NCBI GenBank assembly: GCA_963666275.2
Contig: CAXXOA010000001.1
Span: forward strand, 2,240,001-2,304,000
DNA from: Oceanispirochaeta sp.
GTDB lineage: Bacteria; Spirochaetota; Spirochaetia; DSM-2461
Direction: 5' to 3'
Length of the DNA: 64,000 nucleotides
The notes beneath the pieces were generated by a model, which saw only the letters and a list, made by a program, of their open reading frames with translations, made no database searches and had not been told where the DNA came from. Positions 1-64,000 of the stretch are shown in pieces (the stretch's first letter is position 1; the number at the start of each line of letters is the position of its first letter). Position numbers and translations under genes: made by a program.

Positions 1-2
1 AT

Positions 3-191
3 CTGACCAATGCCATAGGGATGCAGTTTTCCATCGCCGGGATCGGTGCGGCCGTTATGCCCTCCCTGGCGGGGGTCCTGGCCCGGAAATGGGGGCTGGA
101 GATGATCCCCCTGTTTGTTCTGACGGCGGAGCTGCTCCTTCTGGGGGGATATGCCCTTTCCCATGGGTCCAGGCCCTCTGAAGAGGAATAG
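3..191 (+). CDS. 3' end of a membrane transporter, probably MFS (partial; starts upstream of the window)
   Basis: Frame from nt 3 reads LTNAIGMQFSIAGIGAAVMPSLAGVLARKWGLEMIPLFVLTAELLLLGGYALSHGSRPSEEE*. This is two hydrophobic helices resembling MFS TM11-12. Confidence 0.65.
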   Translation: MTNAIGMQFSIAGIGAAVMPSLAGVLARKWGLEMIPLFVLTAELLLLGGYALSHGSRPSEEE

Positions 192-295
192 AGAAAAAGT
201 CTCTGTCCCTGCGGGTGAAATTCCATTAATATTGAATTAGAATTCCAGAAACTACATCTATACAAGAGGACATACTGCAACCCGGGAGGCAGATC

Positions 296-1135
296 ATGAA
301 AGTAAGAGACAAACGCAAATTAACAGGAATCTTTCTGTTTTCCCTGCTGATTCTACCCCTTTTTCAGGGATTCTCAGAAGAAAGGGATCTCTTTTCTCTG
401 GATATTTCCGGGGAATACGGCTTCACAAATATTCTGAAGCATGAAATCCAGAGAGACGAAACCGGTGATAAAGGGGATATTTTCAATTACAAAACACAGG
501 GCGGCCAGGATATCCTCTTCTCCTACTTCCGCTATCAGGCAGATCTGACAATAAGGGAAAAGCATCATGCCCTTTTTCTCTTCCAGCCTCTGAGACTGGA
601 TACCCGGGCGGTGATTGATTCGGATTTCCGCTACAATCAGCAGGACTATTCAGAGGCGGACGGCGAACTCTCTCTGGTCTACTCTTTTGATTTCTGGCGC
701 TTTTCCTATCAGTATGACCTGATAGAACCTCCCGGATTTTTTCTAAGCCCCGGTTTATCCTTTCAGATCCGCAATGCTCTGATCATATTCAAAACAGAGG
801 AGAACGGAAAAGAGTCCATACAGAGTGATATTGGACCGGTTCCCATACTCAAGGTCAAAACCGGCTATGAATGGCCCCAGGGAACCTATGTTCTATTTGA
901 AGGAGACGGATTTTACGCGACCAACAGGTTTTTTAATGGCGCCGATTACCCTTTCACGGGGTATATATACGATCTCTCCCTGAGGGGGGGATACGATTTT
1001 ACGAAAAGATTCGGTTCCTATGTGAATTTCCGTTTTCTGGGAGGCGGTGCGGAAGGAACCAATGATAAGGACGAGTATACCTACAACGATCTTCATACAT
1101 TCAGCTTTACCCTGGGAGCCACAGTCCATCTGTAG
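296..1135 (+). CDS. Exported protein, probable outer-membrane beta-barrel
   Basis: N-terminal signal peptide, alternating aromatic/hydrophobic strands (YQADLTI, FSYQYDL, LRGGYDF), C-terminal strand FSFTLGATVHL, and a GGAGG RBS upstream. Confidence 0.6.
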   Translation: MKVRDKRKLTGIFLFSLLILPLFQGFSEERDLFSLDISGEYGFTNILKHEIQRDETGDKGDIFNYKTQGGQDILFSYFRYQADLTIREKHHALFLFQPLRLDTRAVIDSDFRYNQQDYSEADGELSLVYSFDFWRFSYQYDLIEPPGFFLSPGLSFQIRNALIIFKTEENGKESIQSDIGPVPILKVKTGYEWPQGTYVLFEGDGFYATNRFFNGADYPFTGYIYDLSLRGGYDFTKRFGSYVNFRFLGGGAEGTNDKDEYTYNDLHTFSFTLGATVHL

Positions 1136-1171
1136 GCTCCCCGAGGATAAAGCAGGAATATGACAGGGATT

Positions 1172-1199
1172 TCCCGGTAAAAGAGATTTTTTACCGGGA
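1172..1199. terminator. Hairpin between convergent genes (putative terminator)
   Basis: TCCCGGTAAAA-gagatt-TTTTACCGGGA, an 11-bp stem between the stops of 296..1135 and kdgK. Confidence 0.55.
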
Positions 1200-1206
1200 C
1201 ACTTTC

Positions 1207-2304
1207 CTAGCGGTCGACCCGGGCTCCCCCGCCGCCGACAATTTTCTCGACCTCTGCCAGAGAAGCCATGGTGGTGTCTCCGGGAGTGGTCATGGCCAGG
1301 GCCCCATGGGCGGCGCCGTAATTGACGGCTTTATCCGCATCATTGTAGGTGAGGAAGCCGTAAATCAGTCCTGAGGCAAAGCTGTCGCCGCCCCCTACCC
1401 TGTCCATGATTTCAAGGTTCGGTCTGTGGACAGCTTCATAGATCTCACCGTCGTACCAGGAAATGGCTCCCCAGTCGTTGACTGTTGCGGTTTTTACACC
1501 CCTGAGGGTTGTCGCTGTGGCTTTGAAGTTGGGGAAAGCGGAAATGGCCTTGCTGATCATCTTTTTAAAGCTGTCAGTTTCAAGATCTGTCAGATTTTCA
1601 TCTGTTCCTTCCACTTCAAATCCCAGACAGGCTGTAAAATCCTCTTCGTTGCCGATCATCACATCCACATAGCTGGCGATTTCCCTGTTCACTTCCTGGG
1701 CTTTCGCTTCCCCGCCGATGGCTTTCCACAGGGAGGGGCGGTAGTTCAGGTCGTAGGAGATGATGGTTCCATATTTCTTAGCCGCCTTCATGGCTTCGAT
1801 GACAACTCCGGGAGTTGTTTCCGAAAGGGCTGCGAAAATACCTCCGGTATGAAACCAGCGGACTCCCTGGGAGAAGATTCCCTCCCAGTCGATATCGCCC
1901 TCTTTGAGCTGGGATACCGCTGTGTGTCCCCTGTCGGAACAGCCCACGGCCCCTCTGATACCGAATCCCCGCTCTGTAAAATTCAGACCGTTCCGGGACT
2001 CCCGTCCGCAGCCGTCGTATTTGACCCATTTGATAAGAGAGGTATCCACGCCGCCCTGAAGGATAAGATCTTCCACAAGGCGCCCCACAGGATTGTCTGC
2101 AAAGGCGGTAACAACCGCAGCGCGCATGCCGAAACAGCGTCTGAGGCCTCGGGCTACATTGTATTCGCCGCCGCCCTCCCAGGCCTGAAACTGGCGGGTT
2201 GTATGAATACGGCCTTCGCCCGGATCCAGGCGGAGCATGACTTCGCCCAGAGAAAGGATATCGTATCTGCACTGATCGGCAGGTTTAATTGTCAGTTTAC
2301 TCAT
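1207..2304 (-). CDS. kdgK: 2-dehydro-3-deoxygluconokinase (PfkB family)
   Basis: GGGEYNVA, YDLNYRPSLW, GNEED and DRVGGGDSFASG PfkB motifs; directly downstream of eda. Confidence 0.9.
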   Translation of the reverse strand: MSKLTIKPADQCRYDILSLGEVMLRLDPGEGRIHTTRQFQAWEGGGEYNVARGLRRCFGMRAAVVTAFADNPVGRLVEDLILQGGVDTSLIKWVKYDGCGRESRNGLNFTERGFGIRGAVGCSDRGHTAVSQLKEGDIDWEGIFSQGVRWFHTGGIFAALSETTPGVVIEAMKAAKKYGTIISYDLNYRPSLWKAIGGEAKAQEVNREIASYVDVMIGNEEDFTACLGFEVEGTDENLTDLETDSFKKMISKAISAFPNFKATATTLRGVKTATVNDWGAISWYDGEIYEAVHRPNLEIMDRVGGGDSFASGLIYGFLTYNDADKAVNYGAAHGALAMTTPGDTTMASLAEVEKIVGGGGARVDR

Positions 2305-2324
2305 TACTTCAGATTCTCCCGTTC

Positions 2325-2984
2325 TTAATAGTCTGCAGCCAGTTTAACTGTGTCTTTGACTATGGTTTCAATTTTGTCCCAGTTACCCGCATTGATATCA
2401 TCGGCTTTACCTACCCAGGTTCCGCCGGCACAGGCAATCTGGGGAATGGAAAGATAGTCTCCCAGGTTTCCTGTGTTCACCCCGCCGGTAGGCATGATAT
2501 GGATTCCCAGATGCTTATAGGGAGCAATGATATTGGAGAGCATTTTCGTCCCCCCCATCGCTTCGGCAGGGAAGAATTTGACCATGGTGATACCGAACTG
2601 CATTATCTGTTCCAGTTCAGAAGGAGTGCAGAATCCGGGAAAGAAAGGATAGCCCGACTTGATGGCTTCCTCGACAATCACGGGATTGAAACCGGGAGCA
2701 ACCGCAAATTTGGCACCCGCATTGAAAGCTCTGTGCAGATCGTCCTTGTTCAGAACTGTACCGGCGCCCAGGACCAGATCAGGAAACTGAATAGCTGCTT
2801 CTTTTATGATCCCTTCAGCCGCTTTCGTTCTGAAAGTGACTTCAGCCGCTTTGAGACCGCACCGGCTCAGGATCTCACACATTTTTACTCCGTCTTCCAC
2901 TTTTTCAATGGCAAGCACAGGGACAACTTTCACATTACCCAGGGCTTCAACTATGGCATCACATTTCTGCTGATAGGAACTCAC
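2325..2984 (-). CDS. eda: KDPG/KHG aldolase
   Basis: EVTFRT, GAGTVL, KFFPAE and PTGGV motifs; GTG start with AAGGAG RBS. Confidence 0.93.
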   Translation of the reverse strand: MSSYQQKCDAIVEALGNVKVVPVLAIEKVEDGVKMCEILSRCGLKAAEVTFRTKAAEGIIKEAAIQFPDLVLGAGTVLNKDDLHRAFNAGAKFAVAPGFNPVIVEEAIKSGYPFFPGFCTPSELEQIMQFGITMVKFFPAEAMGGTKMLSNIIAPYKHLGIHIMPTGGVNTGNLGDYLSIPQIACAGGTWVGKADDINAGNWDKIETIVKDTVKLAADY

Positions 2985-3019
2985 TACACACTCCTTGGTT
3001 TCGCGGTGATATTCTTTTT

Positions 3020-3034
3020 TGAAACACCGTTTTA
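3020..3034. promoter_or_regulatory. KdgR-type operator upstream of eda-kdgK
   Basis: TGAAACACCGTTTTA fits the TRAAAYRnYRTTTYA core. It lies within a 23-bp imperfect palindrome (3016-3038), just downstream of the predicted -10. Confidence 0.65.
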
Positions 3035-3046
3035 AAAATATAATTC

Positions 3047-3075
3047 ATTATACATACCTGGCTCCGTCGGGACAA
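3047..3075 (-). promoter_or_regulatory. Sigma70-type promoter of eda-kdgK
   Basis: Minus strand TTGTCC-17 nt-TATAAT. Confidence 0.7.
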
Positions 3076-3225
3076 GAAGAAATTTCTGAATTCCAGCAAG
3101 TTCCCGTCAGTTCTTTTATCTGACAACTTTCGGAGAAACACAGTGTAGTCCGGGAGGAACAAATACAGTGAGAATAAACAGGCTATGATCCGCCCACAGG
3201 CGGAGGATAGGAATCTGAGGAAGAA

Positions 3226-4263
3226 CTAGGAGTGGTCCGCCAGGAGGATCCGGCATGTATCCAGGAAAGTCCGGACAGCCTGCTCTCCTGTGGCCCAGGA
3301 GGTTATAAGCCTGACGGCTGTATGATTTTCATCCGTTTTCTCCCAGGTATAAAACAGATATTCCTTCTGAAGCTGCTCTATCACTTTATCGGGAAAAACT
3401 GGAAAAATCTGATTGCTGGGGGATTCCACCAGAAAAGGACAGCCCAGGGCTTTCAGTTCCCCTGTGAGGAGCTGTGCCATCCGGTTGGCATGTTCCGCCA
3501 GTGTAAAGTAGAGATTATCCCTGAAGAGTTCCCGGAACTGGATTCCCGTAATCCATCCTTTTGCCAGCAGGGCTCCCCTCTGTTTGATGAGAAAGCGGAA
3601 ATCCTCTTTCAGGGACGGATTGCTGATGACAAGGGCTTCTCCGAAGAGGGCGCCGTTTTTTGTCCCTCCGATAAAAAAAGCATCCGAATAGAGGCACATG
3701 TCTTTCAGAGTCAGTCCTGCTCCCGGTACGGTCAGGGCGGCCCCCAGACGGGCTCCGTCCACGTAGAGGAGTAGGTTCTTTTCCCGGCAGAAACCGTACA
3801 GCTCCTTCAGTTCTGAAAGAGTATAGATGGTTCCCAGTTCTGTAGTATTGGAAATATAAACAAGACGGGGTTTTACCATGTGCTCAAAATGATGCTCCAC
3901 AAGAACCGGCTCAATTGACCGGGGAGTTAATTTGCCCTCCCGGGCGGGAACAGTCAGAACTTTATGACCAGTCGCTTCAACAGCCCCGGTCTCATGGGTA
4001 CTGATATGACCGGACTCTGCAGCGATACAGGCTTCATGGGGCCTGAGAAAGGAACTGATGGCCAGCAGATTGGTCTGGGTTCCCCCGGGGATCAGATGAA
4101 CATCAAGATCTTCCCTTCCGGTCAGGTTCTGAAGGATCTCGATGAAATCCCGGGTGTGCCTGTCCTGGCCGTACCCGTCCTCCTGATTGCCGTTATTGGC
4201 CCCAATAGCCTTTAAAATATCAGGATGAGCTCCCTCGCTGTAGTCATTCTGAAAACTGATCAT
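3226..4263 (-). CDS. ltaE: Low-specificity L-threonine aldolase
   Basis: FQNDYSEGAHP, GGTQTN, HETGA, DGARL, and GGTKNG (PLP lysine). Confidence 0.88.
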   Translation of the reverse strand: MISFQNDYSEGAHPDILKAIGANNGNQEDGYGQDRHTRDFIEILQNLTGREDLDVHLIPGGTQTNLLAISSFLRPHEACIAAESGHISTHETGAVEATGHKVLTVPAREGKLTPRSIEPVLVEHHFEHMVKPRLVYISNTTELGTIYTLSELKELYGFCREKNLLLYVDGARLGAALTVPGAGLTLKDMCLYSDAFFIGGTKNGALFGEALVISNPSLKEDFRFLIKQRGALLAKGWITGIQFRELFRDNLYFTLAEHANRMAQLLTGELKALGCPFLVESPSNQIFPVFPDKVIEQLQKEYLFYTWEKTDENHTAVRLITSWATGEQAVRTFLDTCRILLADHS

Positions 4264-5159
4264 TCCCTCTCCTCTCTTTGGCTCTGCACGATTAACCAGG
4301 GTGTTACAATTTCAAGGAACTCCTCAGGAGATTCCTGATGGGGTAGATGCCCCGACCGGGGGATGATTTCCATTCTGGCTCCTGGAATGAGAGACTGCAT
4401 GATCTCACCCGATGAGGCGGGCAGAACCCTGTCCATCTCACCCCAGACAATCAGTACGGGAAGATCAAGCCGGGACAGGTCATCCCGGAACCGTTCACTC
4501 TTGTCAAGCCACAGGGAGAACCTGCGGAGAATGGAAAAGTAGGCGTGCCTCTGCCTGTTGTCGGAAACCCTGTCATGGACCCGTTCATAGAGAAAATCCC
4601 GGTCCTTCCGGGACATCCCCTCCAGATCGGCATAATAGGGATTCAGAGATTTAAAGGCTTCCACAGGCTGGTTCTTTAAACGGCTGTAGAGGAATTCCCC
4701 CACTACCGGCATAAGAAAAAGGAGACTGGAAAGACTGATTTTCTGCTTCTGCGGAACCAGGGCGCCGTCAGCCAGTACCTGAGAGATCATCCTATCGGGA
4801 TAATGCAGCCCACTATACTGAATCAGCATGGCTCCCAGGGAACTTCCTATAAAATGGGCCCTCTGAATATCCAGGACATCAAGAAACTCCAGAAGAGAAT
4901 CTTTCAGAAAATCCATCGTGTAGGAACGGGAGGGTTTATCGCTTCTGCCGAATCCCGGTAGATCCGGAGCCACTATCCTGTAATTCCGGCTTAAACCGGG
5001 GATAACATGGCGCCAGGTATCAGCCTCATCGGCCAGTCCGTGGATGAGAACGCAAACAGGCTTATCCTCTCCGGCAGTATCAAGATAGAAGAGATTCAAT
5101 CCCGACTTATCAAGCCGGACCGATGAGGCGTATGTCTTCAGATCATCCCAGACATTCAT
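4260..5159 (-). CDS. Alpha/beta-fold hydrolase
   Basis: HG oxyanion, DLPGFGRS, GSSLG nucleophile elbow, WGEMD and GHLPH; ATGA-coupled to its neighbours. Confidence 0.9.
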   Translation of the reverse strand: MNVWDDLKTYASSVRLDKSGLNLFYLDTAGEDKPVCVLIHGLADEADTWRHVIPGLSRNYRIVAPDLPGFGRSDKPSRSYTMDFLKDSLLEFLDVLDIQRAHFIGSSLGAMLIQYSGLHYPDRMISQVLADGALVPQKQKISLSSLLFLMPVVGEFLYSRLKNQPVEAFKSLNPYYADLEGMSRKDRDFLYERVHDRVSDNRQRHAYFSILRRFSLWLDKSERFRDDLSRLDLPVLIVWGEMDRVLPASSGEIMQSLIPGARMEIIPRSGHLPHQESPEEFLEIVTPWLIVQSQREERE

Positions 5160-6232
5160 GAGCGGACCCTTTTATTGAGATGGGAATATTCCCTGTCTTT
5201 CATAATCACATGCCGATAGACAAGGTCCTGGGATATATAGTTCAGGAGGGTGATAGGATCCGTTTCATTCTGTCTGAAAAGATCGATGAGAGTACTGAAA
5301 CGGGAAATCAGTTTATTATGCTCCAGAATATGTTCCTTAAGCCCCGGATAGGCCAGTCCTTCCAGGATAGCTTCTTCCGCCCGGAAGTGCTCTGTCACGT
5401 GATGGAGCATCTCATCCAGAGAGGATTCAAGATAATCCGTATCCGTGTGTTTCAGAACCGAATCCAGGATTTTATTGGAATACTGGAAAATCTCCCGGTG
5501 ACGGAGATCTATATCATCGATACCCGCCGAATACTCATGCTTCCATTCAAGTCTCAGTGCACTGTCGGGTACGGACTCTTCTGTTTCTGTTCGGTTTATA
5601 TCCTCGGGAGACATGACCGCAAGGTTCCGTCCGGAATCTTTGGCATGATAGAGGGCCTCATCCGCCCGGGTAAACCAGCTGTTGAAAGTCTCTCCGCTGC
5701 GGAAGGAACTGATCCCGATACTGACAGTCACATCCGCCAGTTCTTTCAAGGGGGATGTTTCTATCCTGTCACGGATCTTTTCCGCCAGGATCAGGGCATT
5801 TACCCCGGTGGTATCTGAAGCGAGAATCAGAAATTCCTCCCCTCCCCAGCGGGCGAAACAGTCGGTTTTACGGCAGATACCCGTGATGGTCCGGGCCACC
5901 TGCTTTAACACCCTGTCGCCGAAATCATGACCGTAACTGTCATTAATCCTTTTGAAATGATCCAGATCCAGGATAAGAAGGGATACGGGTGTCTGAAAAC
6001 GGTTGCATCTGTGCATGGCATTGAGGATACTGGGCTCAATAGCGCGTCTGTTCATAAGACCTGTGAGCATATCTGTCATGGAGAGGCTGTCAAGTTTTCT
6101 GTTTTCTGCCCGGAGCTGACTGTTTTCCTTTCCCAGCTCCCGGACAGAGCTTCTGAGAGAGGACATTTTCAGGGTAAGGAAAACTATGGATCCTACTAAA
6201 ATAACAAAAGCACAGATAAAAAAGATCAGCAC
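5156..6232 (-). CDS. Membrane-anchored diguanylate cyclase with C-terminal hemerythrin domain
   Basis: N-terminal TM plus coiled coil, DLDHFK, RKTD I-site, GGEEF. The C-terminus has hemerythrin ligands H, HFRAEE, HILEH and HVIMKD. Confidence 0.88.
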   Translation of the reverse strand: MLIFFICAFVILVGSIVFLTLKMSSLRSSVRELGKENSQLRAENRKLDSLSMTDMLTGLMNRRAIEPSILNAMHRCNRFQTPVSLLILDLDHFKRINDSYGHDFGDRVLKQVARTITGICRKTDCFARWGGEEFLILASDTTGVNALILAEKIRDRIETSPLKELADVTVSIGISSFRSGETFNSWFTRADEALYHAKDSGRNLAVMSPEDINRTETEESVPDSALRLEWKHEYSAGIDDIDLRHREIFQYSNKILDSVLKHTDTDYLESSLDEMLHHVTEHFRAEEAILEGLAYPGLKEHILEHNKLISRFSTLIDLFRQNETDPITLLNYISQDLVYRHVIMKDREYSHLNKRVRS

Positions 6233-6350
6233 TAAAATACCCTTCTATTTTCAGATACACCTGATTCCGCCATTATCCTGTAATGCCGCAGATGACTTTT
6301 CTAAAGTTAATCCATTATATTGAAAATCCCCGATTAGGTAAAACAGATTT

Positions 6351-7025
6351 TCATAAAGATTCTTCCATCTGCGTTTCCAGGCTATTCAGACCCTTTTCAA
6401 GGGGATGCCCCGGAGAGATTAGAGCCCGGCATTTTCCCAGAATTTCCCGGGACTTCTCGGGATACCCGTAAAAGCTGTAGATTTCAGCCAGTTCCAGATA
6501 GATCTCATACCGGGTTTCCATAAGCAGACTGGCCTGTTCCAGATATACCAGAGCCTCTTCAAGATCTCCCTCCTCCCGCAGGGAGAGAGCTTTCAGGTAG
6601 TGGAGCTCCGGATCCCTGCCGGAACGGGCGAGCCCCCTGTCCAGAAGGGAATCCGCCTCCCGGGATCTTCCCGTATTCAAATAGATTCTGCTCAGGTATT
6701 TGATGCAGTCTATATCCTCCTCACTCCGGGAAGCCAGTTTTTCCCAGACCTTTGCCGCCTTATCCCGGTTCCCGGAAAAATAGAGTGTCCGGGCATAGAG
6801 TTTTTCCGCATCCCCATCAAAAGTCCTCCCTCCGCATAGTTCTTCCAGAATGATCAGGGCGGTCTCCCTGTCCCCCTGATTGTAGAGAACCGCCGCTTTT
6901 TTCAGCTGTTCCTCCCTGACAGCCTGTCTGTGTTCTCTTCTGCCGCTGCATCCCGTAAACACAAGGACCGCCAAAACGATTAGCACCAGGAAGTTCTCTG
7001 TTTTTACTGTTGTTCTTCTACTCAT
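6351..7025 (-). CDS. TPR-repeat lipoprotein
   Basis: Lipobox LVFTG-C followed by tandem TPR-like helix pairs (YLSRIYLNTGRSREA, YLKALSLREEGDLEEA, YLELAEIYSFYG). Confidence 0.8.
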   Translation of the reverse strand: MSRRTTVKTENFLVLIVLAVLVFTGCSGRREHRQAVREEQLKKAAVLYNQGDRETALIILEELCGGRTFDGDAEKLYARTLYFSGNRDKAAKVWEKLASRSEEDIDCIKYLSRIYLNTGRSREADSLLDRGLARSGRDPELHYLKALSLREEGDLEEALVYLEQASLLMETRYEIYLELAEIYSFYGYPEKSREILGKCRALISPGHPLEKGLNSLETQMEESL

Positions 7026-7033
7026 ACAGGGGC

Positions 7034-7106
7034 TTACGGATTTTTTTTCCTCTGTGATTCAATTTTTTCCTCTTTTTTTGAATCACCCTTTATTTTTCTC
7101 CTGTAG
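7034..7106. promoter_or_regulatory. Mirror-symmetric divergent promoter/operator region
   Basis: Perfect inverted repeat GTGATTCAA (7054-7062) / TTGAATCAC (7078-7086). Each strand reads TGAATC-N17-YGTAR toward its gene. Confidence 0.5.
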
Positions 7107-7141
7107 TACAGGGTAGATCCCCCCTATAGGAAGGTTATGTT

Positions 7142-10100
7142 ATGAGAAACAGGTTTATCTCTTTACTCCTTGTACTGTCTTTTCTGCCTCTGCCTGTCAG
7201 TCCGGAACAGGGAGCCCCTTCTCTGTCTCTACCGGAGGAATCATCATGGACAGTCTATGACATCCATCGATCCCTTTCGGAAAGTCTCTCCCATTCGGAT
7301 CTGAATCTCCTATTAACAGGAATGGACCAGCTTGAAAGGGAATTCCTCTACAGGACGGAAGGGGGAAACCTCCTTTTTGACAGTAAAAATGATCCCCTTC
7401 TGAGGAGCAGTGATCCCGCTGAGATAGAACAGGACAGAACCCTTTATGAAAACCGGGCCCGTGCCATTCAGGAGACCCTGCTTTCCCAATGGGAGGAAAA
7501 GGCCCAGAAAGCAAGAACTGTTCTTATGACACCCCTGTCTCAGGGGCAGACAGCACTATCGGAGACAGTGGAGAGGGAGCTGGATCTCTTCCGGCAGAGG
7601 ATATGGGAAGAGACAGACAAGATGATCTGCTACAGGCTGGACCGATTCAACTACTTCAGAAAAAAGGATAATTTCTCACTGCGCAGAAAAAGCGAAGACC
7701 AGACTGCACTCATGGCAGCCGCAGAGCTGACAGAAAGGGTGAATGATGAAACCCGGGAGATCCTGCAGATACTGGAAAAACCATTAGACAGGGAAAGCGG
7801 TGCTGCAGTCAGCCAGGCGTCCTTTTCTCCTGATTCCTGGGAAGAGAGCTTTGACAGGGAGTTCCGGAAGGGCCTTGAAAAATGGCAGAAAGCGGAAGAG
7901 GAAATCCTTTCCGGCCGTATAGACTGGGAACTGGAGCTTTCTGAAAAGTACAGAGAAACCGAAGCCGCCTGGGACAGGTCAATGCAGATTTTCTCAGATA
8001 CAAGGAAAGCCTGGATAGAGGAGATGAAGGATCTCTACAGAACGGGCCTGAACGCATGGGATCTGCAGCAGGAAGAGTATCAGGAAAAGTTTGAAACCAT
8101 GGCCAGGCAGATGGAGGAGGACTCTATCCGTCAGGAGGAGATATTCCTTTCCCGCGTAACAGAGTCTCTGGATATCTACAGGGAGAGTCTGCAGTACAGG
8201 GATTCGGCAGAGAAAAATATTCAGTATTACCAGAGTAAAATCCGGGAATTGGAGGATCTGAAAGCCAATAGCCGGAACAGAATAGACAGCATTGAAACCG
8301 GTATGGCCGCTGCCATGTTTGCCATGAGATTGAATGAGGGCAAACTTCAGAATTCTCAGGTGGAACTTCAGGATCTGCAGAACACTCTGGAATTGCTTCA
8401 GAATGAACGGCAGGAGATCGGGGATGATCTTGATGCTGTGAATGGACGGATTGAAGATTCTGAAGATCTTGAAGAAGAGCTTCAGGACCTGCTTGAAAAA
8501 CAGCAGAATCTGAGGGAAAGGCTGATTGAAGTGAATGAGCAGATTGAGGACACAGAAAATGGAATAGTGACTCTGGAATCAGATATACTTAGAGAACAGA
8601 GGATCCTCGACTCCTACTACACTTCTTATGCCCCCCAGCTGAATGCCATAGCCCTGGAAAGGGGGTATATCATCAGCTATGACATAAAACGTTCTGATTT
8701 TCTGAAGGAAAAAGAGACATGGGAATCCCTGAGCAAAGAGTTTTCCGGGCAGATGAAAAGGGCCGAAGAGGACCTGATCTCTCTTCAGGCGGAAGCCGGC
8801 GCTTATGACACATCGGTCCCCTCTTCCTCCCTGGAACAGGAGATTGCCAGAATGGAACTGGTCACGGAATACCTTTTCCATCAGCTTGCCGTATCAGAAG
8901 CTGTGATGGAATACGCCTCACAGGACACATCTCTCCGACCCCGGGATTCTCAGACACAGGAGGATTACGATGAGGCTCTTTCCAGCCTGGAAGAAGGGGA
9001 AAGGGAATACCTCAGCTTCCAGTCCCGTCTGGACTCGCTCAGAGAGGACCTGACAGGGCTGCAGGAACAGATCCTGGCAAAGGAAAAGGCTCTTCAGGAA
9101 ACCCTGGAGGCTCAGACAGAAGCGGGAAAAGCCTATGAAATGTCCCAGGAGATCTACAGGAACAGTGACATATCCCTTCTGCAGGCCGGAATCAGCAGCC
9201 TACAGGATCAGCTGGATGCCTGGTTCCAGGGAAAAGACTCGGCCCCCCCGGAACGTCAGACACTCTATACAGAATATATCCATGCCGGACAGGCCGACTG
9301 GGTCAGGGAAAAAGAGGAAGCTGCCAGGACTCTGCTGCGGGATCTGACAGGAGAGGAAACTCTCATGGAGAGCGATAACATTACCAATACAGAGGATCTG
9401 TCCCTTCTTATCGCCAATCTTGAAAATCTTGATCCCCGAAGAACTGCATCAGCAGAAGAGTGGGAAAACCAGCTGATTTCCTGCGGTTTTGAACAGGGAG
9501 ACTACGAGTATGAAATCCTTCAGAATCAATTCGGCACAACCCCTTTTCATAGACTCTCTCTGGATAAAGCCCTCCGGGATCTTATCAGGGAACAGAAACA
9601 GAAGTACTGGAATAATGCCCTCCTGGAGGAGAGGCTCCGTCAGGAAGATGACCCATCCCGGAACCTTCAGGAGGATCTGGATAGGGCTCTAAACAGCCTT
9701 TTACTAGAAAAAACAGAGCTTATGATTCTGATCGGAGGCTATCTGAAAGACGGCGGAGAAGTCCTTGCTCCCTACAGGGAGTATATATCTTTTCTGAAAG
9801 ATCAGGGATTCCGGCTGGAACAGGACTCTCTGGATGGCCTGATTCAATTGAGAGAGCTGCTGAACAGACAGCTGGCAGGAGAAATCGGAAAAGAAGAGCT
9901 TTTAACCCTGGTATCAGAACAGGGCGGCCCGGCACTCTGGCTGAGTTATCTAAACGGAGACAACAGCGATATGCCCCCGGAACTTTCCTTCCTGGATATC
10001 TTTCCGGAGGCATCCTATGATGAGGTTCTCCGTGCCCGGGGCGCTCTCTTTGCAGGTGAGTGTATACAGCAGTTCAACACGGGGGCAGAGGTCCTTTTCA

Positions 10101-13100
10101 ATTCATCGGGAATTGATATGGAAACGCTTCTTGAGAGTCTTGAAACCCCGGAAGATCTCAGGCAGTTTTATTCAGATTTTATGAGAGACCCGGAAATTCC
10201 CCCCTCTCTATTATCTCTGGTGGAAAAATACCTGCATTCCCGTTTTGCCGGCCAGTGGGAGGCACTGCTAGCAGACTGGAGTGGTACGGAGGAAAGATGC
10301 GAAAATCTGGAAGACCTGATGGAAGGGATGGAAAGTAACCAGAGTGACGACGAAAAGCTGACTCTTCTGGAAAATAACGGATTCAGCGACGAGGTAGCGG
10401 AACTCCGCAGATACAGGCTTCTCGAGTCATGGCAGACCTTCCTCAAGAACCCGGACAGTCCTGATTTGCCTGAGGGGGAAATGTGGTTGCTGTTCCGGAA
10501 CAGTCATGAAACCGGTGAGATCGATTATGAAACCCTCACTTCTCTGGAAGTTTCCCTGGAAAACCTACCGCCACTCATACCCTATACTTCCTATGGGGGC
10601 AAATCGCTTTTTGAACATATAGAATCTCATTACGGGGACCTTGGATTCACCGGCAGGATCCGTATGATTGAGGAACTCAAGGGATTTCAGTCCGGTACAG
10701 ACGGGGTCCTCTGGTATCTGGAGCAGCAGCTCCACTCACGTTATACAGAGGCCCTGGAGAACAGGGAGTATGCGGCCTTTCTGGAACGAGTCAAATCCAT
10801 AAGAAGAGAGAGCGGCAGTGATGCCCATGAAGAGCTCTTTATGAAAGAACGGATTGGCCAGGCAGGGGATCTTTTACGAGGGGAAACCTCCCTGATTGCT
10901 CAGGAAGACTCTTTCGAAACTCTGGCGGACAGGCTCATATCCATGACAGGTTTAATGGAAAGCCGGGAAAAAGAGAGGAATCAGCTCCAGAGGGAAAAGG
11001 ATATTTTTGCCGAATCTCTCTCCCTGTATAAACAACTTATTATAGACCAGAATTTTGAGGACTTTACTAAAGCCAAATCACTCTATGGGCAGACAAAAAG
11101 TGAAATGGAAACGTTGAGAACCACCTATGGTGAATTACTGGGAGAATATCAGACAGCCCGGAACGCTGTGGAAAGCTCTTACACCCGGTACAAAAAGTTG
11201 AAACTGGACCTTCAGAAGGCCGAAGAAATTCTGGATTATGCGGGGTGCGCCTATGAATCAGTCTCCTACAGTATTGATACTCTCCGGGATCAGAGACAAC
11301 AGGCCTATGATGATTCCCTGAAGGCTCTGGAGATTCTCAAAAGCATTCAGCTGGAGGGAAAAACAGAGATAGAAGCGGATGCCCAGTGGGCTCAGGCCCT
11401 GGAGGAGTACCGGCAGAGGCTGTCTGCTTTGAATCAGATTGGATCTGCCAGGGAAAATCTTGACGAACAAATGGATTCTCTCACAGCAGCCAGGGAAAGG
11501 GCCTTTTCTCAGATGGGAGACACTCTGAAAAAGGTCTTTAATCAATACGGACAGGATTCTCTTATTATGCTCCGGGGAGAAATCCCGACACAGCCCATGT
11601 CGGACTGCACAGTGTTTTCCAATGGCAATCTGGGCTCCTATTTCGACGCAGAGAATATTCAGGAGATCTTTACCGGTGATGCCTGCCGCTGGCTGGAGAG
11701 TATAAAAAACCTGAACTCCCAGGAGGTACTGAAACTTTTCACATTCGCCTACTATCATGAGTTCGGAGGCAGGGTAAACCTTTTTTCCAACTCCCAGCAT
11801 AAGAATCTTCTGGATACAAAAGGCGATTTCTTCAGAAAAGCCTGTATCGGCTATGAGGGTGATATGAACACATATCGGAGCGGCGGGTATTCATCCCGGG
11901 AGGTGACAAGAAAAATCCATCGGCCTGACGGAAGCATTAAAAAAGTATTCATTAAGCCCGAAGTCTGGTTAAAAGAACATACAGGGTCCTATTACAACCG
12001 TGTGGTCAATGATAAAAGCCTGGTCAATCTCTACAGCTTTTTTAAAATTGTCATGCAGAAGGGATTTTTTCTGGCTGAAATGGAAGACAGTATGGCCATG
12101 GAACTTTCAGATCTGGCATGGGATTACCTGAACGATGTGGCCAAGGACGAACAGGAAGATGAAAAAAATATTTTCGGTAAACTGAACAGTCTGGGCAGGG
12201 ACATCAGGGAGAAAAGGCATGCCATCAAAAAGATAAAGAACAATGGCGGTTTTGACGGAACCGCCAAAAGACAGACTCTGCTTGATATGGGAGCAGAGAT
12301 TTCTAATCATACAAGCCTGATCCTGGGTTTTGACAGTCAAATGAAATCCCTTATGAACAGCGGTTCTGTTACAACCGCAACTCTTCTGAGAGATATAGCC
12401 CAGATCAGCGGATCCCCTCTGAAGGAGAGTTCCAGAGAATTGCTGAAACAAATTTTTCAGGAGACCGGAGATTCCTATGAAACCAACAGACAGGCTCTGC
12501 AGAAGCTCTATGGGGATCTTGAAAAAATCTGCAGCATCAGCCGGAATGCTGTTGCTGCAAGAGAGAATGAACTGTCTTCGGAAAGAACAATTCTTCTGGA
12601 GCAGATGCGGGTCTTTTCCCGGAAGGGGGATCTGGAAAAATATAAGGACCTGGCATTGAACCTTTTCGAATCCCCCTCCTATCTGGAGGGAGAGAGTCAG
12701 ATACAAAGGGGTGATCTTCTTCTTGAGACCCCTTCCTTCAGTCCAAGGGGTTTCCTGAATAATCTGAATGCCTATGGGGCCTCTCTGTCCTCGCTCTACA
12801 GAAAACGGCTTGAAATGATCAAACAGAAAACCTATCGCCAGTTGGAACTGGATGTTGAGGAGTTTCAGCAGAGAAGGAAAATCTGGCAGCAGCGCTTTCA
12901 GGAACAGATGGATGACGGCATGGCCCAATGGAAGCTCTCGACTGAGCGGATGATAGGACAGAGAGAAAAATGGCGTGAACAGTTTCTCAGGGAGTACAGA
13001 TCCAAAGACAGTCTCTGGACCATCCGGATGGAGAACTTTTACAGAAACAGAGAATCCTGGATTTATGAAACAACTCTCAATGCCTGTGAGGCCGGAGCGG

Positions 13101-16100
13101 ACTTTATGCAGGAGGAGTACGGCCTGAAGGCAGATCAGCTGATCAATCAGTCCCGGTATTTTCTGATTCCCTCCGTTGGAAATGCCCTTCCGGATGTATC
13201 GGAAATTCTCAATGATGCCATGGAAGGCATCAAAGTGGATCAGATACTCGCTTCCTTTTCCAGCCGAAACGGCAGGATCAGCAGCGGCGGCGCCCTCATC
13301 ACACCTCCTGTCTCTGTTTTTCAGCCCCGTCCCATAGACGCCAGACCTCTTCTGGAAGAACAGAGGGATCTGAAAGAAAAGTTCCGGAAATCCCTTGTCA
13401 TAACTCTGGCCTATCAGATGACGGATGCGCTGAAAGAGACAGAAACATCAGTTCAGGACTCCATAGAAGATGCCAACAGATCCACGGATAACTCAGTGGA
13501 AGACACCCTTGTGAGCAGCGGATATTACAGGAGGGGAAATACATTTTCCCGGCAGATCATTATCGATAAAAGTGTTCTGGGGGGAAATGAAACGGAAACC
13601 CAGAGAATTGAGGCGTTCAGAGACTTTCAGGCCCCCTCCTTTGATCATGGAGTGGAACTCTCGGTAAACAGCCTCAAACATCTGAGCAGTACCCTTATCC
13701 AGGCCCGTGTGGAAAAAGCACAGACCAATATGCAGCACTATCTGGATCTGATATTCGGCAGGGAAAAGGACAGAGAAGGTAATGAACTTGATATCCGTAC
13801 GGGACTGGACGAAGGATTTCTCTCCTATCTGGAAAATCAGGAGACGGCCTTCAGGAGTTCCGCCCAGTATAACGGGGGATTTACAGATGAGAACGGCAAA
13901 TGGCAGACCGAAGGAAAACATACCGAAACAGCAGGGCTCTTCTATTTCCATGTAGGCTATGCTCCCGAAATGAAAGAGAAAAAGCCCGAAGAAGTAAAAT
14001 CCGAAGGTTACGGAGAGATGGGACGCATCTTCAGAGCCTTTAAAATTCACCAGGCCCGTATGTACAGGGGATTCTCTGTGATGGATATGCCCCGGTACAA
14101 CCAGAAACTCTGGGATGATGATGCGGACAATGACGGAAGTTCTGACTCTCTTGTGGGGGCTCCCTCCATGCGAAGCCTAACTGATATTGCCATGAATATA
14201 GCCGTATCTGCCGTCCTGGGTCCGGGAGTGGGAAATCTTGTACTCACCGCCGCCCTGAACCTGGTGGATGATGCCCTTTTCACAGCCCTGGATGTGCAGA
14301 ACGGCCAGCAGAAATCCGGAAAAGCCTGGGGAGACTTCCGCCGGAAAACCGCCATGACAGCCGTTACAACAGCCTCCGGGGCCGTTTTTCAAAAACTGGA
14401 CGGCCTCACTATGATGTCAGAGGCTTCCGGCAGTATGACAGCTGAAGTGATCACTGATACAGCTATTGCCGGGACTCAAACGGCTGTAAATTCAACAGCC
14501 CTGGCAGCGATTGGTAATATTGAGGACTGGAAAAGCTTTGATACGGAGAGTTTTCAGAAGCAGGCATCACTTGAAAATAACCGGGAAGCCTATTTGAACG
14601 GAATGAGCGGCGCGGCTGTCTCCTCTTTGATCGATACCGGAGCTTTCGGATACATAAAAAGTATGAAGACCAACGCAGATAAACTGAGTCAGCTGGCGGG
14701 AGGGCTGACCTCCTCCGGGATGGAATATGCTCTGACAGGAGAGACAAAACTCAATATTGTAAATCTGAGCATGCTCGGTCTGCAGGGAAAAAGCGGTTTA
14801 GTCTCTTCCGGCCTCCTTGAACTGAATCTGGGCGGCAGCGGTTCCCTGCTCTCTATCGGCAACGGCGGGACAGACATCAGTGCGGGAACCATCGGTTCAG
14901 CTCTCAGGGGACTGGAAATCTATCAACATAACCGGGAAATACGGGAATCCGACATGGATACAAGAATGTCTCTAGCCATGAGAACACTGGTTTCATCAGA
15001 AATGGAACAGACGGAACAGCAGTACCGGGACATCCTCAATCATAAAATTGCGTTTACTTCTGTTCAGGAATCGGGTTATGATGGAAAAACCACCATGAAT
15101 GAAGACGGCAAAAAGTCCATAGAATTAAACAGCTCAGACTTAACCAGTTTTGACCTGGCAGTCCTGCTGGCCCATGAATCCTTCCGGGACGGTGTTATCA
15201 GTGACAAAGACTCACAGAACAGAGAAACCCAGGATGCCGTCCGCTCCCATATGGATGTGTCTTCCGCCATTCAGGATACCTACGGATCATCCTATCTGAG
15301 CATTGATAATAACAAGGAAGCCCGCATCTATAAAATGTACCAGAACGGCATGATTTCCAAAGAAGATTTAGGAAACTATGCACTGAAGAATTATGATTCC
15401 TCGGCGGATTATTGGAAGTTTACATCTGACGGCAACATTATTTTTGATGGAAAAAAGAATCTCTATGATGAAAATGGAAAACTTCTTGATGAATATGAAG
15501 GGAACGGAGGTTTCACGGACTCCCTTGCTGCAATGCTTGGTATTTCAAAGAAAGCTGCCAATCAAATGATGGTGAATGCGGGTTGGTCATGGGAGAATGG
15601 TACATTTAAAGCCAATGGCGTAGATGTTTTAAACAATGGAAATACAGCATTAAATACCTCAGATCAAATGAAAGCCCAGTATTTTGTCCAGAGAGATTAT
15701 GTTGATAAGTTATGGTCGACCTATGCAGGTGATATGAGAGCAATGGCAACTGCCATGCAGGAAGATCTTTTCATTGCAAGCAATGATGGAGATTTCAATT
15801 CCACTCAAAAACATATGCTCGATATGATCCCAGGATTACAATCCATGGGAAATCAATTGAAAGTAGCTCTATACGGAGATTCTAGTCATTCAGGAATGCT
15901 GGATCAGGATAGGTTTGATAATTACCACGACTCAAATGTCTCAGGTGCATTTCAGGAAATCAAAGATAATTGGAGTTATACAGATGATAATCCCATGTAT
16001 AGACTTATTGGAGATGGTAAACCCATAGATCCTATTGAAGGAGACGATTATATTACTGTTTGGTCTAGCTATGCAAATGGAAATGAACATGGTTGGAATG

Positions 16101-16444
16101 GTGGAGAAGCCGTTGATTTTGGTACTGATCGTAAAAATCATCCTCTTTTTACTACTCAGTTTGAAACTATACGTACTAATGATTTCAATTTAGGATGGGA
16201 TAAAGGTGATATAAATAAAGGTACTGGTTATACATTAAGATCTGACTCTGATTTATTTTATTTAAAATATGGACATATGCAAGCATCATCTTTTGCTTCA
16301 AGCCAATTGCAAAACTTGATAAATACTGCAAGCCAGTCAGAATTATGGCGTTTCATGTTGCCTCCTGGTTATCAGATAGGAAATATTGGAAATACAGGAC
16401 ATTCAACAGGCAAACATTTACATTGGGAATTCTATCCATATTGA
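7142..16444 (+). CDS. Giant (3100 aa) exported helical protein with C-terminal M23-like peptidase; candidate polymorphic toxin
   Basis: Signal peptide, long coiled coils, Trp-periodic repeats and a hydrophobic Gly/Ala segment. C-terminal H..AVDFG, LKYGHM and GNTGHSTGKHLHWEF are M23/LytM motifs. The 3' end is AT-rich. Confidence 0.75.
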   Translation: MRNRFISLLLVLSFLPLPVSPEQGAPSLSLPEESSWTVYDIHRSLSESLSHSDLNLLLTGMDQLEREFLYRTEGGNLLFDSKNDPLLRSSDPAEIEQDRTLYENRARAIQETLLSQWEEKAQKARTVLMTPLSQGQTALSETVERELDLFRQRIWEETDKMICYRLDRFNYFRKKDNFSLRRKSEDQTALMAAAELTERVNDETREILQILEKPLDRESGAAVSQASFSPDSWEESFDREFRKGLEKWQKAEEEILSGRIDWELELSEKYRETEAAWDRSMQIFSDTRKAWIEEMKDLYRTGLNAWDLQQEEYQEKFETMARQMEEDSIRQEEIFLSRVTESLDIYRESLQYRDSAEKNIQYYQSKIRELEDLKANSRNRIDSIETGMAAAMFAMRLNEGKLQNSQVELQDLQNTLELLQNERQEIGDDLDAVNGRIEDSEDLEEELQDLLEKQQNLRERLIEVNEQIEDTENGIVTLESDILREQRILDSYYTSYAPQLNAIALERGYIISYDIKRSDFLKEKETWESLSKEFSGQMKRAEEDLISLQAEAGAYDTSVPSSSLEQEIARMELVTEYLFHQLAVSEAVMEYASQDTSLRPRDSQTQEDYDEALSSLEEGEREYLSFQSRLDSLREDLTGLQEQILAKEKALQETLEAQTEAGKAYEMSQEIYRNSDISLLQAGISSLQDQLDAWFQGKDSAPPERQTLYTEYIHAGQADWVREKEEAARTLLRDLTGEETLMESDNITNTEDLSLLIANLENLDPRRTASAEEWENQLISCGFEQGDYEYEILQNQFGTTPFHRLSLDKALRDLIREQKQKYWNNALLEERLRQEDDPSRNLQEDLDRALNSLLLEKTELMILIGGYLKDGGEVLAPYREYISFLKDQGFRLEQDSLDGLIQLRELLNRQLAGEIGKEELLTLVSEQGGPALWLSYLNGDNSDMPPELSFLDIFPEASYDEVLRARGALFAGECIQQFNTGAEVLFNSSGIDMETLLESLETPEDLRQFYSDFMRDPEIPPSLLSLVEKYLHSRFAGQWEALLADWSGTEERCENLEDLMEGMESNQSDDEKLTLLENNGFSDEVAELRRYRLLESWQTFLKNPDSPDLPEGEMWLLFRNSHETGEIDYETLTSLEVSLENLPPLIPYTSYGGKSLFEHIESHYGDLGFTGRIRMIEELKGFQSGTDGVLWYLEQQLHSRYTEALENREYAAFLERVKSIRRESGSDAHEELFMKERIGQAGDLLRGETSLIAQEDSFETLADRLISMTGLMESREKERNQLQREKDIFAESLSLYKQLIIDQNFEDFTKAKSLYGQTKSEMETLRTTYGELLGEYQTARNAVESSYTRYKKLKLDLQKAEEILDYAGCAYESVSYSIDTLRDQRQQAYDDSLKALEILKSIQLEGKTEIEADAQWAQALEEYRQRLSALNQIGSARENLDEQMDSLTAARERAFSQMGDTLKKVFNQYGQDSLIMLRGEIPTQPMSDCTVFSNGNLGSYFDAENIQEIFTGDACRWLESIKNLNSQEVLKLFTFAYYHEFGGRVNLFSNSQHKNLLDTKGDFFRKACIGYEGDMNTYRSGGYSSREVTRKIHRPDGSIKKVFIKPEVWLKEHTGSYYNRVVNDKSLVNLYSFFKIVMQKGFFLAEMEDSMAMELSDLAWDYLNDVAKDEQEDEKNIFGKLNSLGRDIREKRHAIKKIKNNGGFDGTAKRQTLLDMGAEISNHTSLILGFDSQMKSLMNSGSVTTATLLRDIAQISGSPLKESSRELLKQIFQETGDSYETNRQALQKLYGDLEKICSISRNAVAARENELSSERTILLEQMRVFSRKGDLEKYKDLALNLFESPSYLEGESQIQRGDLLLETPSFSPRGFLNNLNAYGASLSSLYRKRLEMIKQKTYRQLELDVEEFQQRRKIWQQRFQEQMDDGMAQWKLSTERMIGQREKWREQFLREYRSKDSLWTIRMENFYRNRESWIYETTLNACEAGADFMQEEYGLKADQLINQSRYFLIPSVGNALPDVSEILNDAMEGIKVDQILASFSSRNGRISSGGALITPPVSVFQPRPIDARPLLEEQRDLKEKFRKSLVITLAYQMTDALKETETSVQDSIEDANRSTDNSVEDTLVSSGYYRRGNTFSRQIIIDKSVLGGNETETQRIEAFRDFQAPSFDHGVELSVNSLKHLSSTLIQARVEKAQTNMQHYLDLIFGREKDREGNELDIRTGLDEGFLSYLENQETAFRSSAQYNGGFTDENGKWQTEGKHTETAGLFYFHVGYAPEMKEKKPEEVKSEGYGEMGRIFRAFKIHQARMYRGFSVMDMPRYNQKLWDDDADNDGSSDSLVGAPSMRSLTDIAMNIAVSAVLGPGVGNLVLTAALNLVDDALFTALDVQNGQQKSGKAWGDFRRKTAMTAVTTASGAVFQKLDGLTMMSEASGSMTAEVITDTAIAGTQTAVNSTALAAIGNIEDWKSFDTESFQKQASLENNREAYLNGMSGAAVSSLIDTGAFGYIKSMKTNADKLSQLAGGLTSSGMEYALTGETKLNIVNLSMLGLQGKSGLVSSGLLELNLGGSGSLLSIGNGGTDISAGTIGSALRGLEIYQHNREIRESDMDTRMSLAMRTLVSSEMEQTEQQYRDILNHKIAFTSVQESGYDGKTTMNEDGKKSIELNSSDLTSFDLAVLLAHESFRDGVISDKDSQNRETQDAVRSHMDVSSAIQDTYGSSYLSIDNNKEARIYKMYQNGMISKEDLGNYALKNYDSSADYWKFTSDGNIIFDGKKNLYDENGKLLDEYEGNGGFTDSLAAMLGISKKAANQMMVNAGWSWENGTFKANGVDVLNNGNTALNTSDQMKAQYFVQRDYVDKLWSTYAGDMRAMATAMQEDLFIASNDGDFNSTQKHMLDMIPGLQSMGNQLKVALYGDSSHSGMLDQDRFDNYHDSNVSGAFQEIKDNWSYTDDNPMYRLIGDGKPIDPIEGDDYITVWSSYANGNEHGWNGGEAVDFGTDRKNHPLFTTQFETIRTNDFNLGWDKGDINKGTGYTLRSDSDLFYLKYGHMQASSFASSQLQNLINTASQSELWRFMLPPGYQIGNIGNTGHSTGKHLHWEFYPY

Positions 16445-16460
16445 TTGAGGAGGGAAGAAT

Positions 16461-16994
16461 ATGAGATTAAAAAAAGTAATTATATACAGTCTCATAGTTA
16501 TATATCTAGTTTCATGTAATAAAGCAAAAGAGGACAAAAACATAGATACAAATGATAGTATTATGATTAAAACCAACACAATAAATACTTTAAATGAAGA
16601 AGCAGATATTTTGAGTTCTGACAAAACTGATATTTCGGATTTTACGAACTTTCAGGAGTTGTTTGAAAATCTTCCTATGCCAACAAGTTTGATTGCAAAA
16701 TTTGGAGAAAAGTCATATCTTGGAACATTTTATATTGGAAAAGATGGTATTGAAGAAGCTGTATTTGAAAGCAGTGGGTATGAAATTATCATAGATTCAG
16801 TGGATATAACAGAAAAGCTATTTACTGTAAATTTTTCATTATTAGATACAGGTAATGAGGTAAAAGAAGCAACTGGAGAAGTTTTCTCTTACACTTTAAG
16901 AGTTACTCTTAGTGATTTACTTAATGCCTATAAAAACTCAGAAAATAGATTAAGAATGGAAATACAAGGTAAAAAAGTTGGAGCGAAACCATAA
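16461..16994 (+). CDS. AT-rich lipoprotein, candidate immunity protein
   Basis: Lipobox YLVS-C, strong GAGGAGG RBS, 16 nt downstream of the giant gene's stop, and the same low GC as the toxin tip. Confidence 0.65.
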   Translation: MRLKKVIIYSLIVIYLVSCNKAKEDKNIDTNDSIMIKTNTINTLNEEADILSSDKTDISDFTNFQELFENLPMPTSLIAKFGEKSYLGTFYIGKDGIEEAVFESSGYEIIIDSVDITEKLFTVNFSLLDTGNEVKEATGEVFSYTLRVTLSDLLNAYKNSENRLRMEIQGKKVGAKP

Positions 16995-17060
16995 CTATGA
17001 ATATCCTTTTGTTAGTTGATATTTTCAATTCCTATTACCGAGCAGAGCAAAACTCCATGT

Positions 17061-17202
17061 GGCCCCCAACCCCTAAAGGGTCGTCATTTGCAGGTTAATC
17101 TGAAACCTGATTAATCGACAGCAAAAAATAGAGGCTAAAAATAATAATCCTATACTGATGAAGTGCCTCCCCTTTAGGAGCCGGGGGCCTTCAACAGAGC
17201 AG
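17061..17202. repeat. ~140-bp MITE/REP-like element, copy 1
   Basis: Imperfect terminal inverted repeats GGCCCCCAACCCCTAAAGGG ... CCCTTTAGGAGCCGGGGGCC; near-identical to 17455-17594. Confidence 0.85.
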
Positions 17203-17275
17203 ACACCTCTTATCATTAGGAAAAAAATCTTAAGAGTGTTATGGTGTAGAGGATGGTTCTTTTCATAAACAATTG

Positions 17276-17299
17276 GGCTTCGGCTCCGCTCAGCCACCG
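17276..17299. repeat. Short REP-like unit A
   Basis: GGCTTCGGCTCCGCTCAGCCACCG; its reverse complement occurs, interrupted, at 17635-17682. Confidence 0.7.
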
Positions 17300-17454
17300 G
17301 GTTTTCTAATTAGTGTAATTAAGACCAAACCACTATATAAAACTTTTTCACTCTCATCCCAAAGGAAGCATGAGCTTGTTTAACTTATTCTAGCTCACCC
17401 ATAATGTCTTTTTGGAATAGATGAGCTAACCTGCCAATTTCAAAATACCGTGAA

Positions 17455-17594
17455 GCCCCCAACCCCTAAAGGGTCGTCATTTGCAGGTTAACCTGAAACC
17501 TGAATAATCAGCAGCAAAAAATAGAGGCTAAAAAAATATTCCAATACAGAAGAGGTGCCTCCCCCTTAGGGGCCGGGGGCCTTCAACAGAGCAG
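17455..17594. repeat. ~140-bp MITE/REP-like element, copy 2
   Basis: GCCCCCAACCCCTAAAGGGTCGTCATTTGCAGGTTAA ... CCCCTTAGGGGCCGGGGGCCTTCAACAGAGCAG, a direct repeat of copy 1 with scattered substitutions. Confidence 0.85.
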
Positions 17595-17634
17595 CTAATC
17601 CCTCACCAAAAAAAACACCCCTACACAGAACCAA

Positions 17635-17682
17635 CGGTGGCTGAGCGGATGGTTGCTGAGCGAAGTCGAAGTAGCCGAAGCC
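17635..17682. repeat. Short REP-like unit B (inverted relative to A) with a nested related unit
   Basis: CGGTGGCTGAGCGG[ATGGTTGCTGAGCGAAGTCGAAGT]AGCCGAAGCC. Confidence 0.7.
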
Positions 17683-17740
17683 ACGGATTTTGAAAAAAAC
17701 ACCTTAAATTGTATAGGACCTGCATTGAGCGAAATCGAAT

Positions 17741-18616
17741 CTACCGAACCCCCGCCATAGCCAGTTTCAGCGACAGATACCGGGTCTCCTCCGAGTCCGA
17801 GCGGGATGTGAGAACCACCGGGACTTTTAAACCAGCCAGGATTCCCGCATTGCGGCATCCCGGGGTCAGGGAAAAAGCTTTATACACACCATTGGCCGAA
17901 TTCAATTCCGGAAACAGCAGAATATCAGGATGACCCGCAATGGCGCTTTCTATGCCTTTCAGCTTAGCTGCTTCAGCGGAAAATGCCGCGTCCAGAGCCA
18001 TGGGGCCTTCTACCAGGGCTTCTCCCCAATCCATTGCCGCCAGAGCAGCCGCATCCATGGTACTGGGAATTTTCGAATTTTTTTTCTCTACCGGGGCAAT
18101 GCAGATCGCTTCGGGAATGGGAATCCCCAGCTTTCGTGCCATTAGAATGGCATTTTTAAGGATTTCCGTTTTCTGATTCAGATCAGGGGCAATATTGATG
18201 GCTGCATCAGTAAGAAAAAAAGGACGGGGTAGAATCGGATGGTCAAACAGGCTTATATGGCTGATAAGGCCATCCTGTAAAATCAGCTTCCTCTCTTTAT
18301 TCAGAAGAGCTTTTGTAAATACGGATGTATGAACCAGTCCTTTCATTACCACATCCGCCTCACCGGCAGATGCCATCCCGGCGGCAATAAAAGAAGCTTC
18401 TTCGTCATTTCCTGCGATTTTTATCTCTACCCCGTCCAGAGGTATTTCCAGATTATCTGCTTCCGCAGTAATTTCCTCTCTGCTGCCGATGAGAATAAAC
18501 TCACCCAGTCCCTCTCGCCTGGCTCTGTCCACAGCAAGGAGTGAATCCTTATGCCGGGCCTGAACAACAGCGATCCGGCAGGACTTTCCCGGTATGAGGA
18601 GTTCCTCAAAAGTCAC
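17741..18616 (-). CDS. ptb: Phosphate butyryl/branched-chain acyltransferase
   Basis: VMKGLVHT, TDAAINIAP, VEGPMALD and LTSRSDS; follows buk. Confidence 0.88.
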   Translation of the reverse strand: MTFEELLIPGKSCRIAVVQARHKDSLLAVDRARREGLGEFILIGSREEITAEADNLEIPLDGVEIKIAGNDEEASFIAAGMASAGEADVVMKGLVHTSVFTKALLNKERKLILQDGLISHISLFDHPILPRPFFLTDAAINIAPDLNQKTEILKNAILMARKLGIPIPEAICIAPVEKKNSKIPSTMDAAALAAMDWGEALVEGPMALDAAFSAEAAKLKGIESAIAGHPDILLFPELNSANGVYKAFSLTPGCRNAGILAGLKVPVVLTSRSDSEETRYLSLKLAMAGVR

Positions 18617-19698
18617 GGCACATACTCCTGAACGGGATGAATTCCCCTTAGAGCCGCCAGGGCATTATCTGCCAGGGCTTCCAGCTCCCGCTCTCCGGGG
18701 ATGATATAAACCGGAGCCAGGAAGGCAGTCCGCCTTTTAATCTCCTCGATCAGGATCCTGTCCCTGGCAAGGCCACCTGTCAGCACAACGGCATCCACCC
18801 GGCCTTCCAGGGTGGCTCCGTGTTTGGCTATCTCCTGAGAAATCTGCAGAGCCATGGCTTTATGTACTAGCACACTCTTCTCATCTCCCATTTTGACCTG
18901 ATTCTCGAAGGGGATCATATCCCGGGATCCCATATAGGCAAAAACTCCCCCCTCTCCGACTATTTTTTTCCGCAGTTCCTGACGGGTATAGCGGCCGGAA
19001 AGGGCCAGTTCCACCAGAGGCCACACAGGCAGTCCACCGCTCCTTTCGGGAGAAAAGGGTCCTTCCCCGTCGAGTCCGTTATTCACATCGATAACTTTCC
19101 CTTTCCGGTGGGCCCCCACAGTAATGCCGCCCCCCATATGACAGACAATGAAATTCAACTCATCATAGCTGTGCCCCAGCTGGGCGGCTACGATGCGGGC
19201 AACGGATTTCTGATTCAATGCATGGAATATACTTCTCCGTTCCAGTTCGGGCATTCCTGAAATTTTAGCTTCCGCCAGCTGTTCATCCACAACCACCGGA
19301 TCGGCTATAAAGGCCCTGCAGGAGGCGCCGCTCAGTTCTCTGGCAACTCGAGCCGCCAGAATGGCTCCCAGATTGCTGGCATGCTCTCCGTAGCGGGCGT
19401 TTTTCAGATCATCCAGCATGGGGGCATTCACACAATAGACACCGCCCGCAAGAGGATGAAGCAATCCCCCCCTTCCGATTACGGCATGAATATCGGGATT
19501 CCTCCCGACACTGCCTATAAAATCCTCCAGGAACTGGTATCTGTAATCCTCCTGGTCCGCAATGCTGCTGAAACGCTGAAGATCCTCTATGGGGTGCGAG
19601 ATCTCAAGAACCTTCACCTCCTCCCTGTTCTGAAAGAGAGCCAGTTTGGTGGTGGTCGATCCGGGATTAATAACAAGGATGTGATAGAATTCAGGCAT
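18613..19698 (-). CDS. buk: Butyrate / branched-chain fatty acid kinase
   Basis: INPGSTTTK, GRGGLL, HASNLG, FHALNQK, HMGGGI and GPFSPERSG. Confidence 0.95.
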   Translation of the reverse strand: MPEFYHILVINPGSTTTKLALFQNREEVKVLEISHPIEDLQRFSSIADQEDYRYQFLEDFIGSVGRNPDIHAVIGRGGLLHPLAGGVYCVNAPMLDDLKNARYGEHASNLGAILAARVARELSGASCRAFIADPVVVDEQLAEAKISGMPELERRSIFHALNQKSVARIVAAQLGHSYDELNFIVCHMGGGITVGAHRKGKVIDVNNGLDGEGPFSPERSGGLPVWPLVELALSGRYTRQELRKKIVGEGGVFAYMGSRDMIPFENQVKMGDEKSVLVHKAMALQISQEIAKHGATLEGRVDAVVLTGGLARDRILIEEIKRRTAFLAPVYIIPGERELEALADNALAALRGIHPVQEYVP

Positions 19699-21113
19699 CA
19701 GCTGGCAATTTCCTCCTGATAGTATTTCAGAGCCTTATCAATCATTTTCAGATTCAACTCAATGAGCTCCTTTTTTCTGACACTCCCCGGAAGGATCTTC
19801 TTCAGAACCTCTTCATCCGCAACACCGGAGATTTTCAGATAGATTGTAAGCATGATGATATTGGCTGTCGCCAGGATACCGCTCTCCCGGGCCATTTCTG
19901 AGGCGGGAATATACAGATCCTGAACATCCTTCCTCTCCACTTTCTGACTGACCAGAGAGGAGTTTACAAGGATGAGACCTCCCGGTGTGACATCTTCTTT
20001 GAAAGAGAGCAGAGACGGTGTATTGAGGGCAATAAGCACATTGGGAGAGTCCACCACAGGAGAACCGATAGGCCCGGGCGAAACAATAACACTGGCATTG
20101 GCCTTTCCTCCCCTCATTTCGGGGCCGTACGAGGGAAGCCAGGTGGTATTGAAACCCTCTGCGATAGCCATATCCGCCAGTAGTTTGCCCGCAGAAAGAA
20201 CGCCCTGCCCTCCGAAGCCGGCTATTTTAACTCTCTGTTCTTCTATATCCATGTCTCTGTTCAGATTGGGAAGTGAGCCTCCTTCCTGGAGAAGATCCAC
20301 AAGGCCCTGATCATCGAGAAAAGGAAGTGAATCATCGGGAGTTCCCGGTTTTTCCGAATTGTCTCTGAAATTCCTGACAGGATAGAGGGGTTCCAGATTC
20401 TCCTGCATCCATTTCCGTGCCTGAACCGGATCCATCTTCCAGTTGATGGGACAGGGCGAGAGGATTTCCACAAAAGAAATACCCTTTTTATCCATCTGAT
20501 TCTGCAGGGCCTTGCGGAAGACTTTCCTGGCCTTCAGAACTTTAGCCGGAGTCGAAAAGGAGACCCGTTCAATAAATACCGGAGTTTTCAGAGCGTCCAT
20601 GACTTCTGCCATGCCGATAGGGTGACCGTCCCTGCCTGCAGACCGTCCCAGAGGAGTGGTCAGCGTCTTCTGCCCCTCCAGGGTTGTGGGAGCCATCTGA
20701 CCTCCGGTCATACCGTATATGGCATTATTCACAAAAAACACAGTCATATTCTCACCCCGGTTGGCGGCATGGATAATTTCTGCGGTTCCTATGGCGGCCA
20801 GGTCGCCGTCTCCCTGATAGGAGATAAGAATTGCATCCCTATGGGTTCTTCTGATACTTGTGCCCACCGCGGGAGCCCTTCCGTGGGCACACTGGATGTT
20901 TCCCGTATCCATATAGTAATAGGCAAAAACAGAACATCCCACAGGAGAGAGGAATATGGTTCTGTCCTGAATATCCAGTTCCACAAGGAGCTGGGCAATC
21001 AGTTTGTGAGCCGTCCCATGACCGCATCCGGGGCAGTAGTGGGTCACTTTCTGTCCGGGCCCTTTCCGTTCAAAGGTATCGTAGAATGCTTTGGGTTTAT
21101 CCAGCAGAATCAT
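19698..21113 (-). CDS. 2-oxoacid:ferredoxin oxidoreductase, fused beta (TPP-binding) + gamma subunits (VOR-like)
   Basis: YCPGCGH, GDGD..NN TPP motif, YGMTGGQ and SPCP, then the gamma-domain motifs AGFGGQG and PSYGPEMRGG. Confidence 0.9.
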   Translation of the reverse strand: MILLDKPKAFYDTFERKGPGQKVTHYCPGCGHGTAHKLIAQLLVELDIQDRTIFLSPVGCSVFAYYYMDTGNIQCAHGRAPAVGTSIRRTHRDAILISYQGDGDLAAIGTAEIIHAANRGENMTVFFVNNAIYGMTGGQMAPTTLEGQKTLTTPLGRSAGRDGHPIGMAEVMDALKTPVFIERVSFSTPAKVLKARKVFRKALQNQMDKKGISFVEILSPCPINWKMDPVQARKWMQENLEPLYPVRNFRDNSEKPGTPDDSLPFLDDQGLVDLLQEGGSLPNLNRDMDIEEQRVKIAGFGGQGVLSAGKLLADMAIAEGFNTTWLPSYGPEMRGGKANASVIVSPGPIGSPVVDSPNVLIALNTPSLLSFKEDVTPGGLILVNSSLVSQKVERKDVQDLYIPASEMARESGILATANIIMLTIYLKISGVADEEVLKKILPGSVRKKELIELNLKMIDKALKYYQEEIAS

Positions 21114-22177
21114 TGCGGTCCTCCTCCCTCGGGGGCTATGGTTTTCTGAACAATTTCATCCACAGAAGGGATCACGCCTCCCAGCCAGAGGAAACGGGAG
21201 ACCCTGGCACGTCCCCCTGCAACCCGTTCCACATCATCCGCCATCTGACCATTTGACATTTCTGCGGCAATGACTCTTTCTACCTGTTCTGAGAGCTCAC
21301 GTAGTCTCTTTTCCGGAAAGGGGAAAAGAGTCCGGGGTCTCAGAAGTCCCGCTTTGATCCCCTGGTCCCGCAGCTGTTTGACTGCGGACTGGCAGATCCT
21401 TGAGGTTATTCCATAAGCCACAAAAAGGACCTGTGCATCTTCGCATCCTGTTTCCTCCCACAGGCAGGTTTCTTCTGTAATCTGATCATACTTTTCCTGG
21501 AGATGCCAGTTATGGTCACTCTGCAGTTTGGGATCCATCAATATGGAGGTCACCAGATTCTTCCGGCTTTCCGCATCCCCATAGAGGGCCCAGTCTTTTC
21601 GTTTGCCATGGAGAACCTTATCGGGAAGCTGAACCGGTTCCATCATCTGACCGATGTAGGCGTCGCCCAGGATCATGACGGTGATCCTGTACCTGTCAGC
21701 AAGATCAAAGGCCCGGTAGGTCAGATCACACATTTCCTGCACCGAATTCGGTGCCAGGACCAGATTCCTGTAATTGCCGTGACCGCCCCCCTTTACAGTG
21801 ATATTATAATCGCTCTGTTCGGGCCATATATTTCCCAGTCCCGGGCCGGCCCGCTGTATATCCACAACCACACAGGGCAGCTCGGCTCCGGCTATGTAGG
21901 AGAGACCTTCCGCCATCAGGGATATTCCCGGTCCTGACGAAGCCGTCATCACACGGGCTCCCGCTCCTGCAGCTCCGTAAAGCATATTCACCACGGAAAC
22001 TTCCGATTCGGCCTGAAGAAAGCAGCGTCCGGAAGTTGTAAAGTACCGGGCAGCCGCATGGGCAATTTCACTGGCCGGGGTAATGGGATAGCCGAAAAAG
22101 TGGGTGGCTCCTCCCATTAACGCTCCATGGATAACAGCTTCATTCCCTTTCATAAGTCGTTTTATCTTCTCAGCCAT
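21110..22177 (-). CDS. vorB: 2-oxoacid (ketoisovalerate-type):ferredoxin oxidoreductase alpha subunit
   Basis: MKGNEA, GYPITP, QAESE, SSGPG and RAGPGLG. Start refined to ATG 22177, overlapping the ferredoxin gene's end. Confidence 0.85.
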
Positions 22178-22391
22178 CTTCCCCGTCTCCTTTATAGACA
22201 GTGATTGCTCCCGGTTCGGGACACACATAGAAGCATAGACCGCAGGCTGTGCATTTTTCTGGTTTTGATACGGCATACTGGTATCCCAGGATATTTATCC
22301 CGGATCCAATGGAAAGGCAGTGATTGGGACAGGCGTTTACACAGAGGCGGCACCCCTTACAGAGTTCGGGATGGATAAGGGATTTATTCAT
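22170..22391 (-). CDS. 2[4Fe-4S] ferredoxin / oxidoreductase delta subunit
   Basis: Two CxxCxxCxxxCP motifs. Confidence 0.92.
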
Positions 22392-22924
22392 TCCAGGCCT
22401 CCGAAAAGATCTTCTGTGCCTTCTCCGAAAAAGTTGATGCCGCTGATGGATTCAGCCAGTTCGTGCGGTATGGCTGAAATATCCAGGGTATGTCCGGGGC
22501 ATCCCAGGCTCGCACAGACAGAAACCCTGCCGCTGCCTCCCGGCAGAAAAAGGTTTAATCCTTTTGAGGAACCACATCCCTCTTCATGGCAGTGATACTC
22601 CTCCATAAGGGGAGCATGGCAGTAGGGACAGAACCCTTCCAGAAGGGTCTGATCCGTATACTGGGGGAGAAAGCTGAAAAGTTTGGCATGACTGCCCCAG
22701 AAAGCATCTATGAAAGCCAGTCCTTTTGTACCATTAATGGAAAGTTCCAGTTTGATGGAAGGCTCTCCATGAATGTGAACACTGTCAACCATAAGATTGT
22801 GTCCTCTGGGACAGAAAACAGATTCTACGAGCAGAAACTCCTGATCGGCCCTCTTCACAAGCCGTAATCCTCTGGGAATAACTGTTCTGAATTCATCGGG
22901 AATCCTGTTTGACCGTAGTTCCAT
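22388..22924 (-). CDS. Cys/His-rich hypothetical protein, first gene of the oxidoreductase operon
   Basis: CPRGH, CPYCH, CHEEGC and [21 protein letters not shown]-coupled to the ferredoxin. Confidence 0.75.
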
Positions 22925-22966
22925 AGCTCTCTCCTGATTGATATGTCACTTTTTTTAATATTTTAT

Positions 22967-23055
22967 ATTCAGGAATTCATTACAAATTCTAAACACACAG
23001 TATTACATCAGTCAAATGTTTTCCTGAATTTCTGATTTCGCAATTTTTCCTGAAT
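22967..23055 (-). promoter_or_regulatory. Promoter of the oxidoreductase-buk-ptb operon with three TTCCTGAAT boxes
   Basis: Minus strand TTGACT-18 nt-TAGAAT (23015-22986). TTCCTGAAT at 23021-23029 and 23047-23055, and an inverted copy at 22967-22975. Confidence 0.5.
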
Positions 23056-23290
23056 ATTTATTATATAAATAATTATTTAATAAAGGAGATAAACAGTGTT
23101 GATTTAATGAAGACAAGATAGTCGGATTTTGAAGTATATAGAGACTCTATAGAGAAACGCTTCTCTGGACGAAAACTCATTGACCTCCCTGCTGAAATGA
23201 GAATAAGATAAGTCAGAAAACAAATAGATGGATGGGAAGATCCAGACTTTTTGAATAATTTGAAAAAGTAGTTATTCAAAAATATATTTA

Positions 23291-23326
23291 AAAAGCCCGC
23301 AGAATGATACTGCGGGCTATTTTTTT
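23291..23326. terminator. Bidirectional intrinsic terminator (downstream of tyrS)
   Basis: AAAAGCCCGCAG-aatgata-CTGCGGGCTATTTTTTT. Confidence 0.8.
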
Positions 23327-23347
23327 ATAATCAGAAAGCTTTGAGAC

Positions 23348-24592
23348 TTACTTGACGATGAAGCGGAAGAACCGTTTTTTCCCGGCTTTCAGAACAATTT
23401 CTTTTTCACCGTCCTCTTCCACGACAGAGTCCAAACCTATAACAGCATCCACATCGCTGTTCTTTTCTCCATTGATGGCAGCCCCGTTCTGAGAGACCAG
23501 TCTGCGGGCTTCACTTTTTGAGGAACAGAGACCGGACTGGACATAAAGATCCATAATATTCACTCCGGTTTCCAGTTCTGTAACGGCTATTTCCCCGGAA
23601 GGCATTCCCGACTTATCCTGAGCTCCTCCGGCGCTGAAAGCCGCTTTGGCTCCTTCCAGGGCTTTAGAGGCTTCCTCTTCTCCGTGAATGATTTTTGTCA
23701 GCTCATAGGCAAGAATCTCTTTGGCTTTATTAATTTCCTGACCTTCCAGAGCCCCGAGTTTTTTACACTCCTCGGTGGGAAGGAAGGTATAGAGCAGAAG
23801 GAATTTCTCCACATCCGCATCAGCCACGTTTCTCCAGTACTGGAAGAACTCGTAAACTGAAGTCATTTCAGGATCCAGAAAAATGGCTCCTTTTTCGGTT
23901 TTACCCATTTTCTTGCCATCAGACCGGGTTACCAGAGGGAATGTGAGACCGATGGCCTCACCTCCTTCCACCCGGCGGATAAGCTCCATACCGGCTACGA
24001 TATTTCCCCACTGATCGTCACCGCCGATCTGGAGAATACAGTTTTCCCTTCTGTATAGTTCCAGGAAGTCGTAGGACTGGAGGAGCTGATAGTTAAACTC
24101 AATAAAGGAAAGTCCCTTTTCCAGTCTTTTTTTGTAGGATTCAAAAGTCAACATTCGGTTAACGGAAAAGTGTTTTCCGATATCCCGTAAAAATTCAATA
24201 TAGTTCAGAGGGGCCAGCCAGTCTGCATTATCCACAAGTTTGGCCTTATCCCCGTCGAATTTGATAAAATTGGAAATTTGAACTTTCAGTTTTTCCGCAT
24301 TTTCCTTGATCTGATCAATGGTGAGCATTTTCCTCATGTCCGACTTTCCCGAAGGATCACCTATACGGGCGGTTCCCCCTCCGACGAGAATGACAGGAAG
24401 ATGCCCTGCTTCCTGAAGATGATGCATGGCAAAAAGAGGCACCATATGGCCCACATGCATGGAAGGTCCCGTGGGATCGACACCGACATAAATCCTGACA
24501 GGTCCCTCATCCAGTTTCTTGTTCAGCAGATCCTCGTCTGTACACTGTTTGAAAAAACCCCGTTCCTTCAGGACGGCCAATGCCTTGTTCAT
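23348..24592 (-). CDS. tyrS: Tyrosine--tRNA ligase
   Basis: GVDPT..MHVGH (HIGH), QIGGDDQWGN, KMGKT and a C-terminal S4 domain. Confidence 0.97.
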   Translation of the reverse strand: MNKALAVLKERGFFKQCTDEDLLNKKLDEGPVRIYVGVDPTGPSMHVGHMVPLFAMHHLQEAGHLPVILVGGGTARIGDPSGKSDMRKMLTIDQIKENAEKLKVQISNFIKFDGDKAKLVDNADWLAPLNYIEFLRDIGKHFSVNRMLTFESYKKRLEKGLSFIEFNYQLLQSYDFLELYRRENCILQIGGDDQWGNIVAGMELIRRVEGGEAIGLTFPLVTRSDGKKMGKTEKGAIFLDPEMTSVYEFFQYWRNVADADVEKFLLLYTFLPTEECKKLGALEGQEINKAKEILAYELTKIIHGEEEASKALEGAKAAFSAGGAQDKSGMPSGEIAVTELETGVNIMDLYVQSGLCSSKSEARRLVSQNGAAINGEKNSDVDAVIGLDSVVEEDGEKEIVLKAGKKRFFRFIVK

Positions 24593-24926
24593 AATTTACC
24601 ATCTCCATTAAATCAATATAGGTTAAAGGATTTTACCTGAAAGGGGTGATTGTGACAAGAAGAATCCACCTCTATAACACTGGTAGAACTACTCAGGGCT
24701 TATCTGGATCTATAATGGTTCTCCTCTCGGGAATTCCATTCAGTTTTTTTGTATCAGATGTGTAACCCCAATACCGCAATCTCGGAAACCCCAACAAATA
24801 TGACTTTTTTACAAATGTATAATAAACTGGACATACAATATCATTTATGTTAACTTAGCCCTAATTATCAATATGATAGGCAAATAATCAAAAAAAGTTA
24901 AAAATACATAAAATCCGGAACTGACA

Positions 24927-26663
24927 ATGAATACAAACTTGAAATCTCACCTTTTTTTTGATTCTGACGTCCTAGAACAACAAAGAAAAAAGCTTACACG
25001 CACTTTTATCATCCAACTTTCTGTGGCAATCATAATACTTCTGTGCGCTTTACTTATCAATCATTTCTGGAAGATCTTCGATCTCTATGCTTTCAGCTTT
25101 GATTTTCTCATACTTATGTTTATTGTTGGCTGGTTTCCTGCCCTGCATAAGACAAATATTTTTCTGAAAACGGGAATATCTATGCTCATTCTAAGTCATT
25201 CAATTGATCTTACAGATGAGTTGATTTTCCTTAACATAGAGGAATGGCGTGGAACTATACCCTATTATATGATCTCTCTTCTGAGCATTATGTTAATGAT
25301 GACAGGAGTATATCAGAATAAAAAAACCAGGCTTCTTCAGGAACAGGAAACAAATCTGCTTCTGTTTCAGGACAGTTTAACCGGTCTGCCCAATAGAAAA
25401 CTCCTATACAGACAAATGGAGGGAATCCTTAATTTTTCTGAGAGATCCCCTATCAATCATGCTGTAATGATGCTGGATTTTGACAATTTTAAAAGCGTCA
25501 ATGACACTCTCGGACATAATACCGGTGATATGTATCTGAAGAAAATATCAAATACAATTAAAAATGAAATCCGTAAATCAGATTTATTAGCCAGGATAGG
25601 GGGCGATGAATTTTGTATTGTATTCAGCAATATAAAAAGAATCAACGAATTGGTGCACCAGGCAAACAGAATTCTGAATATCATTAATCGGCCATACCTG
25701 GTGGAAAATGAAATAATTCATCTCAGCGCCTCCATCGGCATCGCGGTATATCCCCATGATGGAATGACGATCAATGAACTGATGAAATCTGCTGATACAG
25801 CTCTGAATAAGGCAAAATCTTCGGGTAAAAATTCTTTCCATTTTTTTGATTTAAAAATGAAAGATGAAGTGCAAAGGTATCATAATCTTTCGGTCCATCT
25901 TAAATCGGCTCTTAAGAATCAAGAAATATATACCGTTTTTCAGCCTATTGTTTCTGATTTTCATGGAAAAGCGGAAAAATTTGAGGCCTTGATGCGATGG
26001 TATAATCCCTGCCTGGGCTCCGTAAGCCCTGAGGATTTCATCACTATTGCAGAAGATACAGGTATGATAATTTCACTGGGAGAATGGATCTTAAGAGATA
26101 GCTGTCAGAAAATGATGGTATGGATGAAGACCCATGAAGAAACCCCGGTATTGTCTGTCAATATTTCTGCACAACAATTGAAAGATAAATGGTTTCTCAA
26201 AAAAATTGACGATATTCTTGAAAATACAGGCTTTCCTCCTGAACAGCTGGAACTGGAAATAACAGAGACCCGTTCGATCCAGAAACTTTCCGCCACGTCC
26301 AATATCCTCAATGAGATAAAAGACAGAAAAATCAAACTGTCACTTGATGATTTCGGGACCGGCTATTCATCACTCAATTATATAAGAAAGCTTCCCCTGG
26401 ATACACTTAAAATTGATAAAAAATTCATTGATGATATGGAACAGGGAGAGCGGGGAGAAAAACTGCTGGCCTGCATCATTGAACTGGCTAAAACACTTAA
26501 TCTGAATGTCATTGCAGAAGGTATTGAGAAACAAAATCAGGCAGAGTTTGTGCTCAGAAATGGATGCCATTATATGCAGGGCTATCTTTTCTCCACACCG
26601 CTGGAGTTTTCAGAGTTACTCAAATCCAGCAGATGGCCTGTAACAGGACATTTCCCTCTATAG
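24927..26663 (+). CDS. Membrane-bound GGDEF-EAL protein
   Basis: About four N-terminal TM helices, RKSD I-site, GGDEF, EAL, DDFGTGYSS and QGY. Confidence 0.92.
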   Translation: MNTNLKSHLFFDSDVLEQQRKKLTRTFIIQLSVAIIILLCALLINHFWKIFDLYAFSFDFLILMFIVGWFPALHKTNIFLKTGISMLILSHSIDLTDELIFLNIEEWRGTIPYYMISLLSIMLMMTGVYQNKKTRLLQEQETNLLLFQDSLTGLPNRKLLYRQMEGILNFSERSPINHAVMMLDFDNFKSVNDTLGHNTGDMYLKKISNTIKNEIRKSDLLARIGGDEFCIVFSNIKRINELVHQANRILNIINRPYLVENEIIHLSASIGIAVYPHDGMTINELMKSADTALNKAKSSGKNSFHFFDLKMKDEVQRYHNLSVHLKSALKNQEIYTVFQPIVSDFHGKAEKFEALMRWYNPCLGSVSPEDFITIAEDTGMIISLGEWILRDSCQKMMVWMKTHEETPVLSVNISAQQLKDKWFLKKIDDILENTGFPPEQLELEITETRSIQKLSATSNILNEIKDRKIKLSLDDFGTGYSSLNYIRKLPLDTLKIDKKFIDDMEQGERGEKLLACIIELAKTLNLNVIAEGIEKQNQAEFVLRNGCHYMQGYLFSTPLEFSELLKSSRWPVTGHFPL

Positions 26664-26692
26664 AAAAAAAACCGCATCCGGAGATGCGGCTT
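26663..26692 (-). terminator. Intrinsic terminator for glyS
   Basis: CCGCATC-cgga-GATGCGG stem with an A-run on the plus strand (U-tail on the minus strand). Confidence 0.8.
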
Positions 26693-26720
26693 GTATAGTA
26701 AAAAATTAAGTGCCTTTGAA

Positions 26721-28106
26721 TCAGGATCTCTTATAGTTTCTGATTTCCTGTCTCAGTCTGGCTGCCAGTTCGGCACGGGGAACCCGGATCTGCTCCATAG
26801 AGTCCCGGAACCGGACAGTCACATCGTTGTTGTCCTTGCTGTCGTAGTCAACGGTTACACAGAAAGGTGTACCGATCTCATCCTGCCGTCTGTAACGGCG
26901 GCCGATGGCGCCGCTCTGATCGTAGAAAGTGGCGAAGTCTTCAGAAAGCTCTTTCTGAATGTCTTTAGCCAGTTCGGCCAGGCCGTCTTTTTTAACAAGA
27001 GGCAGTACCGCCACTTTGACAGGCGCCACATTGGGATGCAGGTGCAGAACGGTTCTCACATCGGGATTGCCGTTTTTATCCTCACCGATAGTCTCTTCAT
27101 GGTAGGCGTCCATCAGACAGACGAGAACACTTCTTGTAAGCCCCGCGGAGGTCTCGATGACATAGGGGATGTACCGTTCATTGCTCTGGGGATCCAGATA
27201 GTTGATCTCCTTGCCGCAGTACTCGCTGTGTCTTCCCAGGTCGAAGTCGGTTCTGTTATGGATACCTTCCTGTTCCTCCCAGCCGAAGGGATATTTGTAT
27301 TCCACATCGTAGGCGTCTTTGGCATAGTGAGCCAGCTCACCGGGGCCATGCTGGTGAAAATGCAGATTTTCAGGGAGTATACCCAGCTTTTCAATGTAGT
27401 ATTTCATTCTCTGTTCTTTCCAGTAATCGAACCATTCGTCGTCGGTACCGGGTTTGACAAAGAACTGCATCTCCATCTGTTCGAACTCACAGGTCCGGAA
27501 GATAAAGTTTTTCGTTGTGATTTCGTTTCTGAAGGCTTTTCCCACCTGGGCAATTCCAAAGGGAATCTGAACCCGGCTGGTATCAACCACATTTTTGAAG
27601 TTTACAAAAATCCCCTGAGCGGTTTCGGGACGCAGATAGATAACCGAACCGGAATCCTGAACGGGACCCAGATGGGTGGTAAACATAAGATTGAACTGGC
27701 GGGGTTCTGTCAGCTCGCCACCGCATTCGGGGCATTTCTTGCTGTCGATATTCTCCTGAGCCAGTTTATCCTCGCGAAAACGGGTCTTACACTGTTTACA
27801 GTCCACCAGGGGGTCAGAAAAGTTTTCCACATGACCGGAAGCTTCCCAGGTTCGGGGGTGCATCATGATCGCCGCATCCAGACCGACAATATTGTCCTGC
27901 ATCCGGGTCATTTCCTTCCACCAGATCTCCTGGATATTCTTTTTCAGTTCCACACCCAGAGGGCCGTAATCCCAGGTGGCGGAGAGACCGCCGTAGATCT
28001 CACTGGAGGGATAGACAAATCCCCGGCGCTTTGCCAGAGATACAATTTTTTCCATGGAAGCGCCGAATTCATTGGCAACCTGATTTGCTTTTTTCTCTTT
28101 AGCCAT
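26721..28106 (-). CDS. glyQS: Glycine--tRNA ligase (homodimeric alpha2 type)
   Basis: [34 protein letters not shown] and [14 protein letters not shown]. Start refined to ATG 28106. Confidence 0.96.
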
Positions 28107-28110
28107 ACTC

Positions 28111-29586
28111 TTATGCTGTCTCCTTCTGTATTTGTTCACTTAATGCTTTGATCCGCCATGCCGCTTTGGATACCCCCAGCAGGCGAATCGATTCAAATAG
28201 AGGGGGAGATATCCGGGTACCCGTAATGGCAACTCTCAAAGGCTGCAGAATCTGCCCCATTTTAATTCCCAGCTCCTCCGCTTTATCAAAAAAGATCTTT
28301 TCATTCTCTTCATCGCTGCGGGCTTCAAAACCCTCCAGCAGGGCGGAACAGGAGTCCAGGATAGCAGGTATGTCTTTCAATTCCATTTTCTTGGGAACCG
28401 CATCAGCCGTTTCATAGGAATCAATGTCTTTGAACAGAAAACGGATCATCTCTGAAACATCGGTGGTCAGTTTCAGTCTTTCACGGATCAGAGGAAAGGC
28501 ACCGTCAAACACGGCCATCTCTTCTTCCGTCACAGGGTCAGACACAACTCCGTCCTTCTGCAGCTCCGGCAGAAGCAGAGCTTTCAGGGATTCAGGATCT
28601 CTCTGGCGGATATACTGACCGTTGAACCACTCCAGCTTTTTGTAGTCAAAAACCGCCGGGGATTTACTCAGCTTTTCCAGAGAGAAAAGCTGTTCCAGAT
28701 CCTCTTTGGTAAAAAATTCCCGGGAATCGTCAAAGGACCACCCCAGAAGAGTTATATAGTTGATGATGGCCTCGGGAAGATAGCCTCCTGTACGGAAGTC
28801 TTTCAGAGACGTGGCTCCGTGCCTTTTGGAAAGCTTGGAACCGTCCTTTCCCATTACCAGAGGAAGATGGCAGTACTTGGGAGGTTCCCAGCCGAAGGCT
28901 TCATACAGCAGCACATGGAGAGGTCCCGAGGGGATCCACTCCTGGGCTCTCATGATATGGGTGATCTCCATAAGGTGATCATCAATCACATTGGCAAGAT
29001 GATAGGTGGGAAACCCGTCTGTTTTAACAATGACAGGGTCAGGACTGACGTCGCTGTTCTTCCGGGTAATGTCGCCCATGATTTCGTCATGGAACGTGGT
29101 TTTTCCCTCCATGGGAACTTTCAGACGGATAACGCAGGGTTCTCCCGCTTCTTTCCGTTTCAAAGCTTCCGCAGGATCCAGATCCCGGCAGTGCCTGTCG
29201 TAGCCCTGGACTTTGGATTTATTTTTTTTCTGTTCTTCCCTTACAGCATCCAGCCTTTCGGAAGTACAGAAACAGTAATAGGCTTTGCCGTCCTTCAGGA
29301 GTTTCTCTGCATAGTCCTGGTAAATAGCGAAGCGCTCAGACTGTACATAGGGTCCGAAGTCCCCTTTATCGGGACCTTCATCCCACTGAACACCAAGCCA
29401 TTCCAGTGTATCATACAGATCCTGTAAAGACTCATCGTTGTACCGTTCCCTGTCGGTATCTTCAATTCTCAGAATAAACTTCCCGCCCTGGGAACGGGCA
29501 TAAAAATAGTTAAAAAGCGCCGTCCTGACTCCACCGATATGCTGCAGCCCGGTAGGAGACGGTGCATAACGAACACGCACTGACAT
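28111..29586 (-). CDS. gltX: Glutamate--tRNA ligase
   Basis: [26 protein letters not shown] and KLSKR. Confidence 0.97.
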
Positions 29587-29755
29587 GATATATCCTTCAG
29601 ATTTGACAGAATTTCTTCGGTGATTATAGCTGTTTCAAAGCGGAATGACCAGAGGAAATTTAAGGGAATTGCCCCACTGGTTTTATCTGCCCTATTGATT
29701 CGTATTCTCATATCCGCCGATAATTACGGAAAATTCATATTTGGAGGAACCAGTC

Positions 29756-30439
29756 ATGAGAATCCACTATTTTCAGCATGTCTCTTTTGAAGGACCCGGT
29801 TCCATAAGCCAATGGGCCAGGCAGAAGGGGCACACGCTCACGGGAACAGAGCTTTTCAAGGGATCTCCCCTTCCGCAGCTGACGGAGGTGGATTTCCTGA
29901 TTCTGCTGGGAGGTCCCATGAGTATTCATGATACGGACCAGTACCCCTGGCTCACCCGGGAGGCGGCTTTTGTAGAAAAAGCTCTGAAAGCGGAAATTCC
30001 CCTTTTGGGGATCTGCCTGGGAGCTCAGCAGATAGCCCATGTTCTGGGAAGCAGGGTCATACAGGGAGAGGAAAAAGAGATAGGCTGGTTTCATCTTGAA
30101 AGACATATGGAAGCACCCGGAGACTTTCCCCTTCCCTCAGGACCTGCCTTTCACTGGCATGGTGAGACCTTCGAAATACCGGAACAGGCAGTTCCCCTGG
30201 CGTACTCCCAAGCCTGCAGGAATCAGGGATTCCTTTACAAAAAACGGGTAGCGGGACTTCAGTTTCATCTGGAATCCACTCGGGAGAGTGTCTCCGCACT
30301 TGTGGAAAACGCCGCATCCGAACTGATTCCAGGCAGGTATATACAAAATGCCGAAACGATTCTGAGAGAGGATGCCCCCTATGAAGGGCTGAACAGCAAA
30401 ATGGCCGGCATACTGGATTATTTATCTCCCGGAGGCTGA
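29756..30439 (+). CDS. Class I glutamine amidotransferase-like protein
   Basis: GGPMS, GICLGAQ (catalytic Cys) and QFHLE; ATG 29756 follows a GGAGG RBS. Confidence 0.88.
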   Translation: MRIHYFQHVSFEGPGSISQWARQKGHTLTGTELFKGSPLPQLTEVDFLILLGGPMSIHDTDQYPWLTREAAFVEKALKAEIPLLGICLGAQQIAHVLGSRVIQGEEKEIGWFHLERHMEAPGDFPLPSGPAFHWHGETFEIPEQAVPLAYSQACRNQGFLYKKRVAGLQFHLESTRESVSALVENAASELIPGRYIQNAETILREDAPYEGLNSKMAGILDYLSPGG

Positions 30440-31275
30440 TCTCCCGGCGTAAAACCCTTTTCGTATATGTATTCGGGATAAAACCCCAGCCTGGTATCAC
30501 TGTCGATTCCGGCAATGCGCTCCATTTCCCCGTCGGTCAGTTCAAAATCAAAGATATCTCTGTTCTCTGCCATTCTTTCAGGATTCACAGATTTGGGGAT
30601 GCAGATGATTTCCCTCTGGAAATGCCATCTCAGGGTAATCTGAACGGGATTTTTGCCGTATTTTTCTGCAAGTTCCTGCAGAAAGGGCATCTGCAGTACC
30701 CTGCCCTTCATAATGGGTGACCAGGCTTCCACTCTGATATTCCGGCTGTTGCAGTAGCTGACAAGGTCCTCCTGCTGAAGGCCCGGGTGGAGTTCCACCT
30801 GATTCACAGCCGGTACGATATCACTCTTCCCTATCAGATCTTCCAGATAGGCGGGAGTGTAATTGCTGACTCCGATGGATCGGATCCTCCCCACCCGGTA
30901 CAGCTCCTCCATGGCCTTCCAGGATTCCAGTGCGAGAGGCCGGGGCCAGTGAATCAGATACAGATCCAGATAATCGGTCTGCAGGGCATCAAGAGACTTT
31001 TCAAAGGAAGCTTTTGTTTTCTCATAACCCAGATCATCCATCCAGACTTTGCTTGTAATAAACAGTTCTTCCCTGGGAATCCCGCTGTCTTTTAACGCCA
31101 GCCCCACACCTTTTTCATTTTTATAGTAGGAAGCCGTATCGATATGCCTGTATCCGCACTTTAAGGCCTCCAGCACGGCTTCGCCGGCAGATTTATCATC
31201 CATAGTAAATGTTCCATAACCGAGGGCTGGAATGGAAAGGCCGTTGTTCAGGGTAAACGAGGTATCAGATTTCAT
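30418..31275 (-). CDS. Aldo/keto reductase
   Basis: GYRHIDTA..Y, TSKVW, DLYLIHWP, IGVSNY, NQVELHP and IPKS. Confidence 0.93.
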   Translation of the reverse strand: MKSDTSFTLNNGLSIPALGYGTFTMDDKSAGEAVLEALKCGYRHIDTASYYKNEKGVGLALKDSGIPREELFITSKVWMDDLGYEKTKASFEKSLDALQTDYLDLYLIHWPRPLALESWKAMEELYRVGRIRSIGVSNYTPAYLEDLIGKSDIVPAVNQVELHPGLQQEDLVSYCNSRNIRVEAWSPIMKGRVLQMPFLQELAEKYGKNPVQITLRWHFQREIICIPKSVNPERMAENRDIFDFELTDGEMERIAGIDSDTRLGFYPEYIYEKGFTPGDQPPGDK

Positions 31276-31340
31276 AATGTAGCGTCACTCCTTGATTTAT
31301 ATCTTCATCCCGGGGAGAGAAGTTTTAAACTATTATAACA

Positions 31341-31370
31341 GAAAAAACCACCGGCACAAACCGGTGGTTC
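31341..31370 (-). terminator. Intrinsic terminator
   Basis: AACCACCGG-cacaaa-CCGGTGGTT with an A-run on the left, downstream of 31396..32007. Confidence 0.75.
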
Positions 31371-31395
31371 TCCATTCTTTACGATTCGGGAATGT

Positions 31396-32007
31396 TTACT
31401 GAATAGAAGAGGATGCGGGATTCTGACTCAGCAGGTTGTCCACCTCACTCTGCAGTTCCTGAGACTGGGCCACAGTGGAATCCAGAGAAAGTCCTTCGTC
31501 TTCTGTGAACTTGATACTGGCTTCGAGGATATCAATTCTGGATGTGTTCCTTTTCATTTCCAGATTATTGGTGCTGATATAGCGGGCATTGAGTTCCATC
31601 TGTTTGTTATGGCTGTCAATCTGATTGAGCAGTTCATCAGTCTTTCTTTCAAGAGCATAGCGCTGTTTTCTGTTTTCTGTTATCTGTGCGTTCAGCTTGC
31701 TTTTCATTTCAGCATCATTGACAGACTGAAACAGGGAATACAGTTCACCTGCCTGTTTTTTTACCTTGGTCATGGTGATGGAAATCTCTCTCACAAGGGC
31801 TTCCATATCCACAACTTCTGACTGAAGAGTGTCTATCTGAGCCTGAAGTTCTCCATTCTGGGTAGTCATATCGCTGTTGCTCTGGGTAAGCACTTCAATT
31901 TCCGCACGGGATTCGGGGATATCGACTGCGTAGGGAGTCGTCCTGGCTGCAAATACATTTCCTGATATAAGTAATATTCCTGTTAACACCAACAAAATCT
32001 TTTTCAT
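31396..32007 (-). CDS. Exported coiled-coil protein
   Basis: Signal peptide ending VFA, continuous heptad pattern and AAGGAG RBS. Confidence 0.75.
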   Translation of the reverse strand: MKKILLVLTGILLISGNVFAARTTPYAVDIPESRAEIEVLTQSNSDMTTQNGELQAQIDTLQSEVVDMEALVREISITMTKVKKQAGELYSLFQSVNDAEMKSKLNAQITENRKQRYALERKTDELLNQIDSHNKQMELNARYISTNNLEMKRNTSRIDILEASIKFTEDEGLSLDSTVAQSQELQSEVDNLLSQNPASSSIQ

Positions 32008-32162
32008 TTAAATGCTCCTTAAATCTATTTGGATCTTTATTATTTACTGATCCGAATAGTAAAAGAGAGAGTTGGAGAAAATTAAAGCCTTTGGTGTGTT
32101 TTTAATGATGATTGTCGACAGATTTATGAACAGTTCTTCATATTTCACCACAGTCCGGAAAA

Positions 32163-33377
32163 CTACTGCCTGTAGGAGGCAAAGAATTTTTCCAGCCGCT
32201 CCGCAACTATCGATAGAACTTCAAGGTCCGGAAGAAAAACCATTCTGAAATGATCCGGTTCCTTCCAGTTGAAACCGGTTCCCTGAACAAGGAGGGTTCT
32301 CGTTTCGGTCAGAATATCATAAATGAGTTTTTCATCGTTCCTGATCCTGAACTTTTTAGTATCCACCCGGGGAAACATATAGAGGGCTCCTCTGGGTTTG
32401 ACACAGCTGATGCCGGGAATATTCACAAGTTTTTCATAAAAATAGTCTCTCTGGCTCAGAAGGCGGCCGCCGGGTTTTACAAGGTCCTTGATACTCTGAT
32501 ATCCCCCCAGAGCGGTCTGAATTCCCAGCTGAGCCGGAACATTGCTGCATAATCGCATATTCGACAGGATATCCAGACCTTCTATGTAATCCACAGCGTG
32601 TTTTTTATCCCCGCTGAGAATCATCCATCCCGCCCGGAATCCCGCCGCCCTGTAGGATTTGGAGAGTCCGTTGAACGTTATTATGAGAAGATCATCAGCC
32701 AGCGATGCCATGGGGGTATGAACAACATCGTCATAGGTGATTTTGTCATAGATCTCGTCGGCAAAGACTATAAGTCCGTTTTTCCGGGCCAGTTCAAGGA
32801 TGCCTTCGAGTATGTCCCTGGGATAGACGCTTCCTGTGGGATTATTCGGATTGATTACAACGATGCCCTTGGTTTTCGGAGTAATCTTACTCTCTATATC
32901 CTTCAGATCGGGATACCAGTCGGACTGTTCATCACAGAGGTAATGCACTGCATTTCCCCCCGCCAGAACGGAAGCGGCAGTCCATAAAGGATAATCCGGC
33001 ATGGGAATCAGAATCTCATCGCCGTTATCAAGAAGCCCCTGCATAGCCATGGTAATCAGCTCACTGACTCCGTTTCCAAGATAGATATCATCTATATCCA
33101 CTCCCTGGATCCCCAGTCTCTGACACTCATGCATCACAGCCTTTCTGGCCGAGAAGACTCCCTTGGAATCACTGTACCCCTGGGCTTCGGCCAGATTGCA
33201 GATAATATCATGGCGGATCTCATCGGGGGCATCAAAACCGAAAGCCGCGGGATTACCCGTATTGAGTTTCAGGATACGGTATCCCTCTTCTTCAAGCCTG
33301 ACGGCCTCTTTCAGAACAGGTCCTCTGATATCGTAACAGACATTATCCAGTTTGTGAGATTTGTTGATATTGCGCAT
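32163..33377 (-). CDS. alaA: PLP-dependent alanine transaminase (AlaA/AlaT type)
   Basis: YDIRGP, LNTGNP, GNGVSELI, INPNNPTG, DEIYD and GLSKSY. Confidence 0.9.
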   Translation of the reverse strand: MRNINKSHKLDNVCYDIRGPVLKEAVRLEEEGYRILKLNTGNPAAFGFDAPDEIRHDIICNLAEAQGYSDSKGVFSARKAVMHECQRLGIQGVDIDDIYLGNGVSELITMAMQGLLDNGDEILIPMPDYPLWTAASVLAGGNAVHYLCDEQSDWYPDLKDIESKITPKTKGIVVINPNNPTGSVYPRDILEGILELARKNGLIVFADEIYDKITYDDVVHTPMASLADDLLIITFNGLSKSYRAAGFRAGWMILSGDKKHAVDYIEGLDILSNMRLCSNVPAQLGIQTALGGYQSIKDLVKPGGRLLSQRDYFYEKLVNIPGISCVKPRGALYMFPRVDTKKFRIRNDEKLIYDILTETRTLLVQGTGFNWKEPDHFRMVFLPDLEVLSIVAERLEKFFASYRQ

Positions 33378-33387
33378 GTTTTACCCT

Positions 33388-34200
33388 TTACTGATTGCTG
33401 CTGTATAACCAGTTCAAGCTGTCTTCCAGAATACTGGAAAGGAGCATAACTGTCACATTAGAGTTTTTCGACTTGCTTATATCTTTTTCAAGACTTTTTT
33501 TCGAGGGAAAGCGGCTCAGAAAATCTTTCCTGTTCTCTGCCAGAAACTCCTCTGAACCGGAATGGCCGACAGTCGTGTTGTAAAGATACAGAGAAAGGAG
33601 CTGCAATACGGGATCTTTTTTCCGGGAGGCCAGTTCTTTCAAATGCGGTTCGGCTTCCTCCATCTCCTGTCCGGAAAGGAGCAGAAAGGTATAACACCAG
33701 TTGAGCCAGGGGTTTTCCTTTTTTCCCGAAAGGTTGAGACACTCCTGAAAAAACTTTTTCCCCTCTTCCAGGTTCTGGTTGAGCAGATAGGGAATTCCCA
33801 GAGAAACTCCGTAAACAGCCAGCCGGGAGTTCTTTTTTTCCCGGATCTCTTTTTCAAGACGTTTGATCTTATCCAGGTTGGATATGGTAAGAGATGTATT
33901 GATCATCATCTTGATATTTCTATGGGAGATTCTACCCTTTTCATAAATTTCCTGCTCCAGATAGGCAGTCAATCCGGGCCAGTCTTCTTTCTCAAGAAGA
34001 GAAAACATCTTCCAGTTGATAATGAAATACCCGTCCAGGACCGATATAAAAAGGAGGAAGATAACGGCAAGAAACCAGTTTTCACTCCAGAAGATCATGG
34101 TATATTCCCCTCCCAGAACAAAGAGGGGCATAAGAGCTATGAAAAGAAAGGAAAACAGTATTATTCCGTTAAACAGGAAAAAAATGGTTTTAAATTTCAT
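33388..34200 (-). CDS. Hypothetical membrane protein (2 TM + helical repeat region)
   Basis: Two N-terminal TM helices and a TPR-like remainder; start refined to ATG 34200 with AGGAG RBS. Confidence 0.7.
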   Translation of the reverse strand: MKFKTIFFLFNGIILFSFLFIALMPLFVLGGEYTMIFWSENWFLAVIFLLFISVLDGYFIINWKMFSLLEKEDWPGLTAYLEQEIYEKGRISHRNIKMMINTSLTISNLDKIKRLEKEIREKKNSRLAVYGVSLGIPYLLNQNLEEGKKFFQECLNLSGKKENPWLNWCYTFLLLSGQEMEEAEPHLKELASRKKDPVLQLLSLYLYNTTVGHSGSEEFLAENRKDFLSRFPSKKSLEKDISKSKNSNVTVMLLSSILEDSLNWLYSSNQ

Positions 34201-34276
34201 CGTAGTTGCTCCTATAATGGAAGTAGTGTAAATTATATCCATTACGGGGTCAACTCAGAGAAGAAGTAGGAGAGTA

Positions 34277-35458
34277 ATGAACAGGATTGAAACGAGAAGC
34301 CTGAAAGAGGGAATGTACTTTGAGTCTCCTGTCTTTTTAGGCGAAAACTATATACTGCTGACACCGGATACACCTGTTACTGTCACACTGATAAAGAACC
34401 TTCAGAACTGGGGCTTTTCGGAATTATTGACCGAAGGGTCTCCTGTAGGAAGAGAAACTCCTGCCAAATCGTCGGTTGCCATGGTAAAGGGCGCTACCCT
34501 CGATCAGGATATAAAAGACAAGGAAGGACTGGCACGGGCCCAGTCTTTTTACAATGATATGACCCAGTCGGTGGAGAAGATTCTCAACCGATTCAAAGAA
34601 GATACCGTCCTGAATCTGAGCATCATCACCGAAGAGGTGAAAAAAGCCATAACCATGATTCGGGAAGATGAAAAATATATCCTGAGATTTCAGGAGATAT
34701 CCCTGAATGAGAAACTCAACTACAACATCCTCCATTCTGTAAGATCCATGATCCTCTCTCTGGCCATCGGAGAAAGGATGAAGATGCCCAATCACAAACT
34801 GATTGAGCTGGGTATAGCCTCGATGCTGCACGAAGTGGGAATGCTTCAGATTCCCAGCAAAATCTACCAGAAGGAAGGAGCCCTTACAGAAGCGGAGAAA
34901 AAGGTCATTAATGCCCATACAGTCCTGGGCTACCGCTCGCTCCGGGAGTTTTCCCTTCCCAGGGATGTCCTCCTGGGAATACTGGAACACCACGAGAGAA
35001 CCGACGGATCCGGTTACCCCCAGGGTCTGGACAATATGAAGATCTCCCGTTTCGGCAAAATCATAGCCGTGGCCTGTTCCTATGATGCCCAGATTTCCAA
35101 CAGACCCTTCCGGTCCAGCCGGGATGCCCATACAAGTCTGACGGGAATGCTCAAAGAGATGCGTTCTCACTACGATGAAGAGGTTATGAAAGCCCTGCTG
35201 AGTCTCCTTTCCATCTATCCGATTGGAAGCTATGTGGTCCTTGAAAACAGTTACACAGGCGTGGTTGTGGAAACAGATCCGGATAACTTCCGTTATCCCA
35301 CGGTCAAACTGCTCCTGGATGCCAATGGACACAACCTGAAAGAACAGCCTGTTATTCAGACAAGAGATGAAAGCGGCTTCAGGGTTACCACCGTGTTGAG
35401 CAGCCATGATATCCAGCAGATTAAAAAGAAACTTCATGAGGATACCGGGCAAGCTTGA
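34277..35458 (+). CDS. HD-GYP domain protein (variant motifs)
   Basis: HHERTDGSGYP is present; the HD dyad reads LHEVG and the later Asp position reads VACSYDA. Confidence 0.85.
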   Translation: MNRIETRSLKEGMYFESPVFLGENYILLTPDTPVTVTLIKNLQNWGFSELLTEGSPVGRETPAKSSVAMVKGATLDQDIKDKEGLARAQSFYNDMTQSVEKILNRFKEDTVLNLSIITEEVKKAITMIREDEKYILRFQEISLNEKLNYNILHSVRSMILSLAIGERMKMPNHKLIELGIASMLHEVGMLQIPSKIYQKEGALTEAEKKVINAHTVLGYRSLREFSLPRDVLLGILEHHERTDGSGYPQGLDNMKISRFGKIIAVACSYDAQISNRPFRSSRDAHTSLTGMLKEMRSHYDEEVMKALLSLLSIYPIGSYVVLENSYTGVVVETDPDNFRYPTVKLLLDANGHNLKEQPVIQTRDESGFRVTTVLSSHDIQQIKKKLHEDTGQA

Positions 35459-35530
35459 CAGGACTGCCCCGGCAGTATTATTTTTTCATCCCGTAATAAT
35501 CCTTATTCACTAGCTACAGAGAGATGTAAT

Positions 35531-36625
35531 TTGTCATTCACAAGTACTATGCACAACAGATTGAAAGAGTATATTCAGGCTGCAGGTCAGTCGGAAAAGC
35601 AGGCTTTATTCAACGAACTTGCCGCCGCCCTGCCCAGCCCCCTATTCATTACAGGCTGTGAAATAATCCCGGAGGATCACCCCCTCAAACAGGAAGCCTG
35701 GATCGTCTCAGACGCTTTTGAAGCCGTAACCAACGGCATGTTCTCCTTTGAACTCTCCCGGCAGCTGGATCTGATCGGGGAAGACTCTCTTCTGTATCCC
35801 TGGGCTCAGCTTACAAAAGCGGTAGAAGCATTTTACAACAGGAACAGCGAAGAGGCCTTCAGAATACTGGAGACTCTGCCGGAAGACTCCGCCCCCGGCA
35901 GGTTCAGGGAATTTTTTGCCGCCCTGATAGAGAGCGGGGATTTCTCCGAAGAATGGTTGAAACTTAAAAATGCCGTCCTTGACGATGCTATAGATCTGAA
36001 GAGCGGGCTGGAACAGCTTTCCGAAGCCGCCCAGGCGGGGATGGAGGATCTTATGCTCGAAACAGCGGGCATGATTATCCGGGATATCCGTAAAGACCAT
36101 CCGGACAAAGCGGCGGAGATACTCATCTGGACTTTTGAACAGCTGCAGGAATCGGATGTGCTTTCAGACAAAGCCGCAGAGATGGCGCAGCTGCTTTTCG
36201 GAGAAACCGAAGGACTGCGGCTGACAGCCCTGTCCACACTCTCCTTTGATCAGGACAGGAGCCTGATCTACTGGCTGCTGGCACTGCATTCCTATCTGCA
36301 GAGCCGGGAAACAAGAGAATTCGAGGTGAAAGCCTATCTGAGGATCATATGCGATGTGGCAGAGACTGTAACCCTTGAGTTTGAACTGACAGAAGAATAC
36401 CTGTCCCTTCTCATCACCCATACGGAATCTCTTGTTGAGCGTCTGAACCATATCTATCCGGATATAACATCCCGGGTAAGTCTGAATCACCAGAATACAA
36501 CGGCGGGCATACTGTCACTCCTACAGGGTCTGGCAGGAGAAGAACAGGTTCATCACGGAAGAGCCCATAAAAAGACAATCCAGAATACTCCGGCCCCTGT
36601 ACAGCTGGAATTATTTGCATTTTAA
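35531..36625 (+). CDS. Hypothetical all-helical protein with C-terminal QLELF motif
   Basis: 364-aa ORF with helical composition, ending ..PVQLELFAF. Confidence 0.7.
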   Translation: MSFTSTMHNRLKEYIQAAGQSEKQALFNELAAALPSPLFITGCEIIPEDHPLKQEAWIVSDAFEAVTNGMFSFELSRQLDLIGEDSLLYPWAQLTKAVEAFYNRNSEEAFRILETLPEDSAPGRFREFFAALIESGDFSEEWLKLKNAVLDDAIDLKSGLEQLSEAAQAGMEDLMLETAGMIIRDIRKDHPDKAAEILIWTFEQLQESDVLSDKAAEMAQLLFGETEGLRLTALSTLSFDQDRSLIYWLLALHSYLQSRETREFEVKAYLRIICDVAETVTLEFELTEEYLSLLITHTESLVERLNHIYPDITSRVSLNHQNTTAGILSLLQGLAGEEQVHHGRAHKKTIQNTPAPVQLELFAF

Positions 36626-36636
36626 GGGATTTTACT

Positions 36637-36954
36637 ATGAATACGCTTGATATGATCAATCTTACAATCAACCCCTGGCAGCTTCTGGGAGTCTCTCCTG
36701 AAGCCGATGACAGGGAGATAGAGGAAGCCTGGGAGAACCTTTCCAACGGCCATAGAAAAAATGATATGATCCGGCAGGCCTATCAGCTGATAGCCACCGA
36801 ACAGAGCCGGGCCCAGTTCCGTCTTTTATCTCCCCATCAGGCGGGAGATCCCGAAGAGATGATGGAGGATATCCCTCCCAGGCCTGTCTACTCCGGTCCC
36901 GGGATCTGGTATAAAACTCTTTCGAACAAACTGAAAACTCTGACTGAAGAGTAA
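36637..36954 (+). CDS. Small J-domain-like protein lacking HPD
   Basis: NPWQLLGVSPEADDREIEEAW ... IRQAYQLIA..SRAQF match J-domain helices I, II, III and IV. Confidence 0.65.
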   Translation: MNTLDMINLTINPWQLLGVSPEADDREIEEAWENLSNGHRKNDMIRQAYQLIATEQSRAQFRLLSPHQAGDPEEMMEDIPPRPVYSGPGIWYKTLSNKLKTLTEE

Positions 36955-37032
36955 GGCTATATTTCGGGTAGTTCTATAGACTCACCCATGTTAAACTGAT
37001 CTGGATATAAAACAGCACAGGAGCAGCTCCCA

Positions 37033-38562
37033 TTGATAGGCAGAGAGACGTTAACACCAGAAGATGTCAAGGAGATGGAGAGAGCAGGAATCGACATATC
37101 CCTGTCCCTTTCGATTCTCAGAGATTACAATGCCGGTATTATCGGACAGACTCCCCCGGTTATACCCAAAGGGATTCCCGAACCCGACGGGGAAAGGATA
37201 CTGGATTTACGAAATCCCGAATCCGTCTATTTCACAGGGGAACAGATAAACCGTTTTTTAAAGCAGTTCCCCGAGTTCAACGATCTCAGCGAACTGACAG
37301 AACAGAAAGGCGGCCGGAATCTTTCCGTATCCCTTCTGGAGAAGATCGGAACCCGGCTTTTTTCCCGGCTGTCCTATGGTTTCCTCAACGGCGGTTCCGC
37401 CACATCCTACGGGGATATTAAAAAAAACAGAGCGTTCAATCCGGAGCTCTTTGATCTTTACGAAAAGACCTTCCTGGGCCTGAGCCAGAGAGCCAATGGA
37501 CGTCCCAAGGGTGTCACTCCGGCGTTTATTCAGCCCGACGGCACAGAGGGCCCCTCCTATATGGAGATGAAGCTCCGGTCACTCCTGATATGCTCCCGCA
37601 GGGGAAACTGCAGGATCCCCTTTTTTCAGATGACCAGCGTCGCCAATAACGGGGAGGTCACCGAAGCCCTGAAGGCCTTCGGAGAAAGCCCCTGGCTCAA
37701 AGATCTGGCCTCGGAAAGGGACTTCAGGGTCTGGGAGGGACTGACCGGCGTACAGCCCATGATAACGGCCTATACCCATAGCAGCATTGGAAGAGAAAAA
37801 GGTATTTTCAGAACTCCCGATCAGGAAAATGGCCGCATCCTCCCCCTCCCGGGGGGTCACGGACAGTGTTTCCGGGTGCTGAAAGACACTTTCAAGACTC
37901 TCCATGACAGGGGAATCCGCTTTGTCAGCCTGGGAAATATAGACAATCTGGGCTACACGCCGGATGCTCTCTCCCTGGCTGTTCTGGCTATAAAAGGAAA
38001 CCCTGCGGGCTTTGATTTTTCATTCAGGACAGCCGTGGACGTCAAAGGGGGAGTCCTTGTCATTGATCAGGATGATCGCCTGAACTGTGTCGACCTGGGC
38101 GTGGGAATCCCCTCACAGGAGATCGAGGAACGGGAAAAGAAAGGGGCAAAAATCCTTTTCAACTGTGCCACCGGCCTTTTCGACCTGACCTGGCTGCTGG
38201 AAAATATAGACAGAATAATGGCGGAGCTGCCGACCCGGTTCAGTGATCAGTCAAAAGATGCGGGAAATTATTCCCAGGCCGAACAGGTTACCTGGGAGGT
38301 TATCGGAATGATCGAAAACCCGCTGATATTCGGTATAGACAAATTTAAACGCTTTCTTGCCGCAAAAATGCTTGTGGAGAATATGCTCACATCAGGCATC
38401 GGGCTGGATTCTCCGGATTTTCCCGGAGGGAAAGAGAGCGACCTGGCTGTGACGGCAGCCCGTCTTCATAAGGGCCTGGAGAATCTTTTAACAACCAGAT
38501 ATGATCTGGTACTTGAAAATAATACATGGCAGCCCCGGGAAGCCTCCGGAAAAAAAGAATAA
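37033..38562 (+). CDS. UTP--glucose-1-phosphate uridylyltransferase (UDPGP family, not GalU type)
   Basis: [27 protein letters not shown] and FNCATG motifs. Confidence 0.82.
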
Positions 38563-38573
38563 GGACGAAACAG

Positions 38574-38957
38574 ATGCAGAATTGCCCATTGGATTTTAAC
38601 AAGGCCGGAGGTCTCATCCCCGTGATCGTACAGGACTTTGCCACAGGAGAGATCCTGATGCAGGCATACATCAACGAAGAAGCCTGGAACGAGTCTGTTG
38701 CCACAGGAAGAGGAGTCTATTTTTCCCGCAGCCGGCAGAAACTCTGGCGAAAGGGTGAATCATCGGGGAATTATCAGATTCTGAAAGAGATCCGTGTGGA
38801 CTGCGACAACGATTCGGTCATCTATAAAGTGGATCAGATAGGAGGCGCTGCCTGTCACACCGGACACAGAAGCTGTTACTACCGGGTATGGCAGGACGGA
38901 GAACTTGTGACCCAGGGAGAACCTCTTTTCAACCCCGATGAAGTTTACAAGAAATAG
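38574..38957 (+). CDS. hisI: Phosphoribosyl-AMP cyclohydrolase
   Basis: [20 protein letters not shown] and [10 protein letters not shown]; start refined to ATG 38574. Confidence 0.95.
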
Positions 38958-38962
38958 CGGCT

Positions 38963-39457
38963 ATGGACAGGGAATACGAAAAGCTTCTTGAACAGGCAAA
39001 AAACAGGTATAAAGAGAATAAAAGGTATTTCCAGAAGCTGAAGAAAATGAAAAGCGGTCAGGTGGATACACTGATGCAGGACCTTCATGAGCAGGTCTTT
39101 CAGGAACTGGACTGCCTGAAGTGCGCCAACTGCTGCCATGGGACGGGCCCCCTTCTCAGAGAGCGGGATATAACCCGCCTTTCCCGGGCCCTGAAAATCA
39201 AACCGGGAGACTTTGTTCAGTCCTATCTGAAGGTGGATGAGGAAGAGGATTTTGTCTTCAATGCTCTCCCCTGCCCCTTCCTCTGTCCCGACAACTACTG
39301 CAGCGTCTATGAGAACCGTCCCGGAGCCTGCTGGGATTTTCCCCACACAGACAATATGTCCTTTAAAAAATACACAGTCCAGATGCTTCAGAACACTCTG
39401 ATCTGTCCGGCTGTTTCTCTTATTTTTGAAAAGATGAAAGAAGAGATTCCCTGCTGA
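38963..39457 (+). CDS. YkgJ-family cysteine-cluster protein
   Basis: CLKCANCC, CPFL, CSVYENRPGACWDFP and CP. Confidence 0.88.
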   Translation: MDREYEKLLEQAKNRYKENKRYFQKLKKMKSGQVDTLMQDLHEQVFQELDCLKCANCCHGTGPLLRERDITRLSRALKIKPGDFVQSYLKVDEEEDFVFNALPCPFLCPDNYCSVYENRPGACWDFPHTDNMSFKKYTVQMLQNTLICPAVSLIFEKMKEEIPC

Positions 39458-39509
39458 TCCTGTCCACTGTAATAAGAAAAGCAGGATCAGCAGGAAAGCT
39501 TGGAAGAGG

Positions 39510-40979
39510 TCAGGACCCGATGTAGGGGGTAATTTTGTCGAACTCACCGAAGGGACTGATTTCTTCACCACCCGAATGGTATACCCTGACTTCAAAATGG
39601 AGATGGGGCCCTGTAGAGCGGCCCGAGTTCCCGATCTGTCCCAGCACATCCCCTGTCCGAACAGACTCACCGGGTTCGTTGGTTGCAGGATCCTTCATGT
39701 GGGCGTAGAAGGTTGTCCAGAAACGGGCATCCGGATACTGGGCAAGGACCTCATCATTGACCTCGTGCCTGACTTCCACATGCCATCCGTAGACATAGTC
39801 GAATCCAGTATCCAGGACGGCTCCATCGTAGGATGACAGGATCCTTCCTGGTTTGGTCTCATCCCGGACAATATCATTGGACCGGGAAATTCTGACAATA
39901 TTATCCAGATTGATAATATCCACAGCATGATGGGGTTTGACCCCGCCATACCCCAGCGGCGAGAGACGCCTCTCGATGTATCCGCTTGAAATCATAAAGT
40001 TCGTGGTATTATCGACCCCGGTACCGGCATCCACCGGAAGCTTCATTCCTGAAAAGACAGGCTCGAAATTCCCCATGGAGAGGTAATTGGCCTTGTCTGT
40101 TGCCATCAGGGTTTCCGCCTGGGCATTATTCTCGGGAAGCCGGGACATCTGAAACACCATCTCTCCGTAGGTTTCCGACTGATCCACTTTATCTGCCAGA
40201 AAGAGGTAGGCATTTTTTCGTGAACTGCTTGACCGGGGAAACTGGGAGGCCAGCCATCTGAGATTCATGGCTGTCTGCTTTCTGTTGAAAAGAAAGGCTT
40301 CTCTCTCATGAAACACTTCACTTTTAAGACCGTCCAGCTCCGTGCTGACACGGGTCAGTTCAAAAGTGAGATCCTCAATGGATTTTGTACTGCTCTGCGC
40401 TGAACTCTGTATGGAACTGTTCAGGGTGTAAACTGTTTTGAGCATTCTCCCGTACTGCATGGAACTGATAAAAACCGTAAGAAAGAGTCCCGCCATGATC
40501 AGACCGGCTGCCGCCAGAGTGAAAACACGGGAAGATTTCCTGTGCAGAATCGTATTGACGGCTCCCAGTGCCTGAGTCTGAACAGGCACGGGAATTTCAT
40601 ATCTCCCCGGTGAGTTGTGCAGTATGCCGCCCAGACGGTCCAGAAGATCCATCAGTTCAAGATCGATAATATCATCAGTGACAGCCAGGCTGTTTTTATC
40701 TGCTTTCAGAAGCTTCCAGTGCTCCTGTTCTTCCGTAAAGAACCAGTGTCTGTGGGTATAGTGGTCCCTGTCTACCGGAATAATCTGCTCATCGATCAGA
40801 ATTTTCCTGTCGGGAAGCAGAGATAGAGAGAGTGCATAGGTGCAGGTTTCACCATTGAGCAGTTTTTCATCTTTTTTCCGGATATGGAAATTCTCTTTTT
40901 CCTCCAGAATATGAAAAACTGTACGGCAGATCCGTTCTGCTACGGAAGCTGTATTATTTGAATTTTCCGCTGTACTCAT
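39510..40979 (-). CDS. Membrane-anchored M23 metallopeptidase with coiled-coil stalk
   Basis: Central TM and coiled coil, then HHAVD, YAHM and GNSGRSTGPHLHFEV. Confidence 0.85.
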   Translation of the reverse strand: MSTAENSNNTASVAERICRTVFHILEEKENFHIRKKDEKLLNGETCTYALSLSLLPDRKILIDEQIIPVDRDHYTHRHWFFTEEQEHWKLLKADKNSLAVTDDIIDLELMDLLDRLGGILHNSPGRYEIPVPVQTQALGAVNTILHRKSSRVFTLAAAGLIMAGLFLTVFISSMQYGRMLKTVYTLNSSIQSSAQSSTKSIEDLTFELTRVSTELDGLKSEVFHEREAFLFNRKQTAMNLRWLASQFPRSSSSRKNAYLFLADKVDQSETYGEMVFQMSRLPENNAQAETLMATDKANYLSMGNFEPVFSGMKLPVDAGTGVDNTTNFMISSGYIERRLSPLGYGGVKPHHAVDIINLDNIVRISRSNDIVRDETKPGRILSSYDGAVLDTGFDYVYGWHVEVRHEVNDEVLAQYPDARFWTTFYAHMKDPATNEPGESVRTGDVLGQIGNSGRSTGPHLHFEVRVYHSGGEEISPFGEFDKITPYIGS

Positions 40980-41153
40980 AAACTCCTATTCCTCAATTAT
41001 TGCGGAAAAAAGAATAGAATTTTTTATTCGTCGGCTTCAAGGTGAGAGAGGGGTAAATTCATATATTTCCTGATAAAAAAAAGAATAAAACAAAATTCCC
41101 ATGATTGAACCTTACAATATTTAAGGAAAAACCATGGGAACTTCACATGAATT

Positions 41154-42194
41154 TCAAAGAGAATTATAAGCTGTTTCCAGCAGACTCTCCGTGGTCTCCA
41201 TGGAAATACAGGCATCTGTAATGGATACGCCGTATGTCATATCCTTCAGAGAACCTGATATTTTCTGACTTCCCTCGTGAAGATTGCTTTCAAGCATAAA
41301 ACCCACAATGGAGTCTCTTCCCCGGCGTCTCTGATCAAGGATGGCATTGAGAACCCGTTCCTGCCTGTAGTATTTCTTACCCGAATTGGCATGACTGCAG
41401 TCAATCAGAACCACAGGATTGAGCCCCTCTTTTATAAGAGCCTCTTCGGCATCTTCGATCTTTTCCTCGTAATAATTGGGGCCGTGCTTCCCTCCGCGGA
41501 GGATGGGATGACCCGTTTTATTTCCTTTTGTATTGAGAACACAGGTCTGCCCTTTTTTATCAATACCAATGAAACTGTGGGGATGCATGGCCGATTTCAT
41601 TCCGTTGATTGCCACGTCCAGACTACCATCGGTTCCGTTCTTGAACCCCACAGGCATGGACAGGCCGCTGGTGAGCTCCCTGTGGGTTTGGGATTCGGTG
41701 GTACGGGCTCCGATCGCGGCCCAGGAAATCAGATCTGAAATGTACTGGGGGACGATGGGATCCAGAATTTCAGATCCTGCCGGGAGCCCCAGAGAGTTGA
41801 TATCCAGAAGGAGTTTTCTGGCTTTGCGCAGCCCCTCTTCCAGTTTATAGCTCCCGTTCAGATCGGGATCAAGGATGAGACCTCTCCATCCCAGAGCTGT
41901 TCTGGGTTTTTCAAAATAGACACGCATTATAATATTGAGCTTATCGCTGTATTTATCTCTGAGATCCTTCAGCCGCCCGGCATAGTCCATGGCCGCCGCC
42001 GGATCATGAATGGAACAGGGACCGACAATCGCCAGCATTCTCTTATCCCTTTTTTCCAGAATATCAGTGATCTCATTTCTATAATTGACGATGGATTTTT
42101 TCAGATCATCACTGACAGGTAACTCTTTTTTCAGTGTATCCGGTGCCGCAAGGGGTTGGATAGATGATATGTTAACATCATTCAATTTTTCCAT
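41154..42194 (-). CDS. aroG: DAHP synthase (class I-alpha, AroF/G/H type)
   Basis: GPCSIHD, RVYFEKPRT, IGARTTESQTHR, GFKNGT, DCSHANS and SITDAC. Start refined to ATG 42194; feedback class not determined. Confidence 0.9.
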   Translation of the reverse strand: MEKLNDVNISSIQPLAAPDTLKKELPVSDDLKKSIVNYRNEITDILEKRDKRMLAIVGPCSIHDPAAAMDYAGRLKDLRDKYSDKLNIIMRVYFEKPRTALGWRGLILDPDLNGSYKLEEGLRKARKLLLDINSLGLPAGSEILDPIVPQYISDLISWAAIGARTTESQTHRELTSGLSMPVGFKNGTDGSLDVAINGMKSAMHPHSFIGIDKKGQTCVLNTKGNKTGHPILRGGKHGPNYYEEKIEDAEEALIKEGLNPVVLIDCSHANSGKKYYRQERVLNAILDQRRRGRDSIVGFMLESNLHEGSQKISGSLKDMTYGVSITDACISMETTESLLETAYNSL

Positions 42195-42285
42195 TATAAA
42201 TAGAACTCCTCTCCAGCCCTTGATAAAAATCAGTGGAGGCTGTAGAAAATAACATGGTATAAATTTATAAAAATAGCAATAGTGT

Positions 42286-42301
42286 CCGACTGCGCAGTCG
42301 G
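42286..42301. promoter_or_regulatory. Perfect 16-bp palindrome between the divergent DAHP synthase and nagZ genes
   Basis: CCGACTGCGCAGTCGG. Confidence 0.45.
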
Positions 42302-42317
42302 TGTTCCGGAGCAAGTT

Positions 42318-43625
42318 TTGAAGCCATATTTTTTCATTTTCACACTACTCGTTTTTCTCCTTTACTCCTGTACCTCCACGGGAAGCGGAAATCTGAAGGA
42401 ATTTCCCGATGATCCCATGGGAACGGGAAAATCTTCATCCGCCGGGATGACTGAAAAACAGAAAGCTGCTCTGGAAGAGGAAAAACTGAGGCTGAGAGCT
42501 CTCAGCATAATCTCGGATATGACGCTGGATGAGAAAATCGGCCAGCTTTTTATTCTGGCCATGCGTCATACCTCCAATGGAAAACCGGCCCTTCAGATGG
42601 ATGACTACCTTGCCTCCTATATCCGCCGATACTCCCCGGGAGGCATCATCCTTTTCTCCATCAATTTCGCGACTCCCGAGCAGACCAGGCAGCTTATCCT
42701 CGATCTGCAGAATACAAGCCCCTACCCGCTGTTTGTTACAACCGACGAAGAGGGAGGCAGAGTCTCCCGTCTGGGCAAACAGGAGAATATGAATGTCATA
42801 TCCCTTCCTCCCGCAGCTGATCTGGCGGCAATGGGCGATCCTGCACTGGTGGAGGAAGCCTCTTCCGTCCTGGCGGCAGATCTGAGAGATCTGGGATTCA
42901 ATATGAACATGGCCCCCGTAGCGGATATCACACGGAACATCCCTCCGGATATCATCGGAACCAGATCTTTCGGCAGGGATCCCGAACAGACCGGGACCTT
43001 TGTGGCTTCGGCTGTGGCAGGGTTTCAGAAAAATCATATAGCCAGCGTTCTCAAGCATTTTCCGGGCCATGGCTTTGTCAACGGAGATACCCATACGGGG
43101 ATGGTCAAAGCCAGAGGAGATAAAAACGAGTTTGAAACTGTGGATTTCATTCCTTTTATAAAAGGCATCGAAGCGGGTACGGACTGCATCATGACAGCCC
43201 ATATCCAGGCGCCTGCCCTGACCGGGAACGACGAACCCGCGTCACTTTCCCGGGAGATCCAGACAGGAGTCCTGAGACAGCAGCTGGGATTCAGGGGAAT
43301 CATCCTCACCGACGCCATGGATATGGGAGCCATTTCCCGCTACTGGACTCCCGGAGAAGCGGCTCTGAAAGCCTTTCTGGCCGGATCAGACATCATTTTA
43401 ATGCCTGCCAGCATACCAGAAGCCCGGGAATCTCTGAAAAAGGCCTATCTTGAGGGAGTCATCAGCAATGAACGGCTCAATGATTCCCTGATCCGTATTA
43501 TTACAGCCAAAATACGCCGGGGCCTCTTTGAGGAATCCCCTGTCTATATTGAAAGGATTTCCTCAGAAACCAAAGATAGAAATCATGAGCTCCTTTTAAA
43601 AAACCTTAATTTGACGCCAAAATAA
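42318..43625 (+). CDS. nagZ: GH3 beta-N-acetylhexosaminidase, lipoprotein
   Basis: DEEGGRVSRL, APVAD, KHFPGHG..GDTH and TDAMDMGA; lipobox LLYS-C; TTG 42318 follows GGAG. Confidence 0.82.
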   Translation: MKPYFFIFTLLVFLLYSCTSTGSGNLKEFPDDPMGTGKSSSAGMTEKQKAALEEEKLRLRALSIISDMTLDEKIGQLFILAMRHTSNGKPALQMDDYLASYIRRYSPGGIILFSINFATPEQTRQLILDLQNTSPYPLFVTTDEEGGRVSRLGKQENMNVISLPPAADLAAMGDPALVEEASSVLAADLRDLGFNMNMAPVADITRNIPPDIIGTRSFGRDPEQTGTFVASAVAGFQKNHIASVLKHFPGHGFVNGDTHTGMVKARGDKNEFETVDFIPFIKGIEAGTDCIMTAHIQAPALTGNDEPASLSREIQTGVLRQQLGFRGIILTDAMDMGAISRYWTPGEAALKAFLAGSDIILMPASIPEARESLKKAYLEGVISNERLNDSLIRIITAKIRRGLFEESPVYIERISSETKDRNHELLLKNLNLTPK

Positions 43626-43700
43626 GCAAATCCGATACACTTCTTATATTTAAACCTCAAAATTAACGGCTAAAACCATCAAAATAGATTTATTTTCTTA

Positions 43701-43729
43701 TTGACCCCTGAAATAATATTAACTAATAT
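43701..43729 (+). promoter_or_regulatory. Sigma70-type promoter of ilvBN
   Basis: TTGACC-17 nt-TAATAT. Confidence 0.6.
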
Positions 43730-43757
43730 GAATGAATCTATATGTCATGGAGGCATT

Positions 43758-45473
43758 ATGAACAAAAAACAATGTACTGCCGCCGAAAAAATGATTGAGA
43801 TCCTGCAGCAGCAGGGAGTGGAATACATTTTCGGACTCCCCGGTGGGAACGCCATTCCCATTTACGATGCCCTGGCTCAATCATCTATGAAACTTGTTTT
43901 AACCAGGCACGAACAGGGAGCCACACATATGGCTGACGGATATGCCAGAACCACGGGAAAACCCGGAGTTGTTCTTGTCACTTCCGGCCCGGGAGCAACA
44001 AATACTCTGACGGGAATTATGACAGCCATGATGGATTCAGTTCCCATGATTGTTATCTGCGGGCAGCAGCTGACAACGAACCTCGGCCTTGATACATTCC
44101 AGGAAGCCGATGTTTCCGGTATGTCCTATCCGATTGTCAAACACTCTTTCCTTGTGAAAAATCCCGAGGAGCTTCCGTCAATCATCAACCAGGCTTTTCA
44201 CATATCCAGCACCGGACGTCCCGGTCCTGTGATTGTTGATATACCCAAGGATATCTCCAGTGCGATGATTTCAAGGGATACAAGCGGAGAGTTTTCCCTT
44301 CCCGGTTACAATCCCTACAAAGAGATCGACCAGGAGAGCATCAAGACCGCCGCAGCTATGATTTCCGAGGCACAGAGACCTATTCTCCTTGTCGGCCATG
44401 GCGCTGTCATATCCGGTGCCTTCAAAGAGGTACAGTCTCTTGTGGAGAAGATGCAGATCCCTGTGACCAACACCATGCTGGGCAAGGGCTGTTTTCCCGA
44501 AAGCCATGAACTGAACCTGGGGATGCCGGGAATGCATGGAACAGCCTATGCAAACAAAGCTCTGTGCGAAACAGACCTGATTATATCCGTCGGAGCCCGA
44601 TGGGATGACAGAATTGCGGGAAATCCCGAACTCTTCTGCCCCCAGGCAAAGAAAATCCATATCGATATTGATCCTGTGGAGATAAACAAAACCGTACAGG
44701 TTGACTGCTCTATCGTGGGCGATGCCAGAGCGGTGCTGGACTCCCTCTACGGTTATGTGGAGAAAGGCAATACCCAGCGATGGATCAAACAGATTAAGCG
44801 TCTGAAAAGAGAATTCCCCCTGAAATACAAAAAAGAGGGAAAACTCAGGGCTCAGCATGTGATCGAAGAGATGTACAAACTCACCGGAGGAGAGGCGATC
44901 GTCACCACCGATGTGGGTCAGCATCAGATGTGGGCCGCCCAGTTCTTCAAAACTGAAAAAAGCCGGTACTGGGTTTCTTCAGGAGGCGCCGGTACCATGG
45001 GATTCGGATTTCCCGCGGCGATCGGAGCCCAGCTGGCTCACCCTGATAAAGTAGTGGTCGCCGTTGTGGGAGACGGGGGATTCCAGATGACTCTCCCCGA
45101 ACTTTCAACTGCAGTGAACGAGAAACTGCCGATTAAAATCCTTGTAATCAACAACAATTACCTGGGAATGGTCCGGCAGTGGCAGCATATGTTCTATGAG
45201 AACCGCCTTTCCGGCGTTGACCTGGAGGGAAATCCCGACTTTGTCAAACTGGCATCAGCCTACGGCATGAAAGGGTTCCGTGTAAAACGGAGCGCCGATG
45301 TGAGAAAGGTCCTCAATGCGGCACTGGCCTACAATGACGGTCCCTGCATCATCGATGCGGAAGTGGAACAGCACGACAATGTATTCCCCATGGTTCCCTC
45401 GGGAGCCACACTGGATAAAATGCTTCTAACCATGCCCAGGAAAAAGCTGGATAAACCTACGGGAGGAACCTGA
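43758..45473 (+). CDS. ilvB: Acetolactate synthase large subunit
   Basis: [35 protein letters not shown] and GMVRQWQ; ATG 43758 follows GGAGG. Confidence 0.95.
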
Positions 45474-45979
45474 TGAGTCAAGTACAGGGAAAGCATAATA
45501 TCAGTCTATACGTAGAGAATAAACCTGGCGTGACAATCCGGATTGCCCTTGTTTTCGCCAGAAGAGGTTACAACATCGAGAGCTTCGTAGGCTCTCCCTC
45601 ACAGGATCCCCGCTATTCCAGGATCAACATCGAGGCAACCGGGGATTCCCGGACCCTACATCTGATGCTGGAGCAGCTGAACCGCCTGGTGGACGTCATT
45701 CATGCCAGAGAGTACTCGGATGAAGATGTGATCCAGAAGGAACTTGCCCTGATCAAGGTCCATTGTGCCAGCGAATCCCGGACGGAGATACTGCAGATTG
45801 CGGACGCATTCAAATGCCGCAGTGTGGATATAAGCGATACCACCATGACATTTCAGGTCACCGGCAGTTCCTCAAAAATTGATGCAGTAAGAAAGATGCT
45901 CGATAAATTCGGCATTCTGGAAGTGGTGAGAACCGGAAAAGTTCTGATTGCCAGGGGAGAAGAAGAGACTTCCTGGTAG
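45473..45979 (+). CDS. ilvN: Acetolactate synthase small subunit
   Basis: ENKPGV..FARRGYNIES ACT domain, ELALIKV and EVVRTG; TGATG-coupled to ilvB. Confidence 0.95.
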   Translation: MSQVQGKHNISLYVENKPGVTIRIALVFARRGYNIESFVGSPSQDPRYSRINIEATGDSRTLHLMLEQLNRLVDVIHAREYSDEDVIQKELALIKVHCASESRTEILQIADAFKCRSVDISDTTMTFQVTGSSSKIDAVRKMLDKFGILEVVRTGKVLIARGEEETSW

Positions 45980-46036
45980 TCGGATCCCACCGGCTTACAT
46001 ATAATTAGATTAGTTTAACGGTTTCTATCTCAAATT

Positions 46037-46080
46037 GGAGCTGCTTTTCAGATTCAGGCCTGAAATGCAGCTCCTTTTTT
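46037..46080 (+). terminator. Intrinsic terminator after ilvBN
   Basis: GGAGCTGC ... GCAGCTCC followed by TTTTTT. Confidence 0.7.
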
Positions 46081-46148
46081 ACTTCATACCTAAAGAGAAT
46101 ACGCCGAGAATTTGAAAGTCAGACTGTTTTAGGAGGCACTGTAGAACT

Positions 46149-47174
46149 ATGAAAAAATTGACAACCCTTATGCTGTTGTTTGCCATACCCTTTCTTATCT
46201 TTACTCAGGAAGAGGAAGGGCAGTTAAGCGGCAGCTTTACAATTTACGACAGCCAGAGCTATCAGCCAGTGTATATAAACAGCGACGGCGGCTGGACCGA
46301 TATAGGGCAGGTCTACTCCCAGGAGATTAAAAACCTGCTCCCCCCGGCTCCGGGAACCCTGAGAAAATGGCGGCTTAAAACAACCTACATAGATGAATCC
46401 ACACAGGGACAGAGCACCCTCCAGATAAAACTGCGCCAGTCCAGCGACAGGAGTCCGGTCTTTACCCTGCCCTGGACCGAACAGGGATCCCGATGGCAGG
46501 AAAAGAACAGCAACTGGTATATTCCCTATACCAAAAACGGCTCGCTCATCGACAACAACGCCACCCTTTCGGTAAGACTCATAGCACCTCCCCGTTCTTC
46601 AAGCCCCGGCAAGGTTTACAGAATTGAACTGGAAGCCTGGGACTTTACAGACGACGGGGCGGAGGAAGCCGGAGGATCTCCGGAACTGAGGATGGCATTT
46701 TCCTCTCCCACAGCCCTGATGAGCCCGGATCCGATGAGGACAAGAGAGTCCAGGGAAACCTCAGAAAACGACAGAGAACAGGCCCTGGCTTTTTCACTTG
46801 AATTTGTAAGATACAATATTGAAGGCAATCTGCCGGGATTCTATAAATCCCTGGATGACCAGATTCATATTCTCAATACGGGACTGAGTCAGTCCCGCTA
46901 CAGAGTGGCTCCTCCGGCTTCGGATCTGAGCAGCTATTCCCTGGGAGATTACAAGAACAGCTACCGCTATCATCTGTACAGCTATGATGACTATGCGGCT
47001 CTCTTCCCCGAATGGGTTGATCCGGAGAAAAACTGGACTCCCGACAGGAACTGCTATCTCTTTCTGGGAACCGAAGTGAAATTCGGCCGGGAAGACTTTA
47101 TGAATGGTCAGAACCTTGTATTCATGGTGGAGTTCATCGACGGGGAATGGAAGATCACAGGGATTCCGGAGTAG
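46149..47174 (+). CDS. Exported hypothetical protein
   Basis: MKK-type signal peptide and AGGAGG RBS. The C-terminus (..VEFIDGEWKITG) resembles an NTF2-like end. Confidence 0.7.
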   Translation: MKKLTTLMLLFAIPFLIFTQEEEGQLSGSFTIYDSQSYQPVYINSDGGWTDIGQVYSQEIKNLLPPAPGTLRKWRLKTTYIDESTQGQSTLQIKLRQSSDRSPVFTLPWTEQGSRWQEKNSNWYIPYTKNGSLIDNNATLSVRLIAPPRSSSPGKVYRIELEAWDFTDDGAEEAGGSPELRMAFSSPTALMSPDPMRTRESRETSENDREQALAFSLEFVRYNIEGNLPGFYKSLDDQIHILNTGLSQSRYRVAPPASDLSSYSLGDYKNSYRYHLYSYDDYAALFPEWVDPEKNWTPDRNCYLFLGTEVKFGREDFMNGQNLVFMVEFIDGEWKITGIPE

Positions 47175-48066
47175 CCGGTTCCGATTCACAGACTTCCGGT
47201 TCGGGCCAGAAACGGGAGGGATCTTCCGGTCTTTCCAGGGAGATCCGTCCCAGTATACCTGCTCTGAGCTCTTTCAGAACAAGCCGGGAGGATCGTTCAT
47301 AATCCACAGCGCCCCCGCTGATAAGCAGGCCCCTGTTCCTACCGATCAGATTGATCAGTTCATCGGGTTTGCAGCTCATCCCCCGGGTATCCTCAACGGA
47401 CAGTTTATACCTCCTGGCGATAAGCTCAGGGTACTGTTCCTTCAGATAGCCCAGCAGGGCAAAAGCGATATCATCCAGGTGGAGTATGGCATCTTTGATG
47501 GAGCCCAGAGCCGCCAGTTTCATCCCTACCACCTGATCATCAAATTTATGCCACAATAATCCGGGTGTATCAAATATCTGGAGTTCCCTGCTAACGGGAA
47601 CCCTCTGCATATCCTTGGTCACACCGGGCTGATTGGCCGCCTGCGCCTTCTTCCTTCCCGCCAGAGTATTGATGACTGTGGATTTCCCCACATTCGGAAT
47701 TCCCACAATCATGGCTTTCACAGGCCTGCGGTTGATCCATTTTTTTTCACGGCAGAGCTTGCGGCACTCACCGGGTACGGATTTCAGACTTTTCTGGCTC
47801 GTCGAGTTCACAGACAGGGCACTCACATCGCTGCGGGACATGAAATACCGGACCCATTCGTCGGTAACCGCGGGATCGGCCAGATCCGATTTGTTCAGAA
47901 GGACCAGCCTCGGCTTTCCTTCTGTGAGCTCATCAAGAAGAGGATTCCGGCTGGCAAGGGGAGCTCGGGCATCTAGAATTTCTATAACCATATCCACCTT
48001 TTTCAGGTTATCCCTGATAATCTTCTTGGTCTTGGTCATATGACCGGGAAACCATTGAATGGCCAT
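47155..48066 (-). CDS. rbgA: Ribosome biogenesis GTPase YlqF/RbgA
   Basis: IQWFPGHM, DARAP, NKSDL, GIPNVGKS, PGVT and DTPG. Confidence 0.95.
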   Translation of the reverse strand: MAIQWFPGHMTKTKKIIRDNLKKVDMVIEILDARAPLASRNPLLDELTEGKPRLVLLNKSDLADPAVTDEWVRYFMSRSDVSALSVNSTSQKSLKSVPGECRKLCREKKWINRRPVKAMIVGIPNVGKSTVINTLAGRKKAQAANQPGVTKDMQRVPVSRELQIFDTPGLLWHKFDDQVVGMKLAALGSIKDAILHLDDIAFALLGYLKEQYPELIARRYKLSVEDTRGMSCKPDELINLIGRNRGLLISGGAVDYERSSRLVLKELRAGILGRISLERPEDPSRFWPEPEVCESEPATPESL

Positions 48067-48201
48067 GTATTCCTCTCCTGGAGCCAATCCTCTTTCTTTC
48101 TGTCCCCAATCCCCTGCCCTTGTTCTTTCTGGAACGCAGTCCTTTCCGGAAGGCAGGAATGAATGATAACGGGGAAAAAAGTCGGGATATGGTGAAAATA
48201 T

Positions 48202-49203
48202 TTGAAATCAATGATAAACTATGCGGTATATTTTGACTATCGGGAGCAGCTTATCTTTTCGGAAAAACTCATCAGACTGATTAATGAAGAAGAGGGACGG
48301 GTATTTATCCAGACCCACAACTTTCCTGATCCTGATGCGGTATGCTCCGCTTTCGGCCTGAAGGAACTTCTCGAACAGAAAGGCATTCATACCGAAATTC
48401 TCTACGACGGAGAACTTCAGAGGGACTCGCTGATCCGGATGATTGCCGCCCTTGAAATCCCCCTCTATCACTGGAAACAGTACACTCTCACCGAAACAGA
48501 CAGAATCATCATAGTGGACGGCTGCAAGGGAAACTCCAATGTGGAAGATCTCACAGGAAATGAAATTGCCGTCATCGATCATCACAAAAGCAAAACCACC
48601 GAAGATGTCATACTGGCGGATATCCGGCCCGAATACGGCTCCTGTTCCACCATCATCAGCGAATACTACAGAGAACAGGAGATTGAACCCTCCCGTTCTG
48701 CAGCCTCAGCCCTGCTTATCGGCCTGGCCCGGGACACGGATCTGTACACCCGGGGTATGACTGAAATGGATCTGGATGCTTTTAAGCATCTTTTCAGATA
48801 CGCAGACAGAACCATCGTCAATGATATCCTGAGAAATAATATTCAGCTATCTGATCTGAAGTATTTCCGGTCTGTCATCGAAGAGATCCGCTATTACAAG
48901 GGGATTGCTTTCTGCTATCTGCCCGAAGGCTGTGCCCAGAATCTACTGGGCATACTGGGAGACTTTATCCTGTCTGTGAATGAAGTTCATTTTGTCTGTC
49001 TGTTTGCCCGCAACAACAATGATATAAACATATCCTTCCGGAACAATTCGCCCGATCTCCACGCTTCGGCTATCCTGAAAACCTTCCTGAACGGCAAGGG
49101 CCGTGGAGGGGGGCATAAAGAGATGGCGGGCGGCCAGATCCTGAACGTAATTGATCCCGACCCGGACGGCTGGTACAAAGAGCTGATGGCCCTTCTCAGC
49201 TGA
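48202..49203 (+). CDS. DHH/DHHA1 phosphoesterase
   Basis: HNFPDPDA, VDG, IDHH, DT and GGGH..AGG; start uncertain (TTG 48202 or ATG 48211). Confidence 0.88.
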   Translation: MKSMINYAVYFDYREQLIFSEKLIRLINEEEGRVFIQTHNFPDPDAVCSAFGLKELLEQKGIHTEILYDGELQRDSLIRMIAALEIPLYHWKQYTLTETDRIIIVDGCKGNSNVEDLTGNEIAVIDHHKSKTTEDVILADIRPEYGSCSTIISEYYREQEIEPSRSAASALLIGLARDTDLYTRGMTEMDLDAFKHLFRYADRTIVNDILRNNIQLSDLKYFRSVIEEIRYYKGIAFCYLPEGCAQNLLGILGDFILSVNEVHFVCLFARNNNDINISFRNNSPDLHASAILKTFLNGKGRGGGHKEMAGGQILNVIDPDPDGWYKELMALLS

Positions 49204-51160
49204 TCCGGCATCCCTGGATCCTCTGTCTGAGAGAATCCGCCGTATCCTGCGCCGTCTTATCTTTCACGGTCAAACCGCTTTCCAGCAGATCAAGACAGTC
49301 ATAGTAGAGATCCCAGCCCTCTTTCTCCCGGATCCAGTCTGATTTGACAGTCCCGGGAGTTTCCAGAGCATCCACAAAAGGTCGTAAACGGCCCTCCGCC
49401 AGGTCAAGGAGAGCCCGGCTGTTCTCTTCTTCGCTGAGAACTTTCAGCACCAGCCGGAGAAATATCATAGTCAGGGGGCAGGAGGATATAAAACAGCCGG
49501 TGAAGGGATCCAGTTCCTCTTTCACCGCTGTGATTCCCCCCGGGAGAAACCGGGCGTAATAACTGAAGTAGAGCTGCCTGAGAAGGTCTCCTACCCAGGT
49601 CCCCAGCTTTGCCGCGGCGATGGCATCTCCCGCGAAAGCCTCTTTATCATGCCGCATGATCAGCCCCGCCTCATGCACATAACGCATATAGGGTTCGTTC
49701 TCCCGGTTTCCACTCTGCCCCAGGAGAACCGAGAGGATATATCCCTGATCTTCCGCCCGTCCTATAAAAGCGGGTGTAAAGGGCCTGTATGTCCTGAGAG
49801 TATCGCAGAGGATTCCGTTGGTACCCCCTGTAACATGCACCCTGCTGAGGCAGCTTGTGATTCCGTCGGGATGATCCGGATAATCGGGGTCACCGTACCG
49901 GGTCATCATTTCACCTCTGGTGGAAGCGGCCATAACCTTCTGCTTGTCAAATACTCTTGTTTCACCTGTCCGGACAGTCCCCTCTTCCGGAAATGGAACA
50001 TCCGGTGTAAAAATACCCTGAGATATATCCTTTTCGTTGACCAGAGCCCCTGCAATCATTCCCAGGGATACAGATCTTCCCAGGGAATCCACACCCGTGG
50101 CACCCCATAGGGGAGTACTCAGATGCTGAAAGGCTGTTTTCCCGGTCTGCTCTTCCAGTTCTTTCTGGGGAAAGACCTGATCAAGATCAATTTTGAAAGT
50201 TCCCTTCACCCTGCCATCCACTGCCAGAGCCCAGAGAGGCGCAATGGCTTTGAGAAAGCTGTAATGCCTTCCATACCGACCGTCCACACCGAACACCCGG
50301 CCTATGGAGTCAGCAGTGCCGGGAATATCCGAAAGGGCCGACAGGCGTTCCACCAGAAAGGACGTATCTTCCTCTGTAAAAAGATAAACATCCAGTCCTT
50401 CGGGGGTGCCGGCTTTCTTGAGTTCCCCGGACAGGTATTCATGCGCCAGATCTTTCAGGCCCTCATGGGTTACAGAAAGGGAGAGAACCACGGTCATCCT
50501 GGCATCTTCGGGAGCATTCCCCCTGGATTTTTCGTATTTCAGGGCTTCGGACAGCCCCTTGAGACCGTAGATCATCTCATTGGCTTCCGTATCCACCCCC
50601 ATAAGAATGGGATGGTCAAACCAGTATTTCTGGCTCTCTGAAGCGACCTTCCCTGCCCGTTCCCTCAGGGAGGGTTCCAGTTTTTCATAGTTTTTCTCCG
50701 GCGGAACGGTTAAAAGCACATTGGAGGTAAAAATAATTTCTTCCGCGGGATTTCTGACAGGTTCCGGATTCAGGGCGGTGATTTGAACTGTCCGTTTTTT
50801 CCGGACCGCTTCAATCTGCTCCTCTCGCCCGCCGCCCGCAAAAAGGGTCTCCGGAAAGAGCAGCTCCAGAAGAGCCTGTTCCTTCTCAGAGGATCCGGAA
50901 TCTTTATGGACCGCCGGAAGTTCTTGAGCTCTCCTGAGGAGTGCAGGATCCAGGAGCTTCATATCCTCCCACTCTTTTATAATCAGCCCGGCGGCTTTTG
51001 CCAGGAACGATTCATCTCCGGAATCCTCCCCGAGAAGAGAGTTCAGAAAAATCCTTATGTCCTCATCCGCAGAAGAGTTCCTCTCAGGATTCTTCCGGAA
51101 GTCCCGCAACTCCGGAAGGGCATCAATGACAAAACTCCAGAACTGTTTCTGATTTTCCAT
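49196..51160 (-). CDS. Hypothetical protein, possible GT-A-like nucleotide-sugar enzyme
   Basis: 654-aa ORF with AAGGAG RBS; KIDLDQ (DxD), HVTGGTNG and GRAEDQ segments. Confidence 0.6.
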   Translation of the reverse strand: MENQKQFWSFVIDALPELRDFRKNPERNSSADEDIRIFLNSLLGEDSGDESFLAKAAGLIIKEWEDMKLLDPALLRRAQELPAVHKDSGSSEKEQALLELLFPETLFAGGGREEQIEAVRKKRTVQITALNPEPVRNPAEEIIFTSNVLLTVPPEKNYEKLEPSLRERAGKVASESQKYWFDHPILMGVDTEANEMIYGLKGLSEALKYEKSRGNAPEDARMTVVLSLSVTHEGLKDLAHEYLSGELKKAGTPEGLDVYLFTEEDTSFLVERLSALSDIPGTADSIGRVFGVDGRYGRHYSFLKAIAPLWALAVDGRVKGTFKIDLDQVFPQKELEEQTGKTAFQHLSTPLWGATGVDSLGRSVSLGMIAGALVNEKDISQGIFTPDVPFPEEGTVRTGETRVFDKQKVMAASTRGEMMTRYGDPDYPDHPDGITSCLSRVHVTGGTNGILCDTLRTYRPFTPAFIGRAEDQGYILSVLLGQSGNRENEPYMRYVHEAGLIMRHDKEAFAGDAIAAAKLGTWVGDLLRQLYFSYYARFLPGGITAVKEELDPFTGCFISSCPLTMIFLRLVLKVLSEEENSRALLDLAEGRLRPFVDALETPGTVKSDWIREKEGWDLYYDCLDLLESGLTVKDKTAQDTADSLRQRIQGCRIS

Positions 51161-51197
51161 GAAGGGCTCCTTACTGTTTACTGCACTCTGTTATGTT

Positions 51198-51998
51198 TTA
51201 AATACCGTCGGTAAGCTTTGAATGGGAGAGAGAATCATTCCGGGGGCACACAGAATAGGGAATATGTCCCTGATAGATCCTTTCCACTTCTTCTCTTACC
51301 TTTTCCACTGTATTATTTTTTTCTGATAAATGACAGAGAAATATTTTTCTCAGAGACGGATTCTCCCGGGACGCAAGCCGGGACATGAAGGCGGCGGCAT
51401 CCAGATTGGACAGATGGCCTTGATCGGAAAGGATCCGTTTCTTGAGGAACTGCGGATAGGGGCCCCTGTGCAGAAGATCGGGAGAGTAATTGGACTCCAG
51501 AAAAAGATAGTCCGAAGCGGCGGCGAGCTCCTCCATTTCGGGAGTAAGGCAGCCTGTATCGGTTATGAGGGTAAAGACTGTAGAATCCAGTTTAAAATGG
51601 AACCCCAGAGAACAGGGCGCATCATGAGACGTCTCGAAGGCCCGGAATGTGAGCTTTCCGAATGAATAGTCCCTGCCGGGAGCAATATCCAGACGGTGTA
51701 TGGCCCCTTTTTTCAGATAGTTCTCCACAGGCATGCTTTCATGGGTGACCACAGGCAGCTCCAGGGTTCTGCTGAGCTGCTCCACCCCTTTGAAATGATC
51801 ACTGTGCAGATGGGTCAGAAAGAGGAAAGCCAGTTTTTCCTCCTGAAAACCGATCCTTTTCATACGCCTGCGGAATTCTGTCAGTGAGTATCCGTTATCT
51901 ATGAGGATGGAGAAATCGCCGTATTCAAAGACAAATCCGTTGGCAGCGGATCCGCTTCCCAGAACTCCGAAACGAAGGGAGGATTCAGTTGTCCGCAA
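51198..51998 (-). CDS. MBL-fold metallo-hydrolase (YycJ/WalJ-like)
   Basis: GSGSAAN, THLHSDH, SHDA, TDTG, ESNY, GHLSN and CHLSEKNN. Confidence 0.88.
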   Translation of the reverse strand: MRTTESSLRFGVLGSGSAANGFVFEYGDFSILIDNGYSLTEFRRRMKRIGFQEEKLAFLFLTHLHSDHFKGVEQLSRTLELPVVTHESMPVENYLKKGAIHRLDIAPGRDYSFGKLTFRAFETSHDAPCSLGFHFKLDSTVFTLITDTGCLTPEMEELAAASDYLFLESNYSPDLLHRGPYPQFLKKRILSDQGHLSNLDAAAFMSRLASRENPSLRKIFLCHLSEKNNTVEKVREEVERIYQGHIPYSVCPRNDSLSHSKLTDGI

Positions 51999-52323
51999 GC
52001 CACTGTTTCCAGATTTCCGGAGTATAACCGACAGTCACCTCTTTATCGCAGCGCACCACAGGGGTTCTGACAAGTTCGGGAAACTCCAACAGTTCCTCAT
52101 GGGGATCAAACTCAAGGTAGGCGAATTTTTTCTTATACAGGGGAGCTTCTTTATTTACGATCTCCTCTTCTGAAACTTTGCTGAGGATATTATTGAGTTC
52201 ACCCCTGCTCAGTCCTTTCTCTTTCAGGTCCAGTGTGTGGAATTTGATTCCTCTGTCCTGAAAAAAACGGTGAGCCTTCCGGGTTTCCTTGCATTTCTTT
52301 GTACCGATTATCTGAATATTCAT
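51985..52323 (-). CDS. ArsC/Spx-family thioredoxin-fold protein
   Basis: GTKKCKETRKA..F and PELVRTPVVR; start refined to ATG 52323. Confidence 0.82.
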   Translation of the reverse strand: MNIQIIGTKKCKETRKAHRFFQDRGIKFHTLDLKEKGLSRGELNNILSKVSEEEIVNKEAPLYKKKFAYLEFDPHEELLEFPELVRTPVVRCDKEVTVGYTPEIWKQWLADN

Positions 52324-52433
52324 ACAAAAGGGTCCTTCATACGATTTTAAGGGAATTATGGGTAAATACGTCAGTTTTGTAAATCCGGAAGATCCTACTT
52401 TACCCATCAATAAGGCTTCTCTATAATATCTTT

Positions 52434-53504
52434 ATGTTTTATCCCCGCAGAGCCGGAAGAATACTTCCTATCATCTATCTTTTAACCCTGACATTCCTGC
52501 TGCATGCTGAAGAGCCCTCTGCAGACTACACCCCCCGGAAAGCTACCTATCTTCCCGAATACAGAATCCATCAGCTCTTTCCCCGGGATATAACAGAAAG
52601 CGTGCCCTGGTACGACATGAATCCTTTTCCTGAATTTGACAATCCCTATTACAATAAAAAAAGGATCCTCCCTGCAGAGTATCGTCAGTCCCGGGGAGAA
52701 ATCCTTCTGGGGAATTTCAGCGAAGTCCTCTATTTTACCATTGGCTTCTCCGGGGACGAACCACTTGATATAGATGAGCAGGACCGGAACAATCTGAACT
52801 ACCTTTCCAGGATAAGCCGCCTCTACGATACGGATATTTCCCTCTGTTTTGCAGGCTCCTCCCGGGAAATCCTTCCCCGGGTCAGCGATCCGGAGAAAAG
52901 GATCGAAACAGTGGAGGCAATACAGGATATCCTGATGGAGTATAACCTGTCAGGTATGGATCTGGACTGGGAATTTCCCCGGAATGATCAGGAAAAGGAA
53001 CTGCATCTTGCCTTTCTGAAGGAACTGAGGCTTATGACCAGGGCTACGGGAAAAAGCCTGAGCATGGCGGTCAGCCGTTACAGACTGCTTCCTGACGAAT
53101 CCTATGAGATCCCCGACAGAATTAATCTTATGACCTATGATTTCTACGGCCGGCATTCCACATGGGAAGGCACTCTGGAAGCCGTGGAATATATGATGGC
53201 CCGGTACAGGATTCCGCCTGAGAAGCTCTTTATGGGGCTCCCTTTCTACGGACGGATTTTTGACGGATACTCGCCGGACTACTGGAAAAAGAGCCAGAGC
53301 TATCAGGAAATTGTCAGGGATTTTTCACCCGCCCCCGATGTGGATGAGGCAGGGGGTTACTTTTTTAACGGTCCCGCCACCGTTCTGAGGAAACTCTCCA
53401 TTGTATCGGAGCATACCCTGGGTGGGATCTTTATCTGGGAAATCGGACAGGATATCCTCAATAAGGCATCCCTGAGCCGGCTGATACTGGATTATTCTGG
53501 GTAG
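52434..53504 (+). CDS. GH18 glycoside hydrolase (chitinase-like), exported
   Basis: GMDLDWEFP, NLMTYD, GLPFYGR and GGIFIWEIGQD; signal peptide. Confidence 0.88.
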   Translation: MFYPRRAGRILPIIYLLTLTFLLHAEEPSADYTPRKATYLPEYRIHQLFPRDITESVPWYDMNPFPEFDNPYYNKKRILPAEYRQSRGEILLGNFSEVLYFTIGFSGDEPLDIDEQDRNNLNYLSRISRLYDTDISLCFAGSSREILPRVSDPEKRIETVEAIQDILMEYNLSGMDLDWEFPRNDQEKELHLAFLKELRLMTRATGKSLSMAVSRYRLLPDESYEIPDRINLMTYDFYGRHSTWEGTLEAVEYMMARYRIPPEKLFMGLPFYGRIFDGYSPDYWKKSQSYQEIVRDFSPAPDVDEAGGYFFNGPATVLRKLSIVSEHTLGGIFIWEIGQDILNKASLSRLILDYSG

Positions 53505-53720
53505 TCCCACGGGTAGGGAGACCTGCTTCACAAACTGGATTATAGCGGAAAACCGATCCTAATCACCTGCGCTAAACGTTCACAGGCGACGGGAAAAGAA
53601 TCCAGTACATAAACTGAGAAGATAAATGTGGGATCCCCCTTTGTAGAAACACAGTCGTGCCGGGAACAGCAGCAATTTGCGCTGTCCCGGACAGAGACAG
53701 ATAGCTGTTTTCGTCTACTG

Positions 53721-53861
53721 TCATCTGGGGTCAGCAGGAATCACAATTCTTTCCCTGCAGCTGGGACAAAGCCCCTTTCTGAAATTCTTGTCCGCATCGA
53801 TACTCAGTCTTTTTCCGCACTTGGGACAGTGAAATACTTTAATACTTCTCTCTTCGTTCAA
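53721..53861 (-). CDS. 46-aa CPxCG zinc-ribbon microprotein (not in the ORF track)
   Basis: MNEERSIKVFHCPKCGKRLSIDADKNFRKGLCPSCRERIVIPADPR*; TTG start 8 nt after AAGGAG. Confidence 0.75.
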   Translation of the reverse strand: MNEERSIKVFHCPKCGKRLSIDADKNFRKGLCPSCRERIVIPADPR

Positions 53862-54060
53862 ATCAACGTCTCCTTGAATTTTCTTTATCTATCCCATTCA
53901 GGACCTGGAAAATTTCCTGCAGGCAATTTTCATAAAACCAGATTCTCTCAGCAATAAAATGGATCGTTTTCCCGGGGAAGTGGGAACTGAAGAAACCAGA
54001 TAAGCTCATCATGAGGATGAGTGCGTCTTGAATTGCATAGATAAGGCATATTTTATATTT

Positions 54061-54151
54061 AGAATACTAATATTAGATTTTTCTGTCAATACAGCTTAAT
54101 CACTGATTATTCACAGATATTTGCCTTTTTTTTAGCAAAAGTCTAATATTA
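54061..54151. promoter_or_regulatory. Back-to-back sigma70 promoters with a 15-bp inverted repeat
   Basis: Minus strand TTGACA-17-TATTCT (54089-54061); plus strand TTGCCT-17-TAATAT (54121-54149). TAATATTAGATTTTT (54068-54082) and AAAAGTCTAATATTA (54137-54151) are a 14/15 inverted match. Confidence 0.6.
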
Positions 54152-54192
54152 TATTTTGAACAATAAATATAAAAAAGCGTGGTGTAAAAAAT

Positions 54193-55668
54193 ATGTATAC
54201 AGGTGAAGGATTTGTAGAATCTGAATTAGGGGATGTGGATGTCATCCAGCACAACGGGCTGTTCCATTTATTTCATCTTGTTCTGCCCAATCATGATTAT
54301 ATTGCTCATGCCGTCAGCAACGACGGATTCCTCTGGAGACGGGTTAAAAATCCCCTATTCATAGGAGAACCAGGAGACTGGGACGACGATATGCTCTGGA
54401 CAATGCATATATCCGAAGATCCCGATGGTCCGGCGGCATTCAGGATGTTCTATACAGGTTTAAGCCGTCGGGAAAGAGGAAGAATCCAGCGGATCGGCCT
54501 GGCCAGATCCAATGACCTCTATCACTGGGAAAAGGTTTATTCAACAAACTATCCCCTCTCTATTACGGGACCCCATTACGAAGAGTCTATTTCCGAGGGG
54601 CGTCACTGGGTCAGCTGCCGGGATCCTTTTTTCTTCAATCGGGGAGAGGACAGATACCTTCTTGTGAATGCCAGAGTCCCTTTCGGGCCTAAAATCAGAA
54701 GAGGCTGTGTAGGCCTGGCCCGGGAAGTCGCTCCGGATGAGTTTAAATGGGAAAAGCCCCTGTTCTTCCCCGGTATGTATGATGATGTGGAAGTACCGGG
54801 TCTCTACAAAATCAAAGACAGATACTACCTGATAGGCAATATCAGGGAAGATATAAAAGTTCACTACTGGCACTCGTCTGAACTCAGAGGAGATTACGAA
54901 GCCTTTGCTTCGAATGTGCTCCTTCCCCAGGGGAATTATGCAGCCAGGATAACCCCTGTGGGGGACAGACTTCTTGTATGGAACTTCTTTACCAACAGAA
55001 GTCAAACCGGCAGGACTACCATCCTTCCCCCCCCTACGGAACTCCAGGTTGCCGAAGACGGCCAGCTCTATCTGAAAAGCTACAGTACCTTTGACAAGAA
55101 AGTAAAAAAGACCTTCGACCAGAAAAATCTGCTTCCCGTAACGAGGATTCTGAAAAACCAGACAGCCAATGTGGAACAGAAACAGGATGAAATCATACTG
55201 GAATCCATCAGCGGATACGAAATTTTCTATTTTAAAGAGAGGTCTACCGATTTCCGGCTTCGATTCAGAATAACCATGGAAGGACTGGGAAAATGCGGCA
55301 TCATTTTCCGTTCGGATATGGAAGCCAACGGCCACTATATCAGTCTTGATTTGAGAAACGGCCAGACCCAGGCCAGGGTATGGGGAGAGAAGGAAAATGC
55401 AGGCATAGAAGAGTCATTCTGGTACAAGATTATTCAATCCAATCACTTTGCAAGTACGGCATCTGAAAGTCAGGAGGTAGAGGTCATTGCTTTCGGCGGT
55501 TACATTGAACTTTCTGTGAATAAAAAGATCGTTCTCCGTTATGTGGAGACGGACTATATGTGCCAGGATTTTATAGGCCTTTATGTGGAAAGTGCACGGA
55601 TTTCCATAACCGAAACAGAGCTCCAGAAACTGGATGGTCCGGAACAGGAAGATCATCAGGTCATTTAG
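54193..55668 (+). CDS. GH32/clan-GH-J-like beta-fructofuranosidase
   Basis: Propeller motifs GDVD (nucleophile region), CRDPF (RDP) and DVEVP (acid/base), plus a C-terminal beta-sandwich. Confidence 0.75.
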   Translation: MYTGEGFVESELGDVDVIQHNGLFHLFHLVLPNHDYIAHAVSNDGFLWRRVKNPLFIGEPGDWDDDMLWTMHISEDPDGPAAFRMFYTGLSRRERGRIQRIGLARSNDLYHWEKVYSTNYPLSITGPHYEESISEGRHWVSCRDPFFFNRGEDRYLLVNARVPFGPKIRRGCVGLAREVAPDEFKWEKPLFFPGMYDDVEVPGLYKIKDRYYLIGNIREDIKVHYWHSSELRGDYEAFASNVLLPQGNYAARITPVGDRLLVWNFFTNRSQTGRTTILPPPTELQVAEDGQLYLKSYSTFDKKVKKTFDQKNLLPVTRILKNQTANVEQKQDEIILESISGYEIFYFKERSTDFRLRFRITMEGLGKCGIIFRSDMEANGHYISLDLRNGQTQARVWGEKENAGIEESFWYKIIQSNHFASTASESQEVEVIAFGGYIELSVNKKIVLRYVETDYMCQDFIGLYVESARISITETELQKLDGPEQEDHQVI

Positions 55669-55676
55669 TTATTATG

Positions 55677-55716
55677 CTAATCTTTTTTTATTCTTTATAG
55701 AAAAAGATTAGTTTTT
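55677..55716 (+). terminator. Putative terminator after the GH32-like gene
   Basis: CTAATCTTTTT ... AAAAAGATTAG followed by TTTTT; AT-rich, so weak. Confidence 0.45.
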
Positions 55717-55850
55717 AATACATATATTTATATTATTAATTACATATATTGTATCATTTTAAAACCATATACACTGATTTGACTTGCAGCTGATTTTATT
55801 TAGTATTGAATATATTTTTAAATTTTCCTACAATTGAACAAGGAGTTTAA

Positions 55851-57158
55851 ATGATGAGTAATACAAAAAAAACAGAAAAAAGTTCCGATTCGGGAGATGA
55901 TTCTCCCAGCATTAAACAGATAGCTATGATCTCAACACATGGCTATGTTGCCGCCGAACCACCCCTGGGTGCTCCCGATACGGGAGGACAGGTTGTTTAT
56001 GTTCTGGAATTGTCCAAAGTACTGGGAAAACTCGGTTACAAAGTGGATATTTTTACAAGACAGTTTGAAGACCAGCCTGCTAGCGAACCGGTAGACGACA
56101 ATGTTCAGCTTATCAGGATTCCCTGCGGGGGGACAGAATTTATTCCCAAAGAATATATGGTTGACCACATGGATGAATGGGTCGACAACGCCCTCCAGTA
56201 CATATCAGAAAACAGCAAAGACTACATTTTTATCAACAGTCACTACTGGGATGCCGGTATAGCGGGCATGAAAGTGTCCAAAGCCCTGGACGTTCCCCAT
56301 CTTCACACTCCCCATTCCGTTGGAACCTGGAAAAAAAGGAATATGGAAAAAGATTTCCCCCAGGACAAAAAAACCTTTGAAAAACAGTACAATTTTAAAG
56401 TCCGGATCCAAATGGAAAAGGAACTGTTTCATGATTGCCATAAAGTGATCGCCACAACACCGATTCAGGAGGATCTTATCATAAGGGATTACAATGTACC
56501 CAAATCCCATATCAAAATGATCCCGCCGGGATATGATGACAACAAGTTTTACCCCATGGCAGATGCCTCCATGGCGATGCTCAAGGAGAAATTTCATTTC
56601 AGGGACAACTGTATTCTGGCTCTGTCCCGACTGGCCCATAACAAGGGGATGGATCTTCTTGTGGAATCTTTCGGAATACTCTGCCGGAAAGGAATCAACG
56701 CCCAGCTGGTTCTGGCAATCGGTCATGAAGAAAGGAATGAGGTGGAAGAAGAACTCTTTCAGAATATACAGAAAATCATCAAAAAGTATGATATTGAAGA
56801 TAAAGTCAGATTCCTGGGATTTATTCCTGATGAGGAACTGGCGGATACCTATCTGTCGGCGGATGTATTTGTCCTTTCCAGCCGGTATGAACCTTTCGGT
56901 ATGACCGCTGTGGAAGCCATGGCCTGCGGTACACCCACGATAGTCACCCGTCATGGAGGTCTCTGCCGGGAACTGCGAGACGGAACGGATGCCATTATAA
57001 CGGATCCTTTCAAACCGGAAGAGATGGCCGATGATATGGCAGCCATACTGAGGCATGAAGGCATCAGAAACAACCTGTCCTATGAAGGCAGCAGAACCTC
57101 CCGGGACAATTTTTCCTGGACTGGAATCGCCTTGAAGCTGGCCAGTATCGTAAAATAG
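55851..57158 (+). CDS. mfpsA: GT4 sucrose-phosphate-synthase-like enzyme, closest in motif to mannosylfructose-phosphate synthase
   Basis: ISTHGYVAAEPPLGAPDTGGQVVYVLEL, RIPCGG.EFIPKEY, SHYWDAG, HTPHS and EPFGMTAVEAMACG. Confidence 0.7.
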   Translation: MMSNTKKTEKSSDSGDDSPSIKQIAMISTHGYVAAEPPLGAPDTGGQVVYVLELSKVLGKLGYKVDIFTRQFEDQPASEPVDDNVQLIRIPCGGTEFIPKEYMVDHMDEWVDNALQYISENSKDYIFINSHYWDAGIAGMKVSKALDVPHLHTPHSVGTWKKRNMEKDFPQDKKTFEKQYNFKVRIQMEKELFHDCHKVIATTPIQEDLIIRDYNVPKSHIKMIPPGYDDNKFYPMADASMAMLKEKFHFRDNCILALSRLAHNKGMDLLVESFGILCRKGINAQLVLAIGHEERNEVEEELFQNIQKIIKKYDIEDKVRFLGFIPDEELADTYLSADVFVLSSRYEPFGMTAVEAMACGTPTIVTRHGGLCRELRDGTDAIITDPFKPEEMADDMAAILRHEGIRNNLSYEGSRTSRDNFSWTGIALKLASIVK

Positions 57159-57184
57159 AATTGAAAGAGCTTAAAGGCAATAGT

Positions 57185-57940
57185 ATGAACAACAGCATAA
57201 AGCTCCTCTCTTTTGATCTGGATGGGACTCTTCTGGGCAACAGAGAGGCAACAAAAGAATTTAAATCCGCCTGGGAGACTCTCTCCCGGGAGAACCGTCC
57301 CCTCCTCTGCTACAATACAGGAAGGCTCTTTGACGACACCCTGCAGGTGATAAAAGCCGAAGGCCTTCCCGAGCCGGATTACTGCATCTGCGGTGTGGGA
57401 ACCCTGATTTACAACTATGCGGAAAAACGGGTGGAACAGGGTTTTGCCGATCTTCTCCATCACGGCTGGGATCTTATCAAAGCGGAACTTCTGATGAGTG
57501 AAATTCCCGGAGCTGTCCTGCAGCCCCGGGAGTTTCAGAACGATTTCAAGTCCTCCTGGTATCTTGAAAACGCAGCGGAACTGGAACTGAATACCATAAA
57601 AGACTCCCTGAAGGATAAAGGTCTGGATGTGAATGTTGTCTATTCCAGTTCCCGGGACCTGGATATCCTTCCCCGTCACGCCACAAAGGGCAATGCCCTT
57701 TTATGGCTGATGGAGACACTGGCTATCCGGGGCGATCAGGTGATCGTCGGCGGTGATACAGGGAATGACCTTTCCATGTTTCAGATCCCCCGGGTCAGGG
57801 GGATTATCGTTGCCAATGCCATGTCTGAACTGCTTCTCCTGAAAGACAGGGAAGAGTGCTATCTGGCACAGGGTGAAACGGCCCGGGGAATTCTGGAAGG
57901 ACTAGTTCAATGGGGTGTTATTCAAGGCAGGAAAGGGTGA
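57185..57940 (+). CDS. HAD-IIB sucrose/mannosylfructose-6F-phosphate phosphatase
   Basis: DLDGT, YNTGR, KSSW, VVYSSSRDLDILP..ATKGNAL and GDTGND. Confidence 0.82.
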   Translation: MNNSIKLLSFDLDGTLLGNREATKEFKSAWETLSRENRPLLCYNTGRLFDDTLQVIKAEGLPEPDYCICGVGTLIYNYAEKRVEQGFADLLHHGWDLIKAELLMSEIPGAVLQPREFQNDFKSSWYLENAAELELNTIKDSLKDKGLDVNVVYSSSRDLDILPRHATKGNALLWLMETLAIRGDQVIVGGDTGNDLSMFQIPRVRGIIVANAMSELLLLKDREECYLAQGETARGILEGLVQWGVIQGRKG

Positions 57941-59449
57941 TCTCTTTCCTTTCCGTTTCCTCGTAAAGTCGGGAAAGTGCTCCTCCATGCAGTCAGGGCA
58001 GATGGTATGGGAGAAATCCGTATCCTTGTGCCTAGAAAAATACTGCTCCACACTCTCATAGTAACCCTGGTCATTTCGGATTTTTTTACAGTAGGAACAG
58101 ATGGGGATGATCTCTCTCAGAGCATTGACTTCCTCCAGAGCTTTTCTCAGCTCCACAATAAGATTTTCCTTTTCCTGAGAGATCCTCTCCAGGTCCAGGA
58201 TCTTCTCATCCAGTGTTATAAGGGTGTTTTTAAAGACATCCACAGCTCTGGACATATCTCCGATTTCATTGAGGCTTTTTAAATTGGGAACGGTCACATC
58301 GGTCTCTTTTTTTCCCAGTCTGATGATAATATTGGTAAGGATGTTTGTCTGCTTGAGGATTCTGTTGTTCACAAGAATGAATACCACTAAAAGAAACAGT
58401 AGAGACGCCAGAGAGAAAAATGTGTATACATGAATGTCTTTCCTGCTTTTCTGATACTTTTCTGCTGTATAGGCGGAAGTCTGCTGCACGACAATATCCA
58501 TAAAGGCGGCAATCTGATTCAGAATATCAACTCCCTGGCTGAGATACTCCTCCTGAGTCAAAGAGTAGGGCCCGCCCGTCTCTGCTTCGGAAATGATCCG
58601 GTTTCTTGTGTTCCTGTAGGATCCTGTATAGACCTTCTCGAGATCCGTGAGTGAACGGTAAAGGGGAGTATTCTCCCATGGGCTGCTCTGATACTTGAGA
58701 TCCTTGAATTTTTCATTGGATGAAACCTGCAGGGAAAGGATTTTCTGCTTCAGATCCTCCCGCAGAGGCTTCCCCGAGAGTATGGTGGCCGACAGAATGG
58801 ACATTTCCGGCCCGGCAGTATTCCTGAGTGCCATAGTACTCAGTTTCAAAGAGGAATAGCGGCCGATTACACCGTCTGCATCACTGATGCTCTGGGAGAT
58901 CCCCGCCAGAAGAGATTCGATTGCCTCGATGTACTGTGTCATACGGGTAAACCAGAGATCCGCCAGCTCATGATCCCGTTCCTCCCAGGGAATGGAAAGA
59001 TTTTCCTCCGCCCGGGATCTGAGAGTACTGATCTTTTCCTTAACAGCATAGATCTCTTCTATATGAGAAACCTGATCGGAAAGACTCCCGGGAGACAGTT
59101 TTTCTATCGCCCTTTCCAGAGCGGCTTCCCCCTCCAGCCTCCTGGCAAGAATAAAAGTCCGGTTCCCTTCCATTCCTTCAGGATCTCCCGTATCGTTTAA
59201 TACCACATTGACCCGGCCCCTCTCAAAACCTAAATTGGCCACAGCCTTAAAGAGATCATCACTGACTTCATTCATAAGAAAAATATTCTGGGAGAGCCTG
59301 AAATCCTTTATGGATCGATTGAGAATGACAAAAGAATTGACTCCCTGCAGGAGAAGGATGATAACCAGAATAGAGACAAAAATACTCTTTATAGAGTTGT
59401 TTCTAAAAGATTGTCTGAGAGTGTCCAGATATGACATAGAGAAAACCAC
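57902..59449 (-). CDS. Two-TM sensor with NIT-like periplasmic domain, HAMP and C-terminal Cys-rich domain
   Basis: TM, LGFERG..LRNTAGPE, TM, HAMP (NEIGDMSRAV), then ICSYCKKIR..SHTICPDC. No kinase, GGDEF or MCP output domain is visible. Confidence 0.75.
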   Translation of the reverse strand: MVFSMSYLDTLRQSFRNNSIKSIFVSILVIILLLQGVNSFVILNRSIKDFRLSQNIFLMNEVSDDLFKAVANLGFERGRVNVVLNDTGDPEGMEGNRTFILARRLEGEAALERAIEKLSPGSLSDQVSHIEEIYAVKEKISTLRSRAEENLSIPWEERDHELADLWFTRMTQYIEAIESLLAGISQSISDADGVIGRYSSLKLSTMALRNTAGPEMSILSATILSGKPLREDLKQKILSLQVSSNEKFKDLKYQSSPWENTPLYRSLTDLEKVYTGSYRNTRNRIISEAETGGPYSLTQEEYLSQGVDILNQIAAFMDIVVQQTSAYTAEKYQKSRKDIHVYTFFSLASLLFLLVVFILVNNRILKQTNILTNIIIRLGKKETDVTVPNLKSLNEIGDMSRAVDVFKNTLITLDEKILDLERISQEKENLIVELRKALEEVNALREIIPICSYCKKIRNDQGYYESVEQYFSRHKDTDFSHTICPDCMEEHFPDFTRKRKGKRSPFPALNNTPLN

Positions 59450-59697
59450 TTTTATAATAATATTGTTCTATCATATCATAAACAGAGAACAATCCTGGAA
59501 TAATTTTCAGAGTCTTCAAGAAGAAAACACAATCCCGTCAGAGAAAGCCGGGATTGTGGCGTTACTAAAAAAGGCTGTAGACCCAGACGATAAGTTTGTC
59601 GTTGGTCTGACTTTTAAAATGGAGCTGTCATGGATGCAGAAATCTATGATATCACTGATCCCTTTCACAAAATCGGGTCATGCTGAGGTTACTGAGG

Positions 59698-61566
59698 TCA
59701 GGATCCTGAAATTTTATACTCGCCTATCATGGTAATAACTTCCTCCAGAGACTGATCGGTGCTCCGGTTCTGCTGCAGGATTTTTTCCGACTGATGAGAA
59801 ATGGCATCTGAACTGTCCGAGATCTCTTTCATAGCTTCAATGACACCCTGATTGATATCCCGCATCCGAGTGACTGCCTGCAGGATCTCTGTATTCCCTA
59901 TCTGCATCTCCGAAGATCCCTGAATCACCCTTTCGGAAACATCCTCCAGCTCCCTGATGGCCTTATCCAGTTTGGAGGAAAAGTCCGAGACAGCCTGGGT
60001 AAAACTGCTCATACGCTCTACAGCCTTCCGCACATCACCCACGTGAGAGTCTATTTCGGTGAAAGAGGACTGTACGGATTTTGATTCGGTCCCGACCACC
60101 TGGATGTTATCCAGAACCTGCTTCAGATTGATTCCGATGGATTTTGACTGAACCGAAGCTGTTTCGGCAAGTTTACGGATTTCATCTGCCACAACGGCAA
60201 ATCCCCGTCCCGCGTCCCCTGCATGAGCCGCTTCGATCGCTGCATTCATGGCAAGAAGGTTAGTCTTGCTGGCAACAGCAGCGATGAGGGTGTTCGCCTC
60301 GGCAAGGTGGGTCGAATCATCGGTTATTTTACTGACAATTTCCTGAAGCTTCATAATTCTGTCATTCCCTTCCTGAGAGGCTCCCACAAGGATCCGGGTC
60401 TGTTCTGTCCCCTGGGAGGAGAGATCCATAAGCTGCGAGTTCATTTCCAGCAGTTCATTCAAAGACTCGGAGGAGACTCCCAGAATCTGTTTCTGCTGTC
60501 TGATGCTCTGATCCAGAGACTCTATATTCCGTGCCAGTTCTTCTACGGCGGAAGTGGTCTGAATCACACTGGAACTGTGATCTTCCATCTGGGAATTGGT
60601 ATGCTCCAGATGCCTGCGGATGTCCCCCACTGCCTCAGCCATATCATTGATCCCCTGCCCCAGATGTTCCTTGTTGTCTCCCAGCTGCCTGACCATGGCA
60701 AGGATCATGGTAAACCCCTGATTCAGACTTGAAAAAAGCCTATTGGCCATTTGACTGAGAACACCGATTTCATCGGAGGTATCTACTGAGAGTTTGACAG
60801 TTAGATCTCCTTCTGCTCCGGTCTGAAACTTGCCAGTCATACCGGTGATGGGCTCTATAATATTTTTAAGCAGGACAAACAGCGTAATGAGGATAAAAAC
60901 AGCGGCTGTTGCCCCGCTGATTCCGAATAATATGGGAACACTGAAAGGGAGCTCCCTGTGGAGGTCTATCATGGCAATGGAAGAGGTAAGGCCTGTGAGT
61001 ATAAACATGATAATAGTCCCCAGAAAGGAGCTCATAATCAGACTGAGAAGTTTGACTTTCAAAGTTATGAGGGTCTGTATCTCTGCACTGTTATCTCTGG
61101 CCATCTCATCGATGACCATATAAACCAGGTTCATCATAGGAATGGCAATCATCTGGAAAAAAGCCAGAACGTAAAATGAAGCAATAATTCCCGAGTGGGG
61201 AAATTCGATTTTCACAAAATAATTCAGATGGATAATGGATGTGATTATCGTGAAAGGAAGGGTAATGGCAAAATTGACCGAGACCCGGGAATTGAAGTTC
61301 TGCCAGTCCTGCCATTCCAGATCCTGACTGCCAGCCAGCTTCCGCAGCCGGAACAGAGGATGAAGGGCCAGAAACACAGAGAACAGACAGGAAGAGAGTA
61401 TAAGAACCACCGATGCCGTATTGGTCAGGAGGTAAATAAACTCCTGTATCGTCATGAATCCGCTGAGAACACTGAAATAGGCCAGGATCATGGGTACCAG
61501 AAGGGGTGTGATTAAAAAGATGGGCACAGCCCTTATTATATATTTTTTTTCTAATGCTTTATTCAT
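59698..61566 (-). CDS. Methyl-accepting chemotaxis protein (multi-TM)
   Basis: TNLLAMNAAIEAAHAGDAGRGFAVVADEIRKLAE signalling core, HAMP and about six TM helices. Confidence 0.95.
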   Translation of the reverse strand: MNKALEKKYIIRAVPIFLITPLLVPMILAYFSVLSGFMTIQEFIYLLTNTASVVLILSSCLFSVFLALHPLFRLRKLAGSQDLEWQDWQNFNSRVSVNFAITLPFTIITSIIHLNYFVKIEFPHSGIIASFYVLAFFQMIAIPMMNLVYMVIDEMARDNSAEIQTLITLKVKLLSLIMSSFLGTIIMFILTGLTSSIAMIDLHRELPFSVPILFGISGATAAVFILITLFVLLKNIIEPITGMTGKFQTGAEGDLTVKLSVDTSDEIGVLSQMANRLFSSLNQGFTMILAMVRQLGDNKEHLGQGINDMAEAVGDIRRHLEHTNSQMEDHSSSVIQTTSAVEELARNIESLDQSIRQQKQILGVSSESLNELLEMNSQLMDLSSQGTEQTRILVGASQEGNDRIMKLQEIVSKITDDSTHLAEANTLIAAVASKTNLLAMNAAIEAAHAGDAGRGFAVVADEIRKLAETASVQSKSIGINLKQVLDNIQVVGTESKSVQSSFTEIDSHVGDVRKAVERMSSFTQAVSDFSSKLDKAIRELEDVSERVIQGSSEMQIGNTEILQAVTRMRDINQGVIEAMKEISDSSDAISHQSEKILQQNRSTDQSLEEVITMIGEYKISGS

Positions 61567-61640
61567 GGATTTTTTAACATCTCCTGTCTTGACTTGTTTA
61601 CGGAACAAATCGGATGAAATGTCCCGTCTCTAATTGTATT

Positions 61641-61648
61641 ATATCGGC
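61641..61648 (-). promoter_or_regulatory. Possible sigma28 -10 element upstream of the MCP
   Basis: GCCGATAT on the minus strand. The -35 TAAA is not conserved and it overlaps a TATAAT. Confidence 0.4.
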
Positions 61649-61742
61649 ACTCCAGGAGCAAATATCCACATCATAAAAAGCCTTTCCCCTCTCCAGACCG
61701 GCAGAAAGTTCTTTTAATATTTATCAAAGAAACAATTAGCTG

Positions 61743-61775
61743 AAAAAAAAGAAACGGACCTTTACAGGCCCGTTC
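61743..61775 (-). terminator. Intrinsic terminator
   Basis: Minus strand GAACGGGCCT-gtaa-AGGTCCGTTTC followed by a U-run. Confidence 0.65.
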
Positions 61776-61800
61776 AGGAGATGCTATTGAGAGAAATTTC

Positions 61801-64000
61801 TTATTTCACAATAGTTAAGGTCCGGGATTCCTCAAACCATTTACAGACGGCTCCCATAGCTTTCGACAGGTTTTCCGCTTGGGCGTATATCCGGCCGTCC
61901 TGTTCCCGCAGGATAGTATCCGGACCTGTTTTTCCGGATTCTCCGGCAGAACAGGAGACGGGATCCCCCCGGCCTGTAACTGTGAGAACCAAGGCGTCCT
62001 GATCCCAAGAGAGAAAATCAGGCATAACTTCCGCAAGAAACTCCACAGGCACCAGCACGCCCGCCTCTGTGACGACAGCCGGGGCAGGCATCTCTTTTGT
62101 GATATAATTGACAACGGCCTTTGATGAACCGGACCTGAAAGCCATTTTCATACCGGAAGGAGGATTCTTCAGGTAGTTATTGAAAAAATCCACTACCCCT
62201 GCCTGAATCTCCGGAGCTTCTCCGTACTCACCCTGGGTATTGCTGAACATAAAAGCCCGTACATCATTCCGGCTCAGAGCGTCAAAGGTCCGGTAGCTCT
62301 GATTGTTGGGAATATCCACCCGGGTCATTCCCAGCCCGTGGAACAGCGCGACGGGAGGATCATCGGGAGAGATATGATACACAGGGCTTGCCAGTTTGGC
62401 CGCGGCAATCGCCTCATCATATTCGGGGTTGGTTCCTTCCAGTCCCGCTTCAATATAGGCTCTCAGGACTCCGATTCCCCTGCCGGGTCCGGCAAAACCG
62501 ATCACTTCGCTGGAGGGAGCATTGGCTCCATCAGATCTGGCCAGTTTTTTCTGTACCATCTCAGGATCATAGGAGTACTCGTCTTCCAGATCTTTTCCCA
62601 TATAGAGCACATCACTCCAGGCAAAACCGGCTACTGCCGCCTGGATTCTGCTGGAATAGTCCAGATTTCCTCCCACAGACCCTTCGGTTTCCTCCTCATC
62701 GCCGCTGACCGCCAGCATAAGGGTCATGTTTCCTCCCAGAGAAACACCATAGGCACCGATACGCTCGGGATCAATGCCGAATCTCTCCGCATTGGCCCGG
62801 AGATACCGGACATTGGCTTTAATATCATTGATCTGGTCGGGAGCCCGGTTGGAGGGATAGTTCCGCAGATCCACTCCGGCAACGACATACCCTTCGTCAA
62901 GAAAGGTCTGAAGCTGCCAGGGCAGTACCGAATAGGAACGGCTGTAACCGTGAATATAGAGAATACAGGGCAGGTTCTTCTCACTGGTATCGGGACGGAA
63001 AACATCCATTTTCAGGTCTTTGGTCCGGGGAACAAACAGCAGGGAGTTATGCACAGAGATCGGTTCGGTAGAAACCAGTTCATGCCTGTACGAGGGAAAA
63101 GGCTGAGTCATTTCAATACCGCCCTGATAGTTCTGCACAATCCCGTCCTTTAAAGGATCCCCTTCGGGTGCAAAGACAAATCCGGCGTTAAAATGCGCTT
63201 TACCTTCAGAAACCTCATATTCAGCATCGCTGCTGTTCCTGTCCCAGCTGTCCCAGACACCCCGGTAGTTGAGGTACATTTTTTCTTCAAACATATAGAG
63301 AGTACCGGGGCCTTCATAATTTGCGGTTTCCACAGTCCCGTTGTAGACATTATCTTCATGTTCGATAAAAGGCAGAGTGATGGAGGAAGCCCTGTCGGCT
63401 CCCTTGTAGAGACCGATGGTGGGCAGATTATTTTCATCATACCCATGCTGATAGGTTCGGGTATCCGCACAGGTAATGGTGACCCGCACCCGGCTTCCCC
63501 GGCTGAGAAGATAGGATGTGGGCTCAAGAGCCAGTTCCAGATGGACAGGCTGATCCATACCTTCTTCCATCATGGCTTCACACTGATCCTGCCTGCTGGG
63601 GTGATAGGTAGCTCCCAGAGCATCCCAACCCTCATTGGCTTCAGAAGTCCGGTGAGACGCTCTGATCTCCCCTTCTGTAATAAACAGGCTTGTACCGTCG
63701 GACTTGACCTCTTCCAGATACACAAGGAAGTCTCCGTCCGGAGCTGTGGTTGTAACCCATAGATCCACTGCCGGAACTCCAGTGATCTCATTCTGATACA
63801 TGAAAAACAGGGGCTGAGAGGTAAATGTCAGAGCCTTGCTGTCCACGTCGACTGCCATATTTCCATCCCAGGTCCGGTTCATCCTGTTGTAGGTAGCTCC
63901 TTTTCCGTCCCGGTTGTCAAACACCGAGATGGAGGGATCCACTCTGTAGGAATCCACGGAAACAGATTCGGGTTTTACAGGACTCAGGGTTCCGTCGTTT
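61801..64000 (-). CDS. Multidomain hydrolase, partial: CocE/NonD (PepX_C-like) domain + alpha/beta esterase + copper-amine-oxidase N-terminal-like domain
   Basis: The frame stays open to the window edge. FTSQPL..ITG.P..DLWV..DGDFLVYLEEV..GSRVRVTI is the CocE C-domain; GVSLGG follows; the tail reads VLVPVEFLAE..WDQ..GRIY..MGA..W. Confidence 0.75.
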   Translation of the reverse strand, partial: NDGTLSPVKPESVSVDSYRVDPSISVFDNRDGKGATYNRMNRTWDGNMAVDVDSKALTFTSQPLFFMYQNEITGVPAVDLWVTTTAPDGDFLVYLEEVKSDGTSLFITEGEIRASHRTSEANEGWDALGATYHPSRQDQCEAMMEEGMDQPVHLELALEPTSYLLSRGSRVRVTITCADTRTYQHGYDENNLPTIGLYKGADRASSITLPFIEHEDNVYNGTVETANYEGPGTLYMFEEKMYLNYRGVWDSWDRNSSDAEYEVSEGKAHFNAGFVFAPEGDPLKDGIVQNYQGGIEMTQPFPSYRHELVSTEPISVHNSLLFVPRTKDLKMDVFRPDTSEKNLPCILYIHGYSRSYSVLPWQLQTFLDEGYVVAGVDLRNYPSNRAPDQINDIKANVRYLRANAERFGIDPERIGAYGVSLGGNMTLMLAVSGDEEETEGSVGGNLDYSSRIQAAVAGFAWSDVLYMGKDLEDEYSYDPEMVQKKLARSDGANAPSSEVIGFAGPGRGIGVLRAYIEAGLEGTNPEYDEAIAAAKLASPVYHISPDDPPVALFHGLGMTRVDIPNNQSYRTFDALSRNDVRAFMFSNTQGEYGEAPEIQAGVVDFFNNYLKNPPSGMKMAFRSGSSKAVVNYITKEMPAPAVVTEAGVLVPVEFLAEVMPDFLSWDQDALVLTVTGRGDPVSCSAGESGKTGPDTILREQDGRIYAQAENLSKAMGAVCKWFEESRTLTIVK

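Follow-up and report, generated by a model that had tools for sequence, protein, structure and literature searches.

A family of giant putative polymorphic toxins in Spirochaetota and its association with a TolC/MFP/RND gene cluster

The window analysed here, a 64,000-nucleotide stretch of DNA from Oceanispirochaeta sp., contains three neighbouring open reading frames whose positions agree with the original prediction: a TPR lipoprotein gene on the minus strand (6351..7025; 224 aa, lipobox C26), a giant carrier-toxin gene on the plus strand (7142..16444; 3100 aa, about 350 kDa) and, also on the plus strand, the gene of a putative cognate immunity lipoprotein (16461..16994; 177 aa, lipobox C19), both lipobox cysteines being read from the sequence. 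The first of these is divergent from the carrier gene and its TPR families pass the Pfam cut-off; no sigma-70 site was found in the gap between the two. The small lipoprotein gene starts 16 nt past the carrier and has its own ribosome-binding site, the gap containing GAGGAGGG. Further downstream lie two copies of a 155-nt repeat with inverted ends (17048..17594, no strand assigned); other repeat types near this place recur at a second locus, which holds a truncated paralogue of the carrier and a pump cluster.

The carrier, whose body is matched in 20 of 40 relatives, is composed of several distinct regions, all encoded on the plus strand. It begins with a Sec-type signal-peptide-like stretch (7142..7213) with a best 11-residue hydropathy of 2.9 in a crude scan, and such a scan detects a hydrophobic stretch within the first 110 codons of 29/30 full-length carriers. 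A Trp-rich helical domain follows (N1, aa about 99–394; 7436..8323), defined by profile A6, and part of it is repeated internally in a second Trp-rich domain (W2; 12689..13621; aa 233–323 against about 1915–2003, E 1e-5) that also occurs in giant proteins of other classes. The body of about 2300 aa had been described as helical and coiled-coil; it is indeed charged and helix-prone, but a crude heptad scan confines strong coiled-coil to residues ~406–654 and 1334–1385. Next come a core of the form GY(A)P...GYGE.GRI...WDDD (13922..14188), highly conserved in the Spirochaetia subfamily, and the expected Gly/Ala-rich hydrophobic segment (aa about 2345–2594; 14174..14923), which is recognizable by hydropathy, composition and conserved glycines and is a candidate membrane-crossing part of the protein. 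In the ESM Atlas the best match of the core is a hypothetical protein (0.87), followed by an M48 peptidase (0.82) and clostridial neurotoxin clusters (0.80 and 0.77); every score lies below 0.9 and serves as a lead only. The C-terminal part comprises a pre-tip domain (14924..15421), a junction motif YDSSADYWK (15392..15418) and a variable tip of low GC content (15419..16444). GC3 drops from about 0.5 to 0.2 past residue 2800, and GC is 0.29–0.33 across the tip end and the immunity lipoprotein gene.

Its length and helical body, the hydrophobic segment, the M23 tip and a weak PHROG tape-measure match over the coiled-coil region (E 0.003) could let the carrier be taken for a relic of a phage tape-measure protein or tail lysin. 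This reading is largely refuted and retains almost no credibility, given the signal peptide in 29/30 carriers, the cognate immunity genes, the neighbourhood of the loci read, made up of metabolic and not phage genes, and a conserved core without a PHROG match.

The pre-tip domain carries the motif HExxR...E...H (H2678, E2679, R2682, E2695 and H2703 in the window carrier), in which H, E and R are invariant in 46/46 sequences; the form is HExxR, not HExxH, in all 46, while one distant copy (L047) reads HEGSH. Its structural model (pLDDT 86.8) retrieves mostly zincins, with middling Z values of 4–6.5 (best 6.5), deuterolysin among them (Z 5.9, rmsd 4.4, 105 aligned), and these top matches point to a zincin fold. 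Foldseek returned nothing for the model at E ≤ 0.001 and a PDB sequence search with the domain profile nothing significant. The domain is a candidate release protease or, alternatively, an inactive scaffold; autoproteolytic release of the tip by it is conceivable, although we regard it as somewhat unlikely.

The tip ends in an M23-like peptidase core (aa 2936–3100). An M23/LytM-like domain had been proposed for this region, and its ligands and PDB profile matches bear this out; the compact H..D motif does not hold, the actual spacing being H2983-x8-D2992. These two residues together with H3045, H3092 and H3094 make up the metal site, with the H(x)nD and HxH zinc ligands and the catalytic His of M23 enzymes, and D2992, H3045, H3092 and H3094 are invariant in 8/8 related tips. 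The window tip matches Pfam PF01551 at E 0.0046 and 17.6 bits, under the 28.7-bit cut-off, and a relative (P0173) carries PF01551. In the PDB, a profile of the eight tips picks out M23-type or M23-containing chains and no others (10 sequences, E 1e-4 to 6e-3), the matches covering the C-terminal motif only. The single-chain AlphaFold model from the 8-row alignment has a pLDDT of 35.6, and the tip (chain 1) is folded with high confidence in the complex run described below. The window tip is thus modelled as an M23-type zinc peptidase with predicted activity. Pfam-named tips elsewhere in the family belong to M23, M15_4 and NlpC/P60, so that the library-named tips would be peptidoglycan peptidases (M23, M15, NlpC/P60). 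Because papain-like and H...SDGC tip classes have no library match (the latter nothing significant among PDB sequences either) and one Leptospira tip is lipase-like in appearance, a peptidoglycan target is proposed for the named tips and not for all.

Co-folding of the tip with the small lipoprotein, by which the proposed pairing could be judged, gave a score of 0.79 against 0.03 for the best of three controls, a level reached by 116/157 solved pairs and 2/215 mismatched pairs, although the window alignments (8 and 5 rows) fall outside this calibration. The runs share at least 88% of contacts and the partner has a pLDDT of at least 84. The modelled interface takes in D2992, H3045, H3092 and H3094, and the FESSG loop (E103-S104) of the lipoprotein is placed against the metal ligands of the tip. 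The lipoprotein is therefore modelled as covering the active site, with binding and protection predicted. It belongs to no family in Pfam, NCBIfam or PHROG, its best ESM Atlas match (0.88) is hypothetical, and homologues are found behind related tips (E 4e-10 in G345, E 3e-4 in G342). More generally, an ORF abuts 40/46 tips, and these ORFs mostly begin with a hydrophobic stretch (39/40) and have a lower GC content than their own locus (38/40). Several of them encode FGE-sulfatase proteins, a fold reported as T6SS immunity in a preprint (bioRxiv 10.1101/2021.05.21.445229).

A search for homologues sharing the body produced what a polymorphic toxin leads one to expect, namely unrelated tips, each followed by a different small exported gene. 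Ten full-length carriers of Treponema berlinense (from one 93-member cluster, of which 40 members were taken in and 15 listed) are 96.8–100% identical over 2400 aa, yet bear seven distinct tips. Along 2725 aa the G217 and G262 carriers share 86% identity, and their tips are unrelated; an orphan cassette behind the G262 gene retains a G217-type tip (97%) and immunity gene (91%). One genomic site is occupied by three different tip/immunity pairs in the window, G004 and G003. At YDSSADYWK the identity of the window carrier to a G345 cassette climbs from 28% to 74%, and directly past it identity to a same-genus carrier (L031) drops from 48% to 10%. Orphan tip-plus-immunity arrays follow a full gene in G336 (five) and G315 (three), and orphan cassettes occur in G345 (six), G330, G232 and G290 (three each) and G342 (two). 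On the pre-tip tree the tip classes fall in scattered positions, with 25 changes against a minimum of 8 and a shuffled mean of 29.7. The C-termini of 46/86 long homologues, some of them truncated, are left unclassified by the tip profiles. By these alignments, an exchangeable tip follows a conserved body of about 2750 aa, with YDSSADYWK as the joint, and is accompanied in each case by an exported small protein of its own, the immunity gene changing with the tip. A toxin/immunity reading of the carrier tip and lipoprotein is accordingly very probable.

The signal peptide, the peptidoglycan-enzyme tips, the chromosomal position and the mostly single full-length copy per genome would also suit a housekeeping role in cell-wall remodelling, in which the carrier is a periplasmic ruler placing a hydrolase, the small lipoprotein its regulator and the pump cluster a scaffold. 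Seven unrelated tips on ten near-identical bodies, orphan cassette arrays, low-GC tips and a patchy presence (the carrier was not found in G002, a near-complete genome of the same genus) make this very improbable.

Profile A6 matches 87/401 genomes of the phylum, about a fifth, gut Treponema and Leptospira among them, as well as 382 clusters at 50% identity; N1 is on this basis a phylum-wide marker of the carrier family, and it had no match in a plasmid collection. A single-protein search of genome contigs with the carrier gave no match; with a narrower alignment 23 loci were recovered, 21 of them titled spirochaete, one Planctomycetota and one marginal actinobacterial. The truncated paralogue in the same genome starts at carrier residue 2006 or thereabouts and has no N1. 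The carrier can thus be confirmed, as far as sequence goes, as a member of a Spirochaetota family of signal-peptide-bearing, putatively toxic polymorphic proteins, with a conserved helical body, Gly/Ala segment, zincin-fold pre-tip domain and swapped tip. Relatives in Treponema and Leptospira might suggest a host-directed adhesin or an antigenically varying surface protein. Most named records are environmental assemblies and the named tips act on peptidoglycan; moreover, since a cognate inhibitor makes sense only if the producer itself is sensitive, this alternative is disfavoured and very improbable.

The carrier was predicted to be neither Rhs, CDI, LXG nor MuF, and no YD/RHS, PAAR, LXG/WXG or MuF domain (Pfam, NCBIfam, PHROG), FHA family (Pfam) or Hint family (Pfam, NCBIfam) was matched in its regions. 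A search for the TpsB partner ShlB was empty, as was its control. Known polymorphic toxins (CDI/CdiA, Rhs, LXG, MafB, MuF; Zhang et al., 2012, PMC3482391) resemble the window system in having a conserved carrier, a pre-toxin peptidase-fold domain, a fixed junction, a variable C-terminal tip, an adjacent immunity gene and orphan cassette arrays; they differ from it in the domains just listed, and its tips and immunity proteins are extracytoplasmic and linked to TolC/MFP/RND proteins. The terms TolC, RND and efflux do not occur in 300,000 of the 357,715 characters of that paper.

A kinship with the very long Leptospira proteins of TIGR04388 had also been suggested and is not sustained, the carrier's own genome having no match at the 45-bit cut-off. 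TIGR04388 (Lepto_longest) proteins, which we take to be the LA_3725-type Hint toxins, likewise are very long spirochaete proteins, and share with the window family a weak 50–95-aa similarity within the Trp-rich domain, found against a local database of small size at iE about 4e-5 to 7e-3 with no reversed decoy match; one sub-cut-off match lies within the G217 carrier. Membership was rejected, 58/59 of the TIGR04388 hit genomes falling in one family where profile A1 matches 0/80. A giant of ~4200 aa in Leptospira belongs to the family of the window, adjoins a pump cluster and is separate from the TIGR04388 proteins. Unlike the LA_3725-type toxins known in Leptospira (PMC4751964), the window carrier has no Hint family and a pre-tip domain that models as a zincin fold.

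Warhead and immunity folds are similar to those of T6SS pairs (M23 and NlpC/P60 types, Tlde1, FGE-like Tsi3). One tip class, H-x(n)-S/T-x-GC, resembles the Tlde1 motif HXX14-17-(S/T)HGCh (PMC9638812) but without its second His, and no PDB sequence matches this class. Unlike T6SS effectors the tips form one protein with a Sec-type carrier, and no sheath gene (VipB) was found in the 97% complete genome of the window. Type I secretion differs as well, the linked cluster encoding RND, not ABC, proteins and the carriers having signal-like N-termini.

The TPR lipoprotein, first viewed as a delivery or assembly factor for the carrier, is better described as one member of a larger cluster ordered TPR-lipoprotein-TolC-MFP-Ig-Ig-RND-RND, in which it is usually the first gene; it is a candidate chaperone or assembly factor. 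The window gene is a detached member, the cluster lying ~570 kb away beside the truncated paralogue. The TPR gene and the carrier are divergently oriented in L031, L037, L032, L039, L041, L044 and L045; in L070, L071 and L072 the TPR gene heads a cluster to which no carrier is adjacent. With an outer-membrane factor (OEP), an adaptor (MFP) and two ACR_tran subunits the cluster has the composition of a heteromeric RND tripartite pump, as in MdtABC-TolC and MuxABC, to which it adds the TPR lipoprotein, a small lipoprotein, two Big_5 lipoproteins and the association with a protein of 250–450 kDa. The TM4 Asp of the proton relay is retained in 19/19 RND1 and 17/18 RND2 proteins, and the relay Arg, more eroded in RND2, in 11/19 RND1 (plus three Lys) and 7/18 RND2, the positions being read off an alignment with two ordinary RND proteins of the loci studied and presumably equivalent to those of AcrB.

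A strong match to the Ig lipoprotein was found in 17/20 carrier-positive against 0/20 carrier-negative genomes of the 40 relatives. Among 400 genomes of the phylum 81 have both, five the carrier only, 16 the Ig lipoprotein only and 298 neither (81/86 carrier-positive against 16/314 others), counts in which related genomes are not independent. Carrier and Ig lipoprotein are at most 20 kb apart in 40/79 genomes with both places listed, and the carrier stands last in a same-strand cluster in G336, G217, G262, G309, G315 and G303. Both are in pieces in G016, and no Ig match was found in genomes with orphan cassettes only (G232, G257, G290, G342, G345, G348). Exceptions are long carriers without an Ig match in G001 (85% complete) and G032, and the 16 genomes with an Ig protein and no N1 match.

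These associations slightly favour export of the carrier by the pump cluster. The closest parallel is MacAB-TolC, which takes a Sec-exported polypeptide, enterotoxin II, from the periplasm; published cargo of this kind reaches only about 10 kDa in the accessible text of PMC8277102. The main competing view, plausible but the less probable one, accepts the polymorphic toxin and holds that the cluster does not thread it, serving instead to anchor or fold the carrier as a scaffold in the envelope, or to export a small molecule, with the toxin leaving via BAM, vesicles or lysis. The cargo size, unprecedented among the tripartite pumps in the same text, the TM4 Asp kept as in ordinary pumps, the separation of full carrier and cluster in this genome and all ten same-genus loci examined, and a similar patchy Leptospira cluster interpreted as drug efflux (PMC4956267) agree with it. 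Tight co-occurrence, adjacency across classes, an operon structure on one strand, the parallel decay of carrier and cluster in G016 and the presence of a TPR lipoprotein and two Ig lipoproteins, absent from simple drug pumps, speak against this view.

The carrier is likely an interbacterial polymorphic toxin of spirochaetes acting in the target envelope. It would be exported by Sec to the periplasm, where the immunity lipoprotein would keep the tip inactive; the TPR-lipoprotein-TolC-MFP-2xIg-2xRND machine may then pass it across, or display it on, the outer membrane. Upon contact with a neighbour the Gly/Ala segment could aid entry and the zincin-fold domain possibly free the tip, which would cut peptidoglycan cross-links in cells without cognate immunity. 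Evenly poised is the broader proposal of a phylum-wide, unnamed two-step secretion in Spirochaetota, by which a repurposed heteromeric RND pump, together with TolC, an adaptor and the TPR and Ig lipoproteins, would export or display Sec-exported polymorphic toxins of 250–450 kDa, recognized via N1/W2, and deliver cell-wall hydrolases into neighbours. The literature searched, largely main texts outside subscription, yielded no paper on this carrier or on a toxin role for its cluster and described no interbacterial weapon of this kind in spirochaetes; the supplements of PMC3482391 and bioRxiv 10.1101/2021.10.19.465003, outside this search, could name family members.

If two-step secretion is true, it would be a spirochaete counterpart of CDI or T6SS based on an RND machine with giant protein cargo, and the range of cargo known for RND-TolC systems would grow by more than one order of magnitude should the pump move the carrier. 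A pump cluster hitherto read as drug efflux gains a candidate function, and the carrier family makes competition among spirochaetes directly testable and is a source of new cell-wall hydrolase/inhibitor pairs.

The carrier, a giant exported protein of 3100 aa (window 7142–16444, forward strand), lies between a divergent TPR lipoprotein gene (6351–7025, reverse strand) and a small lipoprotein gene (16461–16994, forward strand). The layout originally predicted (three ORFs and a 16-nt gap with its ribosome site) was confirmed, as were the hydrophobic N-terminus of the carrier, the two lipoboxes and the TPR repeats. No family in Pfam or NCBIfam matches the carrier above cut-off, and M23 is matched weakly at its final residues. 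Carrier GC3 drops from about 0.5 to 0.2 past aa 2800, and the tip end together with the lipoprotein gene has a GC content of 29–33% vs. 48% for the genome.

Other features of the window include a GGDEF-hemerythrin gene (5156–6232, reverse strand), which in G003 and G004 extends the synteny past the TPR gene and is probably mere genomic neighbourhood; a second low-GC stretch (0.36–0.43) at about 23000–26700 with a 578-aa ORF (24927–26663); and REP- or MITE-like repeats (17048–17202, 17441–17594, 17214–17320, and 17627–17682). Two of these repeat types have many further copies at C1:1669.3k–1677.2k on the same contig, surrounding a 127-aa ORF that we take to resemble a GIY-YIG nuclease.

A shared body bearing unrelated tips and followed by differing downstream genes had been predicted, and this was borne out in the window, G004 (a member of the same genus) and G003: all three occupy one place in the chromosome, with the TPR/GGDEF genes on one side and a phosphate-butyryltransferase operon on the other, and no two of them agree in tip or in downstream gene. 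Residues 1901–2800 of the carrier are matched in 20 of 40 relatives, and in most of these the likeness stops around aa 2800. A database search in which the 8000 best candidates were scored returned at least 27 homologues, unnamed or "hypothetical" (precomputed M23 in four, M15 in one), and pooling loci with database proteins gives 67 distinct tips, which split into many clusters. The strongest test of tip exchange is a single 90%-identity cluster named Treponema berlinense, of whose 93 members 40 were read and 15 listed; all 10 full-length members listed, 96.8–100% identical over 2400 aa, carry among them seven different tips. G217 and G262 have 86% identical bodies and unrelated tips, and behind the G262 carrier stands an orphan cassette matching the G217 tip (97%) and immunity gene (91%), so that this pair captures a tip displacement in progress. 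Partial carrier, tip and small low-GC gene are repeated as arrays in G336, G315, G345, G330, G232, G290, and G342.

In a tree of the domain preceding the tip (45 of 46 rows; L033, whose tip is cut by a contig end, excluded) copies cluster by genome, and the tip classes, as labelled by us, require 25 changes, where the fewest possible would be 8 and shuffling gives 29.7 on average. The nearest relative of the window tip is an orphan cassette in G345, from a different family; at the junction motif YDSSADYWK identity to this cassette climbs from 28 to 74%, and the resemblance to L031, a carrier of the same genus, breaks down just past it. Partial carrier cassettes are the only match in G232, G257, G290, G342, G345, and G348, where neither the Trp-rich carrier domain N1 nor the cluster marker (an Ig lipoprotein, see below) was matched; these are possibly immunity archives of strains that have lost the weapon.

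Among 27 tip sequences, Pfam places M23 above cut-off in two and below it in three, M15_4 in one, and NlpC/P60 above cut-off in one and below it in one. Two further classes, recognized by motif alone (Cys/His papain-like and H...S/T-x-GC), had no match in the libraries searched; the latter resembles the Tlde1 LD-transpeptidase motif as described in the available portion of PMC9638812, but without the second His of Tlde1. In a wider search, 40 of 86 long homologues were placed in these classes and 46 were not. The tips of P0108, P0170, and P0161 fall outside them; two share the motif GT[FY]NF...H...DV.P, and one contains YYLLFNNCGQ, without a Pfam match, which presumably recalls permuted papain-like enzymes. 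In the window tip, D2992, H3045, H3092, and H3094 are preserved in all eight relatives, and the PDB matches to its profile are exclusively M23-type or M23-containing chains.

An abutting same-strand ORF follows 40 of 46 tips, with a hydrophobic start in 39 of the 40 and GC below that of its own locus in 38; the six remaining tips include at least one whose gene was skipped by the ORF caller. The hydrophobic starts would place protection outside the cytoplasm. Several partner genes encode FGE-sulfatase proteins, a fold with a T6SS immunity role reported in the portion of bioRxiv 10.1101/2021.05.21.445229 available. Among the loci, homologues of the window lipoprotein occur solely behind related tips (G345, E 4e-10; G342, E 3e-4); the L046 lipoprotein, when aligned directly to it, gave no significant match. 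Co-folding, proposed earlier as a check, yielded a predicted complex of tip and lipoprotein at 0.79 vs. 0.03 for the best control, a mark that 116 of the 157 solved pairs and 2 of the 215 mismatched ones attained; contact agreement between runs was at least 88% and partner pLDDT at least 84. This predicted complex supports binding, and the FESSG loop of the lipoprotein is modelled as resting on D2992 and H3092, which would occlude the active site.

The pre-tip domain (aa 2595–2787) is modelled with confidence (pLDDT 86.8 from 46 rows), and its fold matches are mostly zincins of many kinds at Z 4–6.5, rated middling. HExxR is found in 46 of 46 such domains, and a later Glu and His are almost invariant; polymorphic toxins carry release peptidases at the corresponding place. 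The domain of G016 (L047, L058) reads HEGSH, the canonical zincin motif; carrier and cluster are both fragmented there, with transposase-like ORFs between.

The TPR gene leads on to a larger candidate machine. In G027, G020, G029, G022, and G016 it is the first of a cluster divergent from the carrier and is followed by genes for a small lipoprotein, a TolC-like OEP, an MFP, two Big_5 lipoproteins and two ACR_tran proteins; in G336, G217, G262, G309, G315, and G303 the carrier lies downstream of cluster genes on the same strand. Both RND subunits retain the proton-relay Asp, and the Arg is lost in part. The window genome itself has a second locus (C1:1669856–1689007; L049, L051), in which a 5′-truncated paralogue of 1053 aa (C1:1670728–1673889), whose tip is of the Cys/His class and whose immunity gene is of the FGE type, adjoins a cluster without TPR (C1:1677329–1689007). 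Two unrelated lipoprotein genes and repeats stand in for the carrier 5′ part and TPR gene, which suggests that an ancestral locus was split through rearrangement. At 10 same-genus loci the full carrier lies apart from the cluster, and TPR adjoins it in three.

The second Ig lipoprotein is strongly matched in 17 of 20 carrier-positive vs. 0 of 20 carrier-negative relatives, the latter giving two weak matches inside long unrelated frames. Across 400 phylum genomes, N1 is matched in 86: 81 have N1 and Ig, 5 N1 only, 16 Ig only and 298 neither, counts in which kin are not independent and the Ig cut-off (E <= 1e-40) was chosen afterwards, in the empty gap of a bimodal distribution. Carrier and Ig lie within 20 kb in 40 of the 79 genomes listed with both; in 2 they share a contig at a long distance, and in 37 they are on separate contigs. 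For other classes, 10 clusters were read, and a giant of 2376–4204 aa adjoins 7 of them; those of G329, G383, and G098 have none within the 40 kb read, and all three genomes have N1 elsewhere. Against the tie, G001 and G032 have long carriers and no Ig match. The N1 family forms 382 clusters at 50% identity in a library without taxonomy, and L131, on a contig titled as a Planctomycetota MAG, is 64% identical to the carrier core, which may reflect mis-binning or transfer.

Membership of the carrier in TIGR04388, the Leptospira long-protein family, was ruled out, with no match in its own genome; apart from a single sub-cut-off match, hits to TIGR04388 are confined to one taxonomic family, where 58 of the 80 genomes have it, and only a short Trp-rich stretch of the carrier may be remotely related to it. 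Giants of the Leptospira family that adjoin the cluster and measure about 4200 aa (L126 in G437; L112 in G144) are distinct from TIGR04388, and of these the G437 protein has an AHSAG motif in its tip, presumably lipase-like, and a low-GC lipoprotein downstream. The portions of the literature available describe LA_3725 as a Hint-bearing, polymorphic-toxin-like protein (PMC4751964) and interpret as drug efflux a patchy Leptospira cluster of two AcrB, AcrA and TolC (PMC4956267), which by its description is like that of the carrier.

Comparison among genomes shows a carrier, a junction, a tip that is exchanged and an exported partner that is exchanged with it, and the system matches polymorphic toxins in every feature testable from sequence. 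The carrier would be exported by Sec, pass or be displayed through the RND-MFP-TolC cluster, and enter the periplasm of a neighbour via its Gly/Ala segment; the zincin-fold domain might then release the tip, which would cut peptidoglycan. MacAB-TolC takes a Sec-exported toxin from the periplasm, with an upper cargo of about 10 kDa according to the part of PMC8277102 available, and size is the main objection to export by the cluster. The text seen of Zhang 2012 (PMC3482391) and bioRxiv 10.1101/2021.10.19.465003 contains no TolC-linked trafficking class, and the literature searches listed no description of the carrier family. These genes very probably represent a real family of polymorphic toxins whose carrier is new and which those searches did not show as described, and the chances are about even that the family is linked to a candidate machine dedicated to its export.
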